Origin: a bacterium
Lineage (GTDB): Bacteria > Patescibacteriota > UBA1384 > XYA2-FULL-43-10 > JAKAMI01
Assembly (NCBI GenBank): GCA_021812945.1
Contig: JAKAMI010000002.1
Location: 1,047-65,046 of the forward strand
Reading direction: 5' to 3'
DNA: 64,000 nt
The notes under the pieces are model-generated. The model was not told where the DNA came from. It made no database searches and saw only the letters and a list, made by a program, of their open reading frames with translations. Each line of letters starts with the position of its first letter. Positions within the stretch are counted from its first letter, which is position 1. A program made the position numbers and the translations under genes. Of this stretch, positions 1 to 64,000 are shown one piece after another.

Positions 1-1277
1 TTTCGATCGGAAAAGGGCACGAACTTGTGCTCGCCCACGGCCATAACCTCCTCTGCGCCCTTGCCGGTGATTACCACCACGTCTCCTTTCTCAGCCTCGG
101 CGATGGCTTTGCGAATGGCTTGCTTTCTGTCTAAAACTTTCCAGTAGTTACGATTCAGCCTCCACTGATTCTTTCTGCCGCCTTTGAGGACTCCGGCGGC
201 CACAACCTCGATAATCGACATCGGGTCTTCGTCGTAGGGATCCTCGTCCGTCACAATTATTAGGTCGGCGTAGTTTCCGGCCAGAGCTCCCATGATCGGC
301 CGTTTGGTCGTATCGCGTCGGCCGGTGGCGCCGAGGACGGCGATCAGCCGGCCGCCACGGTTTTGCATACCTTGTTTGACGGTCTCATAAACATTTTTTA
401 GCGAGTCGGCGTTGTGGGCGTAGTCGACGATGACGGTAAAATCCTGTTTGGGGCTGACTACAATCTGTTCCATCCGTCCGCGGATGCCCGAGACATTTTC
501 CAGGCCTTTTTTGATTATTTCAGGATCAATCCCCAAAGCCACACCGGTGCAGAAAGCCGCCAGCTGGTTTGAGATATTGAAAATGCCCGGCAGGTGCGAG
601 TTGATAGCTACTTGGCCGTTTTCCGCGGCGGCGGTGAAGGTGGAACTGTCCGGGCTCAGGAGAATCTTGCGGGCAACGGCGCCGTGATCAACCGACTTGT
701 TGATCGAGAACAAAAACTTTTCCTTGGCCTTGAGGTTGTAAAAAAGATTCCAGTGCTGATCGTCGCGGTTAATGACAAACTTAGCCTCGGGGTTTTGTTT
801 GAAAACCTTGAGCTTGGCATTGAGGTAATTTTCCATCGTCTTGTGATAGTCCAGGTGGTCGTGCGAGAGATTGGTATAGACTAAAACGTCGAAATCAATG
901 CCGTGAGTGCGGTATTGATCGATAGCCGAAGAGGTGACTTCCAGCACAACATGAGTGATACCCCGATTCTTGATTTCTCTAAAAAATTTTTGCAAAACAT
1001 GCGCCGGAGGAGTGGTGACCCAGAGATTTTTTTCAGTGTGATAGATGGTTTTGTCGCCGATTTTAGTGTTGATGGTCGTCTCCATGGCGTTGGGGATTTT
1101 GGCTGCGTCCAGGATAGAAGATATCAAGTTGCAGACAGATGTTTTGCCTTTGGTACCGGTGACGCCGACGACGGTCAGTTTCTTGGAGGGATTGCCATAG
1201 CGAATCCGCGCCAGCTGCGACTGGAGCTTGTGAAGTTTGTTTTTGGTTGATTGGGGCAAAAGTTTCTTTAGGTTCAT
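1..1277 (-). CDS. Mur ligase family protein (MurE/MurF-like), 3' part cut by window edge
   Basis: Minus-strand translation from the ATG at about 1277 reads MNLKKLL...LTVVGVTGTKGKTSVCN (Mur ligase P-loop)...DHLDYHKTMENYLNAK and continues past position 1. The ORF track lists only antisense + ORFs here. Confidence 0.7.
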   Translation of the reverse strand, partial: MNLKKLLPQSTKNKLHKLQSQLARIRYGNPSKKLTVVGVTGTKGKTSVCNLISSILDAAKIPNAMETTINTKIGDKTIYHTEKNLWVTTPPAHVLQKFFREIKNRGITHVVLEVTSSAIDQYRTHGIDFDVLVYTNLSHDHLDYHKTMENYLNAKLKVFKQNPEAKFVINRDDQHWNLFYNLKAKEKFLFSINKSVDHGAVARKILLSPDSSTFTAAAENGQVAINSHLPGIFNISNQLAAFCTGVALGIDPEIIKKGLENVSGIRGRMEQIVVSPKQDFTVIVDYAHNADSLKNVYETVKQGMQNRGGRLIAVLGATGRRDTTKRPIMGALAGNYADLIIVTDEDPYDEDPMSIIEVVAAGVLKGGRKNQWRLNRNYWKVLDRKQAIRKAIAEAEKGDVVVITGKGAEEVMAVGEHKFVPFSDR

Positions 1278-1316
1278 AAGTCTAATGGGTCCAATGGGTC
1301 AAATAAGTCCGACAAT

Positions 1317-2354
1317 TTAACGTCTAATTTTTTCCGCCATCTTGAAAAGCTGGTATTTTGTTTTGTTGAAAACCAGGTCGTAGCTACCCAGAAGATCGAC
1401 TTGACGGCCGCCGAACTGTTTTTTGAAGCGGGTTACTCCAGCCCATGGATGCTTGGGATTATTGTCCGGCGCGATGCCGAAGAAGTCGTATTCGACGCAT
1501 CCTTTGGTCTTGGCGTCTTTGATGATCTCCCAGTGCAGTTTGTAAGGCGCCATCAGCTCGCGGTGTTTACTGCTCGATCCGCCAAAGAGATAGGTCGCTC
1601 TTTTATCGTAGTAGGTGACAATGGCGGCGGCAAGGATAGTTGACTCGTTGACTCGTTGACTCGTGGATTCGTTACTCGATTCGTAATTTTGTACTTTTGT
1701 TGTTCCATTTGTACTTTCGTGAGGGGCGCGCGCTTCGCGCGCCAGGAACACTTGAACATAGTCCTTTTCTTTCAAAATGTCAACCAGTTTTTGGAAATAT
1801 TGTTCGTTGCGGTAGGTAATCTTTTGTCTCTTTGCCATGATTTGGTAGAGCTGAAAGAATTCGCGGACGGAATCGGTTTTTTCAATGATTATCCCGCTAC
1901 GCTCGGCAACCCTAATATTATATCTGCCTTTCGGTTTCATTTGTTCCAGAATCTCTGCCTCTGTCCGGTCGATATCGAGTATGAGCGTATGTTCGGGTTG
2001 CATCTCCTCAAAAGCCTTAATGTAGTCCGAAAGTCCCAAAGTCCCAAAGTCCTGAGTCGCCGGTATGTCAAACTCGGCGCGGCAGAAGATGGCTTTGTTT
2101 TCTGATGCGATATTTTTGATTTGTTTTAGATAACTTTGAGATTTGAGGTCTGAGACTTGAGATGCGCCCAACATGGGCGAATATAGCATCGACCATCCAA
2201 GTGGTAATTTCTTCTGCAGCAATAAAATACCGCTTACTCGGTAAGATTTTGAGTAGCCTGTTTTCAGTTTGAACTTTTCCCATTCCGGTGTCTGAAATAT
2301 TGATGACATTGGTTTCATCTTATCAAAAAAAGCCCCCGAAAGCGAGGAAGTCAA
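1317..2354 (-). CDS. FemAB-family peptidoglycan interpeptide-bridge transferase, with an in-frame repeat insertion
   Basis: 345 aa. The C-terminal half (YDFFGIAPDNNPKHPWAGVTRFKKQFGG) is typical of FemAB/FemX. An internal stretch ESTNGTTKVQNYESSNESTSQRVNEST is encoded by tandem ttgactc heptamers plus a tacaaa repeat. Confidence 0.7.
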   Translation of the reverse strand: MTSSLSGAFFDKMKPMSSIFQTPEWEKFKLKTGYSKSYRVSGILLLQKKLPLGWSMLYSPMLGASQVSDLKSQSYLKQIKNIASENKAIFCRAEFDIPATQDFGTLGLSDYIKAFEEMQPEHTLILDIDRTEAEILEQMKPKGRYNIRVAERSGIIIEKTDSVREFFQLYQIMAKRQKITYRNEQYFQKLVDILKEKDYVQVFLAREARAPHESTNGTTKVQNYESSNESTSQRVNESTILAAAIVTYYDKRATYLFGGSSSKHRELMAPYKLHWEIIKDAKTKGCVEYDFFGIAPDNNPKHPWAGVTRFKKQFGGRQVDLLGSYDLVFNKTKYQLFKMAEKIRR

Positions 2355-2438
2355 AAAACTTAGAACCCCGCGGGGAGCGGGGTTCGCAGTTGGGATCGGG
2401 GAGCAACGGAAGCGAGGAGATCTTGGCTGAGGAAATGG

Positions 2439-2939
2439 CTAGGTCTCTGCCGAGAAGTGGCAAGTAGGCGAATTGAGGGGAAGTACAACAAACCGGCCGA
2501 GATCGACGTGCTCGATTCCGTTGGTTCCCCCTGTAATCTTGAGCTTGGTTTTCCCCCCTAAATGGAGGGTGCCGGCACAGTGACCTTCGTGGACGATTTG
2601 ACCGCTGTCCGGGTCGATCATCATGACCATGCGCCGGCAAGATCCGCGGCAACGGAATTCCGGATTGTTGCAGGGTAATGCGTCCTTCATCGAAATCCCG
2701 ATAGTCATGCCGATCACCTCCGGGGGTAGCGTTAGTTTAATATTATCCCTAAACAAAAACTTTGCAAGGCCCCGAACAGATGGCGGAACTCGTTCGAAAT
2801 GACGGTTGTTGTGGGGTTGCGGCAGATGAACTGGAAAAACAGGATCAATAAGGGTTAGGAGAGCCGATCCAAACGAACTACTCTCGATCCGGGTGGACCG
2901 AGAGTACGGCAGTTCGTGATACCCGAGGCGGGGTATCAA
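2439..2939 (-). CDS. Hypothetical Cys/His-rich protein in a high-GC block; doubtful
   Basis: ORF in a 57-60% GC segment with no recognisable family. A non-coding element cannot be excluded. Confidence 0.2.
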   Translation of the reverse strand: MIPRLGYHELPYSRSTRIESSSFGSALLTLIDPVFPVHLPQPHNNRHFERVPPSVRGLAKFLFRDNIKLTLPPEVIGMTIGISMKDALPCNNPEFRCRGSCRRMVMMIDPDSGQIVHEGHCAGTLHLGGKTKLKITGGTNGIEHVDLGRFVVLPLNSPTCHFSAET

Positions 2940-2951
2940 GCGGGTTTGAGC

Positions 2952-3287
2952 TTAGGGCATCGAGGGAATGGGATGGATGCCTAGGAGGTAGGCGGTATGG
3001 GACTCGACGACGGCCTGAAATGTCGATGGCAGATCTAACGCGCCTGAATGGTCCTTAAGGCAGCAGTGCCAGTTGGCTTCGACCCCTTGGTACTCCGCAC
3101 ATAAGTTGAACAGCCAATCGAAGTACCAAGGTTGCGGCAGGTTAATCAGGTAGAGACGGTACGGCCCCTCAGGGGTTTCGATGACGTGAGGTTGCGGTAG
3201 GTCTGTTACCCCGCAGTTTTGGGGTAGTTGGTTGAGTAGACTCGTGTTGTCTATGACGGGAGCTATCAGGACAGATGCCGGATGCAT
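2952..3287 (-). CDS. Hypothetical protein; doubtful
   Basis: 111 aa ORF in the same high-GC block, no motifs. Confidence 0.2.
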   Translation of the reverse strand: MHPASVLIAPVIDNTSLLNQLPQNCGVTDLPQPHVIETPEGPYRLYLINLPQPWYFDWLFNLCAEYQGVEANWHCCLKDHSGALDLPSTFQAVVESHTAYLLGIHPIPSMP

Positions 3288-3389
3288 GAACGTCCCTCCA
3301 TGTGCGAGCTTGGTCTGTCTAATTCTAAAATAGATAATATTATATGCACTGTCTAGACCTCGAAGCTATAATCTGTTATTTTGGAGGAT

Positions 3390-4856
3390 ATGAAAGAGAT
3401 TAAAATATTGGCCATAGAAACAAGTTGCGATGAAACCTGCGCAGCCGTTATCATGGCTGCCTCCTCGCGAAAGTACAAAAACTACAAAAGTACAAACATT
3501 GGAGAATGCCCGGTCGTTTTGTCGAATGTGGTGAGTTCGCAGATCGACCTGCACGCAAAAACCGGCGGCATCGTGCCGGAGGTGGCGAGTCGAGCGCATA
3601 TAGAGGTGATCGTCCCTGTTATTCGCGAAGCGCTCATAATAGCAAACCCTAAACTCGAAATTCTAAACTCTAAAAAAATTCAAAAATCTAAAAATAAGAT
3701 CAGCGCTGTGTTAGAGAACAATTTAGTAATTCAGCAATACAGCAATGAAATTTCGGAAATGCTTTCCGAAATTACCCACATCGCCGTGACTTCCGGGCCG
3801 GGGTTGGTCGGGGCGCTGTTGGTAGGGTTTAACACGGCCAAAACATTGGCGTATTCGCTGAATATTCCCATCGTGCCAATTAACCATATTGAGGGACACA
3901 TTTACTCGGCGATGGCCTCTGTGCCTGTCATTGCTAGGGCCGGTGTTTCGGCCCGTGGCAATCTAGCAAAGGAGATTGCCAGGTCGCCCCTCCTCGCAAT
4001 GACAAAGGGAGGGGTCAACTTCCCCATCTTGGCTTTGACAGTCTCGGGTGGTCATACTTCGCTTACCATAATGAAAGACCATGGAGTCTATGAAAACATC
4101 GGCCACACCATAGATGATGCAGCGGGCGAGGCATTTGATAAAGTGGCCAAGTTATTGGGACTAGGCTACCCGGGAGGACCGGCTGTTTCTAAACTCGCTG
4201 AAGAGTTTAGAAACAGAATAATCAATAATCAAGAGACAATAACCAAACAAATTCCAAATTCTAAATCTCAAAATCTCAAACCGGACTTCCGGACTTCCGG
4301 ACTTTCGGACTCGGGACTTGTATTTCCCCGTCCGATGCTCAATTCGGGAAACTTTAACTTTTCTTTCTCAGGACTCAAAACCGCGGTTCTAAATATAGTC
4401 CATAGTCTAAAAGTCCAAGAGTCCAAAGGTGAAAATTCGAAGACTTTAGGACTTCCGAACTTTCGGACTCAGGACTGGCGACCGGAGGTCGCCTTCGCTT
4501 TTGAAGAGGCGGTGGTGGATGTGCTGGCGACCAAGACGATGAGAGCGGTACTTAAATACAAACCGAAAACCGTGGTTCTAGCCGGCGGGGTGGCGGCGAA
4601 TAATCGATTGAGATCAGAACTACAGGGAAGGATTGAGACATATAATCACGGTCATCCTGAACTTGTTTCAGGATCCCATGGTAGACTGGAGGATTCTTCG
4701 GCTGCGCCTCAGAATAATGTGTCGTTGTTGATGCCTCCTCCGGAAATGTGTGGGGACAATGCGGCCATGATCGGACTGGCGGCGTACTACCACATTTTCC
4801 GCGGAGAAACTCCAAAATGGCACGAAATAAGTCTTGATGCCAATGCAAAACTGTAA
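3390..4856 (+). CDS. tsaD: tRNA N6-adenosine threonylcarbamoyltransferase TsaD (Kae1/Gcp family), about 150 aa longer than usual because of repeat insertions
   Basis: MKEIKILAIETSCDETCAAV N-terminus and GPGLVGALLVG motifs. An SD (ttggaggat) precedes the ATG at 3390; the ORF track starts at an upstream TTG. Inserts: [72 protein letters not shown]. Confidence 0.85.
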   Translation: MKEIKILAIETSCDETCAAVIMAASSRKYKNYKSTNIGECPVVLSNVVSSQIDLHAKTGGIVPEVASRAHIEVIVPVIREALIIANPKLEILNSKKIQKSKNKISAVLENNLVIQQYSNEISEMLSEITHIAVTSGPGLVGALLVGFNTAKTLAYSLNIPIVPINHIEGHIYSAMASVPVIARAGVSARGNLAKEIARSPLLAMTKGGVNFPILALTVSGGHTSLTIMKDHGVYENIGHTIDDAAGEAFDKVAKLLGLGYPGGPAVSKLAEEFRNRIINNQETITKQIPNSKSQNLKPDFRTSGLSDSGLVFPRPMLNSGNFNFSFSGLKTAVLNIVHSLKVQESKGENSKTLGLPNFRTQDWRPEVAFAFEEAVVDVLATKTMRAVLKYKPKTVVLAGGVAANNRLRSELQGRIETYNHGHPELVSGSHGRLEDSSAAPQNNVSLLMPPPEMCGDNAAMIGLAAYYHIFRGETPKWHEISLDANAKL

Positions 4857-4887
4857 TTGATTACCATTTTATGATAATTTAGGGCTA

Positions 4888-7377
4888 ATGAAGAAAATTA
4901 TTTCAAAATCGTGGGAACCGGAAAAGTACGAGAAAAAGCTCTACTCTACTTGGGAATCGAAAGGTTATTTCAAACCGGAAATCAATCCGGAGGGTGAGCC
5001 ATACTCGATCATCATGCCGCCGCCAAACGCCAACGGCTCCCTGCACCTGGGGCATGCGGTTTTCGTGACTCTCGAGGACATTATGACCCGCTATGCCCGG
5101 ATGCAAGGCAAGGCTGCTTTGTGGCTGCCGGGCGCCGACCACGGCGGATTTGAAACTCAGATTGTATTCGAAAAAAAGCTGGAGAAAGAGGGCAAGAGCC
5201 GGTTCGGTATGGATCGTAACGAGCTTTACCGGATGATGTGGGATTTTAGCTTGGAAAATAAATCCGGGATGGAAGATCAGCTGAGAAAATTAGGCGCCAG
5301 CTGTGATTGGGATAGGGAAAAATTCACGCTGGATGAGGATATTGTCAAAATAGTCAACGAGACCTTTGTCAAATTATACAATGACGGACTGGTATATCAG
5401 GATCTACGGCCTGTCAACTGGTGCACCAAACACCAGACCTCGCTTTCCGATCTGGAAGTGAAATACGAGGAACAAACAGATCCACTCTACTTCGTCAAAT
5501 ATCAAATATCAAATATCAAATATCAAAAATATAAATCTAAAATCAAAAATTCAGAATACTTAACGATCGCGACTACAAGGCCGGAAACAATATTCGGTGA
5601 TACCGCAATCGCCGTCAGCCCAAACGATAAACGGTTTGCGGAATTGATCGGGTTAAGCGTGAAGATACCGTTGACCGAGATCGAGATTCCGGTCATTGCC
5701 GACAAAATGGTTGATCCGAAGTTTGGGACCGGCGCGGTTAAGATTACTCCGGCTCATGATCCGAACGACTTTGAAGCCGGCAAGCGCCACAATCTTGAGA
5801 TCAAAGAAGTCATAGATCAATACGGCCGGTTGAACGAAAAAGCCGAACCGTTCGCCGGATTAAAAATCTTCGAAGCCAGACGACAGGTGGTCGAGGCGAT
5901 GAAAGAAAAGGGCATTTTGGAAAAAGTCGACGAAAACTATATTCACACCGTCGGCAAGTGCTACAAATGCGGCGCGGTTATCGAACCGCGAGTCTCAAAA
6001 CAGTGGTATATCGCGGTCAACAAAAAGGGTAAAAAAAGCGGGAAAATATTAGCAAAAGACGCTCTGGAGGCGGTCAAAACCGGCAAGATCAAATTTGTCT
6101 CCGAAAAGTTTGAAAAGATTTTTTATCACTGGCTGACCAATATTCGCGACTGGAACATCTCGAGGCAGATCGTTTGGGGCATCAGACTTCCGGTTTGGTA
6201 CCGGAAGTCTAATATCAAAGATCAAATATCAAATGTCAAAAATGCAGATCAAAAATCTCAAAATGAAAATACAAAAAATGCGATAAGCACCCGCGAGGTG
6301 GGCTTTGACTCCTCGGGGGTGGGAGACGGTGAAGTAAGTGAAGTATATGTGGGGATAAATCCACCCGACGGCTGGATTCAGGAAACTGATGTGTTCGATG
6401 CCTGGTTTTCGTCCGGACAATGGCCCTTCGCCGCTTTGAAAGCGCAAAGCGGCTTGAGTTCAAAAGTCCAAAAGTCCAAAAGTCCAGAGTCGTCGGATGA
6501 TTATCAGAAATTTTACCCGACGGCGGTGATGGAAACCGGTTGGGACATCCTCTTTTTCTGGGTGGCGCGGATGATCATGCTGGGACTTTACGAGACCAGT
6601 CAAGTGCCTTTCAAAACCGTTTACCTGCACGGACTGGTGCGCGACAAAGACCGGCAAAAGATGAGTAAATCCAAAGGAAACGTCATTGACCCTCTCGGGG
6701 TGGCTGAGCAGTACGGCACCGATGCAGTGAGGCTGGCTCTGGTTTTCGGTACCTCGGCCGGTAACGACATTGTCATCTCCGAGGAGAAAATCCGCGGCAT
6801 GCGCAACTTCACCAACAAGATCTGGAACGCCTCTCGCTTTGTTCTGATTAACATTTCGGGTGGCGACATCGCGGCCGGAGAGGTCGGGGATATCAGAATA
6901 CAGAATACAGAGTACAGCTCGGAATATTTGACCGAAGCCGATCAACAAGTTCTTAAAGTTCATAAAGTTATAAAGTCGAAAGTTATCAAGTATCTTGAGA
7001 ATTATCAGTTTTCCCAGGCGGCTGAGCTTCTTTATGACTTTTTCTGGCACGACTTTTGCGACAGCTATATCGAAGCCAGCAAGCAGCAACTTGCTCCCCC
7101 TCGCGAAAGTACAAAAAAGGACACAAAAGTACAAAATTACAAATCAGAGATTGCCACGTCGCAGACTACTCGCCATGACGGTAACAATGAAACAATGAGA
7201 CAATGGGACAATGAAGTTTCTGAAAACACCAAAAAGGTCTTAATTAAAATTTTATCGGAAACCCTAGCCATGCTTCATCCCTTCATCCCCTTTGTCACCG
7301 AAGCCGTCTGGCAGGAGCTACGCGAAGTCTACTCCGAGCTTAAAAAGTCTATTATGATCTCTACTTGGCCGAAATAA
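4888..7377 (+). CDS. valS: Valine--tRNA ligase (class I aaRS) with several in-frame repeat insertions
   Basis: PPPNANGSLHLGHA (HIGH), KMSKSKGN (KMSKS), WCTKHQTSLSDLEV. Insertions such as KYQISNIKYQKYKSKIKNSEY, ISTREVGFDSSGVGDGE, SSKVQKSKSPESS and PPRESTKKDTKVQNYKSEI...NNETMRQWDNEVSENT match repeats found elsewhere in the window. Confidence 0.8.
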   Translation: MKKIISKSWEPEKYEKKLYSTWESKGYFKPEINPEGEPYSIIMPPPNANGSLHLGHAVFVTLEDIMTRYARMQGKAALWLPGADHGGFETQIVFEKKLEKEGKSRFGMDRNELYRMMWDFSLENKSGMEDQLRKLGASCDWDREKFTLDEDIVKIVNETFVKLYNDGLVYQDLRPVNWCTKHQTSLSDLEVKYEEQTDPLYFVKYQISNIKYQKYKSKIKNSEYLTIATTRPETIFGDTAIAVSPNDKRFAELIGLSVKIPLTEIEIPVIADKMVDPKFGTGAVKITPAHDPNDFEAGKRHNLEIKEVIDQYGRLNEKAEPFAGLKIFEARRQVVEAMKEKGILEKVDENYIHTVGKCYKCGAVIEPRVSKQWYIAVNKKGKKSGKILAKDALEAVKTGKIKFVSEKFEKIFYHWLTNIRDWNISRQIVWGIRLPVWYRKSNIKDQISNVKNADQKSQNENTKNAISTREVGFDSSGVGDGEVSEVYVGINPPDGWIQETDVFDAWFSSGQWPFAALKAQSGLSSKVQKSKSPESSDDYQKFYPTAVMETGWDILFFWVARMIMLGLYETSQVPFKTVYLHGLVRDKDRQKMSKSKGNVIDPLGVAEQYGTDAVRLALVFGTSAGNDIVISEEKIRGMRNFTNKIWNASRFVLINISGGDIAAGEVGDIRIQNTEYSSEYLTEADQQVLKVHKVIKSKVIKYLENYQFSQAAELLYDFFWHDFCDSYIEASKQQLAPPRESTKKDTKVQNYKSEIATSQTTRHDGNNETMRQWDNEVSENTKKVLIKILSETLAMLHPFIPFVTEAVWQELREVYSELKKSIMISTWPK

Positions 7378-7481
7378 CTGTTCTGTTGTAGATCGCGCTT
7401 TAACGTGCTATACAACAAGCTAAAACTTGATCTCAAAATATAAAGTTCTAAGGAAATCATTAAATTAAATGAGGGGGTGCG

Positions 7482-7833
7482 ATGGTAGAAAAGAAAAACG
7501 AAAACAAAATTGTAATTTATGTCTCACCCGACAAAAATGTTCGGCTGGATATTGAGGTTGAGAAGGATACAGTCTGGCTTTCTAATGAACAAATTACAAG
7601 ATTTTTAATGTCCAAAGGCCGGCAATTACTAAACGCCTGAACAATATTTATAAAATTGGTGAGCTGAGCCAAAATAGTACATGTTCCATTTTGGAACATG
7701 TACCCAAAAACAGAAATGACCGCGAGTATCAGACAAAATTTACAATCTAGATGCGGTTATCTCCGTTGGCTACCGGGTCAACTCGAAGAAGGCGACGCAG
7801 TTTCGGGTTTGGGCAGGAATCATACAAGAGTAG
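7482..7833 (+). pseudogene. Remnant of a RhuM-family (virulence RhuM / Fic-DOC associated) gene with an in-frame stop and a frameshift
   Basis: MVEKKNENKIVIYVSPDKNVRLDIEVEKDTVWLSNEQI then TGA at about 7638. The downstream frame gives ...YQTKF and, after a 1-nt deletion in a T-run, YNLDAVISVGYRVNSKKATQFRVWAG, the conserved RhuM core. Only about 115 of the usual roughly 330 codons remain. Confidence 0.55.
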
Positions 7834-7842
7834 GAGGCTGAG

Positions 7843-8283
7843 ATGAAAATAACAAGTCCGAGTTTTGGCGAGCAGGGGGAGATTCCGAGAGAGTTTAGCT
7901 GTGATGGGGAGGGAGTCAGTCCGGAGTTAAACATTATTGAGGCTCCGATTGGGGCCAAGAGTCTGGCCTTGATCGTCGACGATCCGGATGCCCCGAGCGG
8001 CGATTTCGTCCACTGGGTGGTTTGGAATATTAGTTCAACCACCGCTATGATCGGGCGAAATGAAGTCCCTGAGGGAGGTGTGGTTGGGGTGAACAGCTCT
8101 GGATCAAACAAATACATTGCACCCTGCCCGCCGAGCGGTACGCATCACTACCATTTTAAGCTGTACGCACTCGATATAGTGCTTGATTTAGAATCGAACG
8201 CCGGCAAGCAGGAATTGGTCGAAGCTATGGCCGACCATACGATTGAATCAGCGGAGTTGGTAGGTTTGTATTCAAGGCAATAA
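7843..8283 (+). CDS. YbhB/YbcL (PEBP/RKIP) family protein
   Basis: DDPDAPSGDFVHWVVWNI...CPPSGTHHYHFKLYALD is diagnostic of bacterial PEBP. AGGAGG SD before the ATG. Confidence 0.8.
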   Translation: MKITSPSFGEQGEIPREFSCDGEGVSPELNIIEAPIGAKSLALIVDDPDAPSGDFVHWVVWNISSTTAMIGRNEVPEGGVVGVNSSGSNKYIAPCPPSGTHHYHFKLYALDIVLDLESNAGKQELVEAMADHTIESAELVGLYSRQ

Positions 8284-8293
8284 CAATAAAATG

Positions 8294-8480
8294 AAGACAG
8301 TCTTTTTGAAGATGTAAAGACTGTCTTTAAGACTCTCGAGATTAAAGTAAAGACAGTCTTCCAAAGCAGCGAAGACTGTCTTTTAGCGGGCAAAGCGATG
8401 ACAGTCTTCCATGGCAGCGAAGACTGTCTTTAGCAAACAGAGCAAAGACAGTCTTCCAAGGTAGCGAAGACTGTCTTTTA
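8294..8480. terminator. Tandem array of four near-identical terminator-like hairpins (aaagacagtcttc-loop-gaagactgtcttt) between convergent genes
   Basis: Perfect 12-13 bp stems, 9-11 nt loops, each followed by T-runs, at about 8294-8329, 8349-8385, 8397-8431, 8445-8480. Single copies of the same hairpin end two other genes (10073-10110 and 59017-59057). Confidence 0.6.
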
Positions 8481-8497
8481 AAAAACTGTTTAAAAAA

Positions 8498-9079
8498 TTA
8501 GTTCTGGATGAATTTGCCTTCGGTCAGGGAGTTGACCAGAAAGCCGCTGCCGGCCTTGACCACATCCAGAGTGTTATCGGAGTAGCCGATCTCGGCGCCC
8601 TGAAGGTTTTGATAGGATCGGACGATAACAGTGTATTTCTGACCGGCGGTGACGGCTTTGGTCGAAGTGATCTCGGTGCGCCCGCGGCTGGGACTAGAGA
8701 CGCCGGCAAAGCTGGACTGATCGGTGGAGTTGAAATATGCCGTGGTCATAAATGGCTTGGCGTCATCCAAACTTCGTTGCTTCCAGGCGGTCAGGAAACT
8801 GTTGACGACTTTATTGACCGCGGCAATATTATCCGCTTCCGAAACCACCGGAGCGGCGGGAACAGTTGTGGTGGCCGGTGTCATGGTTTTGGCCGGAGTT
8901 GCGGCGGTATCGTCGGTTTTGGTCGTTACGTTGTTAGTATCAGTCGCTACCGTTTCAGTCTTCGCCGTATTGCCCGATTTGACAAATTTGCCCCGGACGA
9001 TAAAACCGATCAAGGTGAGAGCGATTATCGCTAATATGATGATCAACCAGGTATATTTCCCTTGCCTATTCTCATGCAT
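8498..9079 (-). CDS. Hypothetical membrane-anchored, Thr-rich secreted protein
   Basis: N-terminal TM helix (TWLIIILAIIALTLIGFIV), Thr/Ala-rich linker, no known domain. Confidence 0.45.
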   Translation of the reverse strand: MHENRQGKYTWLIIILAIIALTLIGFIVRGKFVKSGNTAKTETVATDTNNVTTKTDDTAATPAKTMTPATTTVPAAPVVSEADNIAAVNKVVNSFLTAWKQRSLDDAKPFMTTAYFNSTDQSSFAGVSSPSRGRTEITSTKAVTAGQKYTVIVRSYQNLQGAEIGYSDNTLDVVKAGSGFLVNSLTEGKFIQN

Positions 9080-9111
9080 ATTTCCTCCATCTTAGTTTTG
9101 ATATTTACTTT

Positions 9112-9188
9112 TGGTACCCTCGAGAGGATTCGAACCTCCGACCTTCGGTACCGGAAACCGACGCTCTATCCGACTGAGCTACGAGGGC
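9112..9188 (-). tRNA. tRNA-Arg (anticodon CCG)
   Basis: The reverse complement reads GCCCTCGTAGCTCAGTCGGATAGAGCGTCGGTTTCCGGTACCGAAGGTCGGAGGTTCGAATCCTCTCGAGGGTACCA, a cloverleaf with CCG anticodon, TPsiC motif GGTTCGAATCC and 3' CCA. Confidence 0.85.
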
Positions 9189-9229
9189 ATATCTAAAGGA
9201 TAGCACATTTCACCGATTATGGTAATTTG

Positions 9230-9420
9230 AGATCAATTCGTGTACTATTAAAGTTATCAAATAACACCCTAAAGAGCCTGCCCTGAACGAGGTCGAAGGG
9301 GTGGGCTCAAGGGCTAATTTGAGCTCAAGCTTTAGCTTGCTTAAAAACACCCTAAAGGGTAGGCTCAAGTGTTTTGAGCACAAGCCTTAGCTTGGAATAT
9401 CAGCCTAAAGGCTGGTCTCA
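9230..9420 (+). repeat. Three tandem copies of a stem-loop repeat (cagcctaaaggctg... / caagctttagcttg)
   Basis: Units caccctaaagRgYctgccc...ggctcaag...gctcaagcyttagcttg repeated three times. The same family occurs at 50010-50105. Confidence 0.6.
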
Positions 9421-9432
9421 AGAGAAAAAATC

Positions 9433-10059
9433 ATGATCGTAGAAACGTTGGCGAACATTGTGACTTGGGCGATTTCACACACCGGATACTGGGGTGTGTT
9501 TGGTTTAATGTTTTTCGAATCCGCCTGCGTGCCCATTCCTTCCGAAGTGATCATGCCCTTCTCCGGTTTTTTGGTCGTCTCCGGACAATTTTCCCTGATC
9601 GACGTCACTATCATTGGCGCCTTGGGAAACCTGGGCGGTTCGCTCCTAGCTTACTATGTGGGTTACAGGGGAGGACGTCCTCTGGTTGAGAAATACGGCA
9701 AATATATTTTGATTAGCCATCGCGACTTGGACCGGGCGGACCACTTTTTCCAGAAACACGGCGAAGTGACCACCTTCTTCTCCAGAATGCTGCCGATAAT
9801 CCGGACATTTATTTCTCTACCGGCGGGAATCGCCAGAATGGACATCAGGAAATTCATCATTTACACCTTTGCCGGAGCTCTGCCCTTTTCTTTCGCTCTG
9901 GCTTGGGCGGGAGTCAAGCTGGGGGAGCACTGGGGCGAGGTTAGAGACATTTTACACAAGTTCAATATTGTCATTGCAGTCGGTATTTTACTTTTTATTG
10001 CCTGGTGGATTTTAAGACACATTAAGAATTCAAAGTCCAAATCTCAAATCTCGAAATAA
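9433..10059 (+). CDS. DedA/SNARE-associated family membrane protein
   Basis: Multi-TM protein with a VPIPSEVIMPFSGFLV DedA motif. Confidence 0.75.
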   Translation: MIVETLANIVTWAISHTGYWGVFGLMFFESACVPIPSEVIMPFSGFLVVSGQFSLIDVTIIGALGNLGGSLLAYYVGYRGGRPLVEKYGKYILISHRDLDRADHFFQKHGEVTTFFSRMLPIIRTFISLPAGIARMDIRKFIIYTFAGALPFSFALAWAGVKLGEHWGEVRDILHKFNIVIAVGILLFIAWWILRHIKNSKSKSQISK

Positions 10060-10072
10060 TTCGGATGACAAA

Positions 10073-10110
10073 CAAAGACAGTCTTCGCTGCCTTGGAAGA
10101 CTGTCTTTTG
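10073..10110 (+). terminator. Intrinsic terminator hairpin (aagacagtcttc family)
   Basis: aaagacagtcttc gctgccttg gaagactgtcttttg directly after the DedA stop. Confidence 0.6.
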
Positions 10111-10130
10111 AATCAGTACGTGGGTGAAGG

Positions 10131-11171
10131 CTAGGGCTGCGGAGAAGCAGGGGGCTGATTGGTATTACCGGAAGGTTGGGCAGGAGTAGGGTTAGCTCTA
10201 TCATCGGTGGCGGGAGTATCAAAGGTGTAGTTGGGATGAGAGGTTGGCCGGTCGGTAGTCGGTTGTCCGTTGTCGGTTGCCGGTAAAGCAGATCGGGAGT
10301 TATCGGTATTGGGTGACGGGATCGGGGCGGGGTTTGAGTCTACCGGAGCGGCGAGCGTGTCTGGCGTCTGGAGAGTAGTTTGATCCGGGATCGGCGTGGT
10401 TTTGACAGGAGTAGCATTGAGACCGGCAGTATTCTGTCCGGACATGTCCGGAGCTTGGGTAACGGGAGCGACAAATTGGTCGAAGGTCATAGGTTGTTTG
10501 TCGGAAGATTGGTTATCGGTAATCGGTAGACTGTTATCGGGAGCGGAGCCTGGCACCGGTGGGGTTACCGGCTCGACTGGTTTGGGTTCCGTTTCGACAG
10601 TCGATTCTGCTGCGGGAGTCGGGATTGGCTCGGATGCTATGGGTGATTTGTCTGGAGCAGGCTCAGCGGTAGCCGGAGGCTCATCGCCATCGAATATCGA
10701 CTTGGGCTGGCCGGTAGCGGCCGGTACGGAGGCGGTATCGTCGTCGAAATCGGAGAAAAGATCATCGGCCGGAGTGGTGGTCGGTTCATCGATAGGTTTG
10801 TTGTCGGTTGTCGGTTGTCGGTTGTCAGTAGGGGTATCAGTTGGAGTCAAATCATCGATTTTTGGTGCCGGTGTTTCCGGTTTCGTTTCGTCGGGCTCCG
10901 TGTGTTTAATCGGTTCGGGTTTGACCGGGACGAGATCATCCTTAACATCGTCCTTTTTCTCGTCCGGCTTGGGTTCGGGCATGGCGGCCGGTAAAACGGC
11001 ATCGCCGGTCAATTTTTCCAAATGATTGACACCGACAACCACGGCAGCCGGCGTGCCGTTCCTGGTCAGAACATACATTTGGTCGGTATTATCGACCTCG
11101 TCGATAATCTTATTGAAGCTATCTCGCGCCTCGGTTACCGGTATGATCTTGTCTACATCTACCTGAAGCAT
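10131..11171 (-). CDS. Phd/YefM-like antitoxin domain fused to an approximately 270 aa Pro/Thr/Asp-rich disordered tail
   Basis: The ATG at 11171 has a GGAGG SD. N-terminus MLQVDVDKIIPVTEARDSFNKIIDEV...QMYVLTRNGTPAAVVVGVNHLEKL matches the YefM/Phd fold. The remainder is low complexity with ggttgtc heptamer repeats (DNRQPTTDNKP). No adjacent toxin gene. Confidence 0.55.
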   Translation of the reverse strand: MLQVDVDKIIPVTEARDSFNKIIDEVDNTDQMYVLTRNGTPAAVVVGVNHLEKLTGDAVLPAAMPEPKPDEKKDDVKDDLVPVKPEPIKHTEPDETKPETPAPKIDDLTPTDTPTDNRQPTTDNKPIDEPTTTPADDLFSDFDDDTASVPAATGQPKSIFDGDEPPATAEPAPDKSPIASEPIPTPAAESTVETEPKPVEPVTPPVPGSAPDNSLPITDNQSSDKQPMTFDQFVAPVTQAPDMSGQNTAGLNATPVKTTPIPDQTTLQTPDTLAAPVDSNPAPIPSPNTDNSRSALPATDNGQPTTDRPTSHPNYTFDTPATDDRANPTPAQPSGNTNQPPASPQP

Positions 11172-11436
11172 AAGCCCCTCCAAAAAATTACGCAGTAATT
11201 TTTTGTCCCGCGTATCCGCCAAGGGCGGAGAAGTGGGACAAGTCAAAATATTATTAATCTAAAAGAAGAAAGAAGTAGGTAATTATCTGCTTGCTCAGCT
11301 CTCCTGAATTTCTAGGCGCTTTTTGAGATCGTTGTCTCAAGCGCTTGCGACCGTCGAAATTCAGTAAAGCCTCGCCGGCTTCGTGAAGTGTCACCCGATA
11401 ATTCAATTCTAATACAAATAAAAAGTTTAAGCAAAA

Positions 11437-12456
11437 TTAACGCTTTTCCAAAACCTCGCCCAGGGCTTCCTGCCAGGGGCGCATGGTGAGGCCGTATTTA
11501 TTCAACTTGGCTTTGGTGAGGTAGGAGTAGGCCGGGCGTTTGGCGGGGGTGGGGTACTCGGCGGTGGCGATAGGTTTGAGACCTATTTTAACCTTCGACT
11601 GTTTAAAAATTTCCTTGGCAAAATCATACCAAGAAGCTTCGCCCTCGCCGGTGGCGTGGTAGATACCGTAGGGAAGAGGGGCATTGCTTGATTGTTTCAT
11701 CCTGCTCCGCTCTTCTGGAGCTATGAGGGACACGGTTGCTTCATTGTTGTCATCCTGAACTTGTTTCAGGATCTCTGCGTTTGAATTTTGGGACCCTGAA
11801 ACAAGTTCAGGATAACGGTTTCGGAAGATAATTTCAGCAATCACCCCAACCAGGTCGCCGGTGTAGGTGGGGGAGCCGATTTGGTCGCTGACGACCGAGA
11901 TTGAATCGCGTTCTTTGGCCAGTCTCAGCATCGTCTCAACGAAATTCGAGCCAGGATGACCCTGTGGCAACTCGCCGTAAAGCCAGGCGGTGCGTATAAT
12001 ATAATACTTGTCGCAGACTGCCTGAATCGCTTTTTCGCCTTCCAACTTGGTTTGGCCGTAGAAGTTGACCGGATCGGTCGGATCGTCCTCATTTATTGGG
12101 ACGTTACCGGTACCCGGGAAGACGTAATCGGTCGAAATATACAACAACGTCGTATCTTTTTCGGCGGCGATTTCAGCCAGGTTTTTGGTTCCGACGGCAT
12201 TCACTTTATAGCAAAGTTCCCGACCCTCACCCTCGGCCTTGTCGACCTGGGTATAAGCGGCGGCGTGAATAATGAAGTCGGGCTTTTCTCTTGACAAAAC
12301 CCGCTCAATCATCGTTTTGTCGGTAATATCCATCTCCTCGGAGTCAGTGAGTATTAGTTGGTAGTCAGTCGTCGGTTGTCGGTTGTCAGGGACCTGAAGT
12401 CGTTCGATCAATTTGTTCCCGAGCTGGCCCTTGGCGCCGGTGATTAGAATTTTCAT
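11437..12456 (-). CDS. rfbD: dTDP-4-dehydrorhamnose reductase (RmlD) carrying two in-frame repeat insertions
   Basis: MKILITGAKGQLG Rossmann start at the ATG 12456, with an SD supplied by the upstream palindromic element. Inserts are VPDNRQPTTDYQL (ggttgtc repeats) and a roughly 100 nt double gtcatcctgaacttgtttcaggat palindrome encoding [23 protein letters not shown]. Confidence 0.8.
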   Translation of the reverse strand: MKILITGAKGQLGNKLIERLQVPDNRQPTTDYQLILTDSEEMDITDKTMIERVLSREKPDFIIHAAAYTQVDKAEGEGRELCYKVNAVGTKNLAEIAAEKDTTLLYISTDYVFPGTGNVPINEDDPTDPVNFYGQTKLEGEKAIQAVCDKYYIIRTAWLYGELPQGHPGSNFVETMLRLAKERDSISVVSDQIGSPTYTGDLVGVIAEIIFRNRYPELVSGSQNSNAEILKQVQDDNNEATVSLIAPEERSRMKQSSNAPLPYGIYHATGEGEASWYDFAKEIFKQSKVKIGLKPIATAEYPTPAKRPAYSYLTKAKLNKYGLTMRPWQEALGEVLEKR

Positions 12457-12461
12457 AAATG

Positions 12462-12553
12462 CTCCTTCGCAAATATACAAATCAAGCGAAAGTACAAATG
12501 GGCGTAGCGTTCTATTTGTACTTTTGTAAAATTTGTAGATTTGCGAAGGGGAG
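12462..12553. repeat. Family-A palindromic element (CCTTCGCGAATCTACAAAT..AAAGTACAAAT-loop-ATTTGTACTTTT..ATTTGTAGATTCGCGAAGG), copy 1, in the rfbD leader
   Basis: About 90 nt imperfect palindrome. Its gcgaaggag end forms the rfbD SD. Confidence 0.7.
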
Positions 12554-12560
12554 AAGCTTT

Positions 12561-13274
12561 TCAATCCTGAAAGAGAACTTCAATGTAAGCTTTCGCTTCG
12601 AGCTGTTCTTCGAAGCTGTTTTCCAGTTCCAAGCTGGTGTACTGCGGCAGATATTTGATGTAGTTTTTAACGTAATCAAACTCATTCAGGCTAGTAAAGC
12701 CGTGACGGTTGTAATGAGTTTCATGGCCGGCGTCGAACTCTGATGTTTTTAAAACTTTAGTAATGGCAGAGATATGGGCACAACCGATAGGATATTTTTT
12801 CAGCAATTCGGTGAAATTATCATAGGCGGTTAGGTTCTGCAGAACGCCATAATCGTGATAATGAGAAAGATCGAAACAAATACCGGCCGATTCTCGAACC
12901 ATCTGTTCGTAATTATCAGGCATAGAGCCACCGGTATTCTCAATATAGATTCGGTTTTGATATTCGGGCAAATTCTTTATTGCTTCAGCCGAACGTTTGG
13001 TCGGGTGGAGATTGAAAAGCCGGCAGTCCCATTTTTGGCTTAAATAATCGAGCTCGTCTTTGCCCATATCCTGCTCGCGCAAATGGGTGTGACGGATTTT
13101 TTTGAGCTTACTTTTTTCCAAAAGATCATAAAGCTCTCGGCGCTCGGGTTTCTCAAGAGCGGTGGCGAACAACGAAATCTGCTCGATATTAAATTTGTTT
13201 ATTTCCTTAACCTTGGCGCGCCAGTCGGAGCCCCAAGTGGTAGTCAGGCCAAGAAGTAGAGTGTGTTTAGGCAT
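12561..13274 (-). CDS. Hypothetical protein inside the rml cluster (possible TIM-barrel sugar isomerase/epimerase-like)
   Basis: 237 aa ORF between rfbB and rfbD; no firm motif match. Confidence 0.35.
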   Translation of the reverse strand: MPKHTLLLGLTTTWGSDWRAKVKEINKFNIEQISLFATALEKPERRELYDLLEKSKLKKIRHTHLREQDMGKDELDYLSQKWDCRLFNLHPTKRSAEAIKNLPEYQNRIYIENTGGSMPDNYEQMVRESAGICFDLSHYHDYGVLQNLTAYDNFTELLKKYPIGCAHISAITKVLKTSEFDAGHETHYNRHGFTSLNEFDYVKNYIKYLPQYTSLELENSFEEQLEAKAYIEVLFQD

Positions 13275-13419
13275 TTGGTTTGAATTGATAATTTTATTTT
13301 GTCATCCTGAGGTTCATTTTGTCATCCTGAGGAACGAAGGATCTATCTGCCTTATTGAAAAAGATTCTTCTCCGCAAAATAGCGGATCAGAATGACATAA
13401 AAGGGGGAAATGTTGAGAA

Positions 13420-14439
13420 TTAATCGCGGGTCTTGTTCTGTTCGGCCCTAGTGGTATCCAAGTATTCCTTGGAGATGATCCGGCTCCACCACTCCTGATT
13501 GTTCCGGTACCAGTCGATGGTCTGTTTGATACCCTCTTCGAAGTCGACCGAAGGCTTGTAACCGAGTTCGCGGCGGATTTTGGAATCGTCGATAGCGTAG
13601 CGCATATCGTGGCCTTTGCGGTCTTTGACAAAAGTTTTGAGACTCTCGGGCTTGCCGGTGGCTTTGAGAATTGTCTCAGCGACCTCCAAACCGTTCATCT
13701 CGGCGTGGCCGCCTAGACAGTAGGTCTCCCCGTCCTTGCCTTTATGAATTATCAAATCAATGCCGGCGCAGTGGTCGGTGACAAAGATATAGTCGCGGAC
13801 CGCTTTGCCCGTGCCGTAAATCGGCAGGGGTTTGTCGTTCATGGCGTTGGTGATGAAAAGGGGAATGACTTTTTCGGGAAATTGGTAGGGACCGTAGTTG
13901 TTGGTGCAATTCGATATCGTAATCGGCAAGCCGTAAGTATCGTGATAGGCGCGGACCAGATGGTCGGAGCCGGCCTTGGAAGCGGAGTAGGGCGAGTGAG
14001 GATTGTACGGGGTTTCTTCGGTAAACTTAACCTCAGGATTGTCAAGACTCAGACTGCCAAATACTTCGTCTGTCGAAACATGGTGAAATCTTTTGACCTT
14101 ATTTTCTTTGGCCGCATCAAGCAGAATCTGGGTGCCGATCACATTTGTCTGGACGAAAACCGCCGGGCCGGTGATCGAGCGGTCGACGTGGCTTTCGGCA
14201 GCGAAATGAACGACAATGTCAACTCCGTCCATGGCCCTCTCTACGTCGTCTCTGTTACAAATATCACCGTGAATAAAAGTGTATCGAGGATCGTTTTCGA
14301 CTGATTTTAGAGTTTCTAGATTCCCTGCGTATGTCAACTTATCCAGATTGACAAAAGAATACTTGGGATATTTCTCTATCATGTAGAGAATAAAATTACT
14401 TCCTATAAAACCCGAGCCACCGGTTATTAGCAGTTTCAT
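13420..14439 (-). CDS. rfbB: dTDP-glucose 4,6-dehydratase (RmlB)
   Basis: MKLLITGGSGFIGSNF...YTFIHGDICNRD...YSASKAGSDHLVRAY (SDR extended family, YxxxK). Confidence 0.9.
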   Translation of the reverse strand: MKLLITGGSGFIGSNFILYMIEKYPKYSFVNLDKLTYAGNLETLKSVENDPRYTFIHGDICNRDDVERAMDGVDIVVHFAAESHVDRSITGPAVFVQTNVIGTQILLDAAKENKVKRFHHVSTDEVFGSLSLDNPEVKFTEETPYNPHSPYSASKAGSDHLVRAYHDTYGLPITISNCTNNYGPYQFPEKVIPLFITNAMNDKPLPIYGTGKAVRDYIFVTDHCAGIDLIIHKGKDGETYCLGGHAEMNGLEVAETILKATGKPESLKTFVKDRKGHDMRYAIDDSKIRRELGYKPSVDFEEGIKQTIDWYRNNQEWWSRIISKEYLDTTRAEQNKTRD

Positions 14440-14912
14440 ATGGACTCCCAGTCGAAATTAATTGTTTTGTCGTATGGATCGGTGCGGTCTTCGTCGGGGT
14501 GATCACGGTCGTATTCTTTCGTCACATGGTAGAAAAGAAGGCAAGGCTCGTCGGAGACGACTTTGTAGCCATGCTCCACGCCCATCGGAATCAGAACCAG
14601 CTTATAATTATCCACTCCGGAGGCGATGACTTCGGTTTGGCCGAAGGTCGGGGAATCTTTTCTGGCATCGTAAAGCACGATCTTGGCCAAACCGGTAGCG
14701 ATAAACCAAAGATCATCTTGAGATTTATGCGAGTGGAAAGCCTTAATCGTCCCTTTGTAGGCAACAGACAAATTGCTCTGGGCGAATTTACTCATCAGCC
14801 CGTCGCTTTCGCGAAGTATCTCAAGGAAAATCCCCGGTTTGATTCCAGGCTGGTCCAAGTCCGGCTTGTCCTTGAAAACTCTTAGTTCTTTGATTTTCAC
14901 ACCCTGTATCAT
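14436..14912 (-). CDS. rfbC: dTDP-4-dehydrorhamnose 3,5-epimerase (RmlC, cupin)
   Basis: 158 aa cupin with FHSHKSQDDLWFIATG and LIPMGVEHGYKVVSDEP. It overlaps the rfbB start by 4 nt. Confidence 0.8.
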   Translation of the reverse strand: MIQGVKIKELRVFKDKPDLDQPGIKPGIFLEILRESDGLMSKFAQSNLSVAYKGTIKAFHSHKSQDDLWFIATGLAKIVLYDARKDSPTFGQTEVIASGVDNYKLVLIPMGVEHGYKVVSDEPCLLFYHVTKEYDRDHPDEDRTDPYDKTINFDWESI

Positions 14913-14940
14913 GTTACTCCTACGGGATTACTAAGTGTCT

Positions 14941-15051
14941 CTCCTTCGCAAATCTACAAATCCGGCAAAAATACAAATAATGCGCAACGTTCAATTTGTA
15001 TTTTCGTAAAATTTGCCGTGCCTGCCGGCAGGCAGGTAGATTCGCGAGGGG
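14941..15051. repeat. Family-A palindromic element, copy 2 (variant with an internal gccgtgcctgccggcaggcaggtag palindrome)
   Basis: Between the rfbC start and the rfbA stop. Confidence 0.7.
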
Positions 15052-15061
15052 GTTGAGACGA

Positions 15062-15823
15062 CTAGAAGACCTCGCCTTTTGATTTTCTAGCCCTGATCTC
15101 GTTCTGGATATCGTTTAGCGAATCGAAAGTGCCGGCGTCGGCCCAGGTGCCGTCGAAAGTGTTGACTTTTAGCTTGTTTTCTTTGAGATAGATATTATTC
15201 AGATCGGTGATCTCGATCTCGCCGCGAGACGAGGGCTTGAGGCTTTTGGCATGTTTCACTACCTTATTATCATACGTGTAGAGGCCGACCACGGCGTAGT
15301 TGCTCTTGGGTTTCTTTGGTTTTTCCTCTATGGAGACGGCTTTCATGTTCTTGTCAAACTCAACCACGCCGAAACGCTCCGGATCCGGTACTTCCTTGGC
15401 AAAGACCATGGCGCCGGACTTGAAGTTTTGAATTTCTTTGGAAAAATCATGACCGAGGAAAATATTATCTCCCAAGATCATGGTCACGTCATCGTCGCCG
15501 ATAAAGTCCTCGCCGATGATAAAAGCGTCGGACAAGCCCCGAGGCGACAGCTGAATCTTGAAGGTGAAATCTACCCCGCAGAAGTCGCCGCATTGGCCAT
15601 TTTCCTTTTCTTTCTGTTGTTCCATCGAGAGCAGATTAACGAAACTGCCAGAGAAGGTCGGGGCGACAATGACCAAGATGTCCTTGATCCCGGCTTTAAC
15701 CAAAGTTTTGATGGGATAGTAGACCATCGGCTTGTCATAGACCAAAAGCAACTGTTTGGACGTGATATAAGTCACCGGTCGCAGGCGCGTGGCGCTGCCG
15801 CCGGCCAAAACAATACCCTTCAT
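15062..15823 (-). CDS. rfbA: Glucose-1-phosphate thymidylyltransferase-like sugar nucleotidyltransferase (short RmlA form)
   Basis: MKGIVLAGGSATRLRPVTYITSKQLLLVYDKPMVYYPI...LGDNIF. Confidence 0.75.
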   Translation of the reverse strand: MKGIVLAGGSATRLRPVTYITSKQLLLVYDKPMVYYPIKTLVKAGIKDILVIVAPTFSGSFVNLLSMEQQKEKENGQCGDFCGVDFTFKIQLSPRGLSDAFIIGEDFIGDDDVTMILGDNIFLGHDFSKEIQNFKSGAMVFAKEVPDPERFGVVEFDKNMKAVSIEEKPKKPKSNYAVVGLYTYDNKVVKHAKSLKPSSRGEIEITDLNNIYLKENKLKVNTFDGTWADAGTFDSLNDIQNEIRARKSKGEVF

Positions 15824-15911
15824 AGAACCTCCAAGGTTTTAAAATTTCAAAATCCAAATTTCAAATATCAAATAAAAGTCTAAAGTTCAAACGCCGAACA
15901 ATAAGTTACTT

Positions 15912-16021
15912 TTCCTTCGCGAATCTACAAATCTAGCAAAAGTACAAATAGCGAATAGCGTCCAATTTGTATTTTCGTAAAATTTGCCGTGCCTGCCGGC
16001 AGGCAGGTAGATTCGCGAGGG
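15912..16021. repeat. Family-A palindromic element, copy 3, in the divergent rfbA / flippase intergenic region
   Basis: Same consensus as copies 1 and 2. Confidence 0.7.
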
Positions 16022-16096
16022 ATCGAAACTTCTTGTTTCGATACTACCACCCTCTCTTTAATATTTCAACTCGAACTGTTATATTCAGAAGTAACT

Positions 16097-17398
16097 ATGT
16101 CAACAACCAAAAGACTTCTGTCCAACAGTCTGATTGTTTTTATTGGCACCTTTTTAGGCAGCGTCTTTTCCTATCTTTTCAATATGTTGATGGGGCGGAT
16201 GCTGGGGCCGGTTCCTTACGGCGAGATGACGGCTCTGGCATCTTTGATGATGATTATCGGGGTAACGGGAGGGGCTTTTTTTACTATCTCGATGCGCTAC
16301 TCAGGCGAGATGGTGGCCTTGAACCAATATTCGGCTCTTCTGAAACTATTTCGGTTCATGAGCCGCAACGTCTTTCTATTCAGCTTAGGTCTTCTAGCCC
16401 TGGGACTGGTTTTGGTCAAACCGATTAGCCAGTTTTTCTCCATCTCTACTATCTGGTCGGTGGTTATCAGTCTAACCAGCGTGATCTTTGGTTTGATGAT
16501 AAACATTAATCGCGGTTTTTTACAAGGGGCTCAAAAGTTTCTAGCTATCTCGGTTTTTGGCAGTTTGGAATCGTTCCTGCGGTTAACACTCGGTCTTTTG
16601 TTGGTATTCTTGGGATTTTCGCTCAACGGCGCTCTCTCGGCGATGGTGTTGGCCACAGCCTTGGTCTACGCGTTAACTTTTCTGCCTCTGGGCAAGGTAC
16701 TGAAACAAAAAGAGAAAAATGTTTCTACGGATTCTTTTAAGTTTGACAAAAAGGAGATCTTGGGTTACTCTTGGCCGACTCTGATCGCCGCCGCTTTTTT
16801 GGTTCTCAGTATCAACTTGGACATATTATTGGTTAAGCATTTTTTCGCCCCGGAAGTTGCCGGAGTCTATGCGGCTATCTCGGCTATCGGAAAGATAATC
16901 TTGTATGTCTCGGCTCCGATCATCGGGGTGATGTTCCCGATGGTCTCCGAGCAAAAAGCCAAAGGCCAAAAACATTTTCGAGTCTTTCTGTTTTCCGTGG
17001 CCTTGACCGTCCTCTCGTCTTTGGTGATCTTGGCCGTCTATGTTATTGCTCCCGGAAAAGTGATATCTATATTGTATGGGCCGAAATACGTCGGATTCTA
17101 TTACCTTTTACCCGAGGTTGGGCTCTCGGTTTTGTTTTACGCTTTATATAATTTGATCAGCAATTACTATCTGGCGATCAAAAACTTTATCTTCTTATGG
17201 TTTTTTACCTTGACAATTATCGCCCAAATAGTCTTCATCTCTATTTTTCACGGCTCGTTGACCGAAGTCATCAGAATCCTGATTGTGAGCAACGCCGGCT
17301 TATCTCTCCTGATGCTCGGGTATTACGTCTTCATCAAATGGCCTCAGATCAAGGTCTATTTATCGGGCGAACTTGAAAGTTATAATGAATCAAAATAA
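16097..17398 (+). CDS. Polysaccharide biosynthesis/export flippase (Wzx-like, MOP superfamily)
   Basis: ATG at 16097 (MSTTKRLLSNSLIVFIGTF...), 12-14 predicted TM segments. The ORF track's upstream extension runs through repeat copy 3. Confidence 0.7.
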   Translation: MSTTKRLLSNSLIVFIGTFLGSVFSYLFNMLMGRMLGPVPYGEMTALASLMMIIGVTGGAFFTISMRYSGEMVALNQYSALLKLFRFMSRNVFLFSLGLLALGLVLVKPISQFFSISTIWSVVISLTSVIFGLMININRGFLQGAQKFLAISVFGSLESFLRLTLGLLLVFLGFSLNGALSAMVLATALVYALTFLPLGKVLKQKEKNVSTDSFKFDKKEILGYSWPTLIAAAFLVLSINLDILLVKHFFAPEVAGVYAAISAIGKIILYVSAPIIGVMFPMVSEQKAKGQKHFRVFLFSVALTVLSSLVILAVYVIAPGKVISILYGPKYVGFYYLLPEVGLSVLFYALYNLISNYYLAIKNFIFLWFFTLTIIAQIVFISIFHGSLTEVIRILIVSNAGLSLLMLGYYVFIKWPQIKVYLSGELESYNESK

Positions 17399-18125
17399 AT
17401 TATCCATCATTATCCCCGCCTACAACGAGGAGAAAAATATTTACCGGACGATCGATAAGATTGTCAATTGTCATGACGATTTAGATTATGATTACGAAGT
17501 GATTGTGGTAGTCGACGGGGCGGAAGATAAGACCGAGCAGGAGGCCAAAAGGCATCGTTCGGCCAAAGTCAGAGTGTTCGCCTACTCAAAGAATCACGGC
17601 AAAGGCTACGCGCTAAAATACGGCACCCAGAAAGCTTCCGGCGATATTGTGACTTTCACCGATGCCGGAGGGGATTTCGATCCGACCCAGTTTGATAAAT
17701 TTATCAAAGTCTTAGAAGCGTTTGATGCTGATATGGTCATCGGTTCCAAACGCCACCCGGCCTCCAGAGTCAACTATCCGCTGAAACGCCGGATCTTTTC
17801 CTGGGGCTACCACAAGATCGTCGACACTCTTTTCGGACTCAAGGTTACCGACACTCAGACCGGCCTGAAGGTCATTAAAACGTCCGTGGCCAAAAAAGTG
17901 ATGCCGCTCCTTCTGGTCAAGCGCTACGCCTTTGATCTGGAGATGCTTATGGTCGCCAAACAGCTTGGCTTCGGCCGGCTGTTTGAGGCGCCGGTCGAGA
18001 TGAATTTCAACGCCGCCATCAGCGGGGTGAGTTGGACCGCGATAGTGAGAATGTTTATCGACACTATGGCTGTCTTTTACCGAGCCAAGGTGTTGAATTA
18101 TTATAGAAAACAAGCTAAAAGTTAA
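17385..18125 (+). CDS. Family 2 glycosyltransferase (polyprenyl-phosphate sugar synthase-like)
   Basis: LSIIIPAYNEEKNI...VVVDGAEDKT...TFTDAGGDFD (GT-A DxD). Confidence 0.8.
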   Translation: MNQNKLSIIIPAYNEEKNIYRTIDKIVNCHDDLDYDYEVIVVVDGAEDKTEQEAKRHRSAKVRVFAYSKNHGKGYALKYGTQKASGDIVTFTDAGGDFDPTQFDKFIKVLEAFDADMVIGSKRHPASRVNYPLKRRIFSWGYHKIVDTLFGLKVTDTQTGLKVIKTSVAKKVMPLLLVKRYAFDLEMLMVAKQLGFGRLFEAPVEMNFNAAISGVSWTAIVRMFIDTMAVFYRAKVLNYYRKQAKS

Positions 18126-18223
18126 ACAGCTTGTCAGAATACAGCTACCGACAAATTTTATCAAATTAATTTTTTGAGGTGTTCAGCTGTCGAACTGTCG
18201 AGCTGACCAACTAATGGAGCTCT

Positions 18224-19111
18224 ATGTCCAAAATTACCAAAGCAATAATTCCGGCGGCCGGATTGGGAACGCGCTTTTTGCCCGCTACCATCGCCCAGCC
18301 CAAAGAGATGTTACCCATCGTTGATAAACCGGTGATTCAGTTTGTAGTGGAAGAAGCGGTCAAAGCCGGCATCAAGGACATCCTGATTATCACCGGCCGG
18401 AGCAAGCGGGCTATCGAGGACCACTTTGATCCGTCCTACGAGCTCGAGGATATGCTCCAGAAGAGGGGCAAAATCGAGATTTTAAAGATTATCAAACAGA
18501 TTTCCGGACTGGCCAACATCCATTTTGTGCGCCAGAAACGCCAGCTTGGTTTGGCCGATGCTATTTATCAAGGAAGAACTTTTGCCGGTTCTGATTCGTT
18601 TGCGGTGCTTTTGGGAGACACGATTATATATTCGCCAGATAAGAACCACAACCTAAGCCAAATGATTAAGAAACATCAGCAAACCGGCCGGTCGGTGGTA
18701 GCGGTCGAGAAGGTGGCCGATGAAGATATCGTCCGTTACGGCATTGTGGATGGAAAAAAGATCGAGGACCGAGTTTACGAGGTCAAGGACCTGGTGGAGA
18801 AACCGGAGATCAAAAACGCTCCTTCAAATCTGGCTATCGCTTCGCGGTATGTCTTTGACCCGGGGATTTTCGAGCTGATTGGAAAAACCAAATCCGGCAA
18901 AGGCGGGGAGATCCAGATCACCGATTCGATGCGTTATCTGGCCAAAGAAGGAAAGCTTCTGGCCTACGAGATTGACGGTATTCGCTATGATATCGGCAAC
19001 AAAGTTGATTTTGTCAAGACCAACATCGACTTTGCTCTAAGACGACCCGACGCCAGAGGTGAGATTCTGGAATACATGAAAAAGATAGTTAAGGATGATA
19101 AAGGTAAATAG
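18224..19111 (+). CDS. galU: UTP--glucose-1-phosphate uridylyltransferase
   Basis: KAIIPAAGLGTRFLPATIAQPKEMLPIVDKPVIQFVVEEA. Confidence 0.9.
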   Translation: MSKITKAIIPAAGLGTRFLPATIAQPKEMLPIVDKPVIQFVVEEAVKAGIKDILIITGRSKRAIEDHFDPSYELEDMLQKRGKIEILKIIKQISGLANIHFVRQKRQLGLADAIYQGRTFAGSDSFAVLLGDTIIYSPDKNHNLSQMIKKHQQTGRSVVAVEKVADEDIVRYGIVDGKKIEDRVYEVKDLVEKPEIKNAPSNLAIASRYVFDPGIFELIGKTKSGKGGEIQITDSMRYLAKEGKLLAYEIDGIRYDIGNKVDFVKTNIDFALRRPDARGEILEYMKKIVKDDKGK

Positions 19112-19172
19112 TTTATAGTTGATGGTTAATCGATAACAGTAAATACAAGATTTGTAATTTAAAAGTGAATCA

Positions 19173-20141
19173 ATGAGTAAAAGTCAATCAACGATCAACG
19201 ATCAACGATCAACATACTTAACAACCGGTGCGGCGGGGTTTTTGGGCTCGAACTTGAGTCTAAGATTGCTTGAAGGTGGACATGAGGTGGTTGGTGTCGA
19301 CAATTTGCAAACCGGCCGGCGGCAAAACCTGGAGGAGCTCAAGAAATTCCCCAAATTCAAATTCGTCGATCACGATATTATCGAACCGCTTAAAGTCGAG
19401 GGTTCTTTTGAGTATATCCTGAATCTGGCCTGTCCGGCTTCCCCTCCCCGCTACTACCAAGATCCGGTCAAAACCCTGGAAACCAACTCCGCCGGCACCA
19501 AAAATATGCTTGAGCTGGCGCTAAAACATAGGGCGCGTTTTTTTCAGACTTCAACCTCTGAAGTTTACGGCAACCCCAAAGAGCATCCTCAGAGAGAAAG
19601 CTATTTCGGTAATGTCGAACCCTACTGCAAACGCTCCTGCTACGACGAAGGCAAACGCTATGCCGAGGCTTTAATCTGGCAATATCGGCATTTATTCAAA
19701 CTGGACACCGGAATCATCCGGATTTTCAACACCTACGGTCCGAGAATGGATCCGGAGGACGGCCGCGTGGTCACCAATTTCATCAGGCAGGCATTAAACG
19801 CTGAAAATATCACCGTTCAAGGTAGCGGCGAGCAAACGCGATCTTTTTGTTACGTTGACGATCAAATCGACGGGATGATGAAAATGATCCATTCCGAAGA
19901 AGAGGGTCCGATCAACATCGGCAACCCCGGGGAGTTTAGCATTTTAGAGCTAGCTAATCTAATTATCAAGCTGACCGGAAGCAAATCAAAAATTATCCAC
20001 ACCGAAGCCGCCTTGAGCGACCCGGAGCGCCGCCGACCGGACATTTCTCTAGCCAAAGAACGCTTGGGTTGGGAACCGAAGGTAGGGCTGGAAGAAGGGC
20101 TGAAGAAGACGATAGAGTGGATGAAAATGATTAAAAACTAA
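19173..20141 (+). CDS. UDP-glucuronate decarboxylase (UDP-xylose synthase, SDR family)
   Basis: TGAAGFLGSNL...ILNLACPASPPRYYQDPVKTLETN...YDEGKRYAE; N-terminal caacgat heptamer repeat (QSTINDQRST). Confidence 0.8.
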   Translation: MSKSQSTINDQRSTYLTTGAAGFLGSNLSLRLLEGGHEVVGVDNLQTGRRQNLEELKKFPKFKFVDHDIIEPLKVEGSFEYILNLACPASPPRYYQDPVKTLETNSAGTKNMLELALKHRARFFQTSTSEVYGNPKEHPQRESYFGNVEPYCKRSCYDEGKRYAEALIWQYRHLFKLDTGIIRIFNTYGPRMDPEDGRVVTNFIRQALNAENITVQGSGEQTRSFCYVDDQIDGMMKMIHSEEEGPINIGNPGEFSILELANLIIKLTGSKSKIIHTEAALSDPERRRPDISLAKERLGWEPKVGLEEGLKKTIEWMKMIKN

Positions 20142-20148
20142 ACGTTTT

Positions 20149-20236
20149 CCCCTCGCAAATCTACAAATTTTACAAAAATACAAATTGCACGTCGCGCGTT
20201 ATTTGTACTTTTGCTAGATTTGTAGATTCGCGAAGG
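20149..20236. repeat. Family-A palindromic element, copy 4, immediately upstream of ugd (provides its aaggag SD)
   Basis: cccctcgcaaatctacaaattttacaaaaatacaaat...atttgtacttttgctagatttgtagattcgcgaaggag. Confidence 0.7.
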
Positions 20237-20252
20237 AGAGAGGAGTTTTGTC

Positions 20253-21542
20253 ATGAAGATTGTCATTATCGGTACCGGCTATGTCGGACTGGTTCAAGGG
20301 GTGATGCTGGCGGAGCTGGGCAACGAGGTTGTCTGCATCGATATCGACCAGGCCAAGATCGACAAATTGAATCAGGGTATCTCGCCTATTTATGAACCCG
20401 GAATAGAGGAACTAGTCCAAAAAAACCTCAAGTCCGGTAGAATCAAGTTCAGCACCGATCTTGAAGCCGATATTGCCGGAGTCGAGATTATCTTCATCGC
20501 TGTCGGCACGCCGCCGGCCGAGGACGGTCGAGCGGACTTAAAGTATGTCCTGGCGGCGGCCAAAAACATCGGTGAGAATCTGAAGGGTTACGCCGTGGTG
20601 GCCAATAAAAGCACCGTGCCCATCGGCACCGGCCAGCTGGTCTATAAAACCATTAAAAAGTACTACAAAGGCAAATTTGACGTAGTCTCCAACCCCGAGT
20701 TTTTGCGGGAAGGGGCAGCGGTGGACGATTTTTCAAAACCGGACCGCATCGTCATCGGCAGTGATAACAACGAAGCTGCGGCCAAAAAAGTGGCAAAGCT
20801 TTATGAAGTGCTTGGCGCTCCTATTTTAATAACCAATCTGGAAACCGCCGAGATGATCAAGTACGCTTCTAATTCATTTCTGGCCACGGAAATTTCCTTT
20901 ATCAACTCTGTCGCCAACATCTGCCAGGCGGTCGGAGCAGATGTCGCCGACGTTTCCCGAGGCATGAAACTGGATTCCCGCATCGGCCAACGGGCCTTTC
21001 TCTCCGCCGGTTTGGGCTATGGCGGTTCCTGCTTCCCCAAAGACGTTCAGGCCATGGTGCAAATAGCTCGGGACAACAAAGTCGATTTCAAGATATTGGA
21101 AGAAGTCGAGGCGGTCAACAAGTTGCAGAGACAAAAATTCATTATGGGAATTAAGGGGAGATTAGGAGAGCTTAGGGGGAAGCGAATCGCGGTCTGGGGT
21201 GTGGCCTTCAAGCCCAAAACCGACGATATTCGCGAGGCACCGGCCATTCAGACCATCGAAAGCCTGATAGATCTGGGCGCCGAGGTCCTAGCCTACGATC
21301 CGGTAGCCGCGGAGAACGCCGGCAAGCTGATTCCGGAAGCCATCTTTGTCAGCCGCTCCATCGACGCCTGCAAAAAAGCCGATGCTCTGGTCATTGTCAC
21401 CGAGTGGGACGAATTCAAACAGATCGATCTAAAAAACGTCAGATCGGTCATGAAACAGCCGACTGTCTTCGACGGCCGCAACATTTACAATCCGAAAGAG
21501 ATGAAGAAATTGGGGTTTAAATATTACAGCATAGGACGGTAA
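20253..21542 (+). CDS. ugd: UDP-glucose 6-dehydrogenase
   Basis: MKIVIIGTGYVGLVQGVMLAELGNEVVCIDID...GSCFPKDVQAM. Confidence 0.9.
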   Translation: MKIVIIGTGYVGLVQGVMLAELGNEVVCIDIDQAKIDKLNQGISPIYEPGIEELVQKNLKSGRIKFSTDLEADIAGVEIIFIAVGTPPAEDGRADLKYVLAAAKNIGENLKGYAVVANKSTVPIGTGQLVYKTIKKYYKGKFDVVSNPEFLREGAAVDDFSKPDRIVIGSDNNEAAAKKVAKLYEVLGAPILITNLETAEMIKYASNSFLATEISFINSVANICQAVGADVADVSRGMKLDSRIGQRAFLSAGLGYGGSCFPKDVQAMVQIARDNKVDFKILEEVEAVNKLQRQKFIMGIKGRLGELRGKRIAVWGVAFKPKTDDIREAPAIQTIESLIDLGAEVLAYDPVAAENAGKLIPEAIFVSRSIDACKKADALVIVTEWDEFKQIDLKNVRSVMKQPTVFDGRNIYNPKEMKKLGFKYYSIGR

Positions 21543-21548
21543 GGTTGT

Positions 21549-21639
21549 CCCCTTCGCGAATCTACAAATTTTACGAAAATACGAATTGGACACTACTCGC
21601 TATTTGTACTTTTGCTAGATTTGTAGATTTGCGGAGGGG
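21549..21639. repeat. Family-A palindromic element, copy 5, upstream of the GT2 gene
   Basis: ccccttcgcgaatctacaaattttacgaaaatacgaat...atttgtacttttgctagatttgtagatttgcggagggg. Confidence 0.7.
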
Positions 21640-21667
21640 AGATACTTAGCCAGTTCATAGGAAGAAA

Positions 21668-22672
21668 ATGGAAAATCATCCGAAGGTTTCGATAATTATC
21701 CCAGCTAGGGCAATCAACGACTACATCTTAGAGTCGGTGCCGAAGATTTTGGAACTAGACTGGGATGACTACGAGATTTTAATAATTACCGATAAAAAAG
21801 ACACTCAGCACACTTGGCCCAAGACTCATTTACTTGTTTCGGGGCCAGTCGGTCCGGCCGAGAAGCGCGATCTTGGGGCGAAGAAGGCTAGCGGCGAGAT
21901 TTTAGCCTTTTTGGATGACGACGCTTACCCCGAGTCCAACTGGCTCAAGGAGTCGATCCACTGTTTTCTGGAGGATGAAAAGGTCGCAGCCGTCGGCGGC
22001 CCGGCCATAACCCCCGGTGACGACGGGATTTTACAAAAAGTCTCCGGCGCGGTTTTCGAGTCGTACCTCGGCGGCGGCCCTGCCCGCAACCGCTATATGT
22101 GCCTCGGCGACCATTGCCTGTGCGAAGACTGGCCGACCGTAAATTTACTAGTCCGCAAGGACGTTTTCGAGAAGATTGGCGGCTTCGATACCGCTTACTG
22201 GCCCGGTGAAGATACGAAATTATGTTTGGATATTTTAAACGCCGGCTATCTGATGAAATACGACCCCAAAGCTATCGTTTACCACCACCGCCGGAGCGAC
22301 CTCTACAAACATCTGAAACAAACCGGCAACTACGCTTTGCACCGCGGCCACTTTGCCAAGAAATATCCCAAGACTTCGCTCAAGCTGTTTTACTTTGTCC
22401 CCACTCTTTTTGACCTTTACCTTGCTGTCCTGCTGTCCAGCTGTTTAGCTGTCTGGCTCGGAGAAATACAGTTTGACAGCTGGACAGAATACAGTTTATT
22501 AATTCCAATCGCAATATATTCGGTCGGGCTAGTCATCGATGCTCTCATCATTAGTTGGCGGTGGAAGAACCCGCTAGTCGGCCTGCTGGCTACGCCGATG
22601 ATCCTTTTAACCCACCTCTGGTACGGTATTCGCTTCGTCCAAGGACTGGCGGTTACAAAATTAGCACGCTAA
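21668..22672 (+). CDS. Family 2 glycosyltransferase with C-terminal TM segments
   Basis: VSIIIPARAINDYI...LAFLDDDAYPESNWL. The last approximately 125 nt are duplicated in diverged form at 27463-27585. Confidence 0.8.
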   Translation: MENHPKVSIIIPARAINDYILESVPKILELDWDDYEILIITDKKDTQHTWPKTHLLVSGPVGPAEKRDLGAKKASGEILAFLDDDAYPESNWLKESIHCFLEDEKVAAVGGPAITPGDDGILQKVSGAVFESYLGGGPARNRYMCLGDHCLCEDWPTVNLLVRKDVFEKIGGFDTAYWPGEDTKLCLDILNAGYLMKYDPKAIVYHHRRSDLYKHLKQTGNYALHRGHFAKKYPKTSLKLFYFVPTLFDLYLAVLLSSCLAVWLGEIQFDSWTEYSLLIPIAIYSVGLVIDALIISWRWKNPLVGLLATPMILLTHLWYGIRFVQGLAVTKLAR

Positions 22673-22737
22673 AATCCTGAATCAATGACTCGAATCCGAT
22701 CTTACCCCTTTCGCTGATTTTTGATAAACTCATAAAT

Positions 22738-24276
22738 ATGAACAGCCCCGACCTAGCCCTAGATAACCACGACCGAGACCGTGAGAACCATCCGGATCTT
22801 GGTCGAATTATCGATCCTAAACACCTTACCCTTCTTGACGAGGTAGTTGATAACGGCCAACACAGATTGAGTGAACTATTGAAGCGACACGGGAAAATAG
22901 CCGAACCGCTTATGGAGCGTTTCGGGCAATTGCTCGAAAATGCCAGTCGACTCTCAGAATATCTGGACGACGTTTTGGGTCAAGCCGGTTACCAAAACGA
23001 TGCCGGAAGAATCCTGCAGAATATACTCCAACCGGCCGTAGCCTGGGCTGAGAACCAACGGTTTGAATATCCAGATGATAACCCCGACTATGATCCGCCA
23101 TTCCCCCTGCCTTCGGATCTGCACTTGTTCTACATCCACCCGATCGAATCTTTCTTGGGTCAAGCCGAACGTTCAATCGACGGTTTTGTCAAATATCAAT
23201 ACTATTTCGAGCGGTTCTGGCGAGAAACGGAGCCGTCGACGACGAAAAGCGACTTGATCACTCCGGAAAAAGTGGCCGCTGGCCAAGAGAAGATAATGCA
23301 GAGTTTAAATCTAAACGAGTACGAAAAAAGAACCGCCGATGCTTCTGTGACCCTGCATTATTTGCTACAAGGACTGCTGGAAACCTCCGATGCCGATATC
23401 TTGCGCCTCTTGCGTCACCAATCTCCTGCCCGAGAAAAACTGGTTTTGGACTTGGGTTGCGGTACCGGCCGGCTTGATATTGCTCTCGCCCTAACCGGTC
23501 GTTTTAAGATCAATGGGATAGACTTGTCCTCCGAAGTTCTGGAACAGGCCGGCCAGCGAGTCGCCAATATAGCCGGCCCTGCGGGGCAAGATCAAGTACT
23601 GGGCGATCTGGACACGGCTGTCGGTTCTCTCTGGGCAAGCCGGCAAAAAAGAATCGGCCGCCTCGACATAGACCGCCAGCGCTTAGAATTATCGGACAGG
23701 CTGAGCTTAAAAAAGGCTAGTTTTTTTGAACTGAACAGAGAGAAATACCAAGAGCTGTTTGGCAATCGACTTGCCGACGCTGTTACCATCACTTGGCACA
23801 CCTTCGGTTTTGCCGGTGACCGCTCGGGACAGCTTCAAGTCTTAGCAAATGCCATTGACAACCTGGAACAGGGCGGGAGGATTCTAATAGAAATGCCCGA
23901 CCGTGAATTGGGTGAGTACGGGCGGGTAGCAGAGAGCTATCATCGGCAATCGGGCGGCAAGACGCCGCTGGGAGTTGTGGTCGACCGACCGGCCGGCAAA
24001 GGCAGTGTTTCCAACCCCGACTCCGAAGGCGCTCCGCGCTACTTCCCGAGCAAGGCTGAGATGTTCTCGGTTCTAAAAGAAGCCGGTTTCGAAAAAGTCG
24101 GTTGTCAAAGCTACTATATTCGGATCCGCGACAACGGCAAAGAACGATTGATTAAAGAAATTCTGTACACAGCGCAAAAACCGCTGGCCGCCGGCGACTC
24201 GGAAAAAGAGGCAATACTAACCTATCGTCTAAGAAATCCCAACAGCTTTGATGCCCTGCCAAGCGAGCTCGAATAA
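22738..24276 (+). CDS. Hypothetical protein with a class I SAM-dependent methyltransferase domain (residues about 230-400) and a novel 220 aa N-terminal region
   Basis: LVLDLGCGTGRLDIALALTG (motif I) and ILIEMPD (post II). Confidence 0.55.
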   Translation: MNSPDLALDNHDRDRENHPDLGRIIDPKHLTLLDEVVDNGQHRLSELLKRHGKIAEPLMERFGQLLENASRLSEYLDDVLGQAGYQNDAGRILQNILQPAVAWAENQRFEYPDDNPDYDPPFPLPSDLHLFYIHPIESFLGQAERSIDGFVKYQYYFERFWRETEPSTTKSDLITPEKVAAGQEKIMQSLNLNEYEKRTADASVTLHYLLQGLLETSDADILRLLRHQSPAREKLVLDLGCGTGRLDIALALTGRFKINGIDLSSEVLEQAGQRVANIAGPAGQDQVLGDLDTAVGSLWASRQKRIGRLDIDRQRLELSDRLSLKKASFFELNREKYQELFGNRLADAVTITWHTFGFAGDRSGQLQVLANAIDNLEQGGRILIEMPDRELGEYGRVAESYHRQSGGKTPLGVVVDRPAGKGSVSNPDSEGAPRYFPSKAEMFSVLKEAGFEKVGCQSYYIRIRDNGKERLIKEILYTAQKPLAAGDSEKEAILTYRLRNPNSFDALPSELE

Positions 24277-25029
24277 ACCGGACATAGTCTTGGCTATCAG
24301 CTCGTTCTCGATAATCACGCCTATCAGGGCGTTATTTTTGTTATAGTTGGCAAAAGAAACCTTGTTGCCGTATATTTGCACTTCCAAAAGTGCCGGAAAA
24401 AGTTTTTGTTCGACGACCCTGGTCTCTCTTAGCTCCTCTTTGGTTCTTCCAATATATGAAGCGGTTTCCGGATCGGTTTTATCAGCGGAGACTATAACCC
24501 GGGCGGTAATTTTATTTTTAATCCTTAAAGGTGCGTAGCTTTTCCTCAGCCAACTGCTAACTGTTTCTTCGGCTTGTGTCAACCCAAGAAAAGACTTGAT
24601 CGGTTGCCCGGACCTCAAAGTATCCAAATAGAGATTTTTAATACCCTCTATCCCTTCAAAAACTCTTACTACCGGTTTCTCGGTGGTGTTTCTGTAAAGC
24701 TCGGAAAGTCCGGGAATGACCGAGTCGATCATCTTCTGGGCCTGGGAAAGCTCTCGTTCCCTGTTGTTCAAATAAACTTTTAGCTGGTACGGGTCGTTTG
24801 GCCGGAATTCGAGTTTCTTTTTTACGTCGGACTTTTGGACTAAGGACTTCTGGGCTAAGGACTGTAAAACATTGTAGAGATTGGTTCGCGAAAGCTTGGG
24901 GATCAGTTTCTGCATAGATAAAATGCTGACCTGTCCGTTCTTGATCAGAACTTCGTAAACCAAAGCCTCACTGTCGTTGAGACCGGTTCTGGCGAGTATT
25001 TCTTTATAATTGATGTCTTTTCTGTCCAT
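24229..25029 (-). CDS. TrmB-like winged-HTH transcriptional regulator
   Basis: ATG at 25029. N-terminal wHTH (LNDSEALVYEVLIKNGQVSILSMQKLIPKLSRTNLYNVLQSL). Converges on and overlaps the previous gene by 48 nt. Confidence 0.5.
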   Translation of the reverse strand: MDRKDINYKEILARTGLNDSEALVYEVLIKNGQVSILSMQKLIPKLSRTNLYNVLQSLAQKSLVQKSDVKKKLEFRPNDPYQLKVYLNNRERELSQAQKMIDSVIPGLSELYRNTTEKPVVRVFEGIEGIKNLYLDTLRSGQPIKSFLGLTQAEETVSSWLRKSYAPLRIKNKITARVIVSADKTDPETASYIGRTKEELRETRVVEQKLFPALLEVQIYGNKVSFANYNKNNALIGVIIENELIAKTMSGLFELAWQGIKAVGIS

Positions 25030-25189
25030 ATCTCTATTATAGATCAAGTAATATAATATGTCAATTATTAAATGACAAATAAATAGAAACGATGATTAAA
25101 GTAAAGATAATTGGTAAAATAGGATACTGATAAATACTTATAAATTAAGAGATCAATTTTAAAATAAACTTAAGTACGTCATAACACCA

Positions 25190-25218
25190 TTGACAAATGC
25201 AAAATAATATGTTATACT
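25190..25218 (+). promoter_or_regulatory. Consensus sigma70-type promoter (TTGACA-17-TATACT)
   Basis: ttgacaaatgcaaaataatatgttatact in an AT-rich spacer. No ORF follows. Confidence 0.6.
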
Positions 25219-25224
25219 GCTTCC

Positions 25225-25636
25225 GTTACGATGGAAATCGGCCAAGGGCTTCAGGAAGCCGGGCAATAATCCAAAGTAGCACCTTAACAACCGAATATAC
25301 GCAGGTAGTAGCTGGTTTCACCGCCTCAAGCCCCACCAGGTCGGAGGCAAAACCGAAGCTAAAGCGCCGGAATTAAGTCGGCTTCCGCCCCCAGCGGGTG
25401 GACGCGTATTCGTAATTATCCGGTCTTTGGCAACCCGATCCTAGAGTCAGGAGCTTTAGAATCAATTGAGTGTAGTTTTATCCTTGCTTCAGGAGTGTAG
25501 TGATAAACCTATATATAACCATTAATCGAATGAGCCCAGGCATCACCCTCGAGGTGGGCCTTGACTCCTCGAGGGTGGGACAGGTTGTTCTCTACCGCAC
25601 TCAAAACGGCGTTTAAAAACGCCGCCTTTCCAGCGC
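25225..25636 (+). ncRNA. Candidate non-coding RNA of about 400 nt, unknown class
   Basis: Perfect promoter upstream, GC-rich potentially structured sequence, no ORF over 60 aa on this strand, ends at hairpin cggcgtttaaaaacgccgcctttcc. It contains a family-D palindrome (caccctcgaggtgggccttgactcctcgagggtggg). No tmRNA, RNase P or SRP signatures were found. Confidence 0.3.
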
Positions 25637-26044
25637 TACTAATACATCATTAGAGGATCGGTTCGTGGTCTTCGGGCCATTGAACCCAAGATTCTCTATA
25701 GTCTCAATTCGCGACTCCCTTCGCTGCCCGTCATTCTGAGCAATCCCAACTGTCATTCTGAACGAAGTAAAGAATCTAGCGAAGCGAACAGCATTCTTTC
25801 CCATCTGGTCCTAAGCTGTCGGTGTCGGTGTACTGCCTACGCCAAGACTCAGGGGTGGAGAAGAAGAATTATTTTTTGTACAACCTTTGTCTCTTGTTTT
25901 TCACCCCGAGGGTGGGTTTTGACTCCCTCGGGGTGGGGCAAAAGACAAGGTTGTACAAAATACCCGCCGGCCTTCGCGCCAGGCGGGAAAATACCCTACC
26001 CCGGGTAAGTTCTCCATCTTGTCGGGAGCCGAAGGAGGCAGAAA

Positions 26045-26503
26045 ATGGAAGAAAAGATCAAAAAGGTCGTTTTTGTTCTGCTCGCCGCGATCAACGCGGC
26101 GATGGCGGCCTCGTTTGAGGCCGCCCGTCAAGCGCGCATTGAGGCGCGTCTTGACCGGCAGCGGCAGACTATCAAGAAGATGGCGATGGCCTCGCTCACG
26201 CCCACCGAGTGGGCGTTGGCCGGCCGCATCTCGGGTTACTTGGAGTGCCCTGAAGTAGCATTTCAGGGTTGGTGGCAGTCGCTGGCCCATAACTGGGCCT
26301 GCCGGACTGCCCTTGATTCCGAGGGGAACTTCCGCGACCCCTCGGAATCACAAGAAGTCGCGGATGCTCTTGCCTGGTTGGGGTTTCCTAGCCAGGCGGC
26401 GTATGCCACGTCGATGGAGGTCCTCTGGGCCATCCATCGCGCGATGGCGTATGTAAAAGCCGGGCACGAAGGCTGGATCGTGCCGTCGGGTGGTTGTGAA
26501 TAG
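26045..26503 (+). CDS. Hypothetical protein in a GC-rich (about 65%) cassette
   Basis: Strong SD gaaggaggcagaaaATG. 152 aa, no known domain. Confidence 0.45.
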   Translation: MEEKIKKVVFVLLAAINAAMAASFEAARQARIEARLDRQRQTIKKMAMASLTPTEWALAGRISGYLECPEVAFQGWWQSLAHNWACRTALDSEGNFRDPSESQEVADALAWLGFPSQAAYATSMEVLWAIHRAMAYVKAGHEGWIVPSGGCE

Positions 26504-26696
26504 CTAACCGGCCAAGGGACCATTCCGCGCCCTAAAGATTCCGATGAAAATCGGAACGTGTCCGCCTTTAGCGGATGCGGCGGCGTTATTCCGGTGCCTC
26601 GTTCGCCATGGCGGACAAGCAGCCCGAGTTCGACCGGAAGACGATAACTGAGATGGTGGCTGCTAACTAGATTTGTGGCAGAAAGGAGGTGAAACG

Positions 26697-26927
26697 ATGA
26701 GTTCTTGGATCAGAATCTGTTCTGAATGTGGGGGGGAAGTTGTCGGGCAGGCGGGTTGCTACGCCTGCTCGACGGAGGCTACCGCCCGCAGGGGCGGCCA
26801 GCCAGAGCAGGGGCACCACCTCTGTTCTGTTTGGTCGGAGGCTCAAGCCTCCAGTGAAAAGTGGTATCCACTTTTCACGGAGCGTTCTGACAGGGCATGC
26901 GACTGTCCTGCCAGAAACCTCCGATAG
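26697..26927 (+). CDS. Small Cys-rich (zinc-ribbon-like) hypothetical protein
   Basis: SD aaggaggtgaaacgATG. CSECGG...CYACS pair. Confidence 0.4.
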   Translation: MSSWIRICSECGGEVVGQAGCYACSTEATARRGGQPEQGHHLCSVWSEAQASSEKWYPLFTERSDRACDCPARNLR

Positions 26928-27263
26928 CCTCCGGAGTCTGCAGGCTCCGAGGTTGTTAATCCTGCAGCGTAAGTCCGGTGTGCTCCTGTAGCCCGAGATT
27001 CGACCGGAATACGAAAGCTTAGGTGGCGGCTACGATTTGCAATCATACCCGGCCCCGACGTCAGTGTCGGGGCCAAAAGAACAGTTGAGCCGAAATCCAC
27101 ACCAGGAAAGTAGGCTCACCTTCACCCGCTAAGCGGGTCTGATGAGTCTTTGAAAATTAAGACGAAAAGGTGAGTTATCGCCAACCTGCCTTTAGGTTGC
27201 ACTCCTGTCCCGACGCCCCGATTTGCGTCGGGGGTCGGGAGCCACCTGAGGGCAGATTAGCCT

Positions 27264-27306
27264 AAAAAATCCTCGCGTTATAACCGTACCGCGGGGATTT
27301 TTTAGT
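27264..27306 (+). terminator. Intrinsic terminator
   Basis: aaaaaatcctcgcg-ttataaccgtac-cgcggggattttttag. Confidence 0.6.
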
Positions 27307-27319
27307 TTGGAGACCAGAC

Positions 27320-27462
27320 CTAATTTTAGTCTGTAGCGAAATATAGCTTGTTCTGTCATTCTGAACACAGTGAAGAATCTCTACCTGTAGAATAGATCCT
27401 TCGCAAGCTCAGGATGACAGAAATTAGCTTAGGATGACAAAATCAAACTTAAGGATGACAGA
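27320..27462. mobile_element. Truncated copy of a GTCAT-hairpin MITE (full copy with terminal inverted repeats at 60907-61050)
   Basis: Roughly 85% identical to 60917-61040. The left TIR agtctgtagc is present, the right TIR is missing, and the copy ends exactly at the junction with the duplicated gene tail. Confidence 0.6.
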
Positions 27463-27585
27463 TATTAGTTGGCGGTGGAAGAACCCGCTAGTCGGCCTGC
27501 TGGCTACGCCGATGATTTTCCTCACCCACCTCTGGTACGGTATTCGCTTTGTCCAAGGCTTAATTGTTTCTAAATTGGCCAGATA
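27463..27585 (+). other. Diverged duplicate of the GT2 gene 3' end (candidate attR; displaced original gene tail)
   Basis: 52 nt identical core (ttagttggcggtggaagaacccgctagtcggcctgctggctacgccgatgat), then synonymous or conservative divergence. It encodes ISWRWKNPLVGLLATPMIFLTHLWYGIRFVQGLIVSKLAR* versus ...ILLTHLWYGIRFVQGLAVTKLAR* at 22548-22672, and is followed by its own terminator. Confidence 0.65.
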
Positions 27586-27602
27586 AAAGCTCTCTTAAAA
27601 CA

Positions 27603-27650
27603 CAGAACCGCCGCCTAGACTGACGACGATTGCGGTTCTGGTTTTTTGTG
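27603..27650 (+). terminator. Intrinsic terminator (bidirectional position)
   Basis: cagaaccgc-cgcctagactgacgacgatt-gcggttctg gttttttgtg. Confidence 0.65.
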
Positions 27651-27663
27651 CGACAGCGTGCGC

Positions 27664-28305
27664 CTACTGAGCGGTGGTCATCCAGTTGGATCGAGAACCA
27701 CACTGTGTCTCAAAATCGCCGACTCGCTCGAGGAGGAACTGAGAACGTGTTCTCGCTGCCGCCAGTTGCTTCTGGCGCACCTCTGTACACCGCTGAAACT
27801 CCCCAAGAATCTCGCGGACCATCTCCAGGGGTCGGAGACAGACACAGTTGAGGAGCTCCGTTGAGGTGACTACCCGGCTGGTGATCTCCACCGCTTTGCT
27901 GACTGTGAGATCACGATCCGAGTCGGGGGCCTCAGAGTAGGTCACCGTAGTAACAACCCATCCTTCTGAGCAGACACCCCAGATCTGACACCTATTGCTT
28001 AGTCTGTTCTCCTCCAACCATAGGAAACGCTGATCGTAGAAGAACATGCCTCTGGTGTTCTTCTTGAGAACCCCGGTGACTTTCGGCTTGTCCTGGAATA
28101 AATAGTGGGGAGATACACCGTCCCCCAGACATTCGACGTCAAGGATTGCCGAGAGTGGCAGGTCCCAGATCTCGTGCCTGAGGTAGTCGAGGAGTTGGTC
28201 GAATGTCTCTTCCCACCTACTTTCGCTGGTAATCTGGCGGATGACAGCGGCTCGTAGGTCACGTTCCCGGTCTGAGGTGAGTCTGATAGTGTTCTCGGTT
28301 GACAT
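27664..28305 (-). CDS. Hypothetical protein (no recognisable domain) adjacent to the IS
   Basis: ATG at 28305 with an aaggaggt SD. Confidence 0.45.
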   Translation of the reverse strand: MSTENTIRLTSDRERDLRAAVIRQITSESRWEETFDQLLDYLRHEIWDLPLSAILDVECLGDGVSPHYLFQDKPKVTGVLKKNTRGMFFYDQRFLWLEENRLSNRCQIWGVCSEGWVVTTVTYSEAPDSDRDLTVSKAVEITSRVVTSTELLNCVCLRPLEMVREILGEFQRCTEVRQKQLAAARTRSQFLLERVGDFETQCGSRSNWMTTAQ

Positions 28306-28389
28306 TGTCAACCTCCTTTGGGAGTTGCTCAGCAATTGCTAAGCTAGCCCGAGACTAGCATAAGTACGAATACTAAACAATACCCAAGC

Positions 28390-29716
28390 GGCTCTATGTC
28401 AAGTGGTGTGGTAGTAGGAGACTGATCGGGATAAATGCCAGCAATGCTTTTCTGATGTAGTTATCTACGTTTCTGAATCCGTACGAAAGACGTTTGATTG
28501 TTTTTAGTTTGGTATTAACTCCTTCGGTGTAGCCGTTAGTGGTGAAACGATCGAAGTAAGCCAGAATCTCATTTTGCCAGCGCATCAACATTTTCAGAAG
28601 TTGCCTGGTCGGTTGATGATTGGAGCCTTTCATCTTGTTAGTCAGGATATTAAAGCTTAGTTCCGCGAGTGTTTTGTTGGGTATCTTGTAGATCCGGCGC
28701 AACTCTTCTTTACAACTCCAGAGCTCGCCTAATTCCGGATATGCTTTGTTAATCTCGTTTAAGGCGACTCGTTCGTTTGGTTTTAGATGTTCTTTCGGTT
28801 TGTCAAAGATGACTTTGGGTAGTTTAACTTTGTCAGTCCCCTGGATTAAAGTTCTTAAGTTAGAAAGTTGACGATTGGCTTCGGCAATTACATGGAAAGC
28901 ATCAACTACGATTGTAGCCCTAGGTAGCTCCCTCTTGATTGTTTGGTAGTAACGCCTGTCCATATCTATACAGACTTCAGTAATGGCTTCCTTGCGCGCG
29001 GCTGGTATGTCTTGAAGAAATTTCTCAACCGTAATCCGACTATCATCCGGTAAGATAGAGATCAGCTGGCGATTTGTGATATCGGTGAAGGTAGGCAACA
29101 TTTTCTGGCCGGAAAAACTATGACAATCTAGACCCATTGAAATTACAATCCCTTCCGGCCAGACACCAACCAGAGGGTTGATTTTGTCGTTTAAGATTTG
29201 TTGAATGGTGGTAAAGCTAGTCTCGGCTAAATCCTGCTGAGTTTTGAAACTGGTTGAGCCCAAGCCCTTGATTATCTGATCTGCGTAGACCAGAGAATAG
29301 TTCTTATTAAGTGGAATTGATTTGTGGCGGTCGGTGGTGATGTGACGACGCCTATCTTTTTTCTGGCACCACCAGCAGAAGAATGCCCTAGTTTTAACTC
29401 TAAGCATAATTAAATTGCCTTGCCAAAACATGTGCTTAACCCGTCTGGGTTTTAAGTGGCGGTTAAGAGTCGTGACGTAGCGTCCGCAGTCTCTACAATG
29501 GACACCTTTAGTTTTTGGTCTTACGGTGATCAACATAACTTTGCCGTTTATCTCCGTATTTTCAACATGGAACTCTTGCAGTTTGAACATCTTTTTGAAA
29601 CAATTCTCCATAGGTAGACTCCTTGTAGTTAAGTGATATTTCCTACAATCAGTCTACCTACTTTTGTTTTACGCATAAAGCGTAGCTAACCGTACCACAC
29701 TGTTTAGTATAGAGCC
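28390..29716 (-). mobile_element. ISL3-family insertion sequence
   Basis: Imperfect terminal inverted repeats of about 25 bp: ggctctatgtcaagtggtgtggtag at about 28390 and ggctctatactaaacagtgtggtac (reverse complement) at about 29690-29716. No clear direct repeats. Confidence 0.55.
28394..29611 (-). CDS. ISL3-family transposase
   Basis: N-terminal zinc finger (CRDCGRYV...CWWCQKK) and C-terminal DDE_Tnp_ISL3 signature FDRFTTNGYTEGVNTKLKTIKRLSYGFRNVDNYIRKALL. Confidence 0.85.
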   Translation of the reverse strand: MENCFKKMFKLQEFHVENTEINGKVMLITVRPKTKGVHCRDCGRYVTTLNRHLKPRRVKHMFWQGNLIMLRVKTRAFFCWWCQKKDRRRHITTDRHKSIPLNKNYSLVYADQIIKGLGSTSFKTQQDLAETSFTTIQQILNDKINPLVGVWPEGIVISMGLDCHSFSGQKMLPTFTDITNRQLISILPDDSRITVEKFLQDIPAARKEAITEVCIDMDRRYYQTIKRELPRATIVVDAFHVIAEANRQLSNLRTLIQGTDKVKLPKVIFDKPKEHLKPNERVALNEINKAYPELGELWSCKEELRRIYKIPNKTLAELSFNILTNKMKGSNHQPTRQLLKMLMRWQNEILAYFDRFTTNGYTEGVNTKLKTIKRLSYGFRNVDNYIRKALLAFIPISLLLPHHLT

Positions 29717-29856
29717 GGGCGGTTTACACCCCAATCCAAAAAACCCTTGACTAATTTCTGTCATGCTGAATTTATTTCAGCATCTTAAGACAAGTGCGTA
29801 ACATTTTGGGATTCTGAAACAAGTTCAGAATGACGAAAAGAAAAGTTTCCGGAATA

Positions 29857-30072
29857 CTACCTAGACCTCACAACCTCATTATACGCATTTATTAGCTCAT
29901 TTGCATCAGACTCATCAAGGGTTAGAATATAGTCCTGTTTTGTTAGGTTATCCTTCTCGGCTCCAGTAAAAATAAGACCGGTTTTGTTAGCAATTTGTTC
30001 TAACTGCTTCAAGGTCAGACGATTGAGTTTTTTTGCGAATGCCTCGTATTCTTTTTTAGTGAACGGTTTCAT
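29857..30072 (-). CDS. Small hypothetical protein
   Basis: 71 aa; its start overlaps the stop of the GNAT fragment. Confidence 0.35.
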   Translation of the reverse strand: MKPFTKKEYEAFAKKLNRLTLKQLEQIANKTGLIFTGAEKDNLTKQDYILTLDESDANELINAYNEVVRSR

Positions 30073-30541
30073 AGCCCACCCTTTTTCAATTGCATTTGGA
30101 GTTCATCTCCGTTTCCTCCGGTGACTAAGAACCCCATTTTTTCATAGAGTTTTATCGCCCCAGTGTTTGATTTGAAAACTTCCAAATTGATCTCTGTTAT
30201 ACCCCATTTGTAGGCTTTGTGAATTACATATTCCATAGCCTGTTTTCCGATTCCCAATCCCCAATAGTCTTTGTCGCCGATCATGATAAAGGCATTCGAA
30301 ACATGGGCTTTTAGGTCAATTTCAGTCAGACCGACCATTCCGACCGTTTTCCGATCGATGTTAATGGCCCAAAAAATTTATTCTCATTAGCTTTGTATCT
30401 TTTGAACCAATCTTGCTGTTCTGTTCTCAACTGTACGATCGACTCATCTCCAAAAACACCCAGAGCTACTCGGGGGTCAGTCAACCACTTGACTCGGGTT
30501 GGTACATCTTTAGCGGTGAATGGTCTAAATGAAATTTTCAT
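30069..30541 (-). pseudogene. GNAT-family N-acetyltransferase split by a frameshift in a homopolymer tract
   Basis: The N-terminal part (30541..30326, MKISFRPFTAKD...) and C-terminal part (30338..30069, with the GLGIGKQAMEYVI motif A) are in different frames around a tttttt/aaaaaa run near 30369. This could instead be a sequencing error. Confidence 0.5.
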
Positions 30542-30573
30542 CTGCAAAATATATTTCAACGGGTAAAAAGGGG

Positions 30574-31953
30574 TTACTCCTCGTGCCAGTTGACTATTTG
30601 GTAGCTTTTGCTCTTGGGAAAATAAGGCGGCGGAGTATAGAGGAGCCGGTTGTCGTAGTTGTAACCGGCATGGGCGAAACCCCAATAAACAATACCGCTG
30701 CTGGTCCATTGGAACTCTAATCCCCCTTGTTGGGTAATGGCGCCGTAAATATTCAAAGTACCCTTAAGGGGACCGGAAGACTGAAAATAGGCCCGGCCGT
30801 TTTTGGCCAGCATAGCGGCGTCGATGGTCAGGTCGTTGGGGCAGGTCGAAACGATGGGGATATCTTGGTTGGCAACCAACCCCAGCTTGGCAACGGAGTC
30901 GTTTTGAGCATAGGTGATATTGCCGTTAATAAAGATATTTTTACTTGAGACAAGAGTCATCTCCCGATTTTTGACTGTACCGTCGACCCAGACATTGTCG
31001 TCAAAAAACATGAGATTCCCGGCATATGCCTGGCTCGGAAGATAACTTTTTTCAATGTTTATTTGCCCGTAAGCCGCCGTATTACTCTTGTAACTACTGA
31101 CTTTAGTAATGCTGTATTGACTATCCGCCAGGGTTATGTGATAGCCCTGTTTGTTGCTATCGCCGTAGTATTGGTTTTGGGCTATCGCTTTGGACTTCAG
31201 ATCGTTAAAATCAATGTCGGCTAGATTGAACGGAGCAGCGCTATAGACTATCGGGGTCGTATCGAATTTACCCGGACCACCGGCACAGGGGCAAATACCG
31301 CCGGGGCAGTAAGAGTCACTGACCCATTTGGTGGTAAAAGTTGAGTCAATCGAGCAGGTTAGATTGGTTTTACCTTTGATCTCGCCGTAATTACGAATAC
31401 CTTTGTTCGAGGAGTTGACCCAGACGGGGCCGTTGATCACCTCCTGGGTATCGACATAAATCTCGTCGGTTAAAGAATTGATGAAAGCGTTGGCAAACGA
31501 GGGGATGGTCAGATCGGTCGTGATGGTTTTCCGAGTGGTGCTGCCGTTGACCGTTCCGGTAGATTTCAGTTTCACGATGTTGGTATCGTTGGTTGGATAG
31601 ATGAGGAGACTGTAATTACCTATGAGTTTGCCTGAGTTGTCGGTGTAATCATGAGAGTAAGGGCCGTAAGAACCATCCGGATTTAACTGCCGGCAGGCAT
31701 CGGCGGAATTGGCGCTGCAGTTGTCCCAAAAATCGTTCGGATTGTGCTCCAGATGCCAAAGATAATAGTTGATGCCGGCTTCGGCAATGTTGACTGCCGA
31801 AACCTGGCGGCTGTAGAGGCTGGAACGTTTGAGACTGGCGGAGACCATCGCCAGAAGCGCTACCGCCATGATTAAAAGTATGGTGGTAGCCATCAGAATC
31901 CAAGGGAGAAAAGTAGCAGATTTGAAAGGAGTTTTGAGTCTGATTGGTCTCAT
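30574..31953 (-). CDS. Large membrane-anchored secreted protein of the pilus operon (putative minor-pilin or tip-associated component)
   Basis: N-terminal TM helix, Asn/Thr/Ser-rich beta-rich body. Last gene of the T4P operon. Confidence 0.4.
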   Translation of the reverse strand: MRPIRLKTPFKSATFLPWILMATTILLIMAVALLAMVSASLKRSSLYSRQVSAVNIAEAGINYYLWHLEHNPNDFWDNCSANSADACRQLNPDGSYGPYSHDYTDNSGKLIGNYSLLIYPTNDTNIVKLKSTGTVNGSTTRKTITTDLTIPSFANAFINSLTDEIYVDTQEVINGPVWVNSSNKGIRNYGEIKGKTNLTCSIDSTFTTKWVSDSYCPGGICPCAGGPGKFDTTPIVYSAAPFNLADIDFNDLKSKAIAQNQYYGDSNKQGYHITLADSQYSITKVSSYKSNTAAYGQINIEKSYLPSQAYAGNLMFFDDNVWVDGTVKNREMTLVSSKNIFINGNITYAQNDSVAKLGLVANQDIPIVSTCPNDLTIDAAMLAKNGRAYFQSSGPLKGTLNIYGAITQQGGLEFQWTSSGIVYWGFAHAGYNYDNRLLYTPPPYFPKSKSYQIVNWHEE

Positions 31954-31972
31954 AAGCCAGATTAGTCTAATG

Positions 31973-32572
31973 TTAGAGGTTGTCTTTCAGATTTCGGATG
32001 TCGACCCGGGTTTTGGATTCCACCTCGCGGCTGGCGTATCGTCCGATCGCTTGGTTGCGAAGATCAATCTGGACCAGCCGGACTTTGGTCACATCGCAAG
32101 GAGTAGCCAGAGCGGCCCCGGTCGAGTCGAAGTAACTGAAGACGGGAGTGCTGTCGGAATTGGTTACATAGGTCGAGACGACCTGATCAACCGATTGGTC
32201 TGCCGGATAAGTAATCCCGCCAAGCTGATCGACGGCCGGCTGGATGGTGGATTTGCTAATTTGCTGCTGATTCTGATCCAGTCCGTAGCTGATTTTTTGC
32301 GCCGGGGAATCAATCGCTCCTTTGTAATAGTAAAAGGTCAATTGGTTCTTGTCGCAAAGTTCTACCGAAGTCGCCGCCTTAATCTCCGGCGTCAGTCTCG
32401 AAAAAGCATTGATTTGTTGGTCGGTCATTTCCAGCTTGAGCTGATTTATCTGATAGTTTTTGAGATTGGAGGTAAAAAATTGGCTGATTATCACCACTAA
32501 AATAGAAATTGCGGCGGCAGCTATCGAAATCTCGATCAGAGTGAAAGCGGATTTTGTTCTGGCTTTTATCAT
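31973..32572 (-). CDS. Type IV pilin-like protein (class III signal peptide)
   Basis: MIKARTKSAFTLIEISIAAAAISILVV prepilin N-terminus. Confidence 0.65.
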   Translation of the reverse strand: MIKARTKSAFTLIEISIAAAAISILVVIISQFFTSNLKNYQINQLKLEMTDQQINAFSRLTPEIKAATSVELCDKNQLTFYYYKGAIDSPAQKISYGLDQNQQQISKSTIQPAVDQLGGITYPADQSVDQVVSTYVTNSDSTPVFSYFDSTGAALATPCDVTKVRLVQIDLRNQAIGRYASREVESKTRVDIRNLKDNL

Positions 32573-32575
32573 AGT

Positions 32576-33910
32576 CTAGTTGCTGGTTATTTCAATCGCA
32601 TTATTCTTGAGGCTGATTTGGTTCAGATTATTGGTCAATTTCAGATCCCAAGAGCCGTTTGCCGCATTGGTCAAATCAAAAGAAATCGAGGCTGAGGAAG
32701 GAGTGGCATTTACGATGGTTCCCACGATGTCGGCTACACCGGTGTGCGCCAGTCTGGCCTCGGTTAAAGCATCAAGATGCGTGCCGGTAACCACCAGCTC
32801 GACACCGGCAGCCTTGTCCGGGTGTGCAGGCTTGATGTCGGTAACAGTGATGAAAGTGGCGGTATCACCGGTTAGAACGGTTGCGTGGACGGTCTGGCAC
32901 AGATTGGCCTTATAGTCATCGCTCCAACTGGTGATCGAGGGGGGACAGACTCCCGGGCAACCGCCGCCGCTTCCTCCGCCTCCAGAGGTGTAAAAAGCCT
33001 TATAAATCTGAAGCGCGGGAGTCAAGGTTTGATCCGTGGTTTGGAGGGTGGTTTCCACTTGAAGGTAGCGTTGTTGTACGACCACAAAAAGAGAAATCGA
33101 TGAGGCGTAAGGTATTGAGGCTGACCAAGCAGACCAATTTGACGAGTCGGGCGATGTTCTGAAACGAAAGCCAACTTGAGTCTTATCCGGAATGGTGGCA
33201 ACCGGCACGAAAGTATCCCAACTCTTAAAGGAGGGTGTACCGTCAATTTGGCTTGCGGCCGAGACGTGTGTTGCGGTCAATGGTTGCCCGTAAGCTTCAA
33301 GCTCGTATAAATTGGCCACCCATTGGGGCGCCGGCATGCCGCCGCCTTCCAGCTTGATCCTGAGATAGGAGGCGCTGACCGGAGGCGAAATGTCGTATGT
33401 CTGCCAACCTTCGTTTTTATAGCCCATAGTTGTGACTTGAAGAGAAAAGTTGACCCCATCGGTTGAAGTGTAGATGTAGGCCCCGCCGAGCAAGACCTCT
33501 CTGACTACGCGGAACTGATTGATGTTATAGGCTCCGTTCAGTTTGAGCGTCCAAAGCGCGGTCCCTCCACAGCCGACACCCGAACAAATGGTTCCGCCCC
33601 AAGCCGTGTCGATGTTGCCGTCGAAGACATTGGTCTTGTTTTCGTCATGCATGGTCACTGTAAGATTGGTGTTGTCAATATCATAAATCGTTTTCAGGTC
33701 AATTTTGGCGTTGCTCGGATTGATCCTAACGTCGCCGCCGATCGGCGGGTTTGGGTTGTTCAGGTCGGTGTTTACGTTTATTCCGGCTTGCCAATCACTT
33801 TTTGAATCCAGTGTGACCGAGCCTGTGCCGGCCGAAACCGGCAGGACCCGAGTGATCGCTCCCAGAAGAAGCAGGATCAGGACAATTTTGATAGAAGTAA
33901 CTTTTTTCAT
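32576..33910 (-). CDS. Secreted protein with F5/8 type C (discoidin) carbohydrate-binding domain, encoded among pilin genes
   Basis: Signal peptide MKKVTSIKIVLILLLLGAITRVLPVSA; NVFDGNIDTAWGG...QFRVV motif of discoidin domains. Confidence 0.55.
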   Translation of the reverse strand: MKKVTSIKIVLILLLLGAITRVLPVSAGTGSVTLDSKSDWQAGINVNTDLNNPNPPIGGDVRINPSNAKIDLKTIYDIDNTNLTVTMHDENKTNVFDGNIDTAWGGTICSGVGCGGTALWTLKLNGAYNINQFRVVREVLLGGAYIYTSTDGVNFSLQVTTMGYKNEGWQTYDISPPVSASYLRIKLEGGGMPAPQWVANLYELEAYGQPLTATHVSAASQIDGTPSFKSWDTFVPVATIPDKTQVGFRFRTSPDSSNWSAWSASIPYASSISLFVVVQQRYLQVETTLQTTDQTLTPALQIYKAFYTSGGGGSGGGCPGVCPPSITSWSDDYKANLCQTVHATVLTGDTATFITVTDIKPAHPDKAAGVELVVTGTHLDALTEARLAHTGVADIVGTIVNATPSSASISFDLTNAANGSWDLKLTNNLNQISLKNNAIEITSN

Positions 33911-33918
33911 TCTTTAAA

Positions 33919-34941
33919 CTAATTATTGGTATAGTTATACCTGTCGTGTTCGATGAGCGGAATGAGTATTTTTCCGTTGGCGTCCGTAGTTTTCCATTGA
34001 TCGTACTTGGATTTCGGGTCGGTGCAAAGCAACCGGGCGCTCTGCACTCTGATGGAGGTATTGGGCAGGGGATTTCCGTTGGCATCTTTGACCAAAATCT
34101 CCAAGTCGGTCAGACAGCGAATCTGCATTTGGATTGTAGTCACGGTTTGAACCCGGATAATCGGGTTGAGAGTAGCTCCCGAGGTATCGATAGCGACCGA
34201 ACAAAAGTTTTTGCTCAAAGTCGTGTCGGTGCTGTAATCTTGTTTGGTGACGCTGACTATATAGCTGTTGTCCTCGGCCGGGGGAAGCATCGGTACCATA
34301 ACTTGACCGTAGTCGTCGGTGTAGACGGTAATCCCTTCGGTCGGAAAACCGGAGGCGACAAGGGTCGGGTTGGTGATGGTAACTTTGGCTCCCTGGATGG
34401 GGACGTTGCCAATCTCGGGATTATCGACCACGTTGACAACCAGGATCCCGGTGTTAGAGGCAGTCTCGGCGGCTTTGGAGGCGATGTTGGTGGTGAGGTC
34501 GGAGAGCAGCTTGTTCTCAAGGCGGTTATAAACCGAGACTGTGACTTTTTTGTAGTCGATGGGCGACGTATCGGTATATGGTTGAGGATCGGTGGCCAGG
34601 TGGTCGTAGGGATCATCGAAATATCGGGCATCAATTTTGATGGTGAAGCGGAAACCGGCGTAATCCAGATCCTCGGAATCGAGCAGGTTTTTCTGGGGTA
34701 GAATCGGGCCGTGTTGAGTAGCAATGTCGTCGTAAGGCAAACTCCGAATCATCTCGATTCGATCGTTGGCCAGATTGGCGGCGACCACCCGCATCTGGGC
34801 ATAAGACGCCGAGCGCAAATTTGTCAGCATCAGACTCAAAATCGTCACTGCCACAACACTCAAAACGGCAAAGTCGATGATAACTTCGATCAGGGAAAAA
34901 CTCAGTCCTTTGTTTTGTTTAATGTGTTTAATCTTCGTCAT
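33919..34941 (-). CDS. Large pseudopilin/minor pilin-like protein
   Basis: KGLSFSLIEVIIDFAVLSVVAVTIL prepilin-type N-terminus followed by about 300 aa. Confidence 0.55.
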   Translation of the reverse strand: MTKIKHIKQNKGLSFSLIEVIIDFAVLSVVAVTILSLMLTNLRSASYAQMRVVAANLANDRIEMIRSLPYDDIATQHGPILPQKNLLDSEDLDYAGFRFTIKIDARYFDDPYDHLATDPQPYTDTSPIDYKKVTVSVYNRLENKLLSDLTTNIASKAAETASNTGILVVNVVDNPEIGNVPIQGAKVTITNPTLVASGFPTEGITVYTDDYGQVMVPMLPPAEDNSYIVSVTKQDYSTDTTLSKNFCSVAIDTSGATLNPIIRVQTVTTIQMQIRCLTDLEILVKDANGNPLPNTSIRVQSARLLCTDPKSKYDQWKTTDANGKILIPLIEHDRYNYTNN

Positions 34942-34947
34942 AATGTA

Positions 34948-35032
34948 CCGCGACCGCCACTGATCTATTCCACAGATTGTCCACAGATCTGCGCAGATCA
35001 GTGGAATTGATCTGTGGAGGTCACCGTTCGAC
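34948..35032. repeat. Interleaved palindromes (ccactgatc / tccacagatc) between pilC and the pseudopilin gene
   Basis: The same family recurs at 36255-36350. Confidence 0.55.
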
Positions 35033-35040
35033 TATTTATT

Positions 35041-36243
35041 TTACTGTGCTCCCACCAGACCGTAAATCGGTTGCAAAACGGCAATCAGCAAAAGGCCGAT
35101 GCCGGCGCCCAGGACAATCATCATCACCGGTTCTATCAGGCTGGAGAGGTTTTTGGTGATATTGGTCACGTCTCTTTCATAAAAATCGGCCAGGGTGGTG
35201 TAGACTTCATCCATTTTGCCGCTCTTCTCGCCGACCATGGTCAGCTGGTGAATCATCGAAGGGAACAGTTTGCTCTCTTTCAGCACCGCCGATAGCGCCT
35301 TGCCATTTTCAACCTCTTTGGAGATTTTCTCGATCTCCCGATGGTAAAGGACATTGGGAATAACGTCCTTGACCACTTTGAAAATCTTCAAAATCGGAAT
35401 TCCCGAAGCGGAAAGGCTGGCAAAGGTCCGGGCGAAGTTGGCCATATAGGATTTGGTGTAAAGGTTGCCGAAGATGGGCAGTTTCAGGAGTAATTTATCA
35501 AAAAAGAGCTTTCCGGAAGGAGTCCGGTGGAAAGCAACTAAGCCGGCGATCAAAGCAGCTAATCCGGCCAGGAGATAGTACCAATAGGCAGTCATCAGAT
35601 CTCCCAAACCCATAATGACCTTCGTAATCGCCGGCATCTCCACTCCGGAGTCGGCGAAAATGGATTTGAGTTTGGGCAGGATGAAGATTAGAACAAAGAC
35701 GGCTACCCCGATGAGCGCCACAGTGATAACGGCCGGATAAATCAAAGCACCGCGGACCTTGGCGACCAAGTCGTAAGTTTTATCCATTTGTTTGGCTTGA
35801 CGTTCCAGGACTTCGTCAAGCTTACCCGATTCTTCGCCGGAAGCCACGATGCTCAGGTAGACCGAATCGAAAATCTCCGGAAATTTGGCTAAAGCGGAGG
35901 ATAAGGTGCCGCCGCTTTCGACCTCGGGTATGATCTTTTCAAGCGCTTGGCCGAGGGCCTTGCTGTTGGTTTCCTCCTGCAGAGATTTGAGAATGGTAAC
36001 AATACCCAGACCCGAGCGGATCATGACGGCCATTTGCTGGGTAAAAACGATTTTTTCTTTGAGCGGGACTTTACTCTTAAAGATCGTCAAGTTTAAACTC
36101 AAACCCTTGCTCATCGGTTCAACTTTGGTGACGAACAAACCTTTTTTCAAAACCAAAGTGACGGCATGATCCTGCGCTGCCGCTTCAACCGTTCCCGATT
36201 CCTCTTTACCTTGGCGATCCTTGGCGCGATACTTGAATAGCAT
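35041..36243 (-). CDS. pilC: Type IV pilus assembly platform protein PilC (GspF family)
   Basis: ATG at 36243 (MLFKYRAKDRQGKEESG...), two T2SSF repeats, 3 TM segments. The ORF-track extension upstream covers the palindromic repeat. Confidence 0.85.
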   Translation of the reverse strand: MLFKYRAKDRQGKEESGTVEAAAQDHAVTLVLKKGLFVTKVEPMSKGLSLNLTIFKSKVPLKEKIVFTQQMAVMIRSGLGIVTILKSLQEETNSKALGQALEKIIPEVESGGTLSSALAKFPEIFDSVYLSIVASGEESGKLDEVLERQAKQMDKTYDLVAKVRGALIYPAVITVALIGVAVFVLIFILPKLKSIFADSGVEMPAITKVIMGLGDLMTAYWYYLLAGLAALIAGLVAFHRTPSGKLFFDKLLLKLPIFGNLYTKSYMANFARTFASLSASGIPILKIFKVVKDVIPNVLYHREIEKISKEVENGKALSAVLKESKLFPSMIHQLTMVGEKSGKMDEVYTTLADFYERDVTNITKNLSSLIEPVMMIVLGAGIGLLLIAVLQPIYGLVGAQ

Positions 36244-36254
36244 CAATCTCCTTC

Positions 36255-36350
36255 GTCGATAAATATTGAACGGCGACCCCCCACAGATCAATTCCACAGA
36301 TGAGGACAGGATAATCAGTGGATTATCAGTGGAGTTGATCTGTGGGGGGT
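36255..36350. repeat. Palindromic repeat (ccccacagatcaattccacag...ctgtggagttgatctgtgggg) between pilB and pilC
   Basis: Nested inverted repeats sharing the ccacagatc core with 34948-35032. Confidence 0.55.
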
Positions 36351-36364
36351 CGCTGGCTCAACTC

Positions 36365-38935
36365 CTAGTCTTTTGTTACCCTCCAAACCTCTTCCAGACT
36401 GGTAAGACCGTCGAGGGCCTTGTCGATGCCTTCCTGTTTCATAGTCAACATCCCGTCCGCTATGGCGGCCTCGGTGATCTTGGACGAGGTGGCCCGAGCC
36501 AGAAGCAGTTCCTGGATTTTCTGATTGACATCCAAGACTTCGTATATGCCAATACGTCCTTTGTAGCCTGTGCCGTGACAGTTGTCACAACCCTCTCCAC
36601 GGTAAAAAACCAGCTTCTTGCCCTCCCATTTTTTGCGGGCATCCTCCGGCATTTTGGCGATCTCTTTCTTGACTTCCTCGATCTCTTTGTCAGTAACTTT
36701 GAACTCCTTTTTGCAGTCTTTGCAGATTTTGCGAGCCAATCTTTGGGCGATAACAGTATTGAGCGATGAAGTAATCAGAAACGGTTCCACTCCCATATCG
36801 ATCAGACGAGGACCGGCGCCGGCAGAATCATTTGTGTGTAATGTCGACAGTACGACATGACCGGTCAAGGCGGCGTTTACCGCCATTTCAGCGGTGTCCC
36901 GGTCGCGAATCTCTCCGATCATCACCACATCGGGATCCTGGCGGAGGATGCTGCGCAGGCCATTGGCAAAAGTATAGTTGATATCAGGATTGACTTGACT
37001 CTGATTGATGCCCGGCATCTGATACTCGATCGGGTCCTCCAGCGTCACGATATTGACCGCGACGTCGAGCAGGCGGTCGATGATGGCGTAAAGCGTGGTT
37101 GTTTTGCCGCTTCCGGTAGGACCGGTGACCAGAGTCATGCCGTGGCTTTTGTGAATACTGTTTTCCACCACGTCAAAACCGCGTCCCCGCAGGCCAAGGT
37201 CTTTGAGGGAGAGAATACCGGTCGATTTGTCCAGGATTCTCATCACAATCTTTTCGCCGAAAGCGGTCGGCATGGTTGAGACTCGAAAGTCGACTTTGCG
37301 GTTGTCGATCATCATCTGAATACGCCCATCCTGAGGTAGGCGCGATTCGTCGATCTTGATTCCCGAAAGAATTTTGATCCTCGAGGTGACCGAAGCCTGG
37401 ACCTCTTTAGGGATGGTCACTTTTTTCTGCAGAACACCATCCTCGCGGAAGCGAACATCCAAACCGTTTTCCGTCGGTTCGATGTGAATGTCCGAAGCCA
37501 GTTCGCGCACGCCTCTTTTGATTAGAGAAGTGACAATCCGCGAGACGGGAGCGTCCTCGGTAATTTTCTCGATCTTTTTCTCGGTAATCTCTCTTTGCTC
37601 TTTGCCGTCTTTGGCCTCGTCTTCGCTTTGGCTGATTGCCTCCGAAACTTCCGCCTCGACACCGGAGTATTGATCCAGAATCCGGTTAAGATCGGTTTGC
37701 ACCGTCAGTTTGGGAATGACTTCCCGCCCCGTTTGTTTTTTGATAAGCTCGACGGTTTCCAGGTCCTCCGGATCAATCATAGCCACCGTGAGCACGCCGT
37801 CGTTATCGGCGACCGGAACTACCTGATATTGGCGGGCGATTTTTTCGGGCAGTAAAGATAAGATTTTTTTATCGACGGTGGTCTTGGAGAGGTCGATGAA
37901 CTGCACTCCGGCGGCTCCGGCGTAGGGATCGCCGGCCGAGCTTTTTGGAGAAATCTCCGGATTGTCTCTTAGCGCTTGTATTTCCGATGGAGTTATCTCA
38001 TCCGGCGAGACGTTGGAAAGGTTGGTTTTCTCAGGTTGAGCCGCAGGCTGGCCCTCGACGGCGGACGAGAGGATATCGTCTTTGGTTTTTTTAACGAAAT
38101 CTTCAAAACTTATCCGAGGGCGATTTTGGGATTTGGTAATCTCGCCGATCTCATTCTCGGTCAGACTGGCCGGTTTTTCTAAATCGGCATCCGGTTTCTT
38201 GGCTTCGTTAAGCTCGGCTACCGCTACGTTGTCCGGTTGAGCGTCGGATTCGGGCGTGTCTTTGATCGGGAGCGATTGTTCCGCCAACTCTTTAAAGCTG
38301 ATGGGGGCCTGAACTTTCTCGTTGTTAACTTTCTCGTTGTTCTCGGCGAGACGATCCGCGGATTTATGATCTTCCGCTTTCAACTTCAAATCACCGGCAT
38401 CAAAAGAGGCAACCTCTCCTTCTGGTTTCGAAGGCTCAGAGTGATGAATCTTGACCTGTTCCACGGCTTTTGCCGGCTCAAGGTTACGAACAAAAATCTC
38501 ATGGTCTTTTTTGTCCGGCTCGCGGCGGTTGTTCGAGGTTGTCTTCGCTTCCGGCTCGGGAGCGTTTTTGTTGACATGTTTTTTGACCTGCGGGCTGGGG
38601 TGCCACTTGATGACATTGGTTGGAAGCATCACAATCTTATGGCCGCGGCCCCTGGGGTCCCGGATGGTTTTAGAGGGATATTTGTGAGTCAAAAAAGATC
38701 CGAAATTGGAAAAAATCAGTTTCCCCCCGTCTCTCAAAGTCTGCCCAAGACCGTCAATGAAAGCTTTGACGATCTTTTTGGCTTTTTTTTGCGAAATCCT
38801 TTCAGCTCTGGCTAAAGCTTTGATCAGGTCTTCAGTATTCAATTTGCCCCTCCCGACCGCAAGGCGGTCGCCCCCTCGCGAAATTACGAATAAAACACAA
38901 AAATACAAAAGCGCGAATAATTCAATCAACCCCAA
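36365..38935 (-). CDS. pilB: Type IV pilus assembly ATPase PilB (GspE family) fused to an N-terminal HU/IHF-like DNA-binding domain
   Basis: The C-terminal 570 aa carry the GSPII_E N-domain, Walker A VTGPTGSGKTTTLYA and the tetracysteine CDNCHGTGYKGRIGIY. Residues about 33-125 (NTEDLIKALARAERISQKKAKKIVKAFIDGLGQTLRDGGKLIFSNFGSFLTHKYPSKTIRDPRGRGHKIVMLPTNVIKWHPSPQVKK) align across their whole length with HU (HBsu). The likely true start is an internal TTG near 38842 preceded by GGGAGGGG. The frame is continuous with no stop between the HU and PilB parts. Confidence 0.7.
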   Translation of the reverse strand: MGLIELFALLYFCVLFVISRGGDRLAVGRGKLNTEDLIKALARAERISQKKAKKIVKAFIDGLGQTLRDGGKLIFSNFGSFLTHKYPSKTIRDPRGRGHKIVMLPTNVIKWHPSPQVKKHVNKNAPEPEAKTTSNNRREPDKKDHEIFVRNLEPAKAVEQVKIHHSEPSKPEGEVASFDAGDLKLKAEDHKSADRLAENNEKVNNEKVQAPISFKELAEQSLPIKDTPESDAQPDNVAVAELNEAKKPDADLEKPASLTENEIGEITKSQNRPRISFEDFVKKTKDDILSSAVEGQPAAQPEKTNLSNVSPDEITPSEIQALRDNPEISPKSSAGDPYAGAAGVQFIDLSKTTVDKKILSLLPEKIARQYQVVPVADNDGVLTVAMIDPEDLETVELIKKQTGREVIPKLTVQTDLNRILDQYSGVEAEVSEAISQSEDEAKDGKEQREITEKKIEKITEDAPVSRIVTSLIKRGVRELASDIHIEPTENGLDVRFREDGVLQKKVTIPKEVQASVTSRIKILSGIKIDESRLPQDGRIQMMIDNRKVDFRVSTMPTAFGEKIVMRILDKSTGILSLKDLGLRGRGFDVVENSIHKSHGMTLVTGPTGSGKTTTLYAIIDRLLDVAVNIVTLEDPIEYQMPGINQSQVNPDINYTFANGLRSILRQDPDVVMIGEIRDRDTAEMAVNAALTGHVVLSTLHTNDSAGAGPRLIDMGVEPFLITSSLNTVIAQRLARKICKDCKKEFKVTDKEIEEVKKEIAKMPEDARKKWEGKKLVFYRGEGCDNCHGTGYKGRIGIYEVLDVNQKIQELLLARATSSKITEAAIADGMLTMKQEGIDKALDGLTSLEEVWRVTKD

Positions 38936-39338
38936 TTATACCCCAATCGATAGGAAAATAAACGGATTATGATCTTATTGTATAATTAAGTAGTTAGGGA
39001 CTGCATATTTTCCTAGCCTCGATAGTCTAAGTTATTTATGACCCACTTTTCTTGTATAATTTTAGGGCTGGTCGACGATCCAATGTAAAAAAATGCTTTT
39101 TCGTCCGTTTGTTTTTCTCTCGGCCACCCACTCCGTACCCTGCCTTCCGCACGAGCGACTCTCTAACGTCGTCCCTCGGCTCCAGGCGCCGGCCTTCGTA
39201 AAACAAACGATCTCAACGCATTTTTGTCATTATTATTTAGACGAGCTAACCAGGTTCTTAAAACCAACTTTACAAACTTTATTACTTTTTACTTTATAAC
39301 TTCATGAACTTTTAACTTTATAAATTTCAACTGATTCT

Positions 39339-40892
39339 ATGAAGCAGGCTCTATATCAAAAATACCGGCCGAAAGATTTTTCGGCAGCCATCGGCCAAGA
39401 GAAAATCGTCCAGACGCTCAAAAACGCCTTAAAAAGCGGCCGCACCGGTCACGCTTATCTTTTTGCCGGCCAGCGAGGAACCGGCAAAACAACTTATGCC
39501 CGAATTTTGGCTCAATCGCTCAACTGTCAAAAACCCAAAGACGGGAATGGGCCGTGTTTCGATTGTCAGTTTTGCCAAGCCGCCGGAAAGGGTCAAGCCA
39601 TCGACATTATCGAGATAGACGCCGCCTCCAACCGCGGTATTGACGAGATTCGCGATTTGCGCGAGAAGATCAGATTTGCCCCGACTCTGGGGAAATATAA
39701 GGTTTACATCATCGACGAAGTCCATATGCTGACCAAAGAAGCCTTCAATGCGCTTCTAAAAACCCTTGAGGAGCCGCCGCCGCACGTTGTCTTCATCATG
39801 GCAACGACCGAAGCGCACAAGCTGCCGGCCACTATTCTTTCCCGAGTCCAGCGGTTCGACTTTGGCCGGATTCCGATCGCCGACATTACCAAGAATTTAC
39901 GCCTGATTGCCGATAAAGAGAAAATTGAAATCGACGACGAGGCTTTGTTGATCATCGCCGGCAAAGCCGACGGCAGTCACCGAGACGCTATTTCGCTCTT
40001 GGAACAGATTAAATCGTACGCTACCAAAATCTCTGCCAAGGAGGTGGGGGAGGTTTTGGGTTTGGTTGGAAATGATCTGATTTATCGGCTCCTAGGTTCA
40101 ATGGTTGAGGCTGATTTGAAGCAAGCGCTGGTTCAAATCGAGAGCTACTACGAGGGCGGTTTTGATTTGAGCCAGCTGGCCTTGTCGCTGGTGGAGACAA
40201 TCCGAAAAGCGATGCTCTTAAAATCGGGGGTCATTGAAAAATCGGACTTGACTAAGGAAGAGGCTGAGGGCATAGCCAAGTTGGAAAAATTATCTGCCGA
40301 CCGACTGATAGTCGGTATTGAACAATTATCTTCCGCAGGCAGGGAAACCAAGATTAGCTCGATTCAGAGTCTGCCGCTGGAGCTGGCAGTGTCGAGAATC
40401 GTCAAGGCATGGGATATGAACGATTCCCCTACGAAATTACAAATAGATCAACGAAAGCACAAAAGTACTAATGATACAAATTCCCATCAACCCACCTCGC
40501 GGGAGTCAAAGCCCACCCCCGAGGTGAATTCGGACATCAACAATAAAACAATGAAGCAATCGGACAATGAAACTGACGCAACTTTAGATGATAGGACTTG
40601 GAAAGAGATTCTGGATCGGATAAAGTTGCAGAACCATACCTTGCAAGCGCTGCTTCGGGATATTAAACCCCTCGGGATTGTAGAAGGAAGACTCAAGCTT
40701 TGCGCTAAGTTCAAATTTCACAAGGACAAGGTTTCCGAGATTGGAAATCGCCAGTTAGTTGAAAAGATAATTACCGAGGTGACGGGACAAAAACTGCCAA
40801 TCTTCTGCGAGCTGGCCGATGAAACCGCCGGCAAGCGAAAAGGGCTGAAAGAAGATGAGCTGTTGCAAGTAGCGGAGGAAGTGTTTTCATAA
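39339..40892 (+). CDS. dnaX: DNA polymerase III subunit gamma/tau with a composite repeat insertion
   Basis: YRPKDFSAAIGQEKIV...LFAGQRGTGKTT...CQFCQAAGKG...IDEVHML. Insert DQRKHKSTNDTNSHQPTSRESKPTPEVNSDINNKTMKQSDNETD is three concatenated repeat modules. Confidence 0.85.
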   Translation: MKQALYQKYRPKDFSAAIGQEKIVQTLKNALKSGRTGHAYLFAGQRGTGKTTYARILAQSLNCQKPKDGNGPCFDCQFCQAAGKGQAIDIIEIDAASNRGIDEIRDLREKIRFAPTLGKYKVYIIDEVHMLTKEAFNALLKTLEEPPPHVVFIMATTEAHKLPATILSRVQRFDFGRIPIADITKNLRLIADKEKIEIDDEALLIIAGKADGSHRDAISLLEQIKSYATKISAKEVGEVLGLVGNDLIYRLLGSMVEADLKQALVQIESYYEGGFDLSQLALSLVETIRKAMLLKSGVIEKSDLTKEEAEGIAKLEKLSADRLIVGIEQLSSAGRETKISSIQSLPLELAVSRIVKAWDMNDSPTKLQIDQRKHKSTNDTNSHQPTSRESKPTPEVNSDINNKTMKQSDNETDATLDDRTWKEILDRIKLQNHTLQALLRDIKPLGIVEGRLKLCAKFKFHKDKVSEIGNRQLVEKIITEVTGQKLPIFCELADETAGKRKGLKEDELLQVAEEVFS

Positions 40893-40992
40893 TATCTCAG
40901 ATCTCAAAGTTCAAATCTCAAAATGACAATGAAAAATTTTGAATTTTAAACTAAACTTTGAAATTTGAACTTTGAGATCTAAATTAACTTTT

Positions 40993-42399
40993 ATGCCTAG
41001 ATCACGTAAAAAATCTACCCCGACGACTGCCTCCGGCCTCAAGGTTCCGCCGCAAAACGTGGAAGCGGAGGCCGCGGTTTTGGGAGCCCTGCTCCTGGAC
41101 AAGGATACCATCATCAAAGTGGCGGATCTTTTGATATCGGATGATTTTTACCGCACCGATCATGCCTTGATCTACGAGTCGATGCTGGGGCTATTCGAGA
41201 AGCGAGTACCGATAGATCTAGTCACATTAACCGAGAAGCTGGAGTCGCAGAAACAGTTGGATCAGGTCGGCGGCTCATCCTATCTGGCGAGTTTGGTCAA
41301 CGGAGTTTCGACTGTTGCTAACGTGGTGCATTACGCCAACATTGTCCGAGAAAAGTCCATTCTGCGCCGATTAATATCAGCGGCTGGTTCCATAACCGAG
41401 CTGGGATTTTCGGAAATCGAAGAGGTTTCCAAGGTTATGGACCAGTCCGAGCAATTATTATTTGCCGTTTCCCAGAAATATCTCAAGGACAAATTTATTC
41501 CGATCAAAGACGTTTTGGCCGAGGCCTTTGACCGGATCGACAAGATCCACCGCGACAAAGGCTCGCTCCGTGGCGTACCGACCGGCTTTAAAGATCTGGA
41601 TCTGAAGCTAGCCGGACTGCAAAAATCCGACTTGATCATCATCGCCGCCCGTCCAAGTATGGGCAAAACCTCGCTAGTTATGAACATTGCCGAGAACATT
41701 GCGGTGGAGGATAAAATTCCGGTCGGCATTTTTTCGCTGGAAATGAGTAAGGAACAGCTGGTCGAAAGACTATTATCTTCCCAATCCGGGATTGATTCTT
41801 GGAAACTGAGGACCGGAAATCTCTCAGATGAAGATTTTCCCAAGATTGGCTACGCCATGGGAATACTCTCAGAAGCTCCATTATTCATTGATGACTCACC
41901 GGTGGCTACAGTTATGGAGATTCGGGCCAAAGCCAGAAGATTGCAGATGGAGCAAGGTTTGGGCCTGATCATCATCGACTATCTGCAACTGATGGAGGGC
42001 ACACGCCATGGTAGCGATTCTAATCGGGTGCAGGAGATTTCCGAGATCTCTCGTTCGCTGAAAACTCTGGCCCGCGAACTTGAAGTGCCGGTAGTGGCCT
42101 TGTCCCAGCTCTCCCGCGCCGTCGAATCCCGCCAGCCGAAAATCCCGATGCTCTCGGACTTACGTGAATCAGGCTCCATTGAACAGGATGCCGACGTGGT
42201 GATGTTTATTTATCGCGAAGACTATTATGATAAAGACACCGATCGCAAGGGGATCACCGACATTTTAATTCGCAAGCACCGCAACGGTCCGACCGGCGAG
42301 GTCGAACTGTTCTTCCACCCGGAGCAGATGCGCTTCAGGGATCTGGACAAGAAACGAGTCGACATTCCGCCCGAGATCCTAAAGGAACAAACGGACTAA
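40993..42399 (+). CDS. dnaB: Replicative DNA helicase DnaB
   Basis: ATG at 40993. ARPSMGKTSLVMNIAEN (Walker A), IIIDYLQLM, SQLSRAVESR, RESGSIEQDADVVMFIYRE. Confidence 0.9.
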   Translation: MPRSRKKSTPTTASGLKVPPQNVEAEAAVLGALLLDKDTIIKVADLLISDDFYRTDHALIYESMLGLFEKRVPIDLVTLTEKLESQKQLDQVGGSSYLASLVNGVSTVANVVHYANIVREKSILRRLISAAGSITELGFSEIEEVSKVMDQSEQLLFAVSQKYLKDKFIPIKDVLAEAFDRIDKIHRDKGSLRGVPTGFKDLDLKLAGLQKSDLIIIAARPSMGKTSLVMNIAENIAVEDKIPVGIFSLEMSKEQLVERLLSSQSGIDSWKLRTGNLSDEDFPKIGYAMGILSEAPLFIDDSPVATVMEIRAKARRLQMEQGLGLIIIDYLQLMEGTRHGSDSNRVQEISEISRSLKTLARELEVPVVALSQLSRAVESRQPKIPMLSDLRESGSIEQDADVVMFIYREDYYDKDTDRKGITDILIRKHRNGPTGEVELFFHPEQMRFRDLDKKRVDIPPEILKEQTD

Positions 42400-42737
42400 A
42401 CTAAGTTCATAAACTAAGTTCATAAAGTTAAAAGTTATAAAGTTGAAAGTTAGAATGAAGAGGTGAAATCTTTTGTCATTCTTAAGCTAATGTTTGTCAT
42501 CCTGAGCCTCAAAGCGAAGAGTCCGCGCGGAGATTCTTCACTAATCGTTCAGAATGACAAAGATATGACGCGTAACAAAAGAGAGAGGCATTAACCTTCG
42601 GAATTACCTTAGGTGTGGCCTCTCATCGTGATTGTAAAGTATTGGCAGTGATGAATAATAAGACCAGTAATAGTAAATAAATTCATAAAGTTAATATATA
42701 TCAACTTGTTTAGCCTCGGGTTGGCAACAGCTGGTTC

Positions 42738-42766
42738 TTGACACGGTTTGCTAGAAAAGATACAAT
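42738..42766 (+). promoter_or_regulatory. Consensus promoter TTGACA-17-TACAAT inside a 1.1 kb non-coding region
   Basis: ttgacacggtttgctagaaaagatacaat. Confidence 0.5.
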
Positions 42767-42772
42767 GATACA

Positions 42773-42980
42773 ATCCCAAAGAAAAAAGGGAGGTAACCAC
42801 ACGGATCTTGACACAGATGAAACACAGATAGCACATTAACAATGAGGTCCCGAAATAAATTCGGGATGACAATATCGAAAAAGTGTCTGGAGGGACAGCT
42901 TTCGCTAAGTCGAAAGTTCGTAAAGTTACAAAGTTTGTAAAGTTACCATGATGAATCCCTCCGGCAGAGGGATTTTTTGG
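42773..42980 (+). ncRNA. Candidate small RNA of about 200 nt (promoter to intrinsic terminator)
   Basis: Bounded by the promoter above and the terminator aatccctccggcagagggattttttgg (42955-42980). No plausible ORF inside. Confidence 0.3.
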
Positions 42981-43522
42981 TAGGAGAGATGGGGATATCG
43001 GTTTGCCCACCCGATAAACACTAAGCATTTTATAAATCGTTAAAAGAAGTGGTTTGTAAATAGTTTAGTCCCCAGCTCTCCCATCGAAATAAGTTAAAAG
43101 TTGAAAGTTATAAAGTAACGAGTAAACTAATAACAGAAACAAAAAAACAGAAATTCAGAAAATCGAAACAAACAGAAAATCAGAAAAGAGCACATTGACA
43201 AAAGGATGGGAAAAAATAGGGAAGTTGCAAAAAGCAACCTTAGTGTAAAATACAATTTTATATTAGGGATGCCACAAAGCTAGAGATCCTTCGCCGATTC
43301 TTTCAGAATCGCTCAGGATTTCGCTAAAAGCGAAACTTTGCGACACCCCTAATGGGCGTAAGCTTTACGACCGGGTCATAATTTAAAATTATATTATCCC
43401 GACAAGTCGATTACCAGTTTGCGCCCAAACCAAGAAACATCCAGCAATGAGGGTGTTTTTTGGTTTAGAAAATCAAATTGGTCTAATTAGACTAATTGGT
43501 CAAATTGGTCTAATATTCAGGT

Positions 43523-44089
43523 ATGGGTGGTCACCAGGATCTGATAGTCTATCAGCAAGCGGTGCTGATTTTTGATCTCAACGTGCAGTTTTGCCGTCGG
43601 TTTTTGGACCCCATCAAAGATCGTCGAACTATCGAGCAAATGGAGCAAGCGTCTCGCAGTAGCAAGCAGAATATCGTTGAAGGCTCTCTTGGAAAAAGCC
43701 TGAAAATGAACATAAAGTTGACGGGAGTTTCACGGGCGTCGTACGGAGAATTGCTAGAAGACTACAAGGATTTTTTGCGGATACGGAATCTGAAGCTATG
43801 GCCCAAAGAAGATGAAAGAGTTCGGGAAATTCGAAGCATGCGTGTCCAAACCAATAAGGCAAATGAGTCTAATGCGGCCGATTGGTCCAATTGGACAAAT
43901 GATGCGGAAAGATTCGCCAATTTAATGGTAACTTTGATCTCTAAAGAGAACTATCTTTTGGATTGTCTTTTACGGTCTTTGGAAAACAAGTTTGTAACCG
44001 AGGGCGGTTGTGGTGAAAATTTGTTTAAGAAAAGGCTAGAGGAAAGGAATAGGACCAATAGGACAAATTGGTCCAATCGGGTCAATTAG
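43523..44089 (+). CDS. Four-helix-bundle protein (23S rRNA intervening-sequence protein family, TIGR02436/PF05635-like) with C-terminal repeat-derived extension
   Basis: LIVYQQAVLIFDLNVQFCRRF...NIVEGSLGKSLKMNIKLTGVSRASYGELLEDY matches the family. The tail contains ccaattggtc-repeat-encoded NWSNWTND/TNRTNWSNR. Confidence 0.6.
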   Translation: MGGHQDLIVYQQAVLIFDLNVQFCRRFLDPIKDRRTIEQMEQASRSSKQNIVEGSLGKSLKMNIKLTGVSRASYGELLEDYKDFLRIRNLKLWPKEDERVREIRSMRVQTNKANESNAADWSNWTNDAERFANLMVTLISKENYLLDCLLRSLENKFVTEGGCGENLFKKRLEERNRTNRTNWSNRVN

Positions 44090-44111
44090 TCTAATAGGTC
44101 AAATAAGACTA

Positions 44112-46187
44112 ATGGGTATTTTGGAGCAACTTAATCCTGAACAACGTGAAGCTGTGACCACCACCAGTGGTCCAGTTTTAGTGCTCGCGGGTGCAGGCAG
44201 CGGCAAAACTAGAGCGTTGACCTACCGGATTGCTTATCTGATTCAAGAAAAACGGGTTTCACCGTATTCGATACTAGCCGTGACCTTCACTAATAAGGCA
44301 GCGCACGAAATGAGTAACCGGGTTGCCCGCCTGCTCGCGTTTTCGTTGAATAAGACCAATTGGCCAAATGAGTCTAATTTGACCAATAAACTTCCTTGGC
44401 TGGGGACGTTTCACTCCATTTGCGTCAAAATTCTAAGACGCGAAGCCAACCACCTGGGTTACGAGCGCAGCTTCACTATCTACGACGATCAAGACCAGCA
44501 AGCGGTCATCAAAAAGATCTTACGAGATCTGCAGCTCGACCCTAAGAAAACTTCACCATCATCGATATCTTACTTTATCTCCGGGGCCAAAGCTGAACTT
44601 ATGACAGCGGCCGAATATACCAAGTATGCAACTTATGGCTTTCAGAAAATTGTCAGTGAGGTCTATTTCGCTTATGAAAAAGCTCTGAAGCGAGCCGAGG
44701 CAATGGACTTTGACGACCTAATTCTAAACTGCGTGCGCCTATTTCGTGAGTTCCCGGAGCTGTTAGAAAAATATCAGCGTCAGTTTCAATATATTTTAAT
44801 CGACGAGTACCAGGACACCAACCACGCCCAATACGTTTGGGCTAAATTGCTGGCTTCAGACCATCACAATATTTGTGTGGTGGGCGATGATTTTCAGTCG
44901 ATCTATTCTTGGCGCGGGGCGAATTTTCGCAACATTTTAGACTTCGGCAAAGATTATCCGGAAGCTAAAATTATCAAAATGGAGCAGAACTATCGCTCGA
45001 CCAAATCAATTCTGGGTGCGGCGCAGGGGGTGATAGAAAAGAATAAGGATCGAACCGACAAGAAACTTTGGACCGAGAACAAAGAGGGGGTGCCGGTAAC
45101 GGTTTTCGAGGCGGGGAGCGACCGTGACGAAGCGGACTTTGTCACTCGCGAAATTCGCGCTCTGAGAATGAACAGCCTAAATTACTCAGATTTTGCCATT
45201 TTATACCGTACTAATGCTCAGTCGCGGCAGTTTGAGGAGACTTTTATCCGCTACGGCATCCCGTACCAAATTATCGGCGGAGTCAGCTTCTACCAACGGC
45301 GCGAAGTGAAGGATGTCATCGCTTACCTGCGCTACATTCACAATCCGCGAGACCTGGTCTCGTTGGAGCGGATTATAAATGTACCGGCTCGGGGGATTGG
45401 GCCAAAAACAGCGGAGCTGCTTTTGGAAGTCAAAAGTCAAAAGTCAAAAGTCAAAAGTATGGAAGAGCTACCAGATAAGGTCAGAAAGTTTGAGGAGATG
45501 ATTACCAGTTTGCGTGAATACTATCAGAAACATTCCATAGTCGAGCTAATAGATACCTTGGCTCGAATGACGGGGTATAAGGATTATCTGCTGGACGGGA
45601 CGCCGGAGGGAGAGGCGAGGTGGGAAAACATTGAGGAGCTGATGAACATTGCGGCGGCACAAGCCGCCCCCTACGAAAATACAAAAGAAGGCACGAAAGT
45701 ACGAAAGTACAAATCTGGAGACGAACCGGTACCTCAGAATACCATTCCAGCCTCTCGCTCCGTCATTCCTGCGAAAGCAGGAATCCAGACTGGATCCCAG
45801 ATCGAGTCTGGGATGACGAGTAGCCGCGAGACGGATAATCAACTCGAGGAGTTTCTTGAGCGGGTTAGTTTGTATCAAGACTCGGAAAAATTGGACAAAG
45901 ACCGCGATGCGGTGGTTTTAATGACTTTGCACGCAGCCAAGGGCTTGGAATACGATACGGTTTTCATCGCCGGTCTGGAGGAAGGTATTTTCCCGCACTC
46001 CAGAAGCTTGACCGAAAAAGATCAGTTGGAGGAGGAGAGACGGCTTTGTTACGTCGGCATGACCCGGGCACAGAAAAGGCTATACCTGCTATATGCCCGC
46101 CAGCGGCTTTTTCATGGCAACATAATGGCGTCTCTCCCCTCAAGATTTTTGGGGGAAATACCAGCAGAGTTCACAGACATTCTGTGA
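44112..46187 (+). CDS. uvrD: ATP-dependent DNA helicase UvrD/PcrA with repeat insertions
   Basis: LNPEQREAV, AGAGSGKTRALTYR, TFTNKAAHEM, ILIDEYQDTN, VGDDFQSIYSWRGA. Inserts NKTNWPNESNLTNKLP, EVKSQKSKVKSMEE, YENTKEGTKVRKYKSGDEPVPQNTIPASRSVIPAKAGIQTGSQIESGMTSS. Confidence 0.85.
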   Translation: MGILEQLNPEQREAVTTTSGPVLVLAGAGSGKTRALTYRIAYLIQEKRVSPYSILAVTFTNKAAHEMSNRVARLLAFSLNKTNWPNESNLTNKLPWLGTFHSICVKILRREANHLGYERSFTIYDDQDQQAVIKKILRDLQLDPKKTSPSSISYFISGAKAELMTAAEYTKYATYGFQKIVSEVYFAYEKALKRAEAMDFDDLILNCVRLFREFPELLEKYQRQFQYILIDEYQDTNHAQYVWAKLLASDHHNICVVGDDFQSIYSWRGANFRNILDFGKDYPEAKIIKMEQNYRSTKSILGAAQGVIEKNKDRTDKKLWTENKEGVPVTVFEAGSDRDEADFVTREIRALRMNSLNYSDFAILYRTNAQSRQFEETFIRYGIPYQIIGGVSFYQRREVKDVIAYLRYIHNPRDLVSLERIINVPARGIGPKTAELLLEVKSQKSKVKSMEELPDKVRKFEEMITSLREYYQKHSIVELIDTLARMTGYKDYLLDGTPEGEARWENIEELMNIAAAQAAPYENTKEGTKVRKYKSGDEPVPQNTIPASRSVIPAKAGIQTGSQIESGMTSSRETDNQLEEFLERVSLYQDSEKLDKDRDAVVLMTLHAAKGLEYDTVFIAGLEEGIFPHSRSLTEKDQLEEERRLCYVGMTRAQKRLYLLYARQRLFHGNIMASLPSRFLGEIPAEFTDIL

Positions 46188-46289
46188 ACATCTGCCCCCT
46201 CGCAAAAGTACAAATGGCGGCACGAAAGTACAAAAGTACAAATAATTCCATAGGACTGACTCTGGACTTTTGAATCAAGGACTCTTATA

Positions 46290-47315
46290 ATGGGTCTACT
46301 TGGAGGATTCATCAAAAGGATCTTTGTCTCTGTGGTCGTCTTGCTGGCGGTAGGGCTGGTCTTTAGAGTCATCTACTCGGCCATGGCCAGCGACCACCTC
46401 AATGTAAATTCGGTCAAAACTTATCCTTTCATTATCAAAGTAACTGATCCGGACGGTCAGGTTTCTTCTTTTTCGGGATCAAGTTCTGTTTCAAAACCCG
46501 AGGAGATCGCCGCAGATTTGGGCACGGTCGTTTATCCTGAAGACAAGGTAAAAATTTTCCCGAATGTGGCGATGATGATGGGGGCGACTATTGAGGTCAA
46601 GCGGGCTCCGAAAGTCTATGTCACGGACTGGGGCAAAGAGACTCTTTACCGTTCGTTTGCGCCGACGGTCGGCGATTTTTTAAATGAAAAAGCTATAGAT
46701 ATAGGCCAGGACGACAAGTCCAACTTTTCGATGAGTACTGTGATTGTCGACAGCACCAGCATTAAAATCACCCGCGTGGCGGTGACGATAGTTGCGGAAA
46801 ACAAGCCGATCGTTTTCAAAACGGTGACAAAAAACGACCCAAACCTCGATGAAGGCCTAACCCGGATCGAAAAAGCCGGAGTCAACGGCAATACCAAGCT
46901 GACTTATCAAGTTACCAGAGAAAACGGGGTGCAAGTGTCTAAAATCCTCATCAAGACCGAGAAAACGGCTGATCCCCAGGATCAGATCCAATACAAAGGT
47001 ACCAGGCCGGTAATTACGGTTCCATGCAATTATAAATCAATAGTAATTACGGCCGCTATAAATAGTGGCTACAGCGCAAATAAAATTTGTAACCTTATGA
47101 TGAATGAAAGCCAGGGTAACTACTTATCTGTCGGAGAGTATGACGGAGTTCAGTATTACGGACTATTTCAATACACGATAGGTGATGGAAATGGGGGGTC
47201 TTGGGCTGATATGAGCCAAAAAGCCGGTTATGGTGGTTCAAGATGGAGTGACCCAACGGCACAGATCATGACAACCGCATGGGCTTTGACTCACGGCTAC
47301 GCATCAAAGTGGTGA
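46290..47315 (+). CDS. RpfB-like protein: DUF348-like N-region, G5 domain and C-terminal lysozyme-like (Rpf/transglycosylase) domain
   Basis: N-terminal TM. The G5-like segment is KPIVFKTVTKNDPNLDEGLTRIEKAGVNGNTKLTYQVTRENG. The C-terminus (NESQGNYLSVGEYDGVQYYGLFQY...) resembles Rpf transglycosylase. Confidence 0.55.
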   Translation: MGLLGGFIKRIFVSVVVLLAVGLVFRVIYSAMASDHLNVNSVKTYPFIIKVTDPDGQVSSFSGSSSVSKPEEIAADLGTVVYPEDKVKIFPNVAMMMGATIEVKRAPKVYVTDWGKETLYRSFAPTVGDFLNEKAIDIGQDDKSNFSMSTVIVDSTSIKITRVAVTIVAENKPIVFKTVTKNDPNLDEGLTRIEKAGVNGNTKLTYQVTRENGVQVSKILIKTEKTADPQDQIQYKGTRPVITVPCNYKSIVITAAINSGYSANKICNLMMNESQGNYLSVGEYDGVQYYGLFQYTIGDGNGGSWADMSQKAGYGGSRWSDPTAQIMTTAWALTHGYASKW

Positions 47316-47392
47316 CGATGTTGTCATTCCCGCTTTAGGCGTGCGAATCCACTAATAAATTAGGAATCGGGTAGATTCCCGCCTTCGCGGGA

Positions 47393-48499
47393 ATGACGGA
47401 AAAAGAGGTAGGGATAATCAAAATAAAAGTTACTGAAATCAAACAATTTCTGAGCGAAAATCAGACTTGGGCCAAGAAGAGTTTTGGCCAGCATTTTTTG
47501 GTTGACGAGAATGTTTTAAGCAAAATTGTGGCCACGGCCGAATTATCAAAATCAGATCGAGTCTTGGAGATCGGTCCGGGCTTGGGGGTCTTAACCGATC
47601 AACTAATTGAACGTGCAGGTGAAGTTGTAGCTATCGAAGCAGACCGGTTCTTAGCCAGTTGTCTGGCTAAGAAATATCAAACCCTACAACACGTCATTCC
47701 AGTGAAAGCTGGAATCCAGGGATTAGAAAAAACTGGATCCCAGATCAAATCTGGGATGACAGAGAAAGATGACTTTGGACTTTCAACTTTCAACTTTCAA
47801 CTAATTGAAGGTGACGCTTTGAAAGTCATCGACAGCCTGGAATTTAAAAGGGGATTTCGATCGAAACCTTATAAAGTGATCGCCAATATTCCATATTCGA
47901 TAACATCAAAATTATTAAGGCTGCTACTGGAAGAATATCAACCAACCTCAATCACTTTTTTGGTGCAAAAAGAGGTGGCGGAGAGGGTTTGCGCCAAGCC
48001 CGGTCGGATGAGCCTTTTATCATTATCCGTCCAATACTTCGGCACCCCGAAGATCATCGCCACCGTTCCGGCCGGAGCTTTCTGGCCACAACCAAAAGTT
48101 GAGTCAGCAATTTTGCACATCAAGTTGACCACGATACACACACCTGCCTGCCGGCAGGCAGGGAAATCAATTCACAGAGAGGACACAGAAAATTTAACCC
48201 TGCCCACCTCCGAGGAGTCAGAGCCCACCTCGGAGGTGTTTACGGGCAAAAATAATGAAACAATGAAACAATCTAGCAATGAGCTATTCAAACTGGCCAG
48301 AATCGGTTTAGGTTCCAAGCGGAAAATGCTGGCGCACAATTTATCGACCGGCTTAAGTCTTCCGCGGGAAGAAATTGTTGATATAATAAAATCGGTGGGA
48401 CTTAAGGAAACAGTCAGAGCGCAGGAGCTAAGCGTTAAGGAGTGGGAAGAATTATCACGCTCCCTCGCGAATCTACAAATTTGGCAAAAATACAAATAA
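47393..48499 (+). CDS. rsmA: 16S rRNA (adenine1518/1519-N6)-dimethyltransferase RsmA/KsgA with two composite repeat insertions
   Basis: SFGQHFLVDENVL...VLEIGPGLGVLT...IANIPYSITS. Inserts VIPVKAGIQGLEKTGSQIKSGMTEKDDFGLSTFNFQL and HTPACRQAGKSIHREDTENLTLPTSEESEPTSEVFTGKNNETMKQSSNE. Confidence 0.85.
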   Translation: MTEKEVGIIKIKVTEIKQFLSENQTWAKKSFGQHFLVDENVLSKIVATAELSKSDRVLEIGPGLGVLTDQLIERAGEVVAIEADRFLASCLAKKYQTLQHVIPVKAGIQGLEKTGSQIKSGMTEKDDFGLSTFNFQLIEGDALKVIDSLEFKRGFRSKPYKVIANIPYSITSKLLRLLLEEYQPTSITFLVQKEVAERVCAKPGRMSLLSLSVQYFGTPKIIATVPAGAFWPQPKVESAILHIKLTTIHTPACRQAGKSIHREDTENLTLPTSEESEPTSEVFTGKNNETMKQSSNELFKLARIGLGSKRKMLAHNLSTGLSLPREEIVDIIKSVGLKETVRAQELSVKEWEELSRSLANLQIWQKYK

Positions 48500-48548
48500 C
48501 ACTTCGCGTTCAATTTGTATTTTCGTAAGATTTGTAGATTCGCTAAGG
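48461..48548. repeat. Family-A palindromic element, copy 6, spanning the rsmA 3' end and the NRAMP leader
   Basis: tccctcgcgaatctacaaatttggcaaaaatacaaat...atttgtattttcgtaagatttgtagattcgctaagg. Confidence 0.7.
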
Positions 48549-48574
48549 ATATAGAGGTCGCTAAGGAGGGGATT

Positions 48575-50011
48575 GTGCAGGCAGAGAAGAATAAAATCGA
48601 CCAGAATGAGGTTGAAAAGCGTGAACCTTTTGTCGAGCGGGTGGCCGAGGCTCCGGCCAAAGTATTGGAGAAAACTGTTAAGAGCACCGAGGCGGTAATT
48701 GAGGGTACCGGAAAAGTCATCAAGAAAGTTTCCGAGCAAAAACCGATCCAAAAAGCCAAAGATTTTTGGCATATTTTGGGTCCCGGCCTGACCACCGGCG
48801 CGGCCGATGACGACCCTTCCGGCATTGCCACTTACTCGCAGACCGGCGCCAAGTATGGTTTTGGGCTTTTGTGGCTAGCGGCCTTTACTTTTCCTCTGAT
48901 GGCCGTGGTTCAGGAGATGTGCGCCCGAATCGGCCTAACCACCGGACGAGGACTGGCGGCTAACATCCGCATCCATTTTCCCCGCTGGGTGCTGATCGTC
49001 TGCACGGTTTTGCTATTTGTCGCCAATACTTTCAATCTGGGCGCCGACTTAGGCTCAATGGCCGAAGCCACCAGACTGCTGGTGCCGCAAATTGATTTTA
49101 CTTGGCTGGTTATTGGTTTCACCGTTCTCTGTCTATTTTTGCAAATATTTACCACTTACAAAAAATATGCCAAATACCTCAAATGGCTGGCGTTAGTGCT
49201 ATTTTCCTATGTTTTGGCGGCAGTTCTAATCCCGAACTTGAACTGGCATGAAATATTGCTTGCTGCAATTAAGCCCTCAATTGATTTTTCCAAGGATCAG
49301 ATGATCTTAATTTGTGGTATTTTGGGTACAACAATCTCGCCGTATTTATTTTTCTGGCAAACTTCGCAAGAGGTTGAGGAGGGGGAAGCGGTTGGAGAAA
49401 ACACCATCAAGGCTCGTCAGGACGCCGTCACCGATCATGACATTGCCGATATGCGGACCGATATTTGGAGCGGGATGTTTTTGTCCAATGCGGCCTTTTT
49501 TTTCATTGTCTTAGCCTGTGGCGCAACTTTGAATCGGGTCGGCATTACCAATATTAACACCGCAGCTCAGGCCGCCGAAGCGCTGCGACCCTTGGCGGGG
49601 GATCAATCATATCTGCTTTTCACTATCGGTATCTTGGGAGTTGGACTTTTGGGTGTGCCGATACTCGCTGGTTCAGCCGCCTATGCCATTTCCGAAGCTT
49701 TCGGTTGGACACAGGGGTTAAACAAAAAATTAAACCGGGCTTATGCTTTTTATGGGGTGATAATAATTTCAACTTTAATCGGTTTATCTCTCAATTTTAT
49801 AGGTCTTGATCCGATAAAGGCACTTATTTACGCAGCCGTTGCCAACGGGCTGGTGGCGCCGGTGATTCTGGTTTTGATTGTGCTGATATCTGGTAGCAAG
49901 AAAGTCATGGGCGAGCGGGTTAATGGTTCCTGGACAAAAACTGTCGGTTGGATCGCCACTATTTTTATGGTCGTCGCCGGCTTGGCCACCATTTATTCGT
50001 TCTTCCCATAA
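48575..50011 (+). CDS. NRAMP-family divalent metal cation transporter (MntH-like)
   Basis: GPGLTTGAADDDPSGIATYSQTGAKYGFGLLW and about 11 TM segments. Likely GTG start at 48575 after the SD aaggagggg; the ORF-track start lies inside repeat copy 6. Confidence 0.75.
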   Translation: MQAEKNKIDQNEVEKREPFVERVAEAPAKVLEKTVKSTEAVIEGTGKVIKKVSEQKPIQKAKDFWHILGPGLTTGAADDDPSGIATYSQTGAKYGFGLLWLAAFTFPLMAVVQEMCARIGLTTGRGLAANIRIHFPRWVLIVCTVLLFVANTFNLGADLGSMAEATRLLVPQIDFTWLVIGFTVLCLFLQIFTTYKKYAKYLKWLALVLFSYVLAAVLIPNLNWHEILLAAIKPSIDFSKDQMILICGILGTTISPYLFFWQTSQEVEEGEAVGENTIKARQDAVTDHDIADMRTDIWSGMFLSNAAFFFIVLACGATLNRVGITNINTAAQAAEALRPLAGDQSYLLFTIGILGVGLLGVPILAGSAAYAISEAFGWTQGLNKKLNRAYAFYGVIIISTLIGLSLNFIGLDPIKALIYAAVANGLVAPVILVLIVLISGSKKVMGERVNGSWTKTVGWIATIFMVVAGLATIYSFFP

Positions 50012-50105
50012 ACCATAAACAGCCTAAAGGCTGGGCTCAAGGTTTTCGTGGGAGTCTAAGCTTTAGCTTGTTTTCAGCCTAAAGGCTGGGCTACAAAATA
50101 AAGAG
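50010..50105 (+). repeat. Second locus of the cagcctaaaggctgggctcaag stem-loop repeat family (2 units)
   Basis: Same units as 9230-9420. Confidence 0.55.
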
Positions 50106-50777
50106 CCCACGCTTCAGCGTGTTAGACAGATAGTTCTCTTTCAACCCGTAATCCGAGGCGTACGGCCTCGGACTTCGGTTCGTATGGCCAGGGCGGTGAC
50201 CCTAGACGAGTTCGGTGAGGGGTTTCCCCAGGGTGAATTCCATGAGCTCCCTCAGTCTGACGAAGTGCAGCCTGGTCGCACCGTCCTCGATGCATCGGTG
50301 ACAGGCATTCCCGGCTCCCGGAAGTCCGTGGCAAAAGAGCCGATGGGTCAAGGCACAGAAGATTTCAGTGAACGGCTCGGATGCCGAAAAGCTGCTTGTT
50401 AGTGCCGGTGCGACTGGCACATTGTCTCGAGCGAGGGCTTCGGGGTGTGTGACCCACTGCCCGCTTGCTGCGATCAGTTCCGGGGCAACAATCTTCACGA
50501 AGGGTAGAATGTCTTGCAACCACGATGAGTGGCGAGACACTGATGACGCATTGGGATGTTGCTGGTGTGTGGCTGTATTGGGCAAAGGTGATCCCTCCCG
50601 GATCGGCGATATGGGGTACTTAAGAATAATGATAAAGAGTTTAGTTGACCAATACAACCCCTATTTTTGGATGATTGCTCAAAAGCCAATTTCTGCTATA
50701 GTAAAAATAATGAAAATTGATCAATCTATAGGGTAGATTCCCGCTTTCGCGGGAATGACAACAAACGCGTAAATCGT

Positions 50778-51488
50778 ATGAAAATCGATCAACCTGTCTC
50801 GATCATTATCAAGGCGTACAACGAAGAAGCCAATCTTGGCCGGGTCTTGAAAGTTTTGGCAAAAATCGATTGGATCGATGAAGTCATCGTGGTAAACGAC
50901 GGTTCTGAAGACGGGACAGCCGAAGTTGCCAAGAGTTTTGAAAATGATAAAATCCGCCTGGTTTCAAATCCGAAAAACCTCGGCATGGGCGGAGCTATGG
51001 CGACCGGTGTCAAAAATGCCAGACACAATCTCGTTTTATTTCTCGATGCCGATCTGGTGGGACTAACCGAACGGCATCTTTTGGCGATCTTGGCGCCCAT
51101 AATATTTACGAAGGAGGCCGATCTGGTTCTGGGAGTTTTTACTCTGAAGGATTTGTCTCACGATACCGGGACCAAGATCGCCAATCGCTTTTCTCCGCTT
51201 ATCTCCGGTCAGCGGGCGGTTTGGAAGTCGTGTTTGCCGGACCTGCAGAAAATCAGCGACAGCCGTTACGGCGCCGACCTTCTGATTGCCAAGCACATCC
51301 CCAAACAACGACGCGAGGTTGTGAAGCTGGAGGGTCTGTCTCAGGTAACCAAAGAAAAAAAGGCCAACGGCGACTTAATGAAAGCCATCCAAGCCAGAAT
51401 CAAAATGTACAAAGAAGTGATTGCAGTGATGGGGGAAAATAAGTCAAAAGTCAAAAGTAAAAATTTCAATTCAAAATTTAATAATTAA
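50778..51488 (+). CDS. Family 2 glycosyltransferase
   Basis: VSIIIKAYNEEANL...VVNDGSEDGT...LFLDADL. Confidence 0.8.
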   Translation: MKIDQPVSIIIKAYNEEANLGRVLKVLAKIDWIDEVIVVNDGSEDGTAEVAKSFENDKIRLVSNPKNLGMGGAMATGVKNARHNLVLFLDADLVGLTERHLLAILAPIIFTKEADLVLGVFTLKDLSHDTGTKIANRFSPLISGQRAVWKSCLPDLQKISDSRYGADLLIAKHIPKQRREVVKLEGLSQVTKEKKANGDLMKAIQARIKMYKEVIAVMGENKSKVKSKNFNSKFNN

Positions 51489-51527
51489 TACTTGCAATTT
51501 TGACTTTTGACTTTTGAATTATCAATT

Positions 51528-53420
51528 ATGCCCAAAGTCAACGATTACAAAAACGACATCAAGAAAGAGCTCGGCCGGCTGAAACGGATTTTACGTTCAT
51601 TTCAGATAACCGGTATTTTTCTGGCGGCTTTCGTGATTTTAATAGTTCTGGGATTTACGGCTTACAGCCTAATATTTCATAACAAAGTCTATTACGGCCT
51701 CAGAACCGGTAGCTTGACATTTGCTGGCCAAGATCAGGCTCAAGTGACCGGCCGGGTCAAAAGTGCCGCCGCCGATTTTTTGGGACAAGATATCGACTTA
51801 AACTACAACGATAAAACCTACCGGTTAAAAGCGGCCGAGATCTCTTTGGCCTACAATCCGGAATCGACTGCCCAGAATATATTTAGCTATGCCCGAGGCA
51901 ACAGCCTAAACGATTATTGGTTGCGTCTGAGAGCGATAATAGTCCATCAGACACAGCCTGCGGTTTATAGCTACGATCAGGAAGCGTTTAAGGCAAAAAT
52001 GGACAACATAGCCAAAGATCTGGACCAACCCGAAAAGGATTATACCTTGGGCATCTCCGGGGGCCAAGTAACTCTGTTAACGGCTCGGGCGCCCGGCCGC
52101 CGGCTCGATCGGGATAAACTCAAATCCGATGTTTTCAGCTGTTTTGATCAGATCAAAAACATAAATATCGCTCTGGTGGTTAGAGACAAACTGCCTCAGG
52201 TGTCGCTTGAGAGTGCGCAACAAGCGAAGAGGGCTGCGGAATCAATTTTGGCTGACGGCAGTCTGACCTTAACCTACCGGAACCAGCAATTTACACTCGA
52301 TGTCAACACCCTCGGCAGTTGGATTATTACCAAGCCCGACGGAAGCAATTTGCTGGTAGACTTCGATCGAGACAAAATAAACAGCTACCTTTTAACCATT
52401 TCACCCCTAATCAACACTCAACCGCACGACGCCAATTTAGCCGTAGTTAACGGCGTAGTGACCGTAACTCAGGCCAGCAGTGACGGCATCAGCGTCGATT
52501 ACGACGCGACCATCGGCAAGATCTTGGCCCTGCTAAGGTCTCGAATCGACGGCGTCGGGCAACCAAACGCTCAGACTTTGGCCATCAGCTACACCATCGG
52601 CAAACCGTCCATAACCCAAGAAACATTATCAAGTCTGGGACTAAAAGATCTCATTAGCTCCGGCACCACCAGTTTTACTGGATCACCGAAAAATCGTGTT
52701 TCCAATATTACCGTTGGCGCCAGGCTGATCAGCGGGGCACTAATCAAACCCGGGGATACATTTTCCGCTTTGAGCAGACTCGGGAAGATAGACGCCTCGA
52801 ACGGTTTTCTACCGGAGCTGGTTATCAAAAACAATAAAACCGTGCCTGAGTTCGGCGGCGGCTTGTGCCAAGTCTCGACTACGCTATTTCGAGCGGCTCT
52901 AAATGCCGGCCTTGACATTGTGGCGCGGCAAAATCACAGTTATCGCGTTTCCTACTACGAACCGCCGGTCGGCATGGATGCCACCATTTATGATCCGGCG
53001 CCGGACTTTAAATTTAAAAACGATACTTCGGGCTATATTTTGATTCAGGGGAAAGTCGTCGGCAACAACATTACCTTTGAATTCTATGGTACCAAGGACG
53101 ACCGTACGATCTCCATGACCGCTCCGGTTATTTCCAATATCACCCCGCCCGACCCGCCGATTATGGAAAACACCGATACGCTGCCGGCTGGAGAGACCAA
53201 GCAGACCGAGAAAGCCCACGACGGCGCGACGGCCTCGTTTGTCTATACAGTGGTGTTAAATGGCCAACAGTTACACAAAAATACTTTTGTCAGCCACTAC
53301 GTGCCCTGGCAAGCTCACATTCTTGTCGGCACCGGCGCTGTACCGGTCGATCCGAACGCCCAACCGGCCCCGCCCTCGCCCGACACCGGACAACCGGCAC
53401 CGGCACCGACGACGCCATAA
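51528..53420 (+). CDS. VanW-family protein with N-terminal TM anchor and Pro-rich C-terminus
   Basis: ATG at 51528. VanW core PEFGGGLCQVSTTLFRAALNAGLDIVARQNHSYRVSYY. Confidence 0.7.
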   Translation: MPKVNDYKNDIKKELGRLKRILRSFQITGIFLAAFVILIVLGFTAYSLIFHNKVYYGLRTGSLTFAGQDQAQVTGRVKSAAADFLGQDIDLNYNDKTYRLKAAEISLAYNPESTAQNIFSYARGNSLNDYWLRLRAIIVHQTQPAVYSYDQEAFKAKMDNIAKDLDQPEKDYTLGISGGQVTLLTARAPGRRLDRDKLKSDVFSCFDQIKNINIALVVRDKLPQVSLESAQQAKRAAESILADGSLTLTYRNQQFTLDVNTLGSWIITKPDGSNLLVDFDRDKINSYLLTISPLINTQPHDANLAVVNGVVTVTQASSDGISVDYDATIGKILALLRSRIDGVGQPNAQTLAISYTIGKPSITQETLSSLGLKDLISSGTTSFTGSPKNRVSNITVGARLISGALIKPGDTFSALSRLGKIDASNGFLPELVIKNNKTVPEFGGGLCQVSTTLFRAALNAGLDIVARQNHSYRVSYYEPPVGMDATIYDPAPDFKFKNDTSGYILIQGKVVGNNITFEFYGTKDDRTISMTAPVISNITPPDPPIMENTDTLPAGETKQTEKAHDGATASFVYTVVLNGQQLHKNTFVSHYVPWQAHILVGTGAVPVDPNAQPAPPSPDTGQPAPAPTTP

Positions 53421-53480
53421 TTTGACGGCAGGTCGCGACATTTGACAAGGTTTGGACGGGTTGTGATATAATTTGGGTCC

Positions 53481-53837
53481 ATGAAAAAGACTGAATTTGA
53501 ACAAATTCTTGAGGTGATATCGGATTTCCGCCAAATGGTCGCGGAAAAGTTTGAGGAACAAGATGCTAGATTTGAGAAAATTGATGCTAGATTCGAGAAA
53601 ATTGATGCTAGATTCGAGAAAATCGATTCTAGATTTGAAGACATTAACGACAGGTTCGACCAACAAGATGCCAAGATCAACAAGCTTTCTAAAGATATGA
53701 ATTGGGTCAAAGACATTCTGGATAGTCATACAGGCATGTTAAGGAGACTTGACGATGAACGACTGGCCGGTGTTTACCGAACGGATAGAATCGAAAAGCA
53801 AGTCGCTGATATGAAAAAACAGCTAAAACTGGCCTAG
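53481..53837 (+). CDS. Coiled-coil protein with four tandem 21-nt (7-aa DARFEKI) repeats
   Basis: gatgctagattcgagaaaatt x4 at about 53563-53650. Confidence 0.45.
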   Translation: MKKTEFEQILEVISDFRQMVAEKFEEQDARFEKIDARFEKIDARFEKIDSRFEDINDRFDQQDAKINKLSKDMNWVKDILDSHTGMLRRLDDERLAGVYRTDRIEKQVADMKKQLKLA

Positions 53838-53909
53838 TTGTTGCTGTGTTTGGTGATTTCCGCTTAGACAGCGGTTTTTTGTTTGGGTGATATTTGCTAT
53901 CATTTAGCC

Positions 53910-56282
53910 ATGACCGCTCTCAAACTTGATTCACCCATCCAATACCTAAAAGGTGTGGGGCCGAAGCTGGCTGAGAAATTAAAAAGGCTGGAAATAGAAA
54001 CTCCGGCCGATCTTTTGTACCATCTGCCGCGGACCTACATTGACTACTCGCAAACGGTCCCGATCAAATCCACCCGCATCGGCGATCTTGTCGTTATTAA
54101 AGGAAAAATATCGGATCTCAGCATCAAACGCACGCCGCGGAAATGGATGGCCATCGTCGAGTTTTTGGTATCGGATCATTCAGGCTCGATCAAAGTTGTC
54201 TACTTCAACCAGCCCTACCTCAAAGACACCTTTAAAAACGGCGAGGAACTCTATTTTTACGGTAAAATTAACTATGACTATTCCGGCTCGATTAAGTCTC
54301 TCAACAGTCCGGACTTCAGCCGCGAGCCGAAGATCGTACCCATTTACCCGGAAACAAAAAACGTCAACAGTAAATACCTAAACAAGTTAGTAGTCGGTTG
54401 TCTGTCGTCAGTTGACAGCGCCAGAGAATATTTGCCCGAGGAAATAAAAACTCAAGCTAAGCTGGTGAATATCGAGCAAGCCCTGAGGTTTCTCCACCAA
54501 CCGGCCAAAATGGCCGAGGTTGGGTCGGGGCGCCGGCGCCTAGCCTTTGACGAACTCTATTTAACGGCTCTGCAAACGCAAATTTTTCGACAACAACGTC
54601 GGGAGCAAAAGGCGGTACGGGTCAAGATTGATAACAAAGAGCTGGTAAGTTTTGTCGACCAGTTGCCGTTTAAACTAACCGCTGCCCAAAAAAGGGCGGC
54701 TTGGCAAATCTTGCTTGACCTAAGGGGTCAAACTAAGTCCGGAGTCCAAGAGTCCAAGAGTCCAAGAGGGAAGACTTCCGGACTTCCGGACTTTAGGACT
54801 TTGGACTGGATTCCTCCGATGAATCGGCTGCTCAATGGTGATGTCGGTAGCGGCAAGACGGTGGTGGCGGCTATGGCAGCCTATGCGGTCATAAAGGCCG
54901 GTTACCGAGTCATCGTCATGGCGCCAACCGAAGTATTGGCTTTTCAACATTACAACACCTTTCAAGAAATTTTGGCTAAATACGACATCAGTGTTGGCCT
55001 GGCGACAAGTTCTAGAAAGGAAACATCACTTTCTGTCATTCCTGTGAAAGCAGGAATCCAGACGAAGAAAACTACTGGATCCCGGATCAAGTCCGGGATG
55101 ACGGACAAAAACAATAAAACAATGAAGCAATTGAACCATGTTTTTGAGACATGTGACCTCCTGGTTGGTACCCATGCGGTACTAGAAGATACTTTTAATC
55201 ATGAAAAGGTGGCGCTGGTGGTGGTTGATGAACAACACCGGTTCGGAGTCGAGCAGAGGGCAAAGATACAAAGAATGACAAGCTCCAGGAACGTCATTCC
55301 AGCCCCTCATCCTGTCATTCCAGCGAAAGCTGGAATCCAGAAATCATCAAAAGCCACTGGATCCCGGATCAAGTCCGGGATGACAAATGAGGACAAAGGA
55401 ATCCAAGCTCACTTCCTTTCGATGACCGCCACACCAATACCAAGAACGCTGCAGCTGACGCTTTACGGCGACTTGGATGTTTCGGTCATCGATGAGATGC
55501 CGAAAGGGCGTAAAGAAATCGAGACTAAGGTTTTTGCCGATCGTGATCGTGAAAAAGCTTATGACCTCATTAGGGATCAGGTAAAGTTGGGGAGACAAGT
55601 GTTCATTGTCTGCCCCTTGATCGAGGAAAATCAGGAGCAAGGTGGGCAAAGACAGTCTTTGCAAAAGGAGCAAAGACTGGCTTTACCCGAATTAGATCGG
55701 AAAACAGTGGTAGCGGAACAGAAAAGACTCAAAGAACAGGTATTTCCGGACTTAAAGATTGGGCTAATGCACGGGAAACTCAAGCCCAAGGAGAAAGAAG
55801 TAGTGATGAATGAATTTACCAGTCGCAAACTAGATATATTAGTCAGTACCTCGGTGGTCGAGGTAGGTGTCGATGTGCCGAATGCCAGTGTGATGATGGT
55901 CGAAAATGCCGAAAGATTCGGCCTAGCTCAGTTACACCAGTTCCGCGGCCGGGTCGGTAGGGCGGAGCATCAATCTTACTGTTTATTAATGTCATCCAGC
56001 CCTCGTCCGGAAAACATCAAACGCTTGAAAGCTATGGAAACGCATGCTTCCGGGTTTAAGTTGGCGGAGATTGATTTGGAGCTTCGTGGACCGGGAGTTA
56101 TTTACGGCAAAGAGCAATCGGGCTTCGGTGACTTGAGGCTAGACTGGGTTTCTGATATATTTCTACTAGAGGAAGCGCGTGAAGCGGCCAAGAAAACACT
56201 GACCTTGAATCCGAGTCTGTCGTCCTGGCCGGGACTGCGAGAAAAACTTGGCGAGAAGTTCGGAGAAGCACATTTAGAATAA
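53910..56282 (+). CDS. recG: ATP-dependent DNA helicase RecG with three composite repeat insertions
   Basis: LKGVGPKLAEKL (HhH), wedge domain, GDVGSGKTVVA, DEQHRFGV, helicase motifs. Inserts KSGVQESKSPRGKTSGLPDFRTLDW, SVIPVKAGIQTKKTTGSRIKSGMTDKNNKTMKQLNH and VIPAPHPVIPAKAGIQKSSKATGSRIKSGMTNEDKG. Confidence 0.85.
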   Translation: MTALKLDSPIQYLKGVGPKLAEKLKRLEIETPADLLYHLPRTYIDYSQTVPIKSTRIGDLVVIKGKISDLSIKRTPRKWMAIVEFLVSDHSGSIKVVYFNQPYLKDTFKNGEELYFYGKINYDYSGSIKSLNSPDFSREPKIVPIYPETKNVNSKYLNKLVVGCLSSVDSAREYLPEEIKTQAKLVNIEQALRFLHQPAKMAEVGSGRRRLAFDELYLTALQTQIFRQQRREQKAVRVKIDNKELVSFVDQLPFKLTAAQKRAAWQILLDLRGQTKSGVQESKSPRGKTSGLPDFRTLDWIPPMNRLLNGDVGSGKTVVAAMAAYAVIKAGYRVIVMAPTEVLAFQHYNTFQEILAKYDISVGLATSSRKETSLSVIPVKAGIQTKKTTGSRIKSGMTDKNNKTMKQLNHVFETCDLLVGTHAVLEDTFNHEKVALVVVDEQHRFGVEQRAKIQRMTSSRNVIPAPHPVIPAKAGIQKSSKATGSRIKSGMTNEDKGIQAHFLSMTATPIPRTLQLTLYGDLDVSVIDEMPKGRKEIETKVFADRDREKAYDLIRDQVKLGRQVFIVCPLIEENQEQGGQRQSLQKEQRLALPELDRKTVVAEQKRLKEQVFPDLKIGLMHGKLKPKEKEVVMNEFTSRKLDILVSTSVVEVGVDVPNASVMMVENAERFGLAQLHQFRGRVGRAEHQSYCLLMSSSPRPENIKRLKAMETHASGFKLAEIDLELRGPGVIYGKEQSGFGDLRLDWVSDIFLLEEAREAAKKTLTLNPSLSSWPGLREKLGEKFGEAHLE

Positions 56283-56441
56283 TTCATTTGAGTAGGCCAA
56301 CACAGACATCATTTACAGATTAAGCACAGATAGAGAAAACATTTTAACAAGTCATCCTGAACTTGTTTCAGGATCCCGGATTTCTTTGATGGGATTCCGG
56401 ATCAAGTCTGGAATGATGGACGGATCTGGGGAGATTTCGGA

Positions 56442-56924
56442 ATGTGGGACCGGATCGAAAGACATCGGTTGATTGTCGGCTTGTCGTTGGTGGTTCTGAT
56501 CTTGATCAGCGGCGGGGTCTTGGCGTGGAAACTGTCTGTGGCCGGGAAATCCGATACGAGTTCACTAAGCAACAATCCGGCCGAAGCGGACAAGAGGATC
56601 GACGATCTGCAAAGACAGATTCGAGAATTGAAAGACCAAAAAGCCGCGGTCTCCGATCCGGCCGCACCAGCGGCGGCAACCCCATCAACCAGCGATTCAA
56701 GCGGGAAAGTGGCTGGCGCTTCGACAGCATCGGGCATGGTCAACATTAACACGGCTTCGTTATCCGAATTGGACTCTTTACCCGGGATTGGTCCGGTCTA
56801 TGCCCAGAGAATTATCGATTACCGCACAGCCAACGGACCATTTACTTCAATTGATCAGCTAGATAAAGTAAAAGGCATTGGTCCGGCAACCATCGAAAAG
56901 TTACGCAGCAAAGCGACACTATAG
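56442..56924 (+). CDS. comEA: Competence protein ComEA (tandem helix-hairpin-helix DNA-binding)
   Basis: N-terminal TM; C-terminal [55 protein letters not shown]. Confidence 0.8.
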
Positions 56925-57063
56925 TTGAAAGTAGAAAGTTTATAAAGTTTGTAAAGTGTTAATTTGTTGAAACCATACCAAGTCTGTCATTCTGAGCGAC
57001 TAGCGAAGAATCTTTGAAAGATCCTTCCTCCGTCAGGATGACATTTACAAGAGAAATAAATAA

Positions 57064-57150
57064 GCCGAGATGGCGAAATTGGTAGACGCACTGGCCTTAG
57101 GAGCCAGCGGGGTAAAACCTGTGGGAGTTCGAGTCTCCCTCTCGGCACCA
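57064..57150 (+). tRNA. tRNA-Leu (anticodon TAG) with long variable arm and encoded CCA
   Basis: GCCGAGATGGCGAAATTGGTAGACGCACTGGCCTTAGGAGCCAGCGGGGTAAAACCTGTGGGAGTTCGAGTCTCCCTCTCGGCACCA. Confidence 0.85.
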
Positions 57151-57257
57151 GAAAATTATAGGGGATGTGAGGGAGCCTAGGGGGGCATAGGGGAACTTAG
57201 GGGGTTTAGCTCCCATAAAAACCCTTAACATCCCTTAAAATAAATTAGGGAGGGAAA

Positions 57258-57761
57258 ATGTATGTAAAACGAAATCCTCTGGGCTACAAAAATCTTCGTA
57301 CTTGGCAACAGGCCAATGAAATATTTGATCTAACGGAAAGATACGTCCAAACTCTGCCGAAGTTTCACCCCAAAACCGGTCAGAAAATGGCCGATACCGC
57401 TGACCATATGCTCCGCTCGGCACGGTCGCAGGTACGAAACATTGAAGAGGGATATTCTCGCTCCGAGACTAAGCAATACATTGACTTCTTGGGATTCTCC
57501 AAAGGCTCGGGTGAGGAGCTTTTGGGAGACTTCGAGAAATGTCGCAAAGATGGGCTGGGTGATATCGAATTGGCCGATCGAGCCATTTTTTTGTCCAAGG
57601 GGGAAGGGAAAATGCTCCACAACCAGATGGAGGCTTTGCAACAGAAACGATTGAAGGACGGGGCGATGTCTGTAAATGAAAGATACAAATTGGCCAAGGA
57701 AGAAGATGTAAGGAGGGATGAGGAGTTTGAAAAGAAAGTCAGAGAGATCCTTGGGAAGTGA
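57258..57761 (+). CDS. Four-helix-bundle protein (23S rRNA IVS protein family), second paralog
   Basis: LRTWQQANEIFDLTERYVQ...RNIEEGYSRSETKQYIDFLGFSKGSGEEL; SD agggagggaaaATG; 108 nt downstream of tRNA-Leu. Confidence 0.6.
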   Translation: MYVKRNPLGYKNLRTWQQANEIFDLTERYVQTLPKFHPKTGQKMADTADHMLRSARSQVRNIEEGYSRSETKQYIDFLGFSKGSGEELLGDFEKCRKDGLGDIELADRAIFLSKGEGKMLHNQMEALQQKRLKDGAMSVNERYKLAKEEDVRRDEEFEKKVREILGK

Positions 57762-57907
57762 GTGCAAGGGGTATTATGGGATCTAAAGTGGGTCAGGGGT
57801 AATGACTATGAACCGCCTTAATTCCCCCCAATCCCTTGTGTAATTGCCATAAAAATTATTTTCGAGTAAAATTAAGACACAAATATTAAAATCAAAAGGG
57901 AGCTTCT

Positions 57908-58567
57908 ATGAAAACTTTTTGGACGGTCATCATTAGCGTCATCCTTACTGCCGGCGTTGCCGGTGGCGGGGTTTATTACTTTTTAAATAAACAGGCCACG
58001 ACTGATAAAAACTCCCTCAACTCCCAGATCTCAGACCTGCAAACCCAAATCTCAAACCTGAAGAAAACCACCACATCAACCACAACTACCGCCACCGCAT
58101 CAACCACCACCGATCCCACCACAAATTGGAAAACTTATACAAACACTACATATGGGTTTAGATTCAAATATCCTAAGGAGTGGACAGTTGAAGAGGGGGC
58201 CTCGGCAAGTTTGTCCCAAAGAATTGTTTCCGTAAAATCTGATCAGCCAAACAGCTCAAAAATTTGGCCAGGTCCAGGTAGTGTCCACTATTTTGACCAA
58301 GTCATTGTTAACAAAGAAAAAGAGACTACAATAAAGAGTTGGATCAATACCAGGCTTGCTGCCGGTCAAACCGACAGCAGTAAAATCGTTGATCTTAACG
58401 GAGAAAATTTCACAGAAATTGTAATTCAGGCGGATCCGAGTTATTTGGCAGAGTTAATACTCAATAATAGTAATCTATTCTCGATAGTCTTTGACTGGGC
58501 CTCTGCTAAATCAGATATCTCTGAAACCCAGAGTCAAATCCTCTCCACTTTTCAATTCACAAAATAA
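57908..58567 (+). CDS. Hypothetical membrane-anchored secreted protein (Thr-rich linker)
   Basis: TM helix, then TTTSTTTTATASTTTDPTT linker. Confidence 0.4.
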   Translation: MKTFWTVIISVILTAGVAGGGVYYFLNKQATTDKNSLNSQISDLQTQISNLKKTTTSTTTTATASTTTDPTTNWKTYTNTTYGFRFKYPKEWTVEEGASASLSQRIVSVKSDQPNSSKIWPGPGSVHYFDQVIVNKEKETTIKSWINTRLAAGQTDSSKIVDLNGENFTEIVIQADPSYLAELILNNSNLFSIVFDWASAKSDISETQSQILSTFQFTK

Positions 58568-58599
58568 TAACAGGGCCAGATTAATCACAAAGGAGTAAT

Positions 58600-58854
58600 A
58601 TGGCCGAGGATGAGAAAATTGGTGAGGTTATTCACTACTTCGACAAAATCGGAGTGGCAATAATCAAACTCGACAAACCTCTTAAAAAAGGCGAGTCGGT
58701 AGAGATTCGCAACAAGAAGGGCGAAGCCCAAAACTTAAGTGTCGATTCAATGCAAATTGACCACCAGGACATCGACGAGGCCAAGGCCGGCGACGAGGTC
58801 GGGGTGAAGATCTTGGGGCCGGTCCGCGAAGGCAACGAGGTGTTTAGGGGGTAA
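58600..58854 (+). CDS. Small hypothetical protein (possible EF-Tu domain-2-like beta-barrel)
   Basis: AAGGAG SD; weak resemblance only. Confidence 0.3.
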   Translation: MAEDEKIGEVIHYFDKIGVAIIKLDKPLKKGESVEIRNKKGEAQNLSVDSMQIDHQDIDEAKAGDEVGVKILGPVREGNEVFRG

Positions 58855-59016
58855 AAGTTATGGCAGAGAAGCCAGAGGAAGAGGAACTGGAAGAAATCGA
58901 GGAAAAACTTCTCGAGGAAGCCGAGAAAAAGGAAAAACGTCCGATGCCGGTTTCGGGCAGAAGTGTTTTTGGGATCAAAAAAATCAAAGATAAACAGACA
59001 CAGAAATAACACAGTA

Positions 59017-59057
59017 GCGATGACAGTCTTTTTAAGGCTGCAAAGACTGTCATCGTC
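59017..59057 (+). terminator. Terminator hairpin of the gacagtcttt family
   Basis: gcgatgacagtcttt-ttaaggctgc-aaagactgtcatcg; a second hairpin plus T-run at about 59085-59130. Confidence 0.5.
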
Positions 59058-59144
59058 CATGATAAAAGGTTCACAGGTTGTGACAAAAAAAATCCCGCAA
59101 CTCTCAAAAATCGGCGGGGCTTTTTTTGTGTTATAATCGGTCTG

Positions 59145-60908
59145 ATGAAAACAAGAACGAGTGCTATTCCAATCATCACCCTCGCGCTTCTTGCCTATCT
59201 GGTGTTTGATTCCGGAGGCAGAACGGTTTTGGGGGTTGTGCTGATTATGTTAATGGCGCTACCGCTCTCAATACAGTTCTATTTAATCCAAAGATCTCAA
59301 AAAGGCGGGCATAAAAATCGTATCTTGTTGTATCTTCCTTTCGGGCTGGTTGCCGTCTCATTCATCAGCGCCGCTTTCTCACAGTTCCGCTACGAAAGTC
59401 TGGTCCAAAGTTTTTACCTGCTGGCCTTGGTGCTTATTTACCAGATTATCAGCCGATTGGTTCTGACCAAAAAACACTTGGACATTATCGTTATCGCATT
59501 ATTTGCTCTAGGACTGGTAGAAAGCCTGATCGCCATATTCAATTATCTGGTCAGCTCCCTGCCCTCGGAGTTTATCCGGATGTCGGGGACATTTTACTGG
59601 CCGAATCCGCTGGCGGCGTTTCTGCTAGTTTCGATTATCGCCGGTTTGTATCTTTTGTGGATCGGCGAAAGATTCAGGTACCTGCTGGTTCTCGGGGTCT
59701 CGATCATCTTGTCGACCTTAATCTTAACCTACTCCAAGGGGGCTTATTTAAGCCTGGCGCCTTTGATCCTGATCCTAATTTGGCAACTCTGGCATAAATT
59801 AAAAAAAGGTTGGCAGGTTAAAGTTGCTCTCTTCATCGTTGTCACCTCACTTCTGACTTTCGGCCTTAGCCATTTGAGGCAAAATGGTTTCCAGCTCAGA
59901 TCTGGCTCGCTTCAAACCGCCTCCGACGGTTCGGCCAACTCCTTGACTCGGGTCAAATATTGGCGGGGGGCACTCGATATTTTCCATGATCACAAACTTG
60001 TAGGTTCGGGGCCGGCCACTTTTGGCGATGTCTACCCGCGCTATCAAAAGACTCCGGTCGATTATGCTAAAAATACCCATAACTTTTATCTGGAAACACT
60101 GGCCGAGACGGGAGTATTCGGCTTTTTAATCTTAATAATATTTAGTCTGCTATTGATAATAATACCAATCAGAACGTTATCGAGATCAAACGGCGCCAAT
60201 TTGGCAATTTATTTAGCCCTTTTGGGACTTTTGATCCACTCGACTGTCGATGTCGACTTATCCTATCCGGCGCTGTTTTTATTATTCTTCATGCTGGCCG
60301 GTCTGGCCGCAGGCAGTGTGACCGGTCGGAAAGAAGATGTGAAATCAGATTGGACGGTATTTTTTTGGCCGATTGCCGGTTTGGTTCTGGCCGTTTTTGC
60401 CGTATTCAACTATTATTCTGCTAGAAATTATAGCCAGGGTAAGGAACTGTTGCTGGCCGGGGATTACAGCGGGGCTTATGCCAAGTTTTCGGCCAGTATC
60501 AATTTTCTAAATGAAAATCCGCGCTCGGACTATTACTTGGCACAAATTGATTATGCGCGGGATAATAATGCCAAAGCCGAGACCGAGATTGATCGGGCGC
60601 TTTCGCTTTATCCCGTTTCTGCCCCGTTTTTTTTCACTCGCGGCCGGATCGTCGAAGCGGCCGGCAATGATGTTTTGGCTATCGATTCATATCTGAAAGC
60701 GATCGAAAACGACCCAAAGAATAACCCAAACTACTATATTTCATTAACAGAATTGTATCTAAAAACCGGCCGAAAGCAGGCGGTTCGGGATCTTTTGACC
60801 CCGATGCTCAAAAGTTACAACGATCAAACCTTCGCTACCCTGAATCTAAACACCGACCTGCCCGCGCAGATCAAGAAGTTGAGAGAACTGTTGAAATTAG
60901 CAAATTGA
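59145..60908 (+). CDS. O-antigen ligase (Wzy/WaaL-like) domain membrane protein fused to C-terminal TPR repeats
   Basis: About 12 TM segments with YWPNPLAAFLL...YSKGAYLSLAPL (O-antigen ligase motif region), then TPR-like repeats (YYLAQIDYARDNNAKAETEIDRALSLYP...). Confidence 0.6.
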   Translation: MKTRTSAIPIITLALLAYLVFDSGGRTVLGVVLIMLMALPLSIQFYLIQRSQKGGHKNRILLYLPFGLVAVSFISAAFSQFRYESLVQSFYLLALVLIYQIISRLVLTKKHLDIIVIALFALGLVESLIAIFNYLVSSLPSEFIRMSGTFYWPNPLAAFLLVSIIAGLYLLWIGERFRYLLVLGVSIILSTLILTYSKGAYLSLAPLILILIWQLWHKLKKGWQVKVALFIVVTSLLTFGLSHLRQNGFQLRSGSLQTASDGSANSLTRVKYWRGALDIFHDHKLVGSGPATFGDVYPRYQKTPVDYAKNTHNFYLETLAETGVFGFLILIIFSLLLIIIPIRTLSRSNGANLAIYLALLGLLIHSTVDVDLSYPALFLLFFMLAGLAAGSVTGRKEDVKSDWTVFFWPIAGLVLAVFAVFNYYSARNYSQGKELLLAGDYSGAYAKFSASINFLNENPRSDYYLAQIDYARDNNAKAETEIDRALSLYPVSAPFFFTRGRIVEAAGNDVLAIDSYLKAIENDPKNNPNYYISLTELYLKTGRKQAVRDLLTPMLKSYNDQTFATLNLNTDLPAQIKKLRELLKLAN

Positions 60909-61050
60909 GTCCGTAGTCTGTAGCCTGTTCCGTCATCCTGAGCTTGCGAAGGATCTCTACCTGTGGAATAGATCCTTCGCAAGCTCAGGATGACAAAATC
61001 AAGCTTAAGGATGACAAAATATCATAAGAAAGGCTACAGACTAACCATAG
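60907..61050. mobile_element. MITE-like element with terminal inverted repeats agtctgtagcc / ggctacagact enclosing GTCAT-type hairpins
   Basis: The internal tgtcatcctgagcttgcgaaggatctctacctgtggaatagatccttcgcaagctcaggatgaca is a perfect long hairpin. A homologous truncated copy is at 27320-27462. Confidence 0.6.
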
Positions 61051-61206
61051 GATTTCTCACTCGCTGACTCGTTCGAAATGACGCAATCTTATTTAGCTCG
61101 TCATCCCGAACCCCGTATCGTGGTACGGGGCAGGCCTGTTCCGAGATTCCGCTTTTTATGATGGGATGCTGAAATAAATTCAGCATGACAATTATTATTT
61201 CATCGA

Positions 61207-62010
61207 TTACTCTATCACCACTCTGCCGTCGGCATCGAAAGTGAGTGAGAGGCCAAAGGGATTCTCTGGCACGGACCTTAAAATGTCGGCATTAACCAAA
61301 TCATTCAACTGCTTCGGCCACTGGCCGTTTTTTTGTTTGTAGACGGTTGATGATTGATCAAACAAGTCGAGAAGCTGGTAGAAGTAGAGGTAATTTTTGG
61401 CGCGGCCGCGGGTCAATTCATCGGAGGAACTATCGTAAATAGCCTGCCAGATGGCTCGAGCGGTTTGCCGAGCGTTGGGCTTGGCGCTGTAGGCGGCGGA
61501 GACGGTTTGAAGTTCGGACGGGGCCCCGGGAGTGCGGGCGGCCAAATCGAAATATTTGGCGGCCTCGGGTTTGTCATGCTTATAAATATGATAAGAAGCG
61601 GCCAGATAATAAGCAATCTGCCAGTCCGGAATCCGGCGGTCGATGCCTTTTCGGGCTATCGCATATCCTTGATCGATCTTTTCAGAGGGTAAGATCAGGG
61701 CGGCAAAAGCGTAGGGGTAGCTGAACTTCGGGTCGAGCTCAGTGGCGAGGTCCAGATAATCGGCCAGTTTTTGGTAATTGTGATCAGCCCTGTCTCCGCC
61801 GTAGTATTGAATCGCTTGAAGCCAGAAATAGTCCGACAAAGCTGCCTGAAGTCCCAGATTGAGTTTCTTAAGCGTATCGCTTGAGGCCACCAGTGGCTGG
61901 TAGGCGGCCGAAGCTTTGAAAGCTTTGCTTTGCTTATCAAAACCAAGCTGGGTCAGAACGACAGCCGTGAGTAATAAAAGTATTATGATTATTAAATAAT
62001 GCTTTTTCAT
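61207..62010 (-). CDS. Hypothetical secreted TPR-like protein
   Basis: Signal peptide or TM region, helical repeat-like composition. Confidence 0.35.
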   Translation of the reverse strand: MKKHYLIIIILLLLTAVVLTQLGFDKQSKAFKASAAYQPLVASSDTLKKLNLGLQAALSDYFWLQAIQYYGGDRADHNYQKLADYLDLATELDPKFSYPYAFAALILPSEKIDQGYAIARKGIDRRIPDWQIAYYLAASYHIYKHDKPEAAKYFDLAARTPGAPSELQTVSAAYSAKPNARQTARAIWQAIYDSSSDELTRGRAKNYLYFYQLLDLFDQSSTVYKQKNGQWPKQLNDLVNADILRSVPENPFGLSLTFDADGRVVIE

Positions 62011-62163
62011 TTATCTATTTGAGTTTAAAAACTCTAAATTCTAAATACTAAAACTAAACTCTAAATAAATTCAAAACTCAAAATTCAGAGCTACAAGAGG
62101 TTTAGTTTTTTGAAATTTTATTAGAATCTAGGATTTGGAGTTTAAAATTTCCACCTTCGGTGG

Positions 62164-62925
62164 TCAAATGTCTTGGGCCGTTAAGGCAATGGCCGCCAGC
62201 ATCAGGAAAAGAGCGATAAAGATCAGAGCATAGAGTCCGGCAAAAACTATCAGATAAGGCGGGATAGCTAGAGCGTGGGAAGCCTCCAGACGAATGTTAA
62301 ACTTCTCCAGGTTCGGCAAGACATAGTAAAGAGCTTTGTAAAATGAAGCCAAGGCCGGCGAGGCTTTCTTGGCCGCATCGGGCAAAATTCCGACGGCGTG
62401 GCCGATGATAAAAACGATGATCGAGTAGATGGCGGAAGCAACGGGCGAGGCGAAGGTTGAAAATAGTATTGTCAGCGCCACAAAGACCCAGGTTTCCAGT
62501 AGCTGAAAGCCAACTGCCAAAAGCGCCACGCCGGGGAAGGCGTGGGAAACGACCCAGATAAGCGGGATGTAGACCAGGGCCATTATCAGGTTGGCCACCA
62601 GCATGGTTTCGGCCAGACCTAGGAACTTGCCGACCAGAAACTGGGTACGGGTTACCGCTTTGGACAAGATTATATAGGCGGTTCTCTGCTCCAGCTCTTT
62701 GTAAATCAGATTCGTGCCGAGAAAGATGGCGATAACGATCGAAAATAAATAAATACCGGCCAAGCCGAAGTCGGTGATTATTTTGCTGTCCTGCCCCAGC
62801 GAGATCGAGCCGAAGAGGGTGGTGCCGAGGATGAACAACACGGACAATATTAGAATTGCATAAAAAATCCGGTCCCGGACGGTCTCCTTGAAGGTGTTTT
62901 TGGCTATAGTGGTAATTACAGACAT
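62164..62925 (-). CDS. ABC-2 family transporter permease
   Basis: 6 TM segments with N-terminal MSVITTIAKNTFKETVRDRIFYAIL typical of ABC-2 permeases. The ATPase gene lies upstream. Confidence 0.65.
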   Translation of the reverse strand: MSVITTIAKNTFKETVRDRIFYAILILSVLFILGTTLFGSISLGQDSKIITDFGLAGIYLFSIVIAIFLGTNLIYKELEQRTAYIILSKAVTRTQFLVGKFLGLAETMLVANLIMALVYIPLIWVVSHAFPGVALLAVGFQLLETWVFVALTILFSTFASPVASAIYSIIVFIIGHAVGILPDAAKKASPALASFYKALYYVLPNLEKFNIRLEASHALAIPPYLIVFAGLYALIFIALFLMLAAIALTAQDI

Positions 62926-62993
62926 AAATTAAAAATCAAAAATTAAATATCAAAAATACAAGAATGAGTGCCCCAAGGAATCTGCTACTCTTA

Positions 62994-63398
62994 CTAATCG
63001 TCCAACATTGCGTGGATTCTCTCTCGAGCATATTCAATTTGACGTCGAGTTTCGACTCTTTCTGGGTTATCTGGATCTTCAGACGCGTTTTCTAAATCCT
63101 GGTCAAGAAAATCATTTGCAACTTCTTCTAGGTAATCTGGATCAGTGAAACCAGCATCGACGTAAAACATCGTAATTTCTAAATCAGCCCGTATTTTAGC
63201 CTCCGGACCGTTTGCGGAGTTTTTAACTTGATCTTGCCACTGGTCATAGAGCTGATTCGCCTTTTGCACTTCTGGATCATCCAGATCCAAATCATCTGGA
63301 TTTGTTGTGCCTGCTTCGATAAAAGGTCGGTAAGCAGCAATAACCGTGTTCTTAGTTACCTGATTTTTTGCCTCAGGCGGTGTAAATTGCTCGGTCAT
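62994..63398 (-). CDS. Acidic hypothetical protein
   Basis: 134 aa, pI strongly acidic. Start/stop overlap (ATGA) with the ATPase gene. Confidence 0.4.
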   Translation of the reverse strand: MTEQFTPPEAKNQVTKNTVIAAYRPFIEAGTTNPDDLDLDDPEVQKANQLYDQWQDQVKNSANGPEAKIRADLEITMFYVDAGFTDPDYLEEVANDFLDQDLENASEDPDNPERVETRRQIEYARERIHAMLDD

Positions 63399-64000
63399 CG
63401 TTTACTCCTTTCTTGGTTAGTAATTGATTTAACAAAAGCTTTTTCTAAAGACTGGCCTTTTTTAATAAAGTCGGAGATTTTGCCGGATTTGATGATTTTA
63501 CCCTTGTTAATAATCGCCACTCGGTCGCAGAGCTCTTCGATGTCGGCCAGGATGTGGCTTGAGATCAGTATGGTTTTGCCCTGTTTTTTGAGATCGAGTA
63601 GGATGTTTTTGACCTCCGAGCGGCCGATTGGGTCGAGGCCGTCAAGCGGTTCGTCGAGTAGTAGAATCTCCGGATCGCCAACCAAAGCCTGGGCGATACC
63701 CAGCCGCTGGCGCATACCTTTGGAATAGTTGCGGACATACTTTTTTGTTTCATCGCCGAGGCCAACGAGTCCGAGTAGCTCATCAGCCTGCTCTTTAGCA
63801 TTATTTTTATTGATCTTTTGCAACTCGGCCACGAAGACCAGAAACTCCCGTCCGGTCAGGTACTCGTAAAAATACGGATCCTCCGGCATATAGCCGAGAT
63901 GCCGGTGGCTTTGGATATTTTTTGATTCTAAATTGTTTATAACAATTTCGCCTTCGGTCGCCCAAACTAAGCCGACAATGGCCTTTAGAGTGGTGGTTTT
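63395..64000 (-). CDS. ABC transporter ATP-binding protein (5' end beyond window)
   Basis: LSGGMRQRL-like signature (YSKGMRQRLGIAQAL), Walker B ILLLDEP, H-loop ISSHIL. The frame stays open to the window end. Confidence 0.8.
   Translation of the reverse strand, partial: KTTTLKAIVGLVWATEGEIVINNLESKNIQSHRHLGYMPEDPYFYEYLTGREFLVFVAELQKINKNNAKEQADELLGLVGLGDETKKYVRNYSKGMRQRLGIAQALVGDPEILLLDEPLDGLDPIGRSEVKNILLDLKKQGKTILISSHILADIEELCDRVAIINKGKIIKSGKISDFIKKGQSLEKAFVKSITNQERSKR

What the first reader, a model, noticed from the sequence alone, without database searches (positions are those of the whole stretch)
45655..45830. Two-hairpin GTCATTCC element (gtcattccNGCGAAAGCNGGAATcc + ggatcccagatcNaNtcNgggatgac) inserted in frame in uvrD, rsmA and twice in recG
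Copies at 45757-45815 (uvrD, peptide SVIPAKAGIQTGSQIESGMTS), 47695-47765 (rsmA, VIPVKAGIQ...GSQIKSGMTE), 55034-55100 and 55290-55385 (recG, VIPVKAGIQ...GSRIKSGMTD/N), with non-coding relatives at 47318-47400, 50735-50762 and 56345-56420. The conserved peptide VIP[AV]KAGIQ-x-GS[QR]I[EK]SGMT across three DNA-repair or rRNA enzymes suggests constraint either at the RNA hairpin level or at the peptide level. The ATTCCC-N8-GGGAAT core resembles the Neisseria dRS3 repeat shape.
Basis: seen in the sequence. Interest (0 to 1): 0.65.

Follow-up and report, generated by a model that had tools for sequence, protein, structure and literature searches.

The report
Known hairpin repeats inserted inside genes
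The two-hairpin element is a back-to-back pair of a known selfish DNA hairpin repeat (the Neisseria dRS3/NTS and Rickettsia RPE-6 kind, cut by small Ssn nucleases), here inserted in frame into surface loops of housekeeping genes of an uncultured ultra-small (Patescibacteria-like) bacterium; this is a new host for a known phenomenon.

Summary
Four copies of a 56-71 nt element sit in frame in UvrD, RsmA and RecG (twice). Chance expectation is zero.

Each arm has the defining features of a CGTC-tagged REP, also called an NTS or Ssn-related motif (SRM). These are a (C/T)GTC tag, an 8-bp stem starting AT, a 4-5 nt loop and a C-CAG tail. The two arms face tags-outward, the published "HH dimer" layout.

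A covariance model built only from hairpins flanking ssn (GIY-YIG nuclease) genes in unrelated metagenomes scores the window arms at 26-48 bits.

The closest syntenic relative lacks all four insertions. It carries an ssn gene bracketed by the same hairpins.

The constraint is on the nucleic acid, not the peptide:
- Free stem positions pair in 86/88 and 85/88 copies, using all four pair types.
- 14 of 18 third-codon positions are invariant among the window copies.
- The identical element is read in five frames in other genomes.

The inserted peptides model as disordered loops.

In-frame CGTC-REP dimers, notably in DNA-repair genes, were described in 2013. The Ssn link was described in 2025. This is a new member of a known kind. 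The Patescibacteria-like host and the high share of intragenic copies appear new.

The parts
45762..45817 (+). SRM/CGTC-REP tags-outward (HH) heterodimer, 56 nt with a 1-nt spacer, in frame in UvrD. Encodes VIPAKAGIQTGSQIESGMT.
   Evidence: Pattern match. Model R1 scores the arms 48.1 bits (45760-45789, +) and 27.2 bits (45789-45819, -). As single-stranded DNA it folds at -19.3 kcal/mol, z=-5.6. Translation. The insert falls between PcrA 1PJR residues 519 and 528.
47693..47760 (+). HH heterodimer, 68 nt with a 13-nt spacer, in frame in RsmA/KsgA. Encodes VIPVKAGIQGLEKTGSQIKSGMT.
   Evidence: R1 scores 37.8 and 25.9 bits. The insert falls between KsgA 6IFS residues 93 and 95. The hairpin pair is absent from the syntenic relative's RsmA.
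55035..55102 (+). HH heterodimer, 68 nt with a 13-nt spacer, in frame in RecG (first copy). Encodes VIPVKAGIQTKKTTGSRIKSGMT.
   Evidence: R1 scores 39.1 and 30.3 bits. Absent from orthologue P0002. In the AlphaFold model residues 385-400 and 406-408 have pLDDT below 50 and no secondary structure.
55293..55384 (+). HH heterodimer (55314-55384, 16-nt spacer) preceded by a 21-nt half-hairpin 'stutter' unit (55293-55313). In frame in RecG (second copy), between helicase motifs II and III.
   Evidence: R1 scores 45.9 and 29.4 bits. Absent from P0002. Residues 474-503 have pLDDT below 50. The segment corresponds to a single residue of 1GM5.
47323..47397 (+). Intergenic dimer with a degenerate left arm and an intact right arm. 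Its terminal GGAATGAC holds the annotated rsmA start codon at 47393.
   Evidence: R1 scores 42.8 bits (47370-47399, -) and 15.9 bits (47321-47353, +). Sequence. The relative's ATG corresponds to ATA in the window.
50732..50761 (-). Solo SRM hairpin (ATTCCCGCGAAAGCGGGAAT, an exact dRS3 shape) 16 nt upstream of the GT2 gene.
   Evidence: R1 scores 41.7 bits, E=8e-10. Sequence.
56351..56417 (+). Intergenic dimer between recG and a ComEA-like gene. The left arm is of the 'CTGAACTTGTTTCAG' type and the right arm is a degenerate GATCAAGT type ending in ATGAT.
   Evidence: The fold is weak (z=-1.4).
4651..4718 (+). Related hairpin dimer of another arm type, in frame in TsaD. Encodes [23 protein letters not shown], in a different reading frame relative to the tag.
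   Evidence: (PF00814, matched in three separate stretches).
11749..11816 (+). Related hairpin homodimer in frame in RmlD, a minus-strand gene. Encodes [23 protein letters not shown].
   Evidence: (PF04321, matched in two stretches).
44112..46187 (+). Host gene uvrD/pcrA, intact ORF of 691 aa.
47393..48499 (+). Host gene rsmA/ksgA, intact ORF of 368 aa. The relative's protein is 297 aa.
53883..56282 (+). Host gene recG, intact ORF. The called product is 790 aa, starting at 53910. The relative's protein is 680 aa.

Best explanation
**What it is.** Each copy is a pair of inverted DNA hairpin repeats of the CGTC-tagged REP superfamily. The same motif is published as Neisseria dRS3/NTS, R. conorii RPE-6 and the 'Ssn-related motif' (SRM).

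**Arm anatomy.**
- The left arm reads (C/T)GTC-ATTCCnGy-GAAA-GCnGGAAT-C-CAG. It has an 8-bp stem and a 4-nt loop, which is the CGTC-1 type.
- The right arm, read on the other strand, is GTC-ATCCCrGA-yTyGA-TCyGGGAT-C-CAG. It has an 8-bp stem and a 5-nt loop, which is CGTC-2-like.
- The tags face outward and a variable spacer of 1-16 nt separates the arms. This is the published 'HH heterodimer' layout.

**How it works: shown elsewhere.** This motif is bound as single-stranded DNA by Ssn, a ~95-aa single-domain GIY-YIG nuclease. Ssn cuts a few nucleotides 5' of the tag. It does not act on duplex DNA, RNA or the reverse strand.

**How it works: inferred here.**
- In a tags-outward pair, each strand carries one cleavable motif at the 5' edge of the element. 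Ssn would therefore cut at both outer borders, on opposite strands.
- ssn genes sit between exactly such a pair, like a tiny insertion sequence. The ORF-less pairs are most likely its non-autonomous relatives.
- These pairs spread as selfish DNA, and their sequence is held by hairpin formation plus Ssn recognition.

**Why they sit in frame.** In this gene-dense genome (about 84% in long ORFs) only insertions that keep the reading frame and land in tolerant surface loops survive. The encoded 19-24 residues are passengers that protrude as disordered loops. They are not a functional domain.
For: **Membership in the family.**
- Every defining feature of CGTC REPs and of the NTS is present: tag, AT-start 8-bp stem, 4-5 nt loop, and a C followed by CAG after the palindrome.
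- Model R1 was built only from 55 hairpins flanking ssn genes in unrelated metagenomes. It scores the window's left arms at 37.8-48.1 bits, the right arms at 25.9-30.3 bits and the two intact CGTC-1 arms outside the in-frame copies (47370-47399 and the solo hairpin 50732-50761) at about 42 bits.

**Nucleic-acid constraint.**
- The two stem positions left free in the search pattern form Watson-Crick pairs in 86/88 and 85/88 copies. About 29 and 43 are expected if the positions were independent. Hairpin 1 uses all four pair types and hairpin 2 uses G-C, C-G, A-T and one T-A.
- In the window the covarying changes fall on synonymous Pro and Ala codons, and on a Gln/Arg change paired with a synonymous Ser change.
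- 14 of 18 third-codon positions are invariant among the four copies.

**Not a peptide module.** The identical heterodimer is translated in several frames in real genes:
- +0 in YchF.
- +1 in a TOTE primase-helicase and in a DHH protein.
- +2 in LigD.
- -0 in a CoA-ligase-like protein.
Most of the 84 copies found outside the window lie in no long open frame.

**Insertion, not ancestral sequence.**
- The syntenic relative L087 lacks all four insertions.
- Only 8 of 120 Patescibacteria-like RecG sequences carry repeat-derived peptides. About five of these are SRM-type, in different frames, at a few hot-spot loops.
- Solved homologues have 1-16 residues at these positions.

**Link to ssn.**
- In L087 a 95-aa GIY-YIG gene is bracketed by GTCATCCCAGCGAAGGCTGGGATCCAG and CTGGATTCCAGGTCAAGCCTGGAATGAC.
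- Among 80 metagenome ssn loci, 48 have a tags-outward hairpin upstream, 51 downstream and 37 on both sides. Control windows give 3-5%.
- The spacing is sharply peaked: 37-39 nt from tag to ATG and 27 nt from stop codon to the outer end.
- Among 42 ssn loci on viral-classified contigs, 18 are flanked on both sides.

**Tolerated.** The RecG model has a confident core (mean pLDDT 81.8). The inserts have pLDDT below 50 and no secondary structure.

**Literature.** In-frame CGTC-REP dimers encoding 20-30 aa, many in DNA-repair genes, are described in PMC3733652. Ssn biochemistry and the IS-like NTS-ssnA-NTS layout are described in PMC11893778.
Against: - No ssn gene was found in the 64-kb window or in the 6 kb beyond it. 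Whether this genome encodes Ssn is unknown.
- No target-site duplication or clean empty site could be defined. The nearest relative is too diverged at the nucleotide level.
- All assemblies of this species are near-identical and show no presence/absence polymorphism.
- Ssn has never been shown to move DNA. One ssn orthologue examined sits in a single fixed chromosomal context.
- All four copies of this subtype share one frame and one orientation. Chance would not often give this, so a local preference cannot be excluded (peptide tolerance, strand bias or copying between genes).
- The cross-genome copies were retrieved with an exact pattern. They are informative only at the positions left free in that pattern.
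Confidence: 0.8

Rival explanations
1. Peptide-level module: VIP[AV]KAGIQ...GS[QR]I[EK]SGMT is a selected protein motif, for example an interaction or localisation tag, added to nucleic-acid enzymes.
For: All four window copies use the same frame and orientation. The hosts are DNA- or RNA-handling enzymes.
Against: - The same DNA is read in frames +0, +1, +2 and -0 in Pfam-confirmed genes elsewhere, and lies outside long open frames in most loci.
- Synonymous sites are as conserved as non-synonymous sites.
- Related dimers in TsaD and RmlD of the same window are read in another frame.
- The insert models as disordered.
- Orthologues function without it.
- The peptides match no NCBIfam family.
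Confidence: 0.03
2. RNA-level element: the hairpins are kept because they act in the mRNA, for example in stability, RNase III processing or translational pausing.
For: - The stems covary and would also form in RNA.
- Two of the four window copies have a T opposite a G at the closing pair, which would be a G-U wobble in RNA.
- Di Nocera et al. argued that many REPs act as RNA.
Against: - Ssn binds this motif as single-stranded DNA and not as RNA.
- The conserved unpaired tag and tail give each hairpin a DNA-strand orientation. Each arm of the pair is 'forward' on a different strand, so only one arm could be sense in any transcript.
- At the free stem positions no G-T combination occurs among 88 copies.
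- No Rfam family matches.
Confidence: 0.07
3. The hairpins are REPIN-like repeats mobilised by an enzyme other than Ssn, such as a Y1/RAYT-type or other transposase. Their link to ssn would then reflect only that Ssn targets or regulates them.
For: - The architecture parallels REP doublets.
- Ssn has only been shown to cut, not to transpose.
- One ssn gene sits in a fixed context.
- An ISL3 transposase lies beside one dimer at 28394-29834.
Against: - The tag is CGTC/TGTC, not GTAG.
- No Y1 transposase appears among the window's genes.
- Di Nocera et al. found no transposase associated with CGTC REPs.
- ssn genes are bracketed at fixed distances by the hairpins, at 46% against 3-5% in controls.
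Confidence: 0.1
4. Domesticated function: the intragenic hairpins serve as Ssn cut sites that restrict replacement of essential genes by incoming single-stranded DNA during natural transformation, as proposed for the NTS in Neisseria.
For: - Ssn lowers transformation by NTS-bearing DNA in N. meningitidis.
- The window encodes type IV pilus-like ATPase and platform proteins and a ComEA-like HHH_3 protein.
- 2 of 4 DNA-metabolism genes carry dimers against 3 of 49 other ORFs (p=0.04, not corrected for gene length).
Against: - No ssn gene is seen in the sequence available.
- Insertions are sporadic among orthologues.
- In Neisseria the NTS is rarely intragenic, at 2%.
- The sample is very small.
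Confidence: 0.1

Closest known systems
CGTC-tagged REPs (families CGTC-1 to CGTC-4), Di Nocera et al. 2013, BMC Genomics 14:522 (PMC3733652)
   Same: The shared features are a CGTC/TGTC tag, an 8-bp stem beginning AT, a 4-5 nt loop and a CCA tail. Tags-outward (HH) dimers predominate, and dimers whose two arms differ (heterodimers) are also described for REPs. In-frame intragenic dimers encode 20-30 aa, sometimes twice in one gene. Many lie in DNA synthesis and repair genes, including UvrD/Rep helicases.
   Different: The host is a Patescibacteria-like lineage. The parts of that survey read here name no such host. A much larger share of units is intragenic, roughly 13 of 35 in this window by a hand-curated count. 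The specific CGTC-1 plus loop-CTTGA heterodimer recurs with identical arms in loci from at least seven named lineages.
Neisseria dRS3/NTS and Ssn-related motifs (SRM) with the SsnA GIY-YIG ssDNA nuclease, Chenal et al. 2025, Nat Commun 16:2388 (PMC11893778)
   Same: The left arm fits CGTCATTCCCGCGMAVGCGGGAATCYRG apart from compensated stem changes. The GTC before the palindrome and the C after it, both critical for Ssn, are conserved. ssn genes are flanked on both sides by the hairpins in 46% of loci here, against the published 42%.
   Different: In N. meningitidis only 2% of NTS copies are intragenic and they cluster around surface-protein genes. Here they sit in frame inside housekeeping genes. 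No ssn gene is seen in the available sequence of this genome. Cleavage was not tested for these arm variants.
Rickettsia palindromic elements (RPE; Ogata et al. 2000 and 2002)
   Same: These are short palindromic repeats inserted in frame into functional housekeeping genes, where the peptides appear to be tolerated passengers. According to Di Nocera et al., RPE-6 and RPE-4 are CGTC-1 and CGTC-4 repeats.
   Different: RPE-1 is longer (100-150 bp) and unrelated in sequence. The window peptides match no NCBIfam family. No direct sequence comparison with Rickettsia copies was made here.
Neisseria intergenic mosaic elements (NIME: repeat units flanked by dRS3 inverted repeats). This comparison rests on my own knowledge.
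   Same: Two inverted dRS3-type hairpins bracket a short variable segment.
   Different: NIMEs are intergenic arrays with 50-150 bp internal units. Here the spacer is 1-16 nt and the unit lies within coding sequence.
REP/REPIN doublets mobilised by RAYT (IS200/IS605-like Y1 transposases)
   Same: Both are paired inverted hairpins with an unpaired tag, are thought to act as single-stranded DNA, and include a gene flanked by its own repeats.
   Different: The tag is GTAG rather than CGTC. The associated enzyme is a HUH/Y1 transposase rather than a GIY-YIG nuclease. No RAYT is present in the window.

Membership tests
CGTC-tagged REP superfamily (Di Nocera 2013) | Unpaired terminal tag CGTC (TGTC in many units) | tested here: met
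   The tag is cGTC in the uvrD and rsmA copies and tGTC in both recG copies. The right arms, read on the minus strand, begin cGTC or tGTC.
CGTC-tagged REP superfamily (Di Nocera 2013) | Stem of 8-9 bp starting with A-T pairs in the first and second positions; loop of 4-5 nt; 3-nt tail CCA | tested here: met
   The left arm is ATTCCnGy/GCnGGAAT with loop GAAA and tail CCA(G). The right arm is ATCCCrGA/TCyGGGAT with a 5-nt loop and tail CCA(G).
CGTC-tagged REP superfamily (Di Nocera 2013) | Predominantly organised as HH dimers (tags outside), with a short variable spacer | tested here: met
   All four in-frame copies and 47323-47397 have tags outside, with spacers of 1-16 nt.
NTS / Ssn-related motif (Chenal 2025) | Similarity in sequence and structure to hairpins that flank ssn genes | tested here: met
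   Model R1, built from 55 ssn-flanking hairpins of unrelated metagenomes, gives 10 window hits at E below 1e-4. Scores are 25.9-48.1 bits.
NTS / Ssn-related motif (Chenal 2025) | Conserved GTC before the palindrome (needed for cleavage) and C immediately after it (needed for binding) | tested here: met
   Both are invariant in all eight arms of the four copies. Their importance is stated.
NTS / Ssn-related motif (Chenal 2025) | Presence of an ssn (cd10448 GIY-YIG) gene in the same genome, typically flanked by the motif | tested here: inconclusive
   tblastn finds no ssn in the window or in the 6 kb beyond it. The syntenic relative L087 has ssn bracketed by the hairpins. The rest of this genome could not be searched.
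NTS / Ssn-related motif (Chenal 2025) | Bound and cleaved by Ssn as single-stranded DNA only | not testable with these tools
   This needs biochemistry.
Neisseria dRS3 | ATTCCC-N8-GGGAAT palindrome | tested here: met
   The match is exact at 47375-47394 and 50737-50756. The in-frame copies have ATTCCn-N8-nGGAAT with a compensated change at the sixth pair.
Rickettsia palindromic elements | In-frame insertion in otherwise intact, conserved genes | tested here: met
   The ORFs are intact and all helicase and methyltransferase motifs are kept.
Rickettsia palindromic elements | Sequence relatedness to a named RPE family | not tested
   The equivalence RPE-6 = CGTC-1 is taken from PMC3733652. No Rickettsia sequence was compared here. 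The insert peptides gave no NCBIfam hit.
MITE (non-autonomous transposon) | Terminal inverted repeats, small size, no ORF of its own | tested here: met
   GTCATyCC...GGrATGAC and CCAG/CTGG pair as an outer and an inner stem. The element is 56-71 nt.
MITE (non-autonomous transposon) | Target-site duplication | tested here: inconclusive
   No duplication is evident. Flanks show only T at -1 and A at +1 and +2. Alignment with the relative is too diverged to define borders.
MITE (non-autonomous transposon) | A cognate autonomous element with the same ends that encodes the mobilising enzyme | tested here: inconclusive
   Hairpin-ssn-hairpin cassettes with fixed spacing are common. Ssn has not been shown to transpose DNA.
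REP/REPIN-RAYT | GTAG tag and an associated Y1 (RAYT) transposase | tested here: not met
   The tag is CGTC/TGTC. No Y1_Tnp family appears among the window's gene products.

The most novel reading that the evidence does not exclude
The ORF-less hairpin pairs are non-autonomous derivatives of a miniature insertion sequence (hairpin-ssn-hairpin, about 360 bp) whose GIY-YIG nuclease Ssn is the mobilising enzyme. This would be a transposition or homing mechanism for single-stranded DNA hairpins based on a GIY-YIG nuclease. It would be distinct from HUH/Y1 systems. It would still be colonising coding sequence in Patescibacteria-like genomes. Chenal et al. raised the IS analogy but did not test it. 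The evidence here neither proves nor excludes it. That evidence is the fixed-distance bracketing of ssn, the presence/absence differences between syntenic relatives, and identical heterodimers in distant phyla.
Probability: 0.35. Interest if true: 0.65.

Novelty: new member of a known kind. Interest (0 to 1): 0.3.

Why it matters
This case extends a known class of selfish hairpin repeats (CGTC REPs, dRS3/NTS, SRM) to an ultra-small, gene-dense bacterium.

- **Density.** At least five housekeeping proteins in 64 kb carry in-frame hairpin pairs: TsaD, RmlD, UvrD, RsmA and RecG.
- **Annotation.** The odd peptides VIPAKAGIQ...GMT, SFxRKxES and DSRFRGND are translated repeats, not domains. They should be masked in homology searches and protein-family building.
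- **Mechanism.** The case gives natural examples that could be used to test whether Ssn nucleases mobilise these hairpins, and how proteins tolerate disordered loop insertions.

Tried and rejected
- **Literal-sequence literature search.** Searching for GTCATTCC, VIPAKAGIQ and similar strings returned only primer noise. Keyword searches for MITEs with GIY-YIG were also unproductive.
- **Rfam.** There is no family at the elements. A sub-threshold FtrB hit at 50706-50777 (30 bits against a threshold of 66) was disregarded.
- **NCBIfam on the insert peptides.** No hit.
- **Peptide census.** The search for homologous proteins on a 45-aa insert found no scorable candidates (some searches were parameter errors). 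phmmer of a 32-aa insert against 1.84 billion proteins gave only 8 hits, too few for a host-gene survey.
- **Strain-level empty sites.** Five assemblies of the species are identical or 99.99% identical, and protein variants differ by single residues.
- **Nucleotide-level borders and target duplication.** Alignment against the relative L087 is too diverged to show them.
- **Mobility of ssn from multiple contexts of one identical protein.** P0197 showed a single conserved context.
- **Exact heterodimer in viral contigs.** None found.
- **Intein, intron or excision.** Rejected. Copy lengths are 56, 68, 68 and 71 nt (each 2 mod 3), so exact removal would break the frame, whereas read-through keeps it.
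- **Assembly artefact.** Rejected.


Full report
**Observation.** The four in-frame copies exist as described. The full two-hairpin pattern matches at 45762-45817, 47693-47760, 55035-55102 and 55314-55384, all on the + strand. None of 100 shuffles gave a match. GTCATTCC alone occurs 11 times against 2.5 expected.

The host ORFs are UvrD/PcrA (44112-46187), RsmA/KsgA (47393-48499) and RecG (53883-56282) by Pfam. Their translations contain the quoted peptides.

The non-coding relatives at 47323-47397, 50732-50761 and 56351-56417 are also real. The same sequence is found in five independent ENA and NCBI assemblies, identical or differing by a single base, so this is not an assembly artefact.

**These are insertions.**
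- Against solved homologues the segments are extra. RecG residues 379-423 and 463-503 correspond to 16 and 1 residues of T. maritima RecG 1GM5. RsmA 99-133 corresponds to 1 residue of B. subtilis KsgA 6IFS. UvrD 515-574 corresponds to 8 residues of PcrA 1PJR.
- The closest RecG orthologue (P0002, 76% identity over aligned columns, 680 aa against 790-799) lacks both hairpin pairs.
- That orthologue lies in a syntenic locus, L087 (G5 protein, RsmA, Nramp, GT2, VanW, RecG, ComEA-like). Its RsmA is 297 aa against 368 and lacks the pair.
- Among 120 Patescibacteria-like RecG sequences, 8 carry repeat-derived peptides. About five of these are SRM-type. They occur in different frames (WIPGQARDD, DSRLRGND, AGMT) at a few hot-spot loops.
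- An AlphaFold2 model of the window RecG has mean pLDDT 81.8 and pTM 0.77, with a confident core. Residues 385-400, 406-408 and 474-503 have pLDDT below 50 and no secondary structure. The inserts are predicted to be disordered surface loops.

**Anatomy.** The element is a pair of inverted hairpins with their tags outside.
- The left arm is (C/T)GTC-ATTCCnGy-GAAA-GCnGGAAT-C-CAG.
- The right arm, read on the minus strand, is GTC-ATCCCrGA-yTyGA-TCyGGGAT-C-CAG.
- The spacer is 1, 13, 13 or 16 nt, A-rich, and not conserved.
- As single-stranded DNA, three of the four copies fold in the minimum-energy structure into an outer GTCAT/ATGAC stem enclosing the two hairpins. The rsmA copy shows only the two hairpins at minimum energy and has the outer stem only in its centroid structure. 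In the three copies with longer spacers a CCAG/CTGG stem also closes the spacer. Energies are -15 to -19 kcal/mol, with z from -4.5 to -5.6.

**A larger family in the window.** At least 13 dimers of 56-76 nt are bounded by GTCATyCy...rGrATGAC, with several arm types.
- Dimers of another arm type lie in frame in TsaD (4651-4718, peptide GHPELVSGS...). A further pair lies at 3940-4010.
- Another lies in RmlD (11749-11816, a minus-strand gene, peptide YPELVSGS...QVQDD).
- Both are read in a different frame relative to the tag.
- So five housekeeping genes in 64 kb carry such inserts.
- By a hand-curated count, roughly 13 of about 35 hairpin units are intragenic. About 84% of the window lies in long ORFs.

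**Which level is constrained.**
- A scan of 185,579 species-representative genomes found the exact heterodimer in 81 stretches. The list is probably capped.
- The hosts include Patescibacteria groups (Parcubacteria, Saccharibacteria, Staskawicz-, Doudna- and Roizmanbacteria), Thermodesulfobacteriota and other 'Deltaproteobacteria', Alphaproteobacteria (Azospirillaceae, Sphingomonadales, Micavibrio), Gammaproteobacteria, FCPU426, Nitrospirota and Bacteroidota.
- In the 88 copies, the stem positions left free in the pattern form Watson-Crick pairs in 86 (hairpin 1: G-C 37, C-G 31, T-A 10, A-T 8) and 85 (hairpin 2). About 29 and 43 are expected if the positions were independent.
- In the window, the covarying changes fall on synonymous third positions (CCT/CCA Pro with GCA/GCT Ala), or pair a Gln/Arg change with a synonymous Ser change. 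Fourteen of 18 third-codon positions are invariant among the four copies.
- Elsewhere the identical DNA lies mostly in no long open frame.
- Where it lies in Pfam-confirmed genes it is read in four frames: +0 (YchF), +1 (TOTE primase-helicase; DHH protein), +2 (LigD) and -0 (CoA-ligase-like). A -2 case rests on one unconfirmed long ORF.
- The conservation is therefore at the nucleic-acid level. The peptide is a by-product.

**What the hairpins are.**
- In L087 a 95-aa GIY-YIG gene (PF01541, E=1e-16) lies in the Nramp-GT2 spacer. It is bracketed by GTCATCCCAGCGAAGGCTGGGATCCAG, which ends 14 nt before the ATG, and by CTGGATTCCAGGTCAAGCCTGGAATGAC, which starts 4 nt after the stop.
- This protein has more than 1,700 relatives at 60-72% identity among the listed hits, in many phyla.
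- In 80 metagenome loci encoding it, a tags-outward hairpin lies within 120 nt upstream in 48, downstream in 51 and on both sides in 37. Control windows of the same loci give 3-5%.
- The distances are sharply peaked: 37-39 nt from tag to ATG and 27 nt from stop to the outer end.
- Eighteen of 42 loci on viral-classified contigs are also flanked on both sides.
- A covariance model was built only from 55 of these ssn-flanking hairpins. Against the window it gives 37.8-48.1 bits for the left arms, 25.9-30.3 bits for the right arms and about 42 bits for the two intact CGTC-1 arms outside the in-frame copies (47370-47399 and the solo hairpin 50732-50761). That is ten hits at E below 1e-4.

**Comparison with the literature.** Two papers already describe this system.
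- Di Nocera et al. 2013 (PMC3733652) defined CGTC-tagged REPs. The features are a CGTC or TGTC tag, an 8-9 bp stem starting AT, a 4-5 nt loop, a CCA tail and mostly HH dimers with tags outside.
- They equated CGTC-1 with Neisseria dRS3 and R. conorii RPE-6.
- They reported in-frame intragenic copies, mostly dimers encoding 20-30 aa and sometimes two per gene.
- They found many in DNA synthesis and repair genes, including UvrD/Rep helicases, and found no dedicated transposase.
- Chenal et al. 2025 (PMC11893778) redefined about half of the dRS3 copies as the oriented NTS, CGTCATTCCCGCGMAVGCGGGAATCYRG, and generalised it as Ssn-related motifs.
- They showed that SsnA, a 94-aa single-domain GIY-YIG protein (cd10448), binds the motif only as single-stranded DNA and cuts a few nucleotides upstream. 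It does not act on duplex DNA, RNA or the reverse strand.
- The three bases before the palindrome and the C after it are critical.
- They reported that 71% of ssn homologues have a motif nearby and 42% have one on both sides. The NTS-ssnA-NTS layout looks like an insertion sequence. NTS are rarely intragenic (2%) in N. meningitidis. Rickettsia and Wolbachia are among the motif-rich genomes.
- Every defining sequence feature of both descriptions is met by the window arms.
- Neither paper, in the parts read or searched, mentions Patescibacteria. Chenal et al. do not mention in-frame insertion or MITE-like pairs. A library search found no paper on palindromic in-frame inserts in Candidate Phyla Radiation proteins.

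**Mechanism, with shown and inferred steps separated.**
- Shown elsewhere: Ssn recognises this hairpin in single-stranded DNA and nicks 5' of the tag.
- Shown here: the arms belong to that motif class. The pairs are lineage-specific insertions. ssn genes are bracketed by such pairs at fixed spacing. The constraint is on the DNA and not on the peptide. The inserts occupy loops that vary among orthologues and model as disordered.
- Inferred: in a tags-outward pair each strand has one cleavable motif at its 5' edge, so Ssn would cut at both outer borders on opposite strands.
- Inferred: the ORF-less pairs are non-autonomous relatives of the ssn cassette and spread as selfish DNA.
- Inferred: in this gene-dense genome, selection retains only frame-preserving insertions in tolerant loops.
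- Unknown: whether this genome has ssn. None is present in 70 kb.
- Unknown: how insertion occurs. No target duplication could be defined.
- Unknown: why all four copies of this subtype share one frame and orientation.

**Verdict.** The peptide-constraint reading is rejected. The RNA-constraint reading is unnecessary. The element is a new member, in a new host lineage and at unusually high intragenic density, of a known repeat class with a known partner nuclease. The open question is whether Ssn actually mobilises these hairpins.

Noticed in passing
window 13301, 25730, 27418-27459, 42475, 55293, 60994-61015; also L031, L067, L075, L076, L092, L125, L128, L158, L165: Tandem 'half-hairpin' units (tag, 5' half of the stem, then about 10 pyrimidine-rich nt) repeat every 18-21 nt just upstream of complete hairpins, up to four in a row. 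Distances between successive GTCATyC motifs peak sharply at 18-21 nt (26 of about 60 short distances). I did not see this in the parts of the two papers that I read. It may be a footprint of repeated cutting and repair upstream of the motif.
   Followed up: partly
window 45666-45714 (in UvrD); also 7096, 12462, 14942, 15913, 20149, 21550, 40424, 46195, 48461: A second, unrelated palindromic repeat of about 93 nt (TCGCAAATCTACAAAT...ATTTGTAGATTCGCGA, with AAGTACAAA motifs) has about 10 copies. One lies in frame in UvrD immediately upstream of the hairpin pair (peptide YENTKEGTKVRKYKSG), so the UvrD insert is composite.
   Followed up: no
window 43456-43515, 43851-43901, 44037-44132, 44338-44397, 1264-1314, 31931-31972: Runs of a 9-nt periodic repeat (GGTCnAATn) occur in and around a PF05635 gene and in frame in the UvrD N-terminal domain (FSLNKTNWPNESNLTNKLP). 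PcrA has a gap at that position.
   Followed up: no
window 4276-4318, 4404-4478 (TsaD); 54743-54815 (RecG): An 8-nt periodic inverted repeat (AGTCCAAG.../GACTTCCG...) is inserted in frame in TsaD and in RecG (SKSPRGKTSGLPDFRTLDWIP). It is absent from the closest RecG orthologue and has low pLDDT (residues 287-299).
   Followed up: partly
window 47393 (rsmA start) and 47423: The annotated rsmA ATG lies inside the hairpin terminus GGAATGAC. The position matching the relative's start codon (L087:1210, ATG) is ATA in the window. The repeat may therefore supply the start codon and a 10-residue N-terminal extension.
   Followed up: partly
window 50691-50705 and 50778-50792: The 15 nt ATGAAAATTGATCAA, nearly identical to the start of the GT2 gene, is repeated on the other side of the solo hairpin 50732-50761. 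This may be a long target duplication or a repair scar.
   Followed up: no
window 50012-50700: This is about 700 nt of GC-rich sequence with no called gene, no Pfam hit on either long ORF and no Rfam match. The RNA fold z-score is -3.1 on the minus strand and -1.5 on the plus strand (20 shuffles). The relative has the ssn cassette in this same intergenic slot. Its nature is unexplained.
   Followed up: partly
window 43523-44089 and 57258-57761: There are two genes of the 23S rRNA intervening-sequence protein family (PF05635, four-helix bundle). One is embedded in the 9-nt repeats. The other lies just after tRNA-Leu and a hairpin dimer (56986-57042).
   Followed up: no
window 28394-29611 and 29760-29834: An ISL3-family DDE transposase gene, the only transposase seen in the window, lies next to a hairpin dimer of the CTGAAnTTnTTTCAG arm type.
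   Followed up: no
window 48130-48290 (RsmA residues 246-295): RsmA carries a second insert of about 50 aa relative to KsgA 6IFS and the relative. It includes the GCCTGCCGGCAGGC hairpin peptide TPACRQAG, which also appears in other Patescibacteria-like RecG sequences and at about 15020 and 15990 in the window.
   Followed up: no
window, whole: Two of 4 DNA replication or repair genes (UvrD and RecG, but not DnaX or DnaB) carry hairpin dimers, against 3 of 49 other long ORFs (Fisher p=0.04, not corrected for gene length). This echoes the published excess of intragenic REPs in DNA-repair genes.
   Followed up: partly

What the first reader, a model, noticed from the sequence alone, without database searches (positions are those of the whole stretch)
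54735..55400. recG carries three separate composite insertions totalling about 110 codons
Insert 1 (KSGVQESKSPRGKTSGLPDFRTLDW) combines the agtccaaaag and ggacttccgg modules exactly as in tsaD. Inserts 2 and 3 are GTCATTCC two-hairpin elements, the first followed by the aacaatgaa module. RecG remains otherwise intact with all helicase motifs. This is a striking case of an essential repair enzyme tolerating extensive selfish-DNA load.
Basis: seen in the sequence. Interest (0 to 1): 0.6.

Follow-up and report, generated by a model that had tools for sequence, protein, structure and literature searches.

The report
Palindromic repeat DNA inside a recG gene
A DNA-repair helicase gene (recG) of a tiny-genome Patescibacteria bacterium carries four short hairpin-forming repeat elements inserted in frame in loops between its structural elements, a known kind of "selfish DNA inside genes" (as in Rickettsia) that here turns up in a new bacterial group and repeatedly at the same spots.

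Summary
Against its closest syntenic ortholog (680 aa), this recG (53910-56282) has three in-frame extras of 27, 29 and 35 codons, 91 in all rather than about 110.

Inserts 2 and 3 are inverted dimers of CGTC-tagged REP stem-loops. They match the published CGTC-1/-2 definition (the family of Neisseria dRS3 and Rickettsia RPE-6/-4). Insert 1 is an 81-nt hairpin built of 8-nt tandem units, 85% identical to one in tsaD. The "aacaatgaa" module is another octamer array.

All of these elements recur in other genes and in spacers of the window. The gene looks alive:
- All columns invariant across 120 homologs are kept.
- dN/dS against the ortholog is about 0.09.
- An AlphaFold model matches RecG structure 1GM5, and the inserts are its only low-confidence internal loops apart from the 738-751 loop.

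Other Patescibacteria RecGs carry unrelated inserts, some of them REPs in other frames or orientation, at the same loops. The same REP dimer lies in frame in real genes in 11 of 31 Patescibacteria loci, against 0 of 84 loci from other phyla.

Verdict: tolerated mobile palindromes, a new member of a known kind (intragenic REP/RPE). Translation and enzyme activity are inferred, not shown.

The parts
53910..56282 (+). recG coding sequence. It is 790 aa from ATG 53910; the mechanical ORF starts at TTG 53883 and gives 799 aa.
   Evidence: Pfam RecG_wedge/DEAD/Helicase_C/RecG_dom3_C. 1GM5 E 3.8e-120. Foldseek top hit 1gm5_A with TM 0.63/0.68. Terminator-like hairpin at 53860-53889.
54729..54809 (+). 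Insert 1: an 81-nt imperfect palindrome. The left arm is (AGTCCAAG)n and the right arm is (ACTTCCGG/ACTTTRGG)n. It encodes QTKSGVQESKSPRGKTSGLPDFRTLDW and lies between the helix that follows the F-x-L-T-x-x-Q motif and strand beta1, 8 residues before the P-loop.
   Evidence: Absent from ortholog L001. The DNA fold is a long hairpin, z -2.4. 85% identical to tsaD 4391-4478. pLDDT <50 at aa 287-299.
55035..55102 (+). Insert 2 core: an inverted dimer of two CGTC-type REP stem-loops. Unit A is (T)GTC-ATTCCTGT-GAAA-GCAGGAAT-CCAG. A 12-nt spacer follows. Unit B, read on the other strand, is CGTC-ATCCCGGA-CTTGA-TCCGGGAT-CCAG. It encodes VIPVKAGIQTKKTTGSRIKSGMT.
   Evidence: Folds as a three-way junction, z -4.5. 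Absent from L001. pLDDT <50 at aa 385-400 and 406-408.
55104..55139 (+). The 'aacaatgaa' module: an 8-nt tandem array AACAATRA/CAATGAAG encoding DKNNKTMKQLNH. Part of it is modelled as the start of the helix before strand beta4.
   Evidence: Four loci in the window (7183, 40539, 48251, 55110), 7 matches against 0.02 expected. Family D15. Helix 411-423 in the model.
55293..55313 (+). Insert 3 leader: a partial REP-like unit, GTCATTCCAGCCCCTCATCCT (VIPAPHP). A similar leader precedes the copy in the UvrD-like gene.
   Evidence: Family D8.
55314..55384 (+). Insert 3 core: a second CGTC REP inverted dimer with a 15-nt spacer. It encodes VIPAKAGIQKSSKATGSRIKSGMT and lies between the helix after motif II (DEQHRFGV) and the strand of motif III.
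   Evidence: Fold z -5.4. Absent from L001. pLDDT <50 at aa 474-503.
55644..55688 (+). It encodes GQRQSLQKEQRLALP and lies after the 'CPLIEE' strand of the second RecA-like domain.
   Evidence: Inverted repeat I1. Fold z -6.1. The family AAAGACAGTCTT gives 14 matches against 0.29 expected, with intergenic clusters at 8290-8480 and 10073-10109. pLDDT <50 at aa 584-599. The ortholog has a different module at this site.
56351..56418 (+). Intergenic REP dimer just downstream of the recG stop codon: GTCATCCTGAACTTGTTTCAGGATCCC ... GGGATTCCGGATCAAGTCTGGAATGAT.
   Evidence: (D6, D19). L242 has a REP dimer in the same recG-comEA spacer.
45762..45817 (+). The same REP dimer, in frame in the UvrD/PcrA-like helicase gene 44112-46187 (VIPAKAGIQTGSQIESGMT).
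47693..47760 (+). The same REP dimer, in frame in rsmA (47393-48499). It is absent from the L001 ortholog.
4397..4476 (+). The tsaD copy of the insert-1 type octamer palindrome, in the same frame (SLKVQESKGENSKTLGLPNFRTQDW).
47323..47397 (-). Intergenic REP dimer variant whose tail is CTAC (GTAG on the complement) instead of CCAG.

Best explanation
recG of this Patescibacteria genome has been colonised, at four separate loops, by short non-autonomous palindromic repeat elements from at least three families that are scattered through the same genome.

Two of the inserts are inverted dimers of CGTC-tagged REP stem-loops, an architecture like that of REPINs. The elements probably spread as single-stranded DNA hairpins through a trans-acting enzyme that has not been identified.

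Insertions land anywhere. Only those survive that (i) add a multiple of three bases, (ii) read through in a stop-free frame, and (iii) fall in connections between the strands and helices of the RecA-like domains.

The surviving inserts are most likely transcribed and translated into flexible loops, basic and rich in Gly, Ser and Lys in the case of the REP dimers, leaving a working helicase. The composites (REP dimer + octamer array; partial unit + dimer) arise because a permissive loop can be hit again and short tandem units can expand there.

Shown here:
- The identity and family of the repeats.
- Presence/absence against the ortholog.
- Hairpin covariation.
- Intact host-gene signatures.
- Loop placement in a model.
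- Recurrence at the same loops in other lineages.

Inferred, not shown:
- The mobilisation mechanism.
- Translation of the inserts.
- Their neutrality.
For: 1. Empty sites. The syntenic ortholog L001/P0002 lacks inserts 1-3 and carries a different module at site 4.

2. Multicopy and dispersed. There are 16 REP-like units in the 64 kb window, 10 inside genes (TsaD, RmlD-like, UvrD-like, RsmA, RecG x4) and 6 intergenic. That puts 38% of units in about 14% of the sequence, as expected for insertion followed by purifying selection. L001 has the same dimer in an intergenic spacer.

3. Hairpins matter.
- DNA folds have z-scores of -4.5, -5.4 and -6.1.
- Across 306 units the free stem pair takes all four complementary forms: TCCCGC/GCGGGA 54, TCCGGC/GCCGGA 51, TCCTGC/GCAGGA 12, TCCAGC/GCTGGA 9.

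4. The anatomy fits the published definition of CGTC REPs. That paper also reports intragenic REP dimers encoding 20-30 aa, often in DNA-repair genes (PMC3733652).

5. The host gene looks functional.
- All invariant columns of a 120-sequence alignment are kept.
- pN is 0.15 against pS 0.69, so dN/dS is about 0.09.
- The AF2 model has pLDDT 81.8 and pTM 0.77. Low confidence inside the chain is confined to the four inserts and the 738-751 loop, and all flanking strands and helices are present.
- 1gm5_A is the top structural match, E 5.7e-47.

6. Permissive loops. Among 121 RecGs, extras of 10 aa or more occur at site 1 in 24, site 2 in 33, site 3 in 34 and site 4 in 16, with unrelated sequences.

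7. Independent hits confirmed at DNA level. L241 has a REP unit on the opposite strand at site 2. L242 has a REP dimer in another frame at site 3.

8. Frames. The dimer is stop-free in 4 of 6 frames. Patescibacteria genes elsewhere use several of them (YchF, Tgt, pseudouridine synthase, DinB, LigA, LigD, ValS and others).

9. Independent assemblies give the same inserts.
Against: - No transcript, protein or activity data exist, so translation and function are inferred.
- No transposase or RAYT was found in 28 window ORFs scanned with Pfam, and no target-site duplication is visible. The mobilisation step is therefore unsupported here.
- All four genic copies of this dimer in the window use the same orientation and frame. 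The chance of that is about 0.016 if the four open frames were equally likely.
- Their stems are nearly perfect. This could mean very recent spread, selection for a benign or basic peptide, or a function of the hairpin itself.
- Insert 2 starts only about 5 residues after nearly invariant K379 and about 10 after the conserved G-L-x-T segment. Some effect on DNA binding cannot be excluded.
- dS is saturated (about 1.9), and dN/dS averages over both lineages. A very recent loss of function would not show.
Confidence: 0.8

Rival explanations
1. The inserts are kept because they do something. Either the DNA or mRNA hairpins act in regulation, stability or protein binding, or the basic peptides add nucleic-acid contacts to RecG, UvrD and RsmA. 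On this view they are domesticated elements, not merely tolerated ones.
For: - The stems are almost perfect and vary only by compensatory changes.
- All four genic copies in the window share one frame, which encodes K/R/G/S-rich peptides with net charge about +4 to +7.
- Hosts are enriched in nucleic-acid enzymes. Three of 11 independent Patescibacteria hosts are DinB, LigA and LigD, p about 0.015 for an assumed 5% background. PMC3733652 reports the same tendency.
- The dimer is conserved across several phyla.
Against: - The inserts are absent from the closest ortholog, whose RecG is otherwise 77% identical.
- Other lineages fill the same loops with unrelated sequences, frames and orientations.
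- The same elements sit in intergenic DNA and in unrelated membrane proteins.
- The model shows no structure in the inserts.
Confidence: 0.12
2. recG is a recently inactivated pseudogene that has become a dumping ground for repeats.
For: Four insertions in one gene is a heavy load. recG is dispensable in model bacteria (general knowledge). dS is saturated, so a recent relaxation of selection would be invisible.
Against: - The reading frame of 790 codons is uninterrupted, and every insert is a multiple of three and stop-free.
- All invariant columns of 120 homologs are retained.
- dN/dS is about 0.09.
- Many other Patescibacteria RecGs carry inserts at the same loops.
- Presumably indispensable genes (TsaD, a class I tRNA synthetase, RsmA) in the same window carry the same modules.
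Confidence: 0.03
3. The inserts are not part of the mature protein. They are removed as introns or inteins, or are skipped by the ribosome, as with the translational bypass elements of yeast mitochondria.
For: They form stable hairpins in the mRNA strand as well. Mobile GC-rich palindromes that are bypassed are known elsewhere (general knowledge).
Against: - All inserts keep the frame and lack stops, which bypassing or splicing would not require.
- At 45-105 nt they are too small for self-splicing introns or inteins.
- Rfam gives no hit at gathering threshold and only chance-level sub-threshold hits.
- No intein domain appears in Pfam.
Confidence: 0.02
4. The inserts are an assembly or binning artefact: repeat-induced chimeric joins in a metagenome-assembled genome.
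For: The REP dimer is nearly identical in many phyla, so cross-organism mis-joins at repeats are conceivable in short-read assemblies.
Against: - Both flanks of every insert continue the same RecG in frame.
- The same protein comes from three contig sets, and one differs by a single residue.
- Analogous intragenic REPs occur in independent assemblies of other RecGs.
Confidence: 0.01

Closest known systems
CGTC-tagged REPs (families CGTC-1/-2 of Di Nocera, De Gregorio and Rocco 2013, PMC3733652). These include Neisseria dRS3 and Rickettsia conorii RPE-6/RPE-4.
   Same: - A (C/T)GTC tag, an 8-bp stem beginning A-T/T-A, a 4- or 5-nt loop and a CCA-type tail.
- Mostly inverted dimers, with compensatory stem variation.
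- Copies inside genes that encode 20-30 extra residues, often in DNA replication or repair genes and sometimes twice in one gene.
   Different: - That paper lists five phyla, and Patescibacteria is not among them.
- recG is not named among the hosts in the sections read.
- Here four palindromes of three families share one gene.
- In the loci sampled from the genome scan, about a third of the Patescibacteria copies are intragenic, against none in other phyla.
Rickettsia palindromic elements (RPE-1 type; Ogata et al. 2000, as summarised in PMC2229807).
   Same: Palindromic repeats fused in frame into conserved protein genes of a small-genome bacterium. The host genes stay open. One RPE-bearing enzyme (Gmk) was shown to be translated and active, so the inserts are regarded as neutral or slightly deleterious.
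   Different: RPEs are 105-146 bp and specific to Rickettsia. The elements here are 45-81 nt, belong to other sequence families and sit in an unrelated phylum. No expression data exist here.
REPIN-RAYT systems (Bertels and Rainey 2011, PMC3116915 and PMC3337134).
   Same: Two REPs in inverted orientation separated by a short spacer, able to fold as one larger hairpin. The copies form a multicopy population within a genome. The intergenic copies carry GTAG on the complement next to the stem.
   Different: REPINs are extragenic and are tied to a single-copy RAYT gene flanked by REPs. No such gene was seen in the window, and for CGTC repeats none is known (PMC3733652). The RecG copies are intragenic and end in CCAG.
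Intragenic MITEs of enterobacteria and Neisseria (ERIC, Correia/NEMIS, YPAL; review PMC2229807).
   Same: Small non-autonomous inverted-repeat elements that contain open reading frames and are occasionally fused to protein genes.
   Different: Those elements are 100-200 bp, usually have TA target duplications and terminal inverted repeats of a known transposon type, and are rarely inside conserved enzyme cores.

Membership tests
CGTC-tagged REP superfamily (PMC3733652) | Unpaired terminal tetranucleotide CGTC (accepted variants TGTC, CCTC). | tested here: met
   Unit A is preceded by T in RecG inserts 2 and 3 (TGTC) and by C in the UvrD and RsmA copies (CGTC). Unit B reads CGTC on the complement in insert 2 and TGTC in insert 3.
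CGTC-tagged REP superfamily (PMC3733652) | Stem of 8-9 bp whose first two pairs are A-T and T-A. | tested here: met
   ATTCCWGY/GCWGGAAT and ATCCCGGA/TCCGGGAT are both 8 bp. There is one G-T pair in insert 2 unit A.
CGTC-tagged REP superfamily (PMC3733652) | Loop of 4 nt (family 1) or 5 nt (families 2-4). | tested here: met
   GAAA in unit A and CTTGA in unit B. Over 306 units the loop counts are GAAA 89, GAAG 46 and CTTGA 119.
CGTC-tagged REP superfamily (PMC3733652) | Short unpaired tail close to CCA. | tested here: met
   ...GGAAT-CCAG and, on the complement...GGGAT-CCAG. Intergenic variants end in CTAC.
CGTC-tagged REP superfamily (PMC3733652) | Multicopy and dispersed, mostly as inverted dimers, with complementary stem changes between copies. 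| tested here: met
   16 units in 64 kb, mostly in dimers. All four complementary variants of the free stem pair are seen. More than 116 loci in public genomes hold the exact dimer pattern. The whole-genome copy number of this organism was not counted.
REPIN-RAYT system | Two inverted REPs with a spacer that fold into one larger hairpin. | tested here: met
   The minimum-energy fold pairs GTCAT with ATGAC and ATCCAG with CTGGAT around the two local hairpins.
REPIN-RAYT system | Cognate single-copy RAYT (Y1 HUH transposase) gene flanked by the REPs. | tested here: inconclusive
   No Y1_Tnp or other transposase domain was found in 28 window ORFs. Only 64 kb of the genome is available, and not every ORF was scanned.
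REPIN-RAYT system | Extragenic location. | tested here: not met
   Four units lie inside recG and six more inside other genes.
Rickettsia palindromic elements (RPE-1 type) | In-frame insertion in conserved protein genes with the reading frame preserved. | tested here: met
Rickettsia palindromic elements (RPE-1 type) | Element of about 105-146 bp of the Rickettsia-specific consensus. | tested here: not met
   The elements here are 45-81 nt (105 nt for the whole of insert 3) and belong to other sequence families.
Rickettsia palindromic elements (RPE-1 type) | The insert is transcribed and translated, and the host enzyme stays active. | not testable with these tools
   Needs RNA, protein or enzyme data.
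RecG helicase | Wedge domain plus two RecA-like domains with SF2 motifs I-VI and the TRG motif. | tested here: met
   Pfam. 1GM5 by sequence and by fold. The conserved GDVGSGKT, PTEVLA, DEQHRFGV, TATPIPRT, TSVVEVGVD, HQFRGRVGR and RGPG..G..QSG segments are all retained.
Intein or self-splicing intron | Hint/endonuclease domain, or a group I/II intron RNA fold. | tested here: not met
   No such Pfam domain. No Rfam hit at gathering threshold, and only chance-level hits at E<=1. The inserts are only 15-35 codons long.

The most novel reading that the evidence does not exclude
In Patescibacteria, REP-type palindromes are not just tolerated passengers but a main, ongoing source of new loop sequence in housekeeping proteins.

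The lineage lets the same cross-phylum REP dimer persist inside genes: about one third of the sampled copies, against none in other phyla. The intact hairpins and the bias toward DNA-repair and RNA-modifying enzymes may reflect a function of the hairpin or of its basic peptide. They may equally reflect a targeting mechanism linked to the single-stranded DNA that these very enzymes handle.
Probability: 0.15. Interest if true: 0.7.

Novelty: new member of a known kind. Interest (0 to 1): 0.4.

Why it matters
It extends intragenic REP/RPE-type selfish DNA to the Candidate Phyla Radiation, bacteria with very small and gene-dense genomes.

It shows that a conserved helicase has a small set of loops that are colonised again and again by unrelated palindromes. 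Those loops form a natural map of permissive insertion sites in RecG.

It has a practical side for annotation: length inflation and odd low-complexity loops in Patescibacteria proteins can come from repeat DNA.

The contrast of 11/31 intragenic copies in Patescibacteria against 0/84 elsewhere, for the same element, is a testable lead on how genome streamlining interacts with mobile DNA. It also bears on repeat insertion as a source of new protein sequence.

Tried and rejected
- Protein-database search with the insert-3 peptide, intended as a census of host proteins. The first query was too short. The 44-aa version found only two tiny hypothetical ORFs, so it was uninformative.
- Metagenome scan for the full insert-1 palindrome found nothing. 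The looser one-arm octamer pattern hit at least 120 contigs with GC from 25 to 70%, mostly outside long ORFs. The octamer array alone is therefore not diagnostic of any family.
- Search for a mobilising enzyme: 28 window ORFs were scanned with Pfam and no transposase or RAYT was found.
- Terminator and promoter scans inside recG found nothing within the gene.
- Rfam at gathering and at E<=1 gave only tRNAs and chance-level hits.
- Literature searches for intragenic REPs in CPR/Patescibacteria, and for the REP-encoded peptides, found no report in the held library.
- Candidate intragenic copies in non-Patescibacteria loci were rejected on inspection. They are long open frames in high-GC DNA, or the element lies upstream of a plausible start codon or signal peptide.
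- Target-site duplications were looked for by eye at filled and empty sites, and none was evident.
- Coordinates of the structure model were not available, so distances to the ATP site and to DNA in 1GM5 could not be computed.
Full report
**What is there**

The ORF 53883-56282 (+) is RecG.
- Pfam finds the wedge domain, DEAD, Helicase_C and the RecG C-terminal domain.
- The best solved relative is T. maritima RecG, 1GM5, at E 3.8e-120.
- A terminator-like hairpin at 53860-53889 overlaps the TTG start, so the ATG at 53910 (790 aa, as in the public annotation) is the more likely start.
- The HMMER alignment to 1GM5 breaks into four blocks. These leave query-only segments at aa 281-310, 379-423 and 463-503, plus an 18-residue gap inside the last block.

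**Comparison with orthologs**

The database search gave the organism as a Patescibacteria MAG. It also gave a closest ortholog, P0002 (680 aa), on a syntenic contig, L001: GT2 - VanW - recG - comEA. The window matches part of NCBI assembly GCA_027426595.1 at 99.99%.

Protein and DNA alignments show that P0002 lacks three segments:
- 27 codons (aa 283-309).
- 29 codons net (within aa 381-423).
- 35 codons (aa 471-505).

That is 91 codons, not about 110. At a fourth site (aa ~583-603) both genes are longer than the minimal homologs, but with unrelated sequences. Here the window has a 45-nt palindrome at 55644-55688. The same inserts occur in RecG sequences from three contig sets, one of which differs by a single residue, so they are not an assembly accident.

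**Anatomy of the inserts**

Inserts 2 and 3 each contain the same two-hairpin element: (T)GTC-ATTCCWGY-GAAA-GCWGGAAT-CCAG, a spacer of 12-15 nt, then ACTGG-ATCCCGGA-TCAAG-TCCGGGAT-GAC(R). The right half is the reverse complement of a second unit, CGTC-ATCCCGGA-CTTGA-TCCGGGAT-CCAG. The element is therefore an inverted dimer of two stem-loops with the tagged ends pointing outward. As single-stranded DNA it folds into a three-way junction, with z-scores of -4.5 and -5.4 against shuffles.

- Insert 3 is preceded by a 21-nt partial unit.
- Insert 2 is followed by an AACAATRA octamer array, which occurs at four loci in the window.
- Insert 1 is an 81-nt imperfect hairpin whose arms are 8-nt tandem units, (AGTCCAAG)n and (ACTTCCGG/ACTTTRGG)n, with z -2.4. 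It is 85% identical to an element in tsaD, in the same frame. Single arms occur in the FemAB-like and class I tRNA-synthetase genes.
- Insert 4 belongs to a fourth hairpin family, AAAGACAGTCTTC...GAAGACTGTCTTT. This family forms an intergenic cluster at 8290-8480 and a copy at 10073-10109, with 14 matches against 0.29 expected.

**What family inserts 2 and 3 belong to**

The anatomy of inserts 2 and 3 meets every sequence criterion that Di Nocera et al. (PMC3733652) give for CGTC-tagged REPs:
- A CGTC or TGTC tag.
- An 8-bp stem starting with AT.
- A loop of 4 nt (family 1) or 5 nt (family 2).
- A CCA tail.
- Mostly inverted dimers.

These repeats include Neisseria dRS3 and Rickettsia RPE-6/-4. 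That paper also reports REPs inside genes, frequently dimers encoding 20-30 residues. They are frequently in replication and repair genes (uvrA/B, uvrD/rep, recBCD, dnaE, polA, ligase), and sometimes occur twice in one gene. It lists five phyla for CGTC repeats, without Patescibacteria, and notes that no dedicated transposase is known.

These came from Alpha- and Gammaproteobacteria, Thermodesulfobacteriota, Bacteroidota and many Patescibacteria lineages. Over 306 units from these loci, the one stem pair left free by the search pattern takes all four complementary forms. This is direct covariation support for the hairpin.

**The host gene looks alive**

- The query keeps every column that is invariant in a 120-sequence RecG alignment, including the P-loop, DEQH, TATPIPR, motifs V and VI and the TRG segment.
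- Against the ortholog, pN is 0.15 and pS 0.69, giving dN/dS of about 0.09 with saturated dS.
- An AlphaFold2 model built on that alignment has mean pLDDT 81.8 and pTM 0.77.
- Inside the chain, confidence below 50 is confined to aa 287-299, 385-400/406-408, 474-503, 584-599 and the 738-751 loop. The first four are exactly the four inserts.
- The flanking elements (helix 267-281, strand 314-319, strands 371-381, helix 411-423, strand 443-449, helix 456-467, strand 510-515, strand 572-576) are all present.
- The model's best structural match is 1gm5_A, E 5.7e-47, TM 0.63/0.68.

Inserts 1 and 3 sit in helix-to-strand connections. By the general topology of RecA-like folds (inference), these lie on the side of the sheet away from the nucleotide site. 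Insert 2 follows strand beta3 and starts about five residues after nearly invariant K379. It is the insert most likely to touch DNA binding. I could not compute distances on the 1GM5 coordinates.

**The same loops are used repeatedly**

Among 121 RecGs, the segment lengths at the four sites range over 5-62, 9-70, 10-66 and 8-55 residues. Extras of 10 or more residues are found in 24, 33, 34 and 16 proteins respectively, with unrelated sequences. Several of these are recognisably REP translations.

At DNA level, the RecG of L241 carries a CGTC-1 unit on the opposite strand at site 2 (LDSRLRGNDT). The RecG of L242 carries a REP dimer in a different frame at site 3, plus an intergenic dimer in the recG-comEA spacer, as in the window at 56351-56418. 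These are independent colonisations of the same loops.

**Genome and phylum context**

- In the window, 16 REP-like units were found: 10 inside genes and 6 in the roughly 14% of sequence that is non-coding. That is the pattern expected from insertion followed by selection.
- The dimer is stop-free in four of six frames. All four genic copies in the window use the frame that encodes VIP[AV]KAGIQ...GS[RQ]I[KE]SGMT, while Patescibacteria genes elsewhere use other frames and the other strand.
- In the loci from the genome scan, 11 of 31 Patescibacteria copies lie in frame inside bona fide genes: YchF, Tgt, a pseudouridine synthase, DinB, a DHH protein, LigA, LigD, Wzy-like and PMT-like membrane proteins, and ValS.
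- None of the 84 copies from other phyla convincingly does. Fisher p is 1e-7, or 7e-5 if four doubtful cases are counted as intragenic.

**Mechanism**

The best-supported account has four steps.
1. These are non-autonomous palindromic repeats that multiply within the genome.
2. Insertions that keep the frame, avoid stops and fall in tolerant loops are retained.
3. The inserts are translated as flexible loops; those encoded by the REP dimers are basic.
4. Repeated hits and octamer expansion in the same loop build the composites.

The repeat identity, empty sites, covariation, gene integrity, loop placement in a model and recurrence are shown. The transposition step, translation and neutrality are inferred. 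The Rickettsia precedent, in which an RPE-bearing Gmk is translated and active (PMC2229807), makes translation plausible.

**Rivals**

- A functional role for the hairpins or peptides cannot be excluded. The supporting points are the perfect stems, the single frame, the basic peptides and the bias toward repair enzymes. It is weakened by absence of the inserts from the sister lineage and by the variety of sequences that fill the same loops.
- A pseudogene is unlikely, given the open frame, the retained invariant residues, the low dN/dS, and the same modules in tsaD and a tRNA synthetase gene.
- Removal by splicing, inteins or ribosomal bypass is unlikely. All inserts are in-frame and stop-free, are very short, and show no matching RNA or protein signatures.
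- Assembly artefact is excluded by the independent assemblies.

**Novelty and score**

Intragenic REPs and RPEs have been known since 2000 and 2013, including their liking for repair genes. The finding is therefore a new member of a known kind.

The following appear new, as far as the held literature shows:
- The host phylum.
- The load of four palindromes from three families in one helicase.
- The repeated use of the same RecG loops across lineages.
- The strong Patescibacteria-specific excess of intragenic copies of a cross-phylum REP dimer.

Interest is moderate, 0.4.

Noticed in passing
It is related to an intergenic hairpin family, AAAGACAGTCTTC...GAAGACTGTCTTT, at 8290-8480 and 10073-10109.
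   Followed up: yes
window 56351-56418; L242 2880-2961: An intergenic REP dimer sits directly after the recG stop codon, in the recG-comEA spacer. A distantly related Patescibacteria contig has a REP dimer in the same spacer.
   Followed up: partly
window 3381-4856 (tsaD), 4888-7377 (class I tRNA synthetase), 11437-12564 (RmlD-like), 44112-46187 (UvrD-like), 47393-48499 (rsmA), 1317-2354 (FemAB-like): Many housekeeping genes of the window are inflated by in-frame repeat modules. tsaD is 491 aa, with Pfam matches split into 3 stretches and a REP unit at 4651-4677. RmlD-like holds a REP dimer at 11749-11817. rsmA is 368 aa against 297 in the ortholog. Recurrent peptide modules include TKVQNYKS, NNETMKQ and ISNIKDQ.
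   Followed up: partly
window 12462-12554, 14942-15050, 15913-16021, 20149-20241, 21550-21642, 48461-48569: A family of 93-109-nt palindromic MITE-like elements (CCCYTCGCRAATCTACAAAT...ATTTGTAGATTYGCGAAGG), mostly between genes. Half-elements seem to supply the TKVQNYKS-type modules found inside genes.
   Followed up: no
loci L005-L120 (genome scan): The exact heterodimer (GAAA-loop unit plus CTTGA-loop unit) is conserved from Sphingomonas and Microbulbifer isolates to Desulfobacterales, Bacteroidota and many Patescibacteria. Copies inside real genes were seen only in Patescibacteria: 11/31 against 0/84.
   Followed up: partly
loci L121-L240 (metagenome scan): Tandem octamer arrays (AGTCCAAR)n occur in at least 120 metagenome contigs with GC from 25 to 70%, mostly outside long ORFs. 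A few have an inverted partner array (L227, L239), like insert 1.
   Followed up: partly
window 43523-44089 and 57258-57761: Two genes for four-helix-bundle '23S rRNA intervening sequence protein' family members (PF05635). One lies just upstream of the UvrD-like gene. The other lies downstream of recG-comEA-tRNA-Leu.
   Followed up: no
window 47323-47397 (-), 50733-50759 (-); L001 16879-16953: Intergenic copies of the REP unit end in CTAC (GTAG on the complement), while all intragenic copies end in CCAG. The unit thus carries a CGTC tag at one end and, when intergenic, a GTAG-like tag at the other.
   Followed up: no
window 53481-53837: A small ORF between the VanW-like gene and recG encodes a repetitive coiled-coil-like peptide (ARFEKIDARFEKIDARFEKIDSRFEDINDRF). 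It is absent from the syntenic ortholog contig L001 and has no significant Pfam family.
   Followed up: no
window 10131-11246 (-): A 371-aa ORF has only a 50-residue Phd/YefM antitoxin match. It also contains repeated GTTGTCGGTT-type units (family D13). It may be another repeat-inflated or mis-called gene.
   Followed up: no
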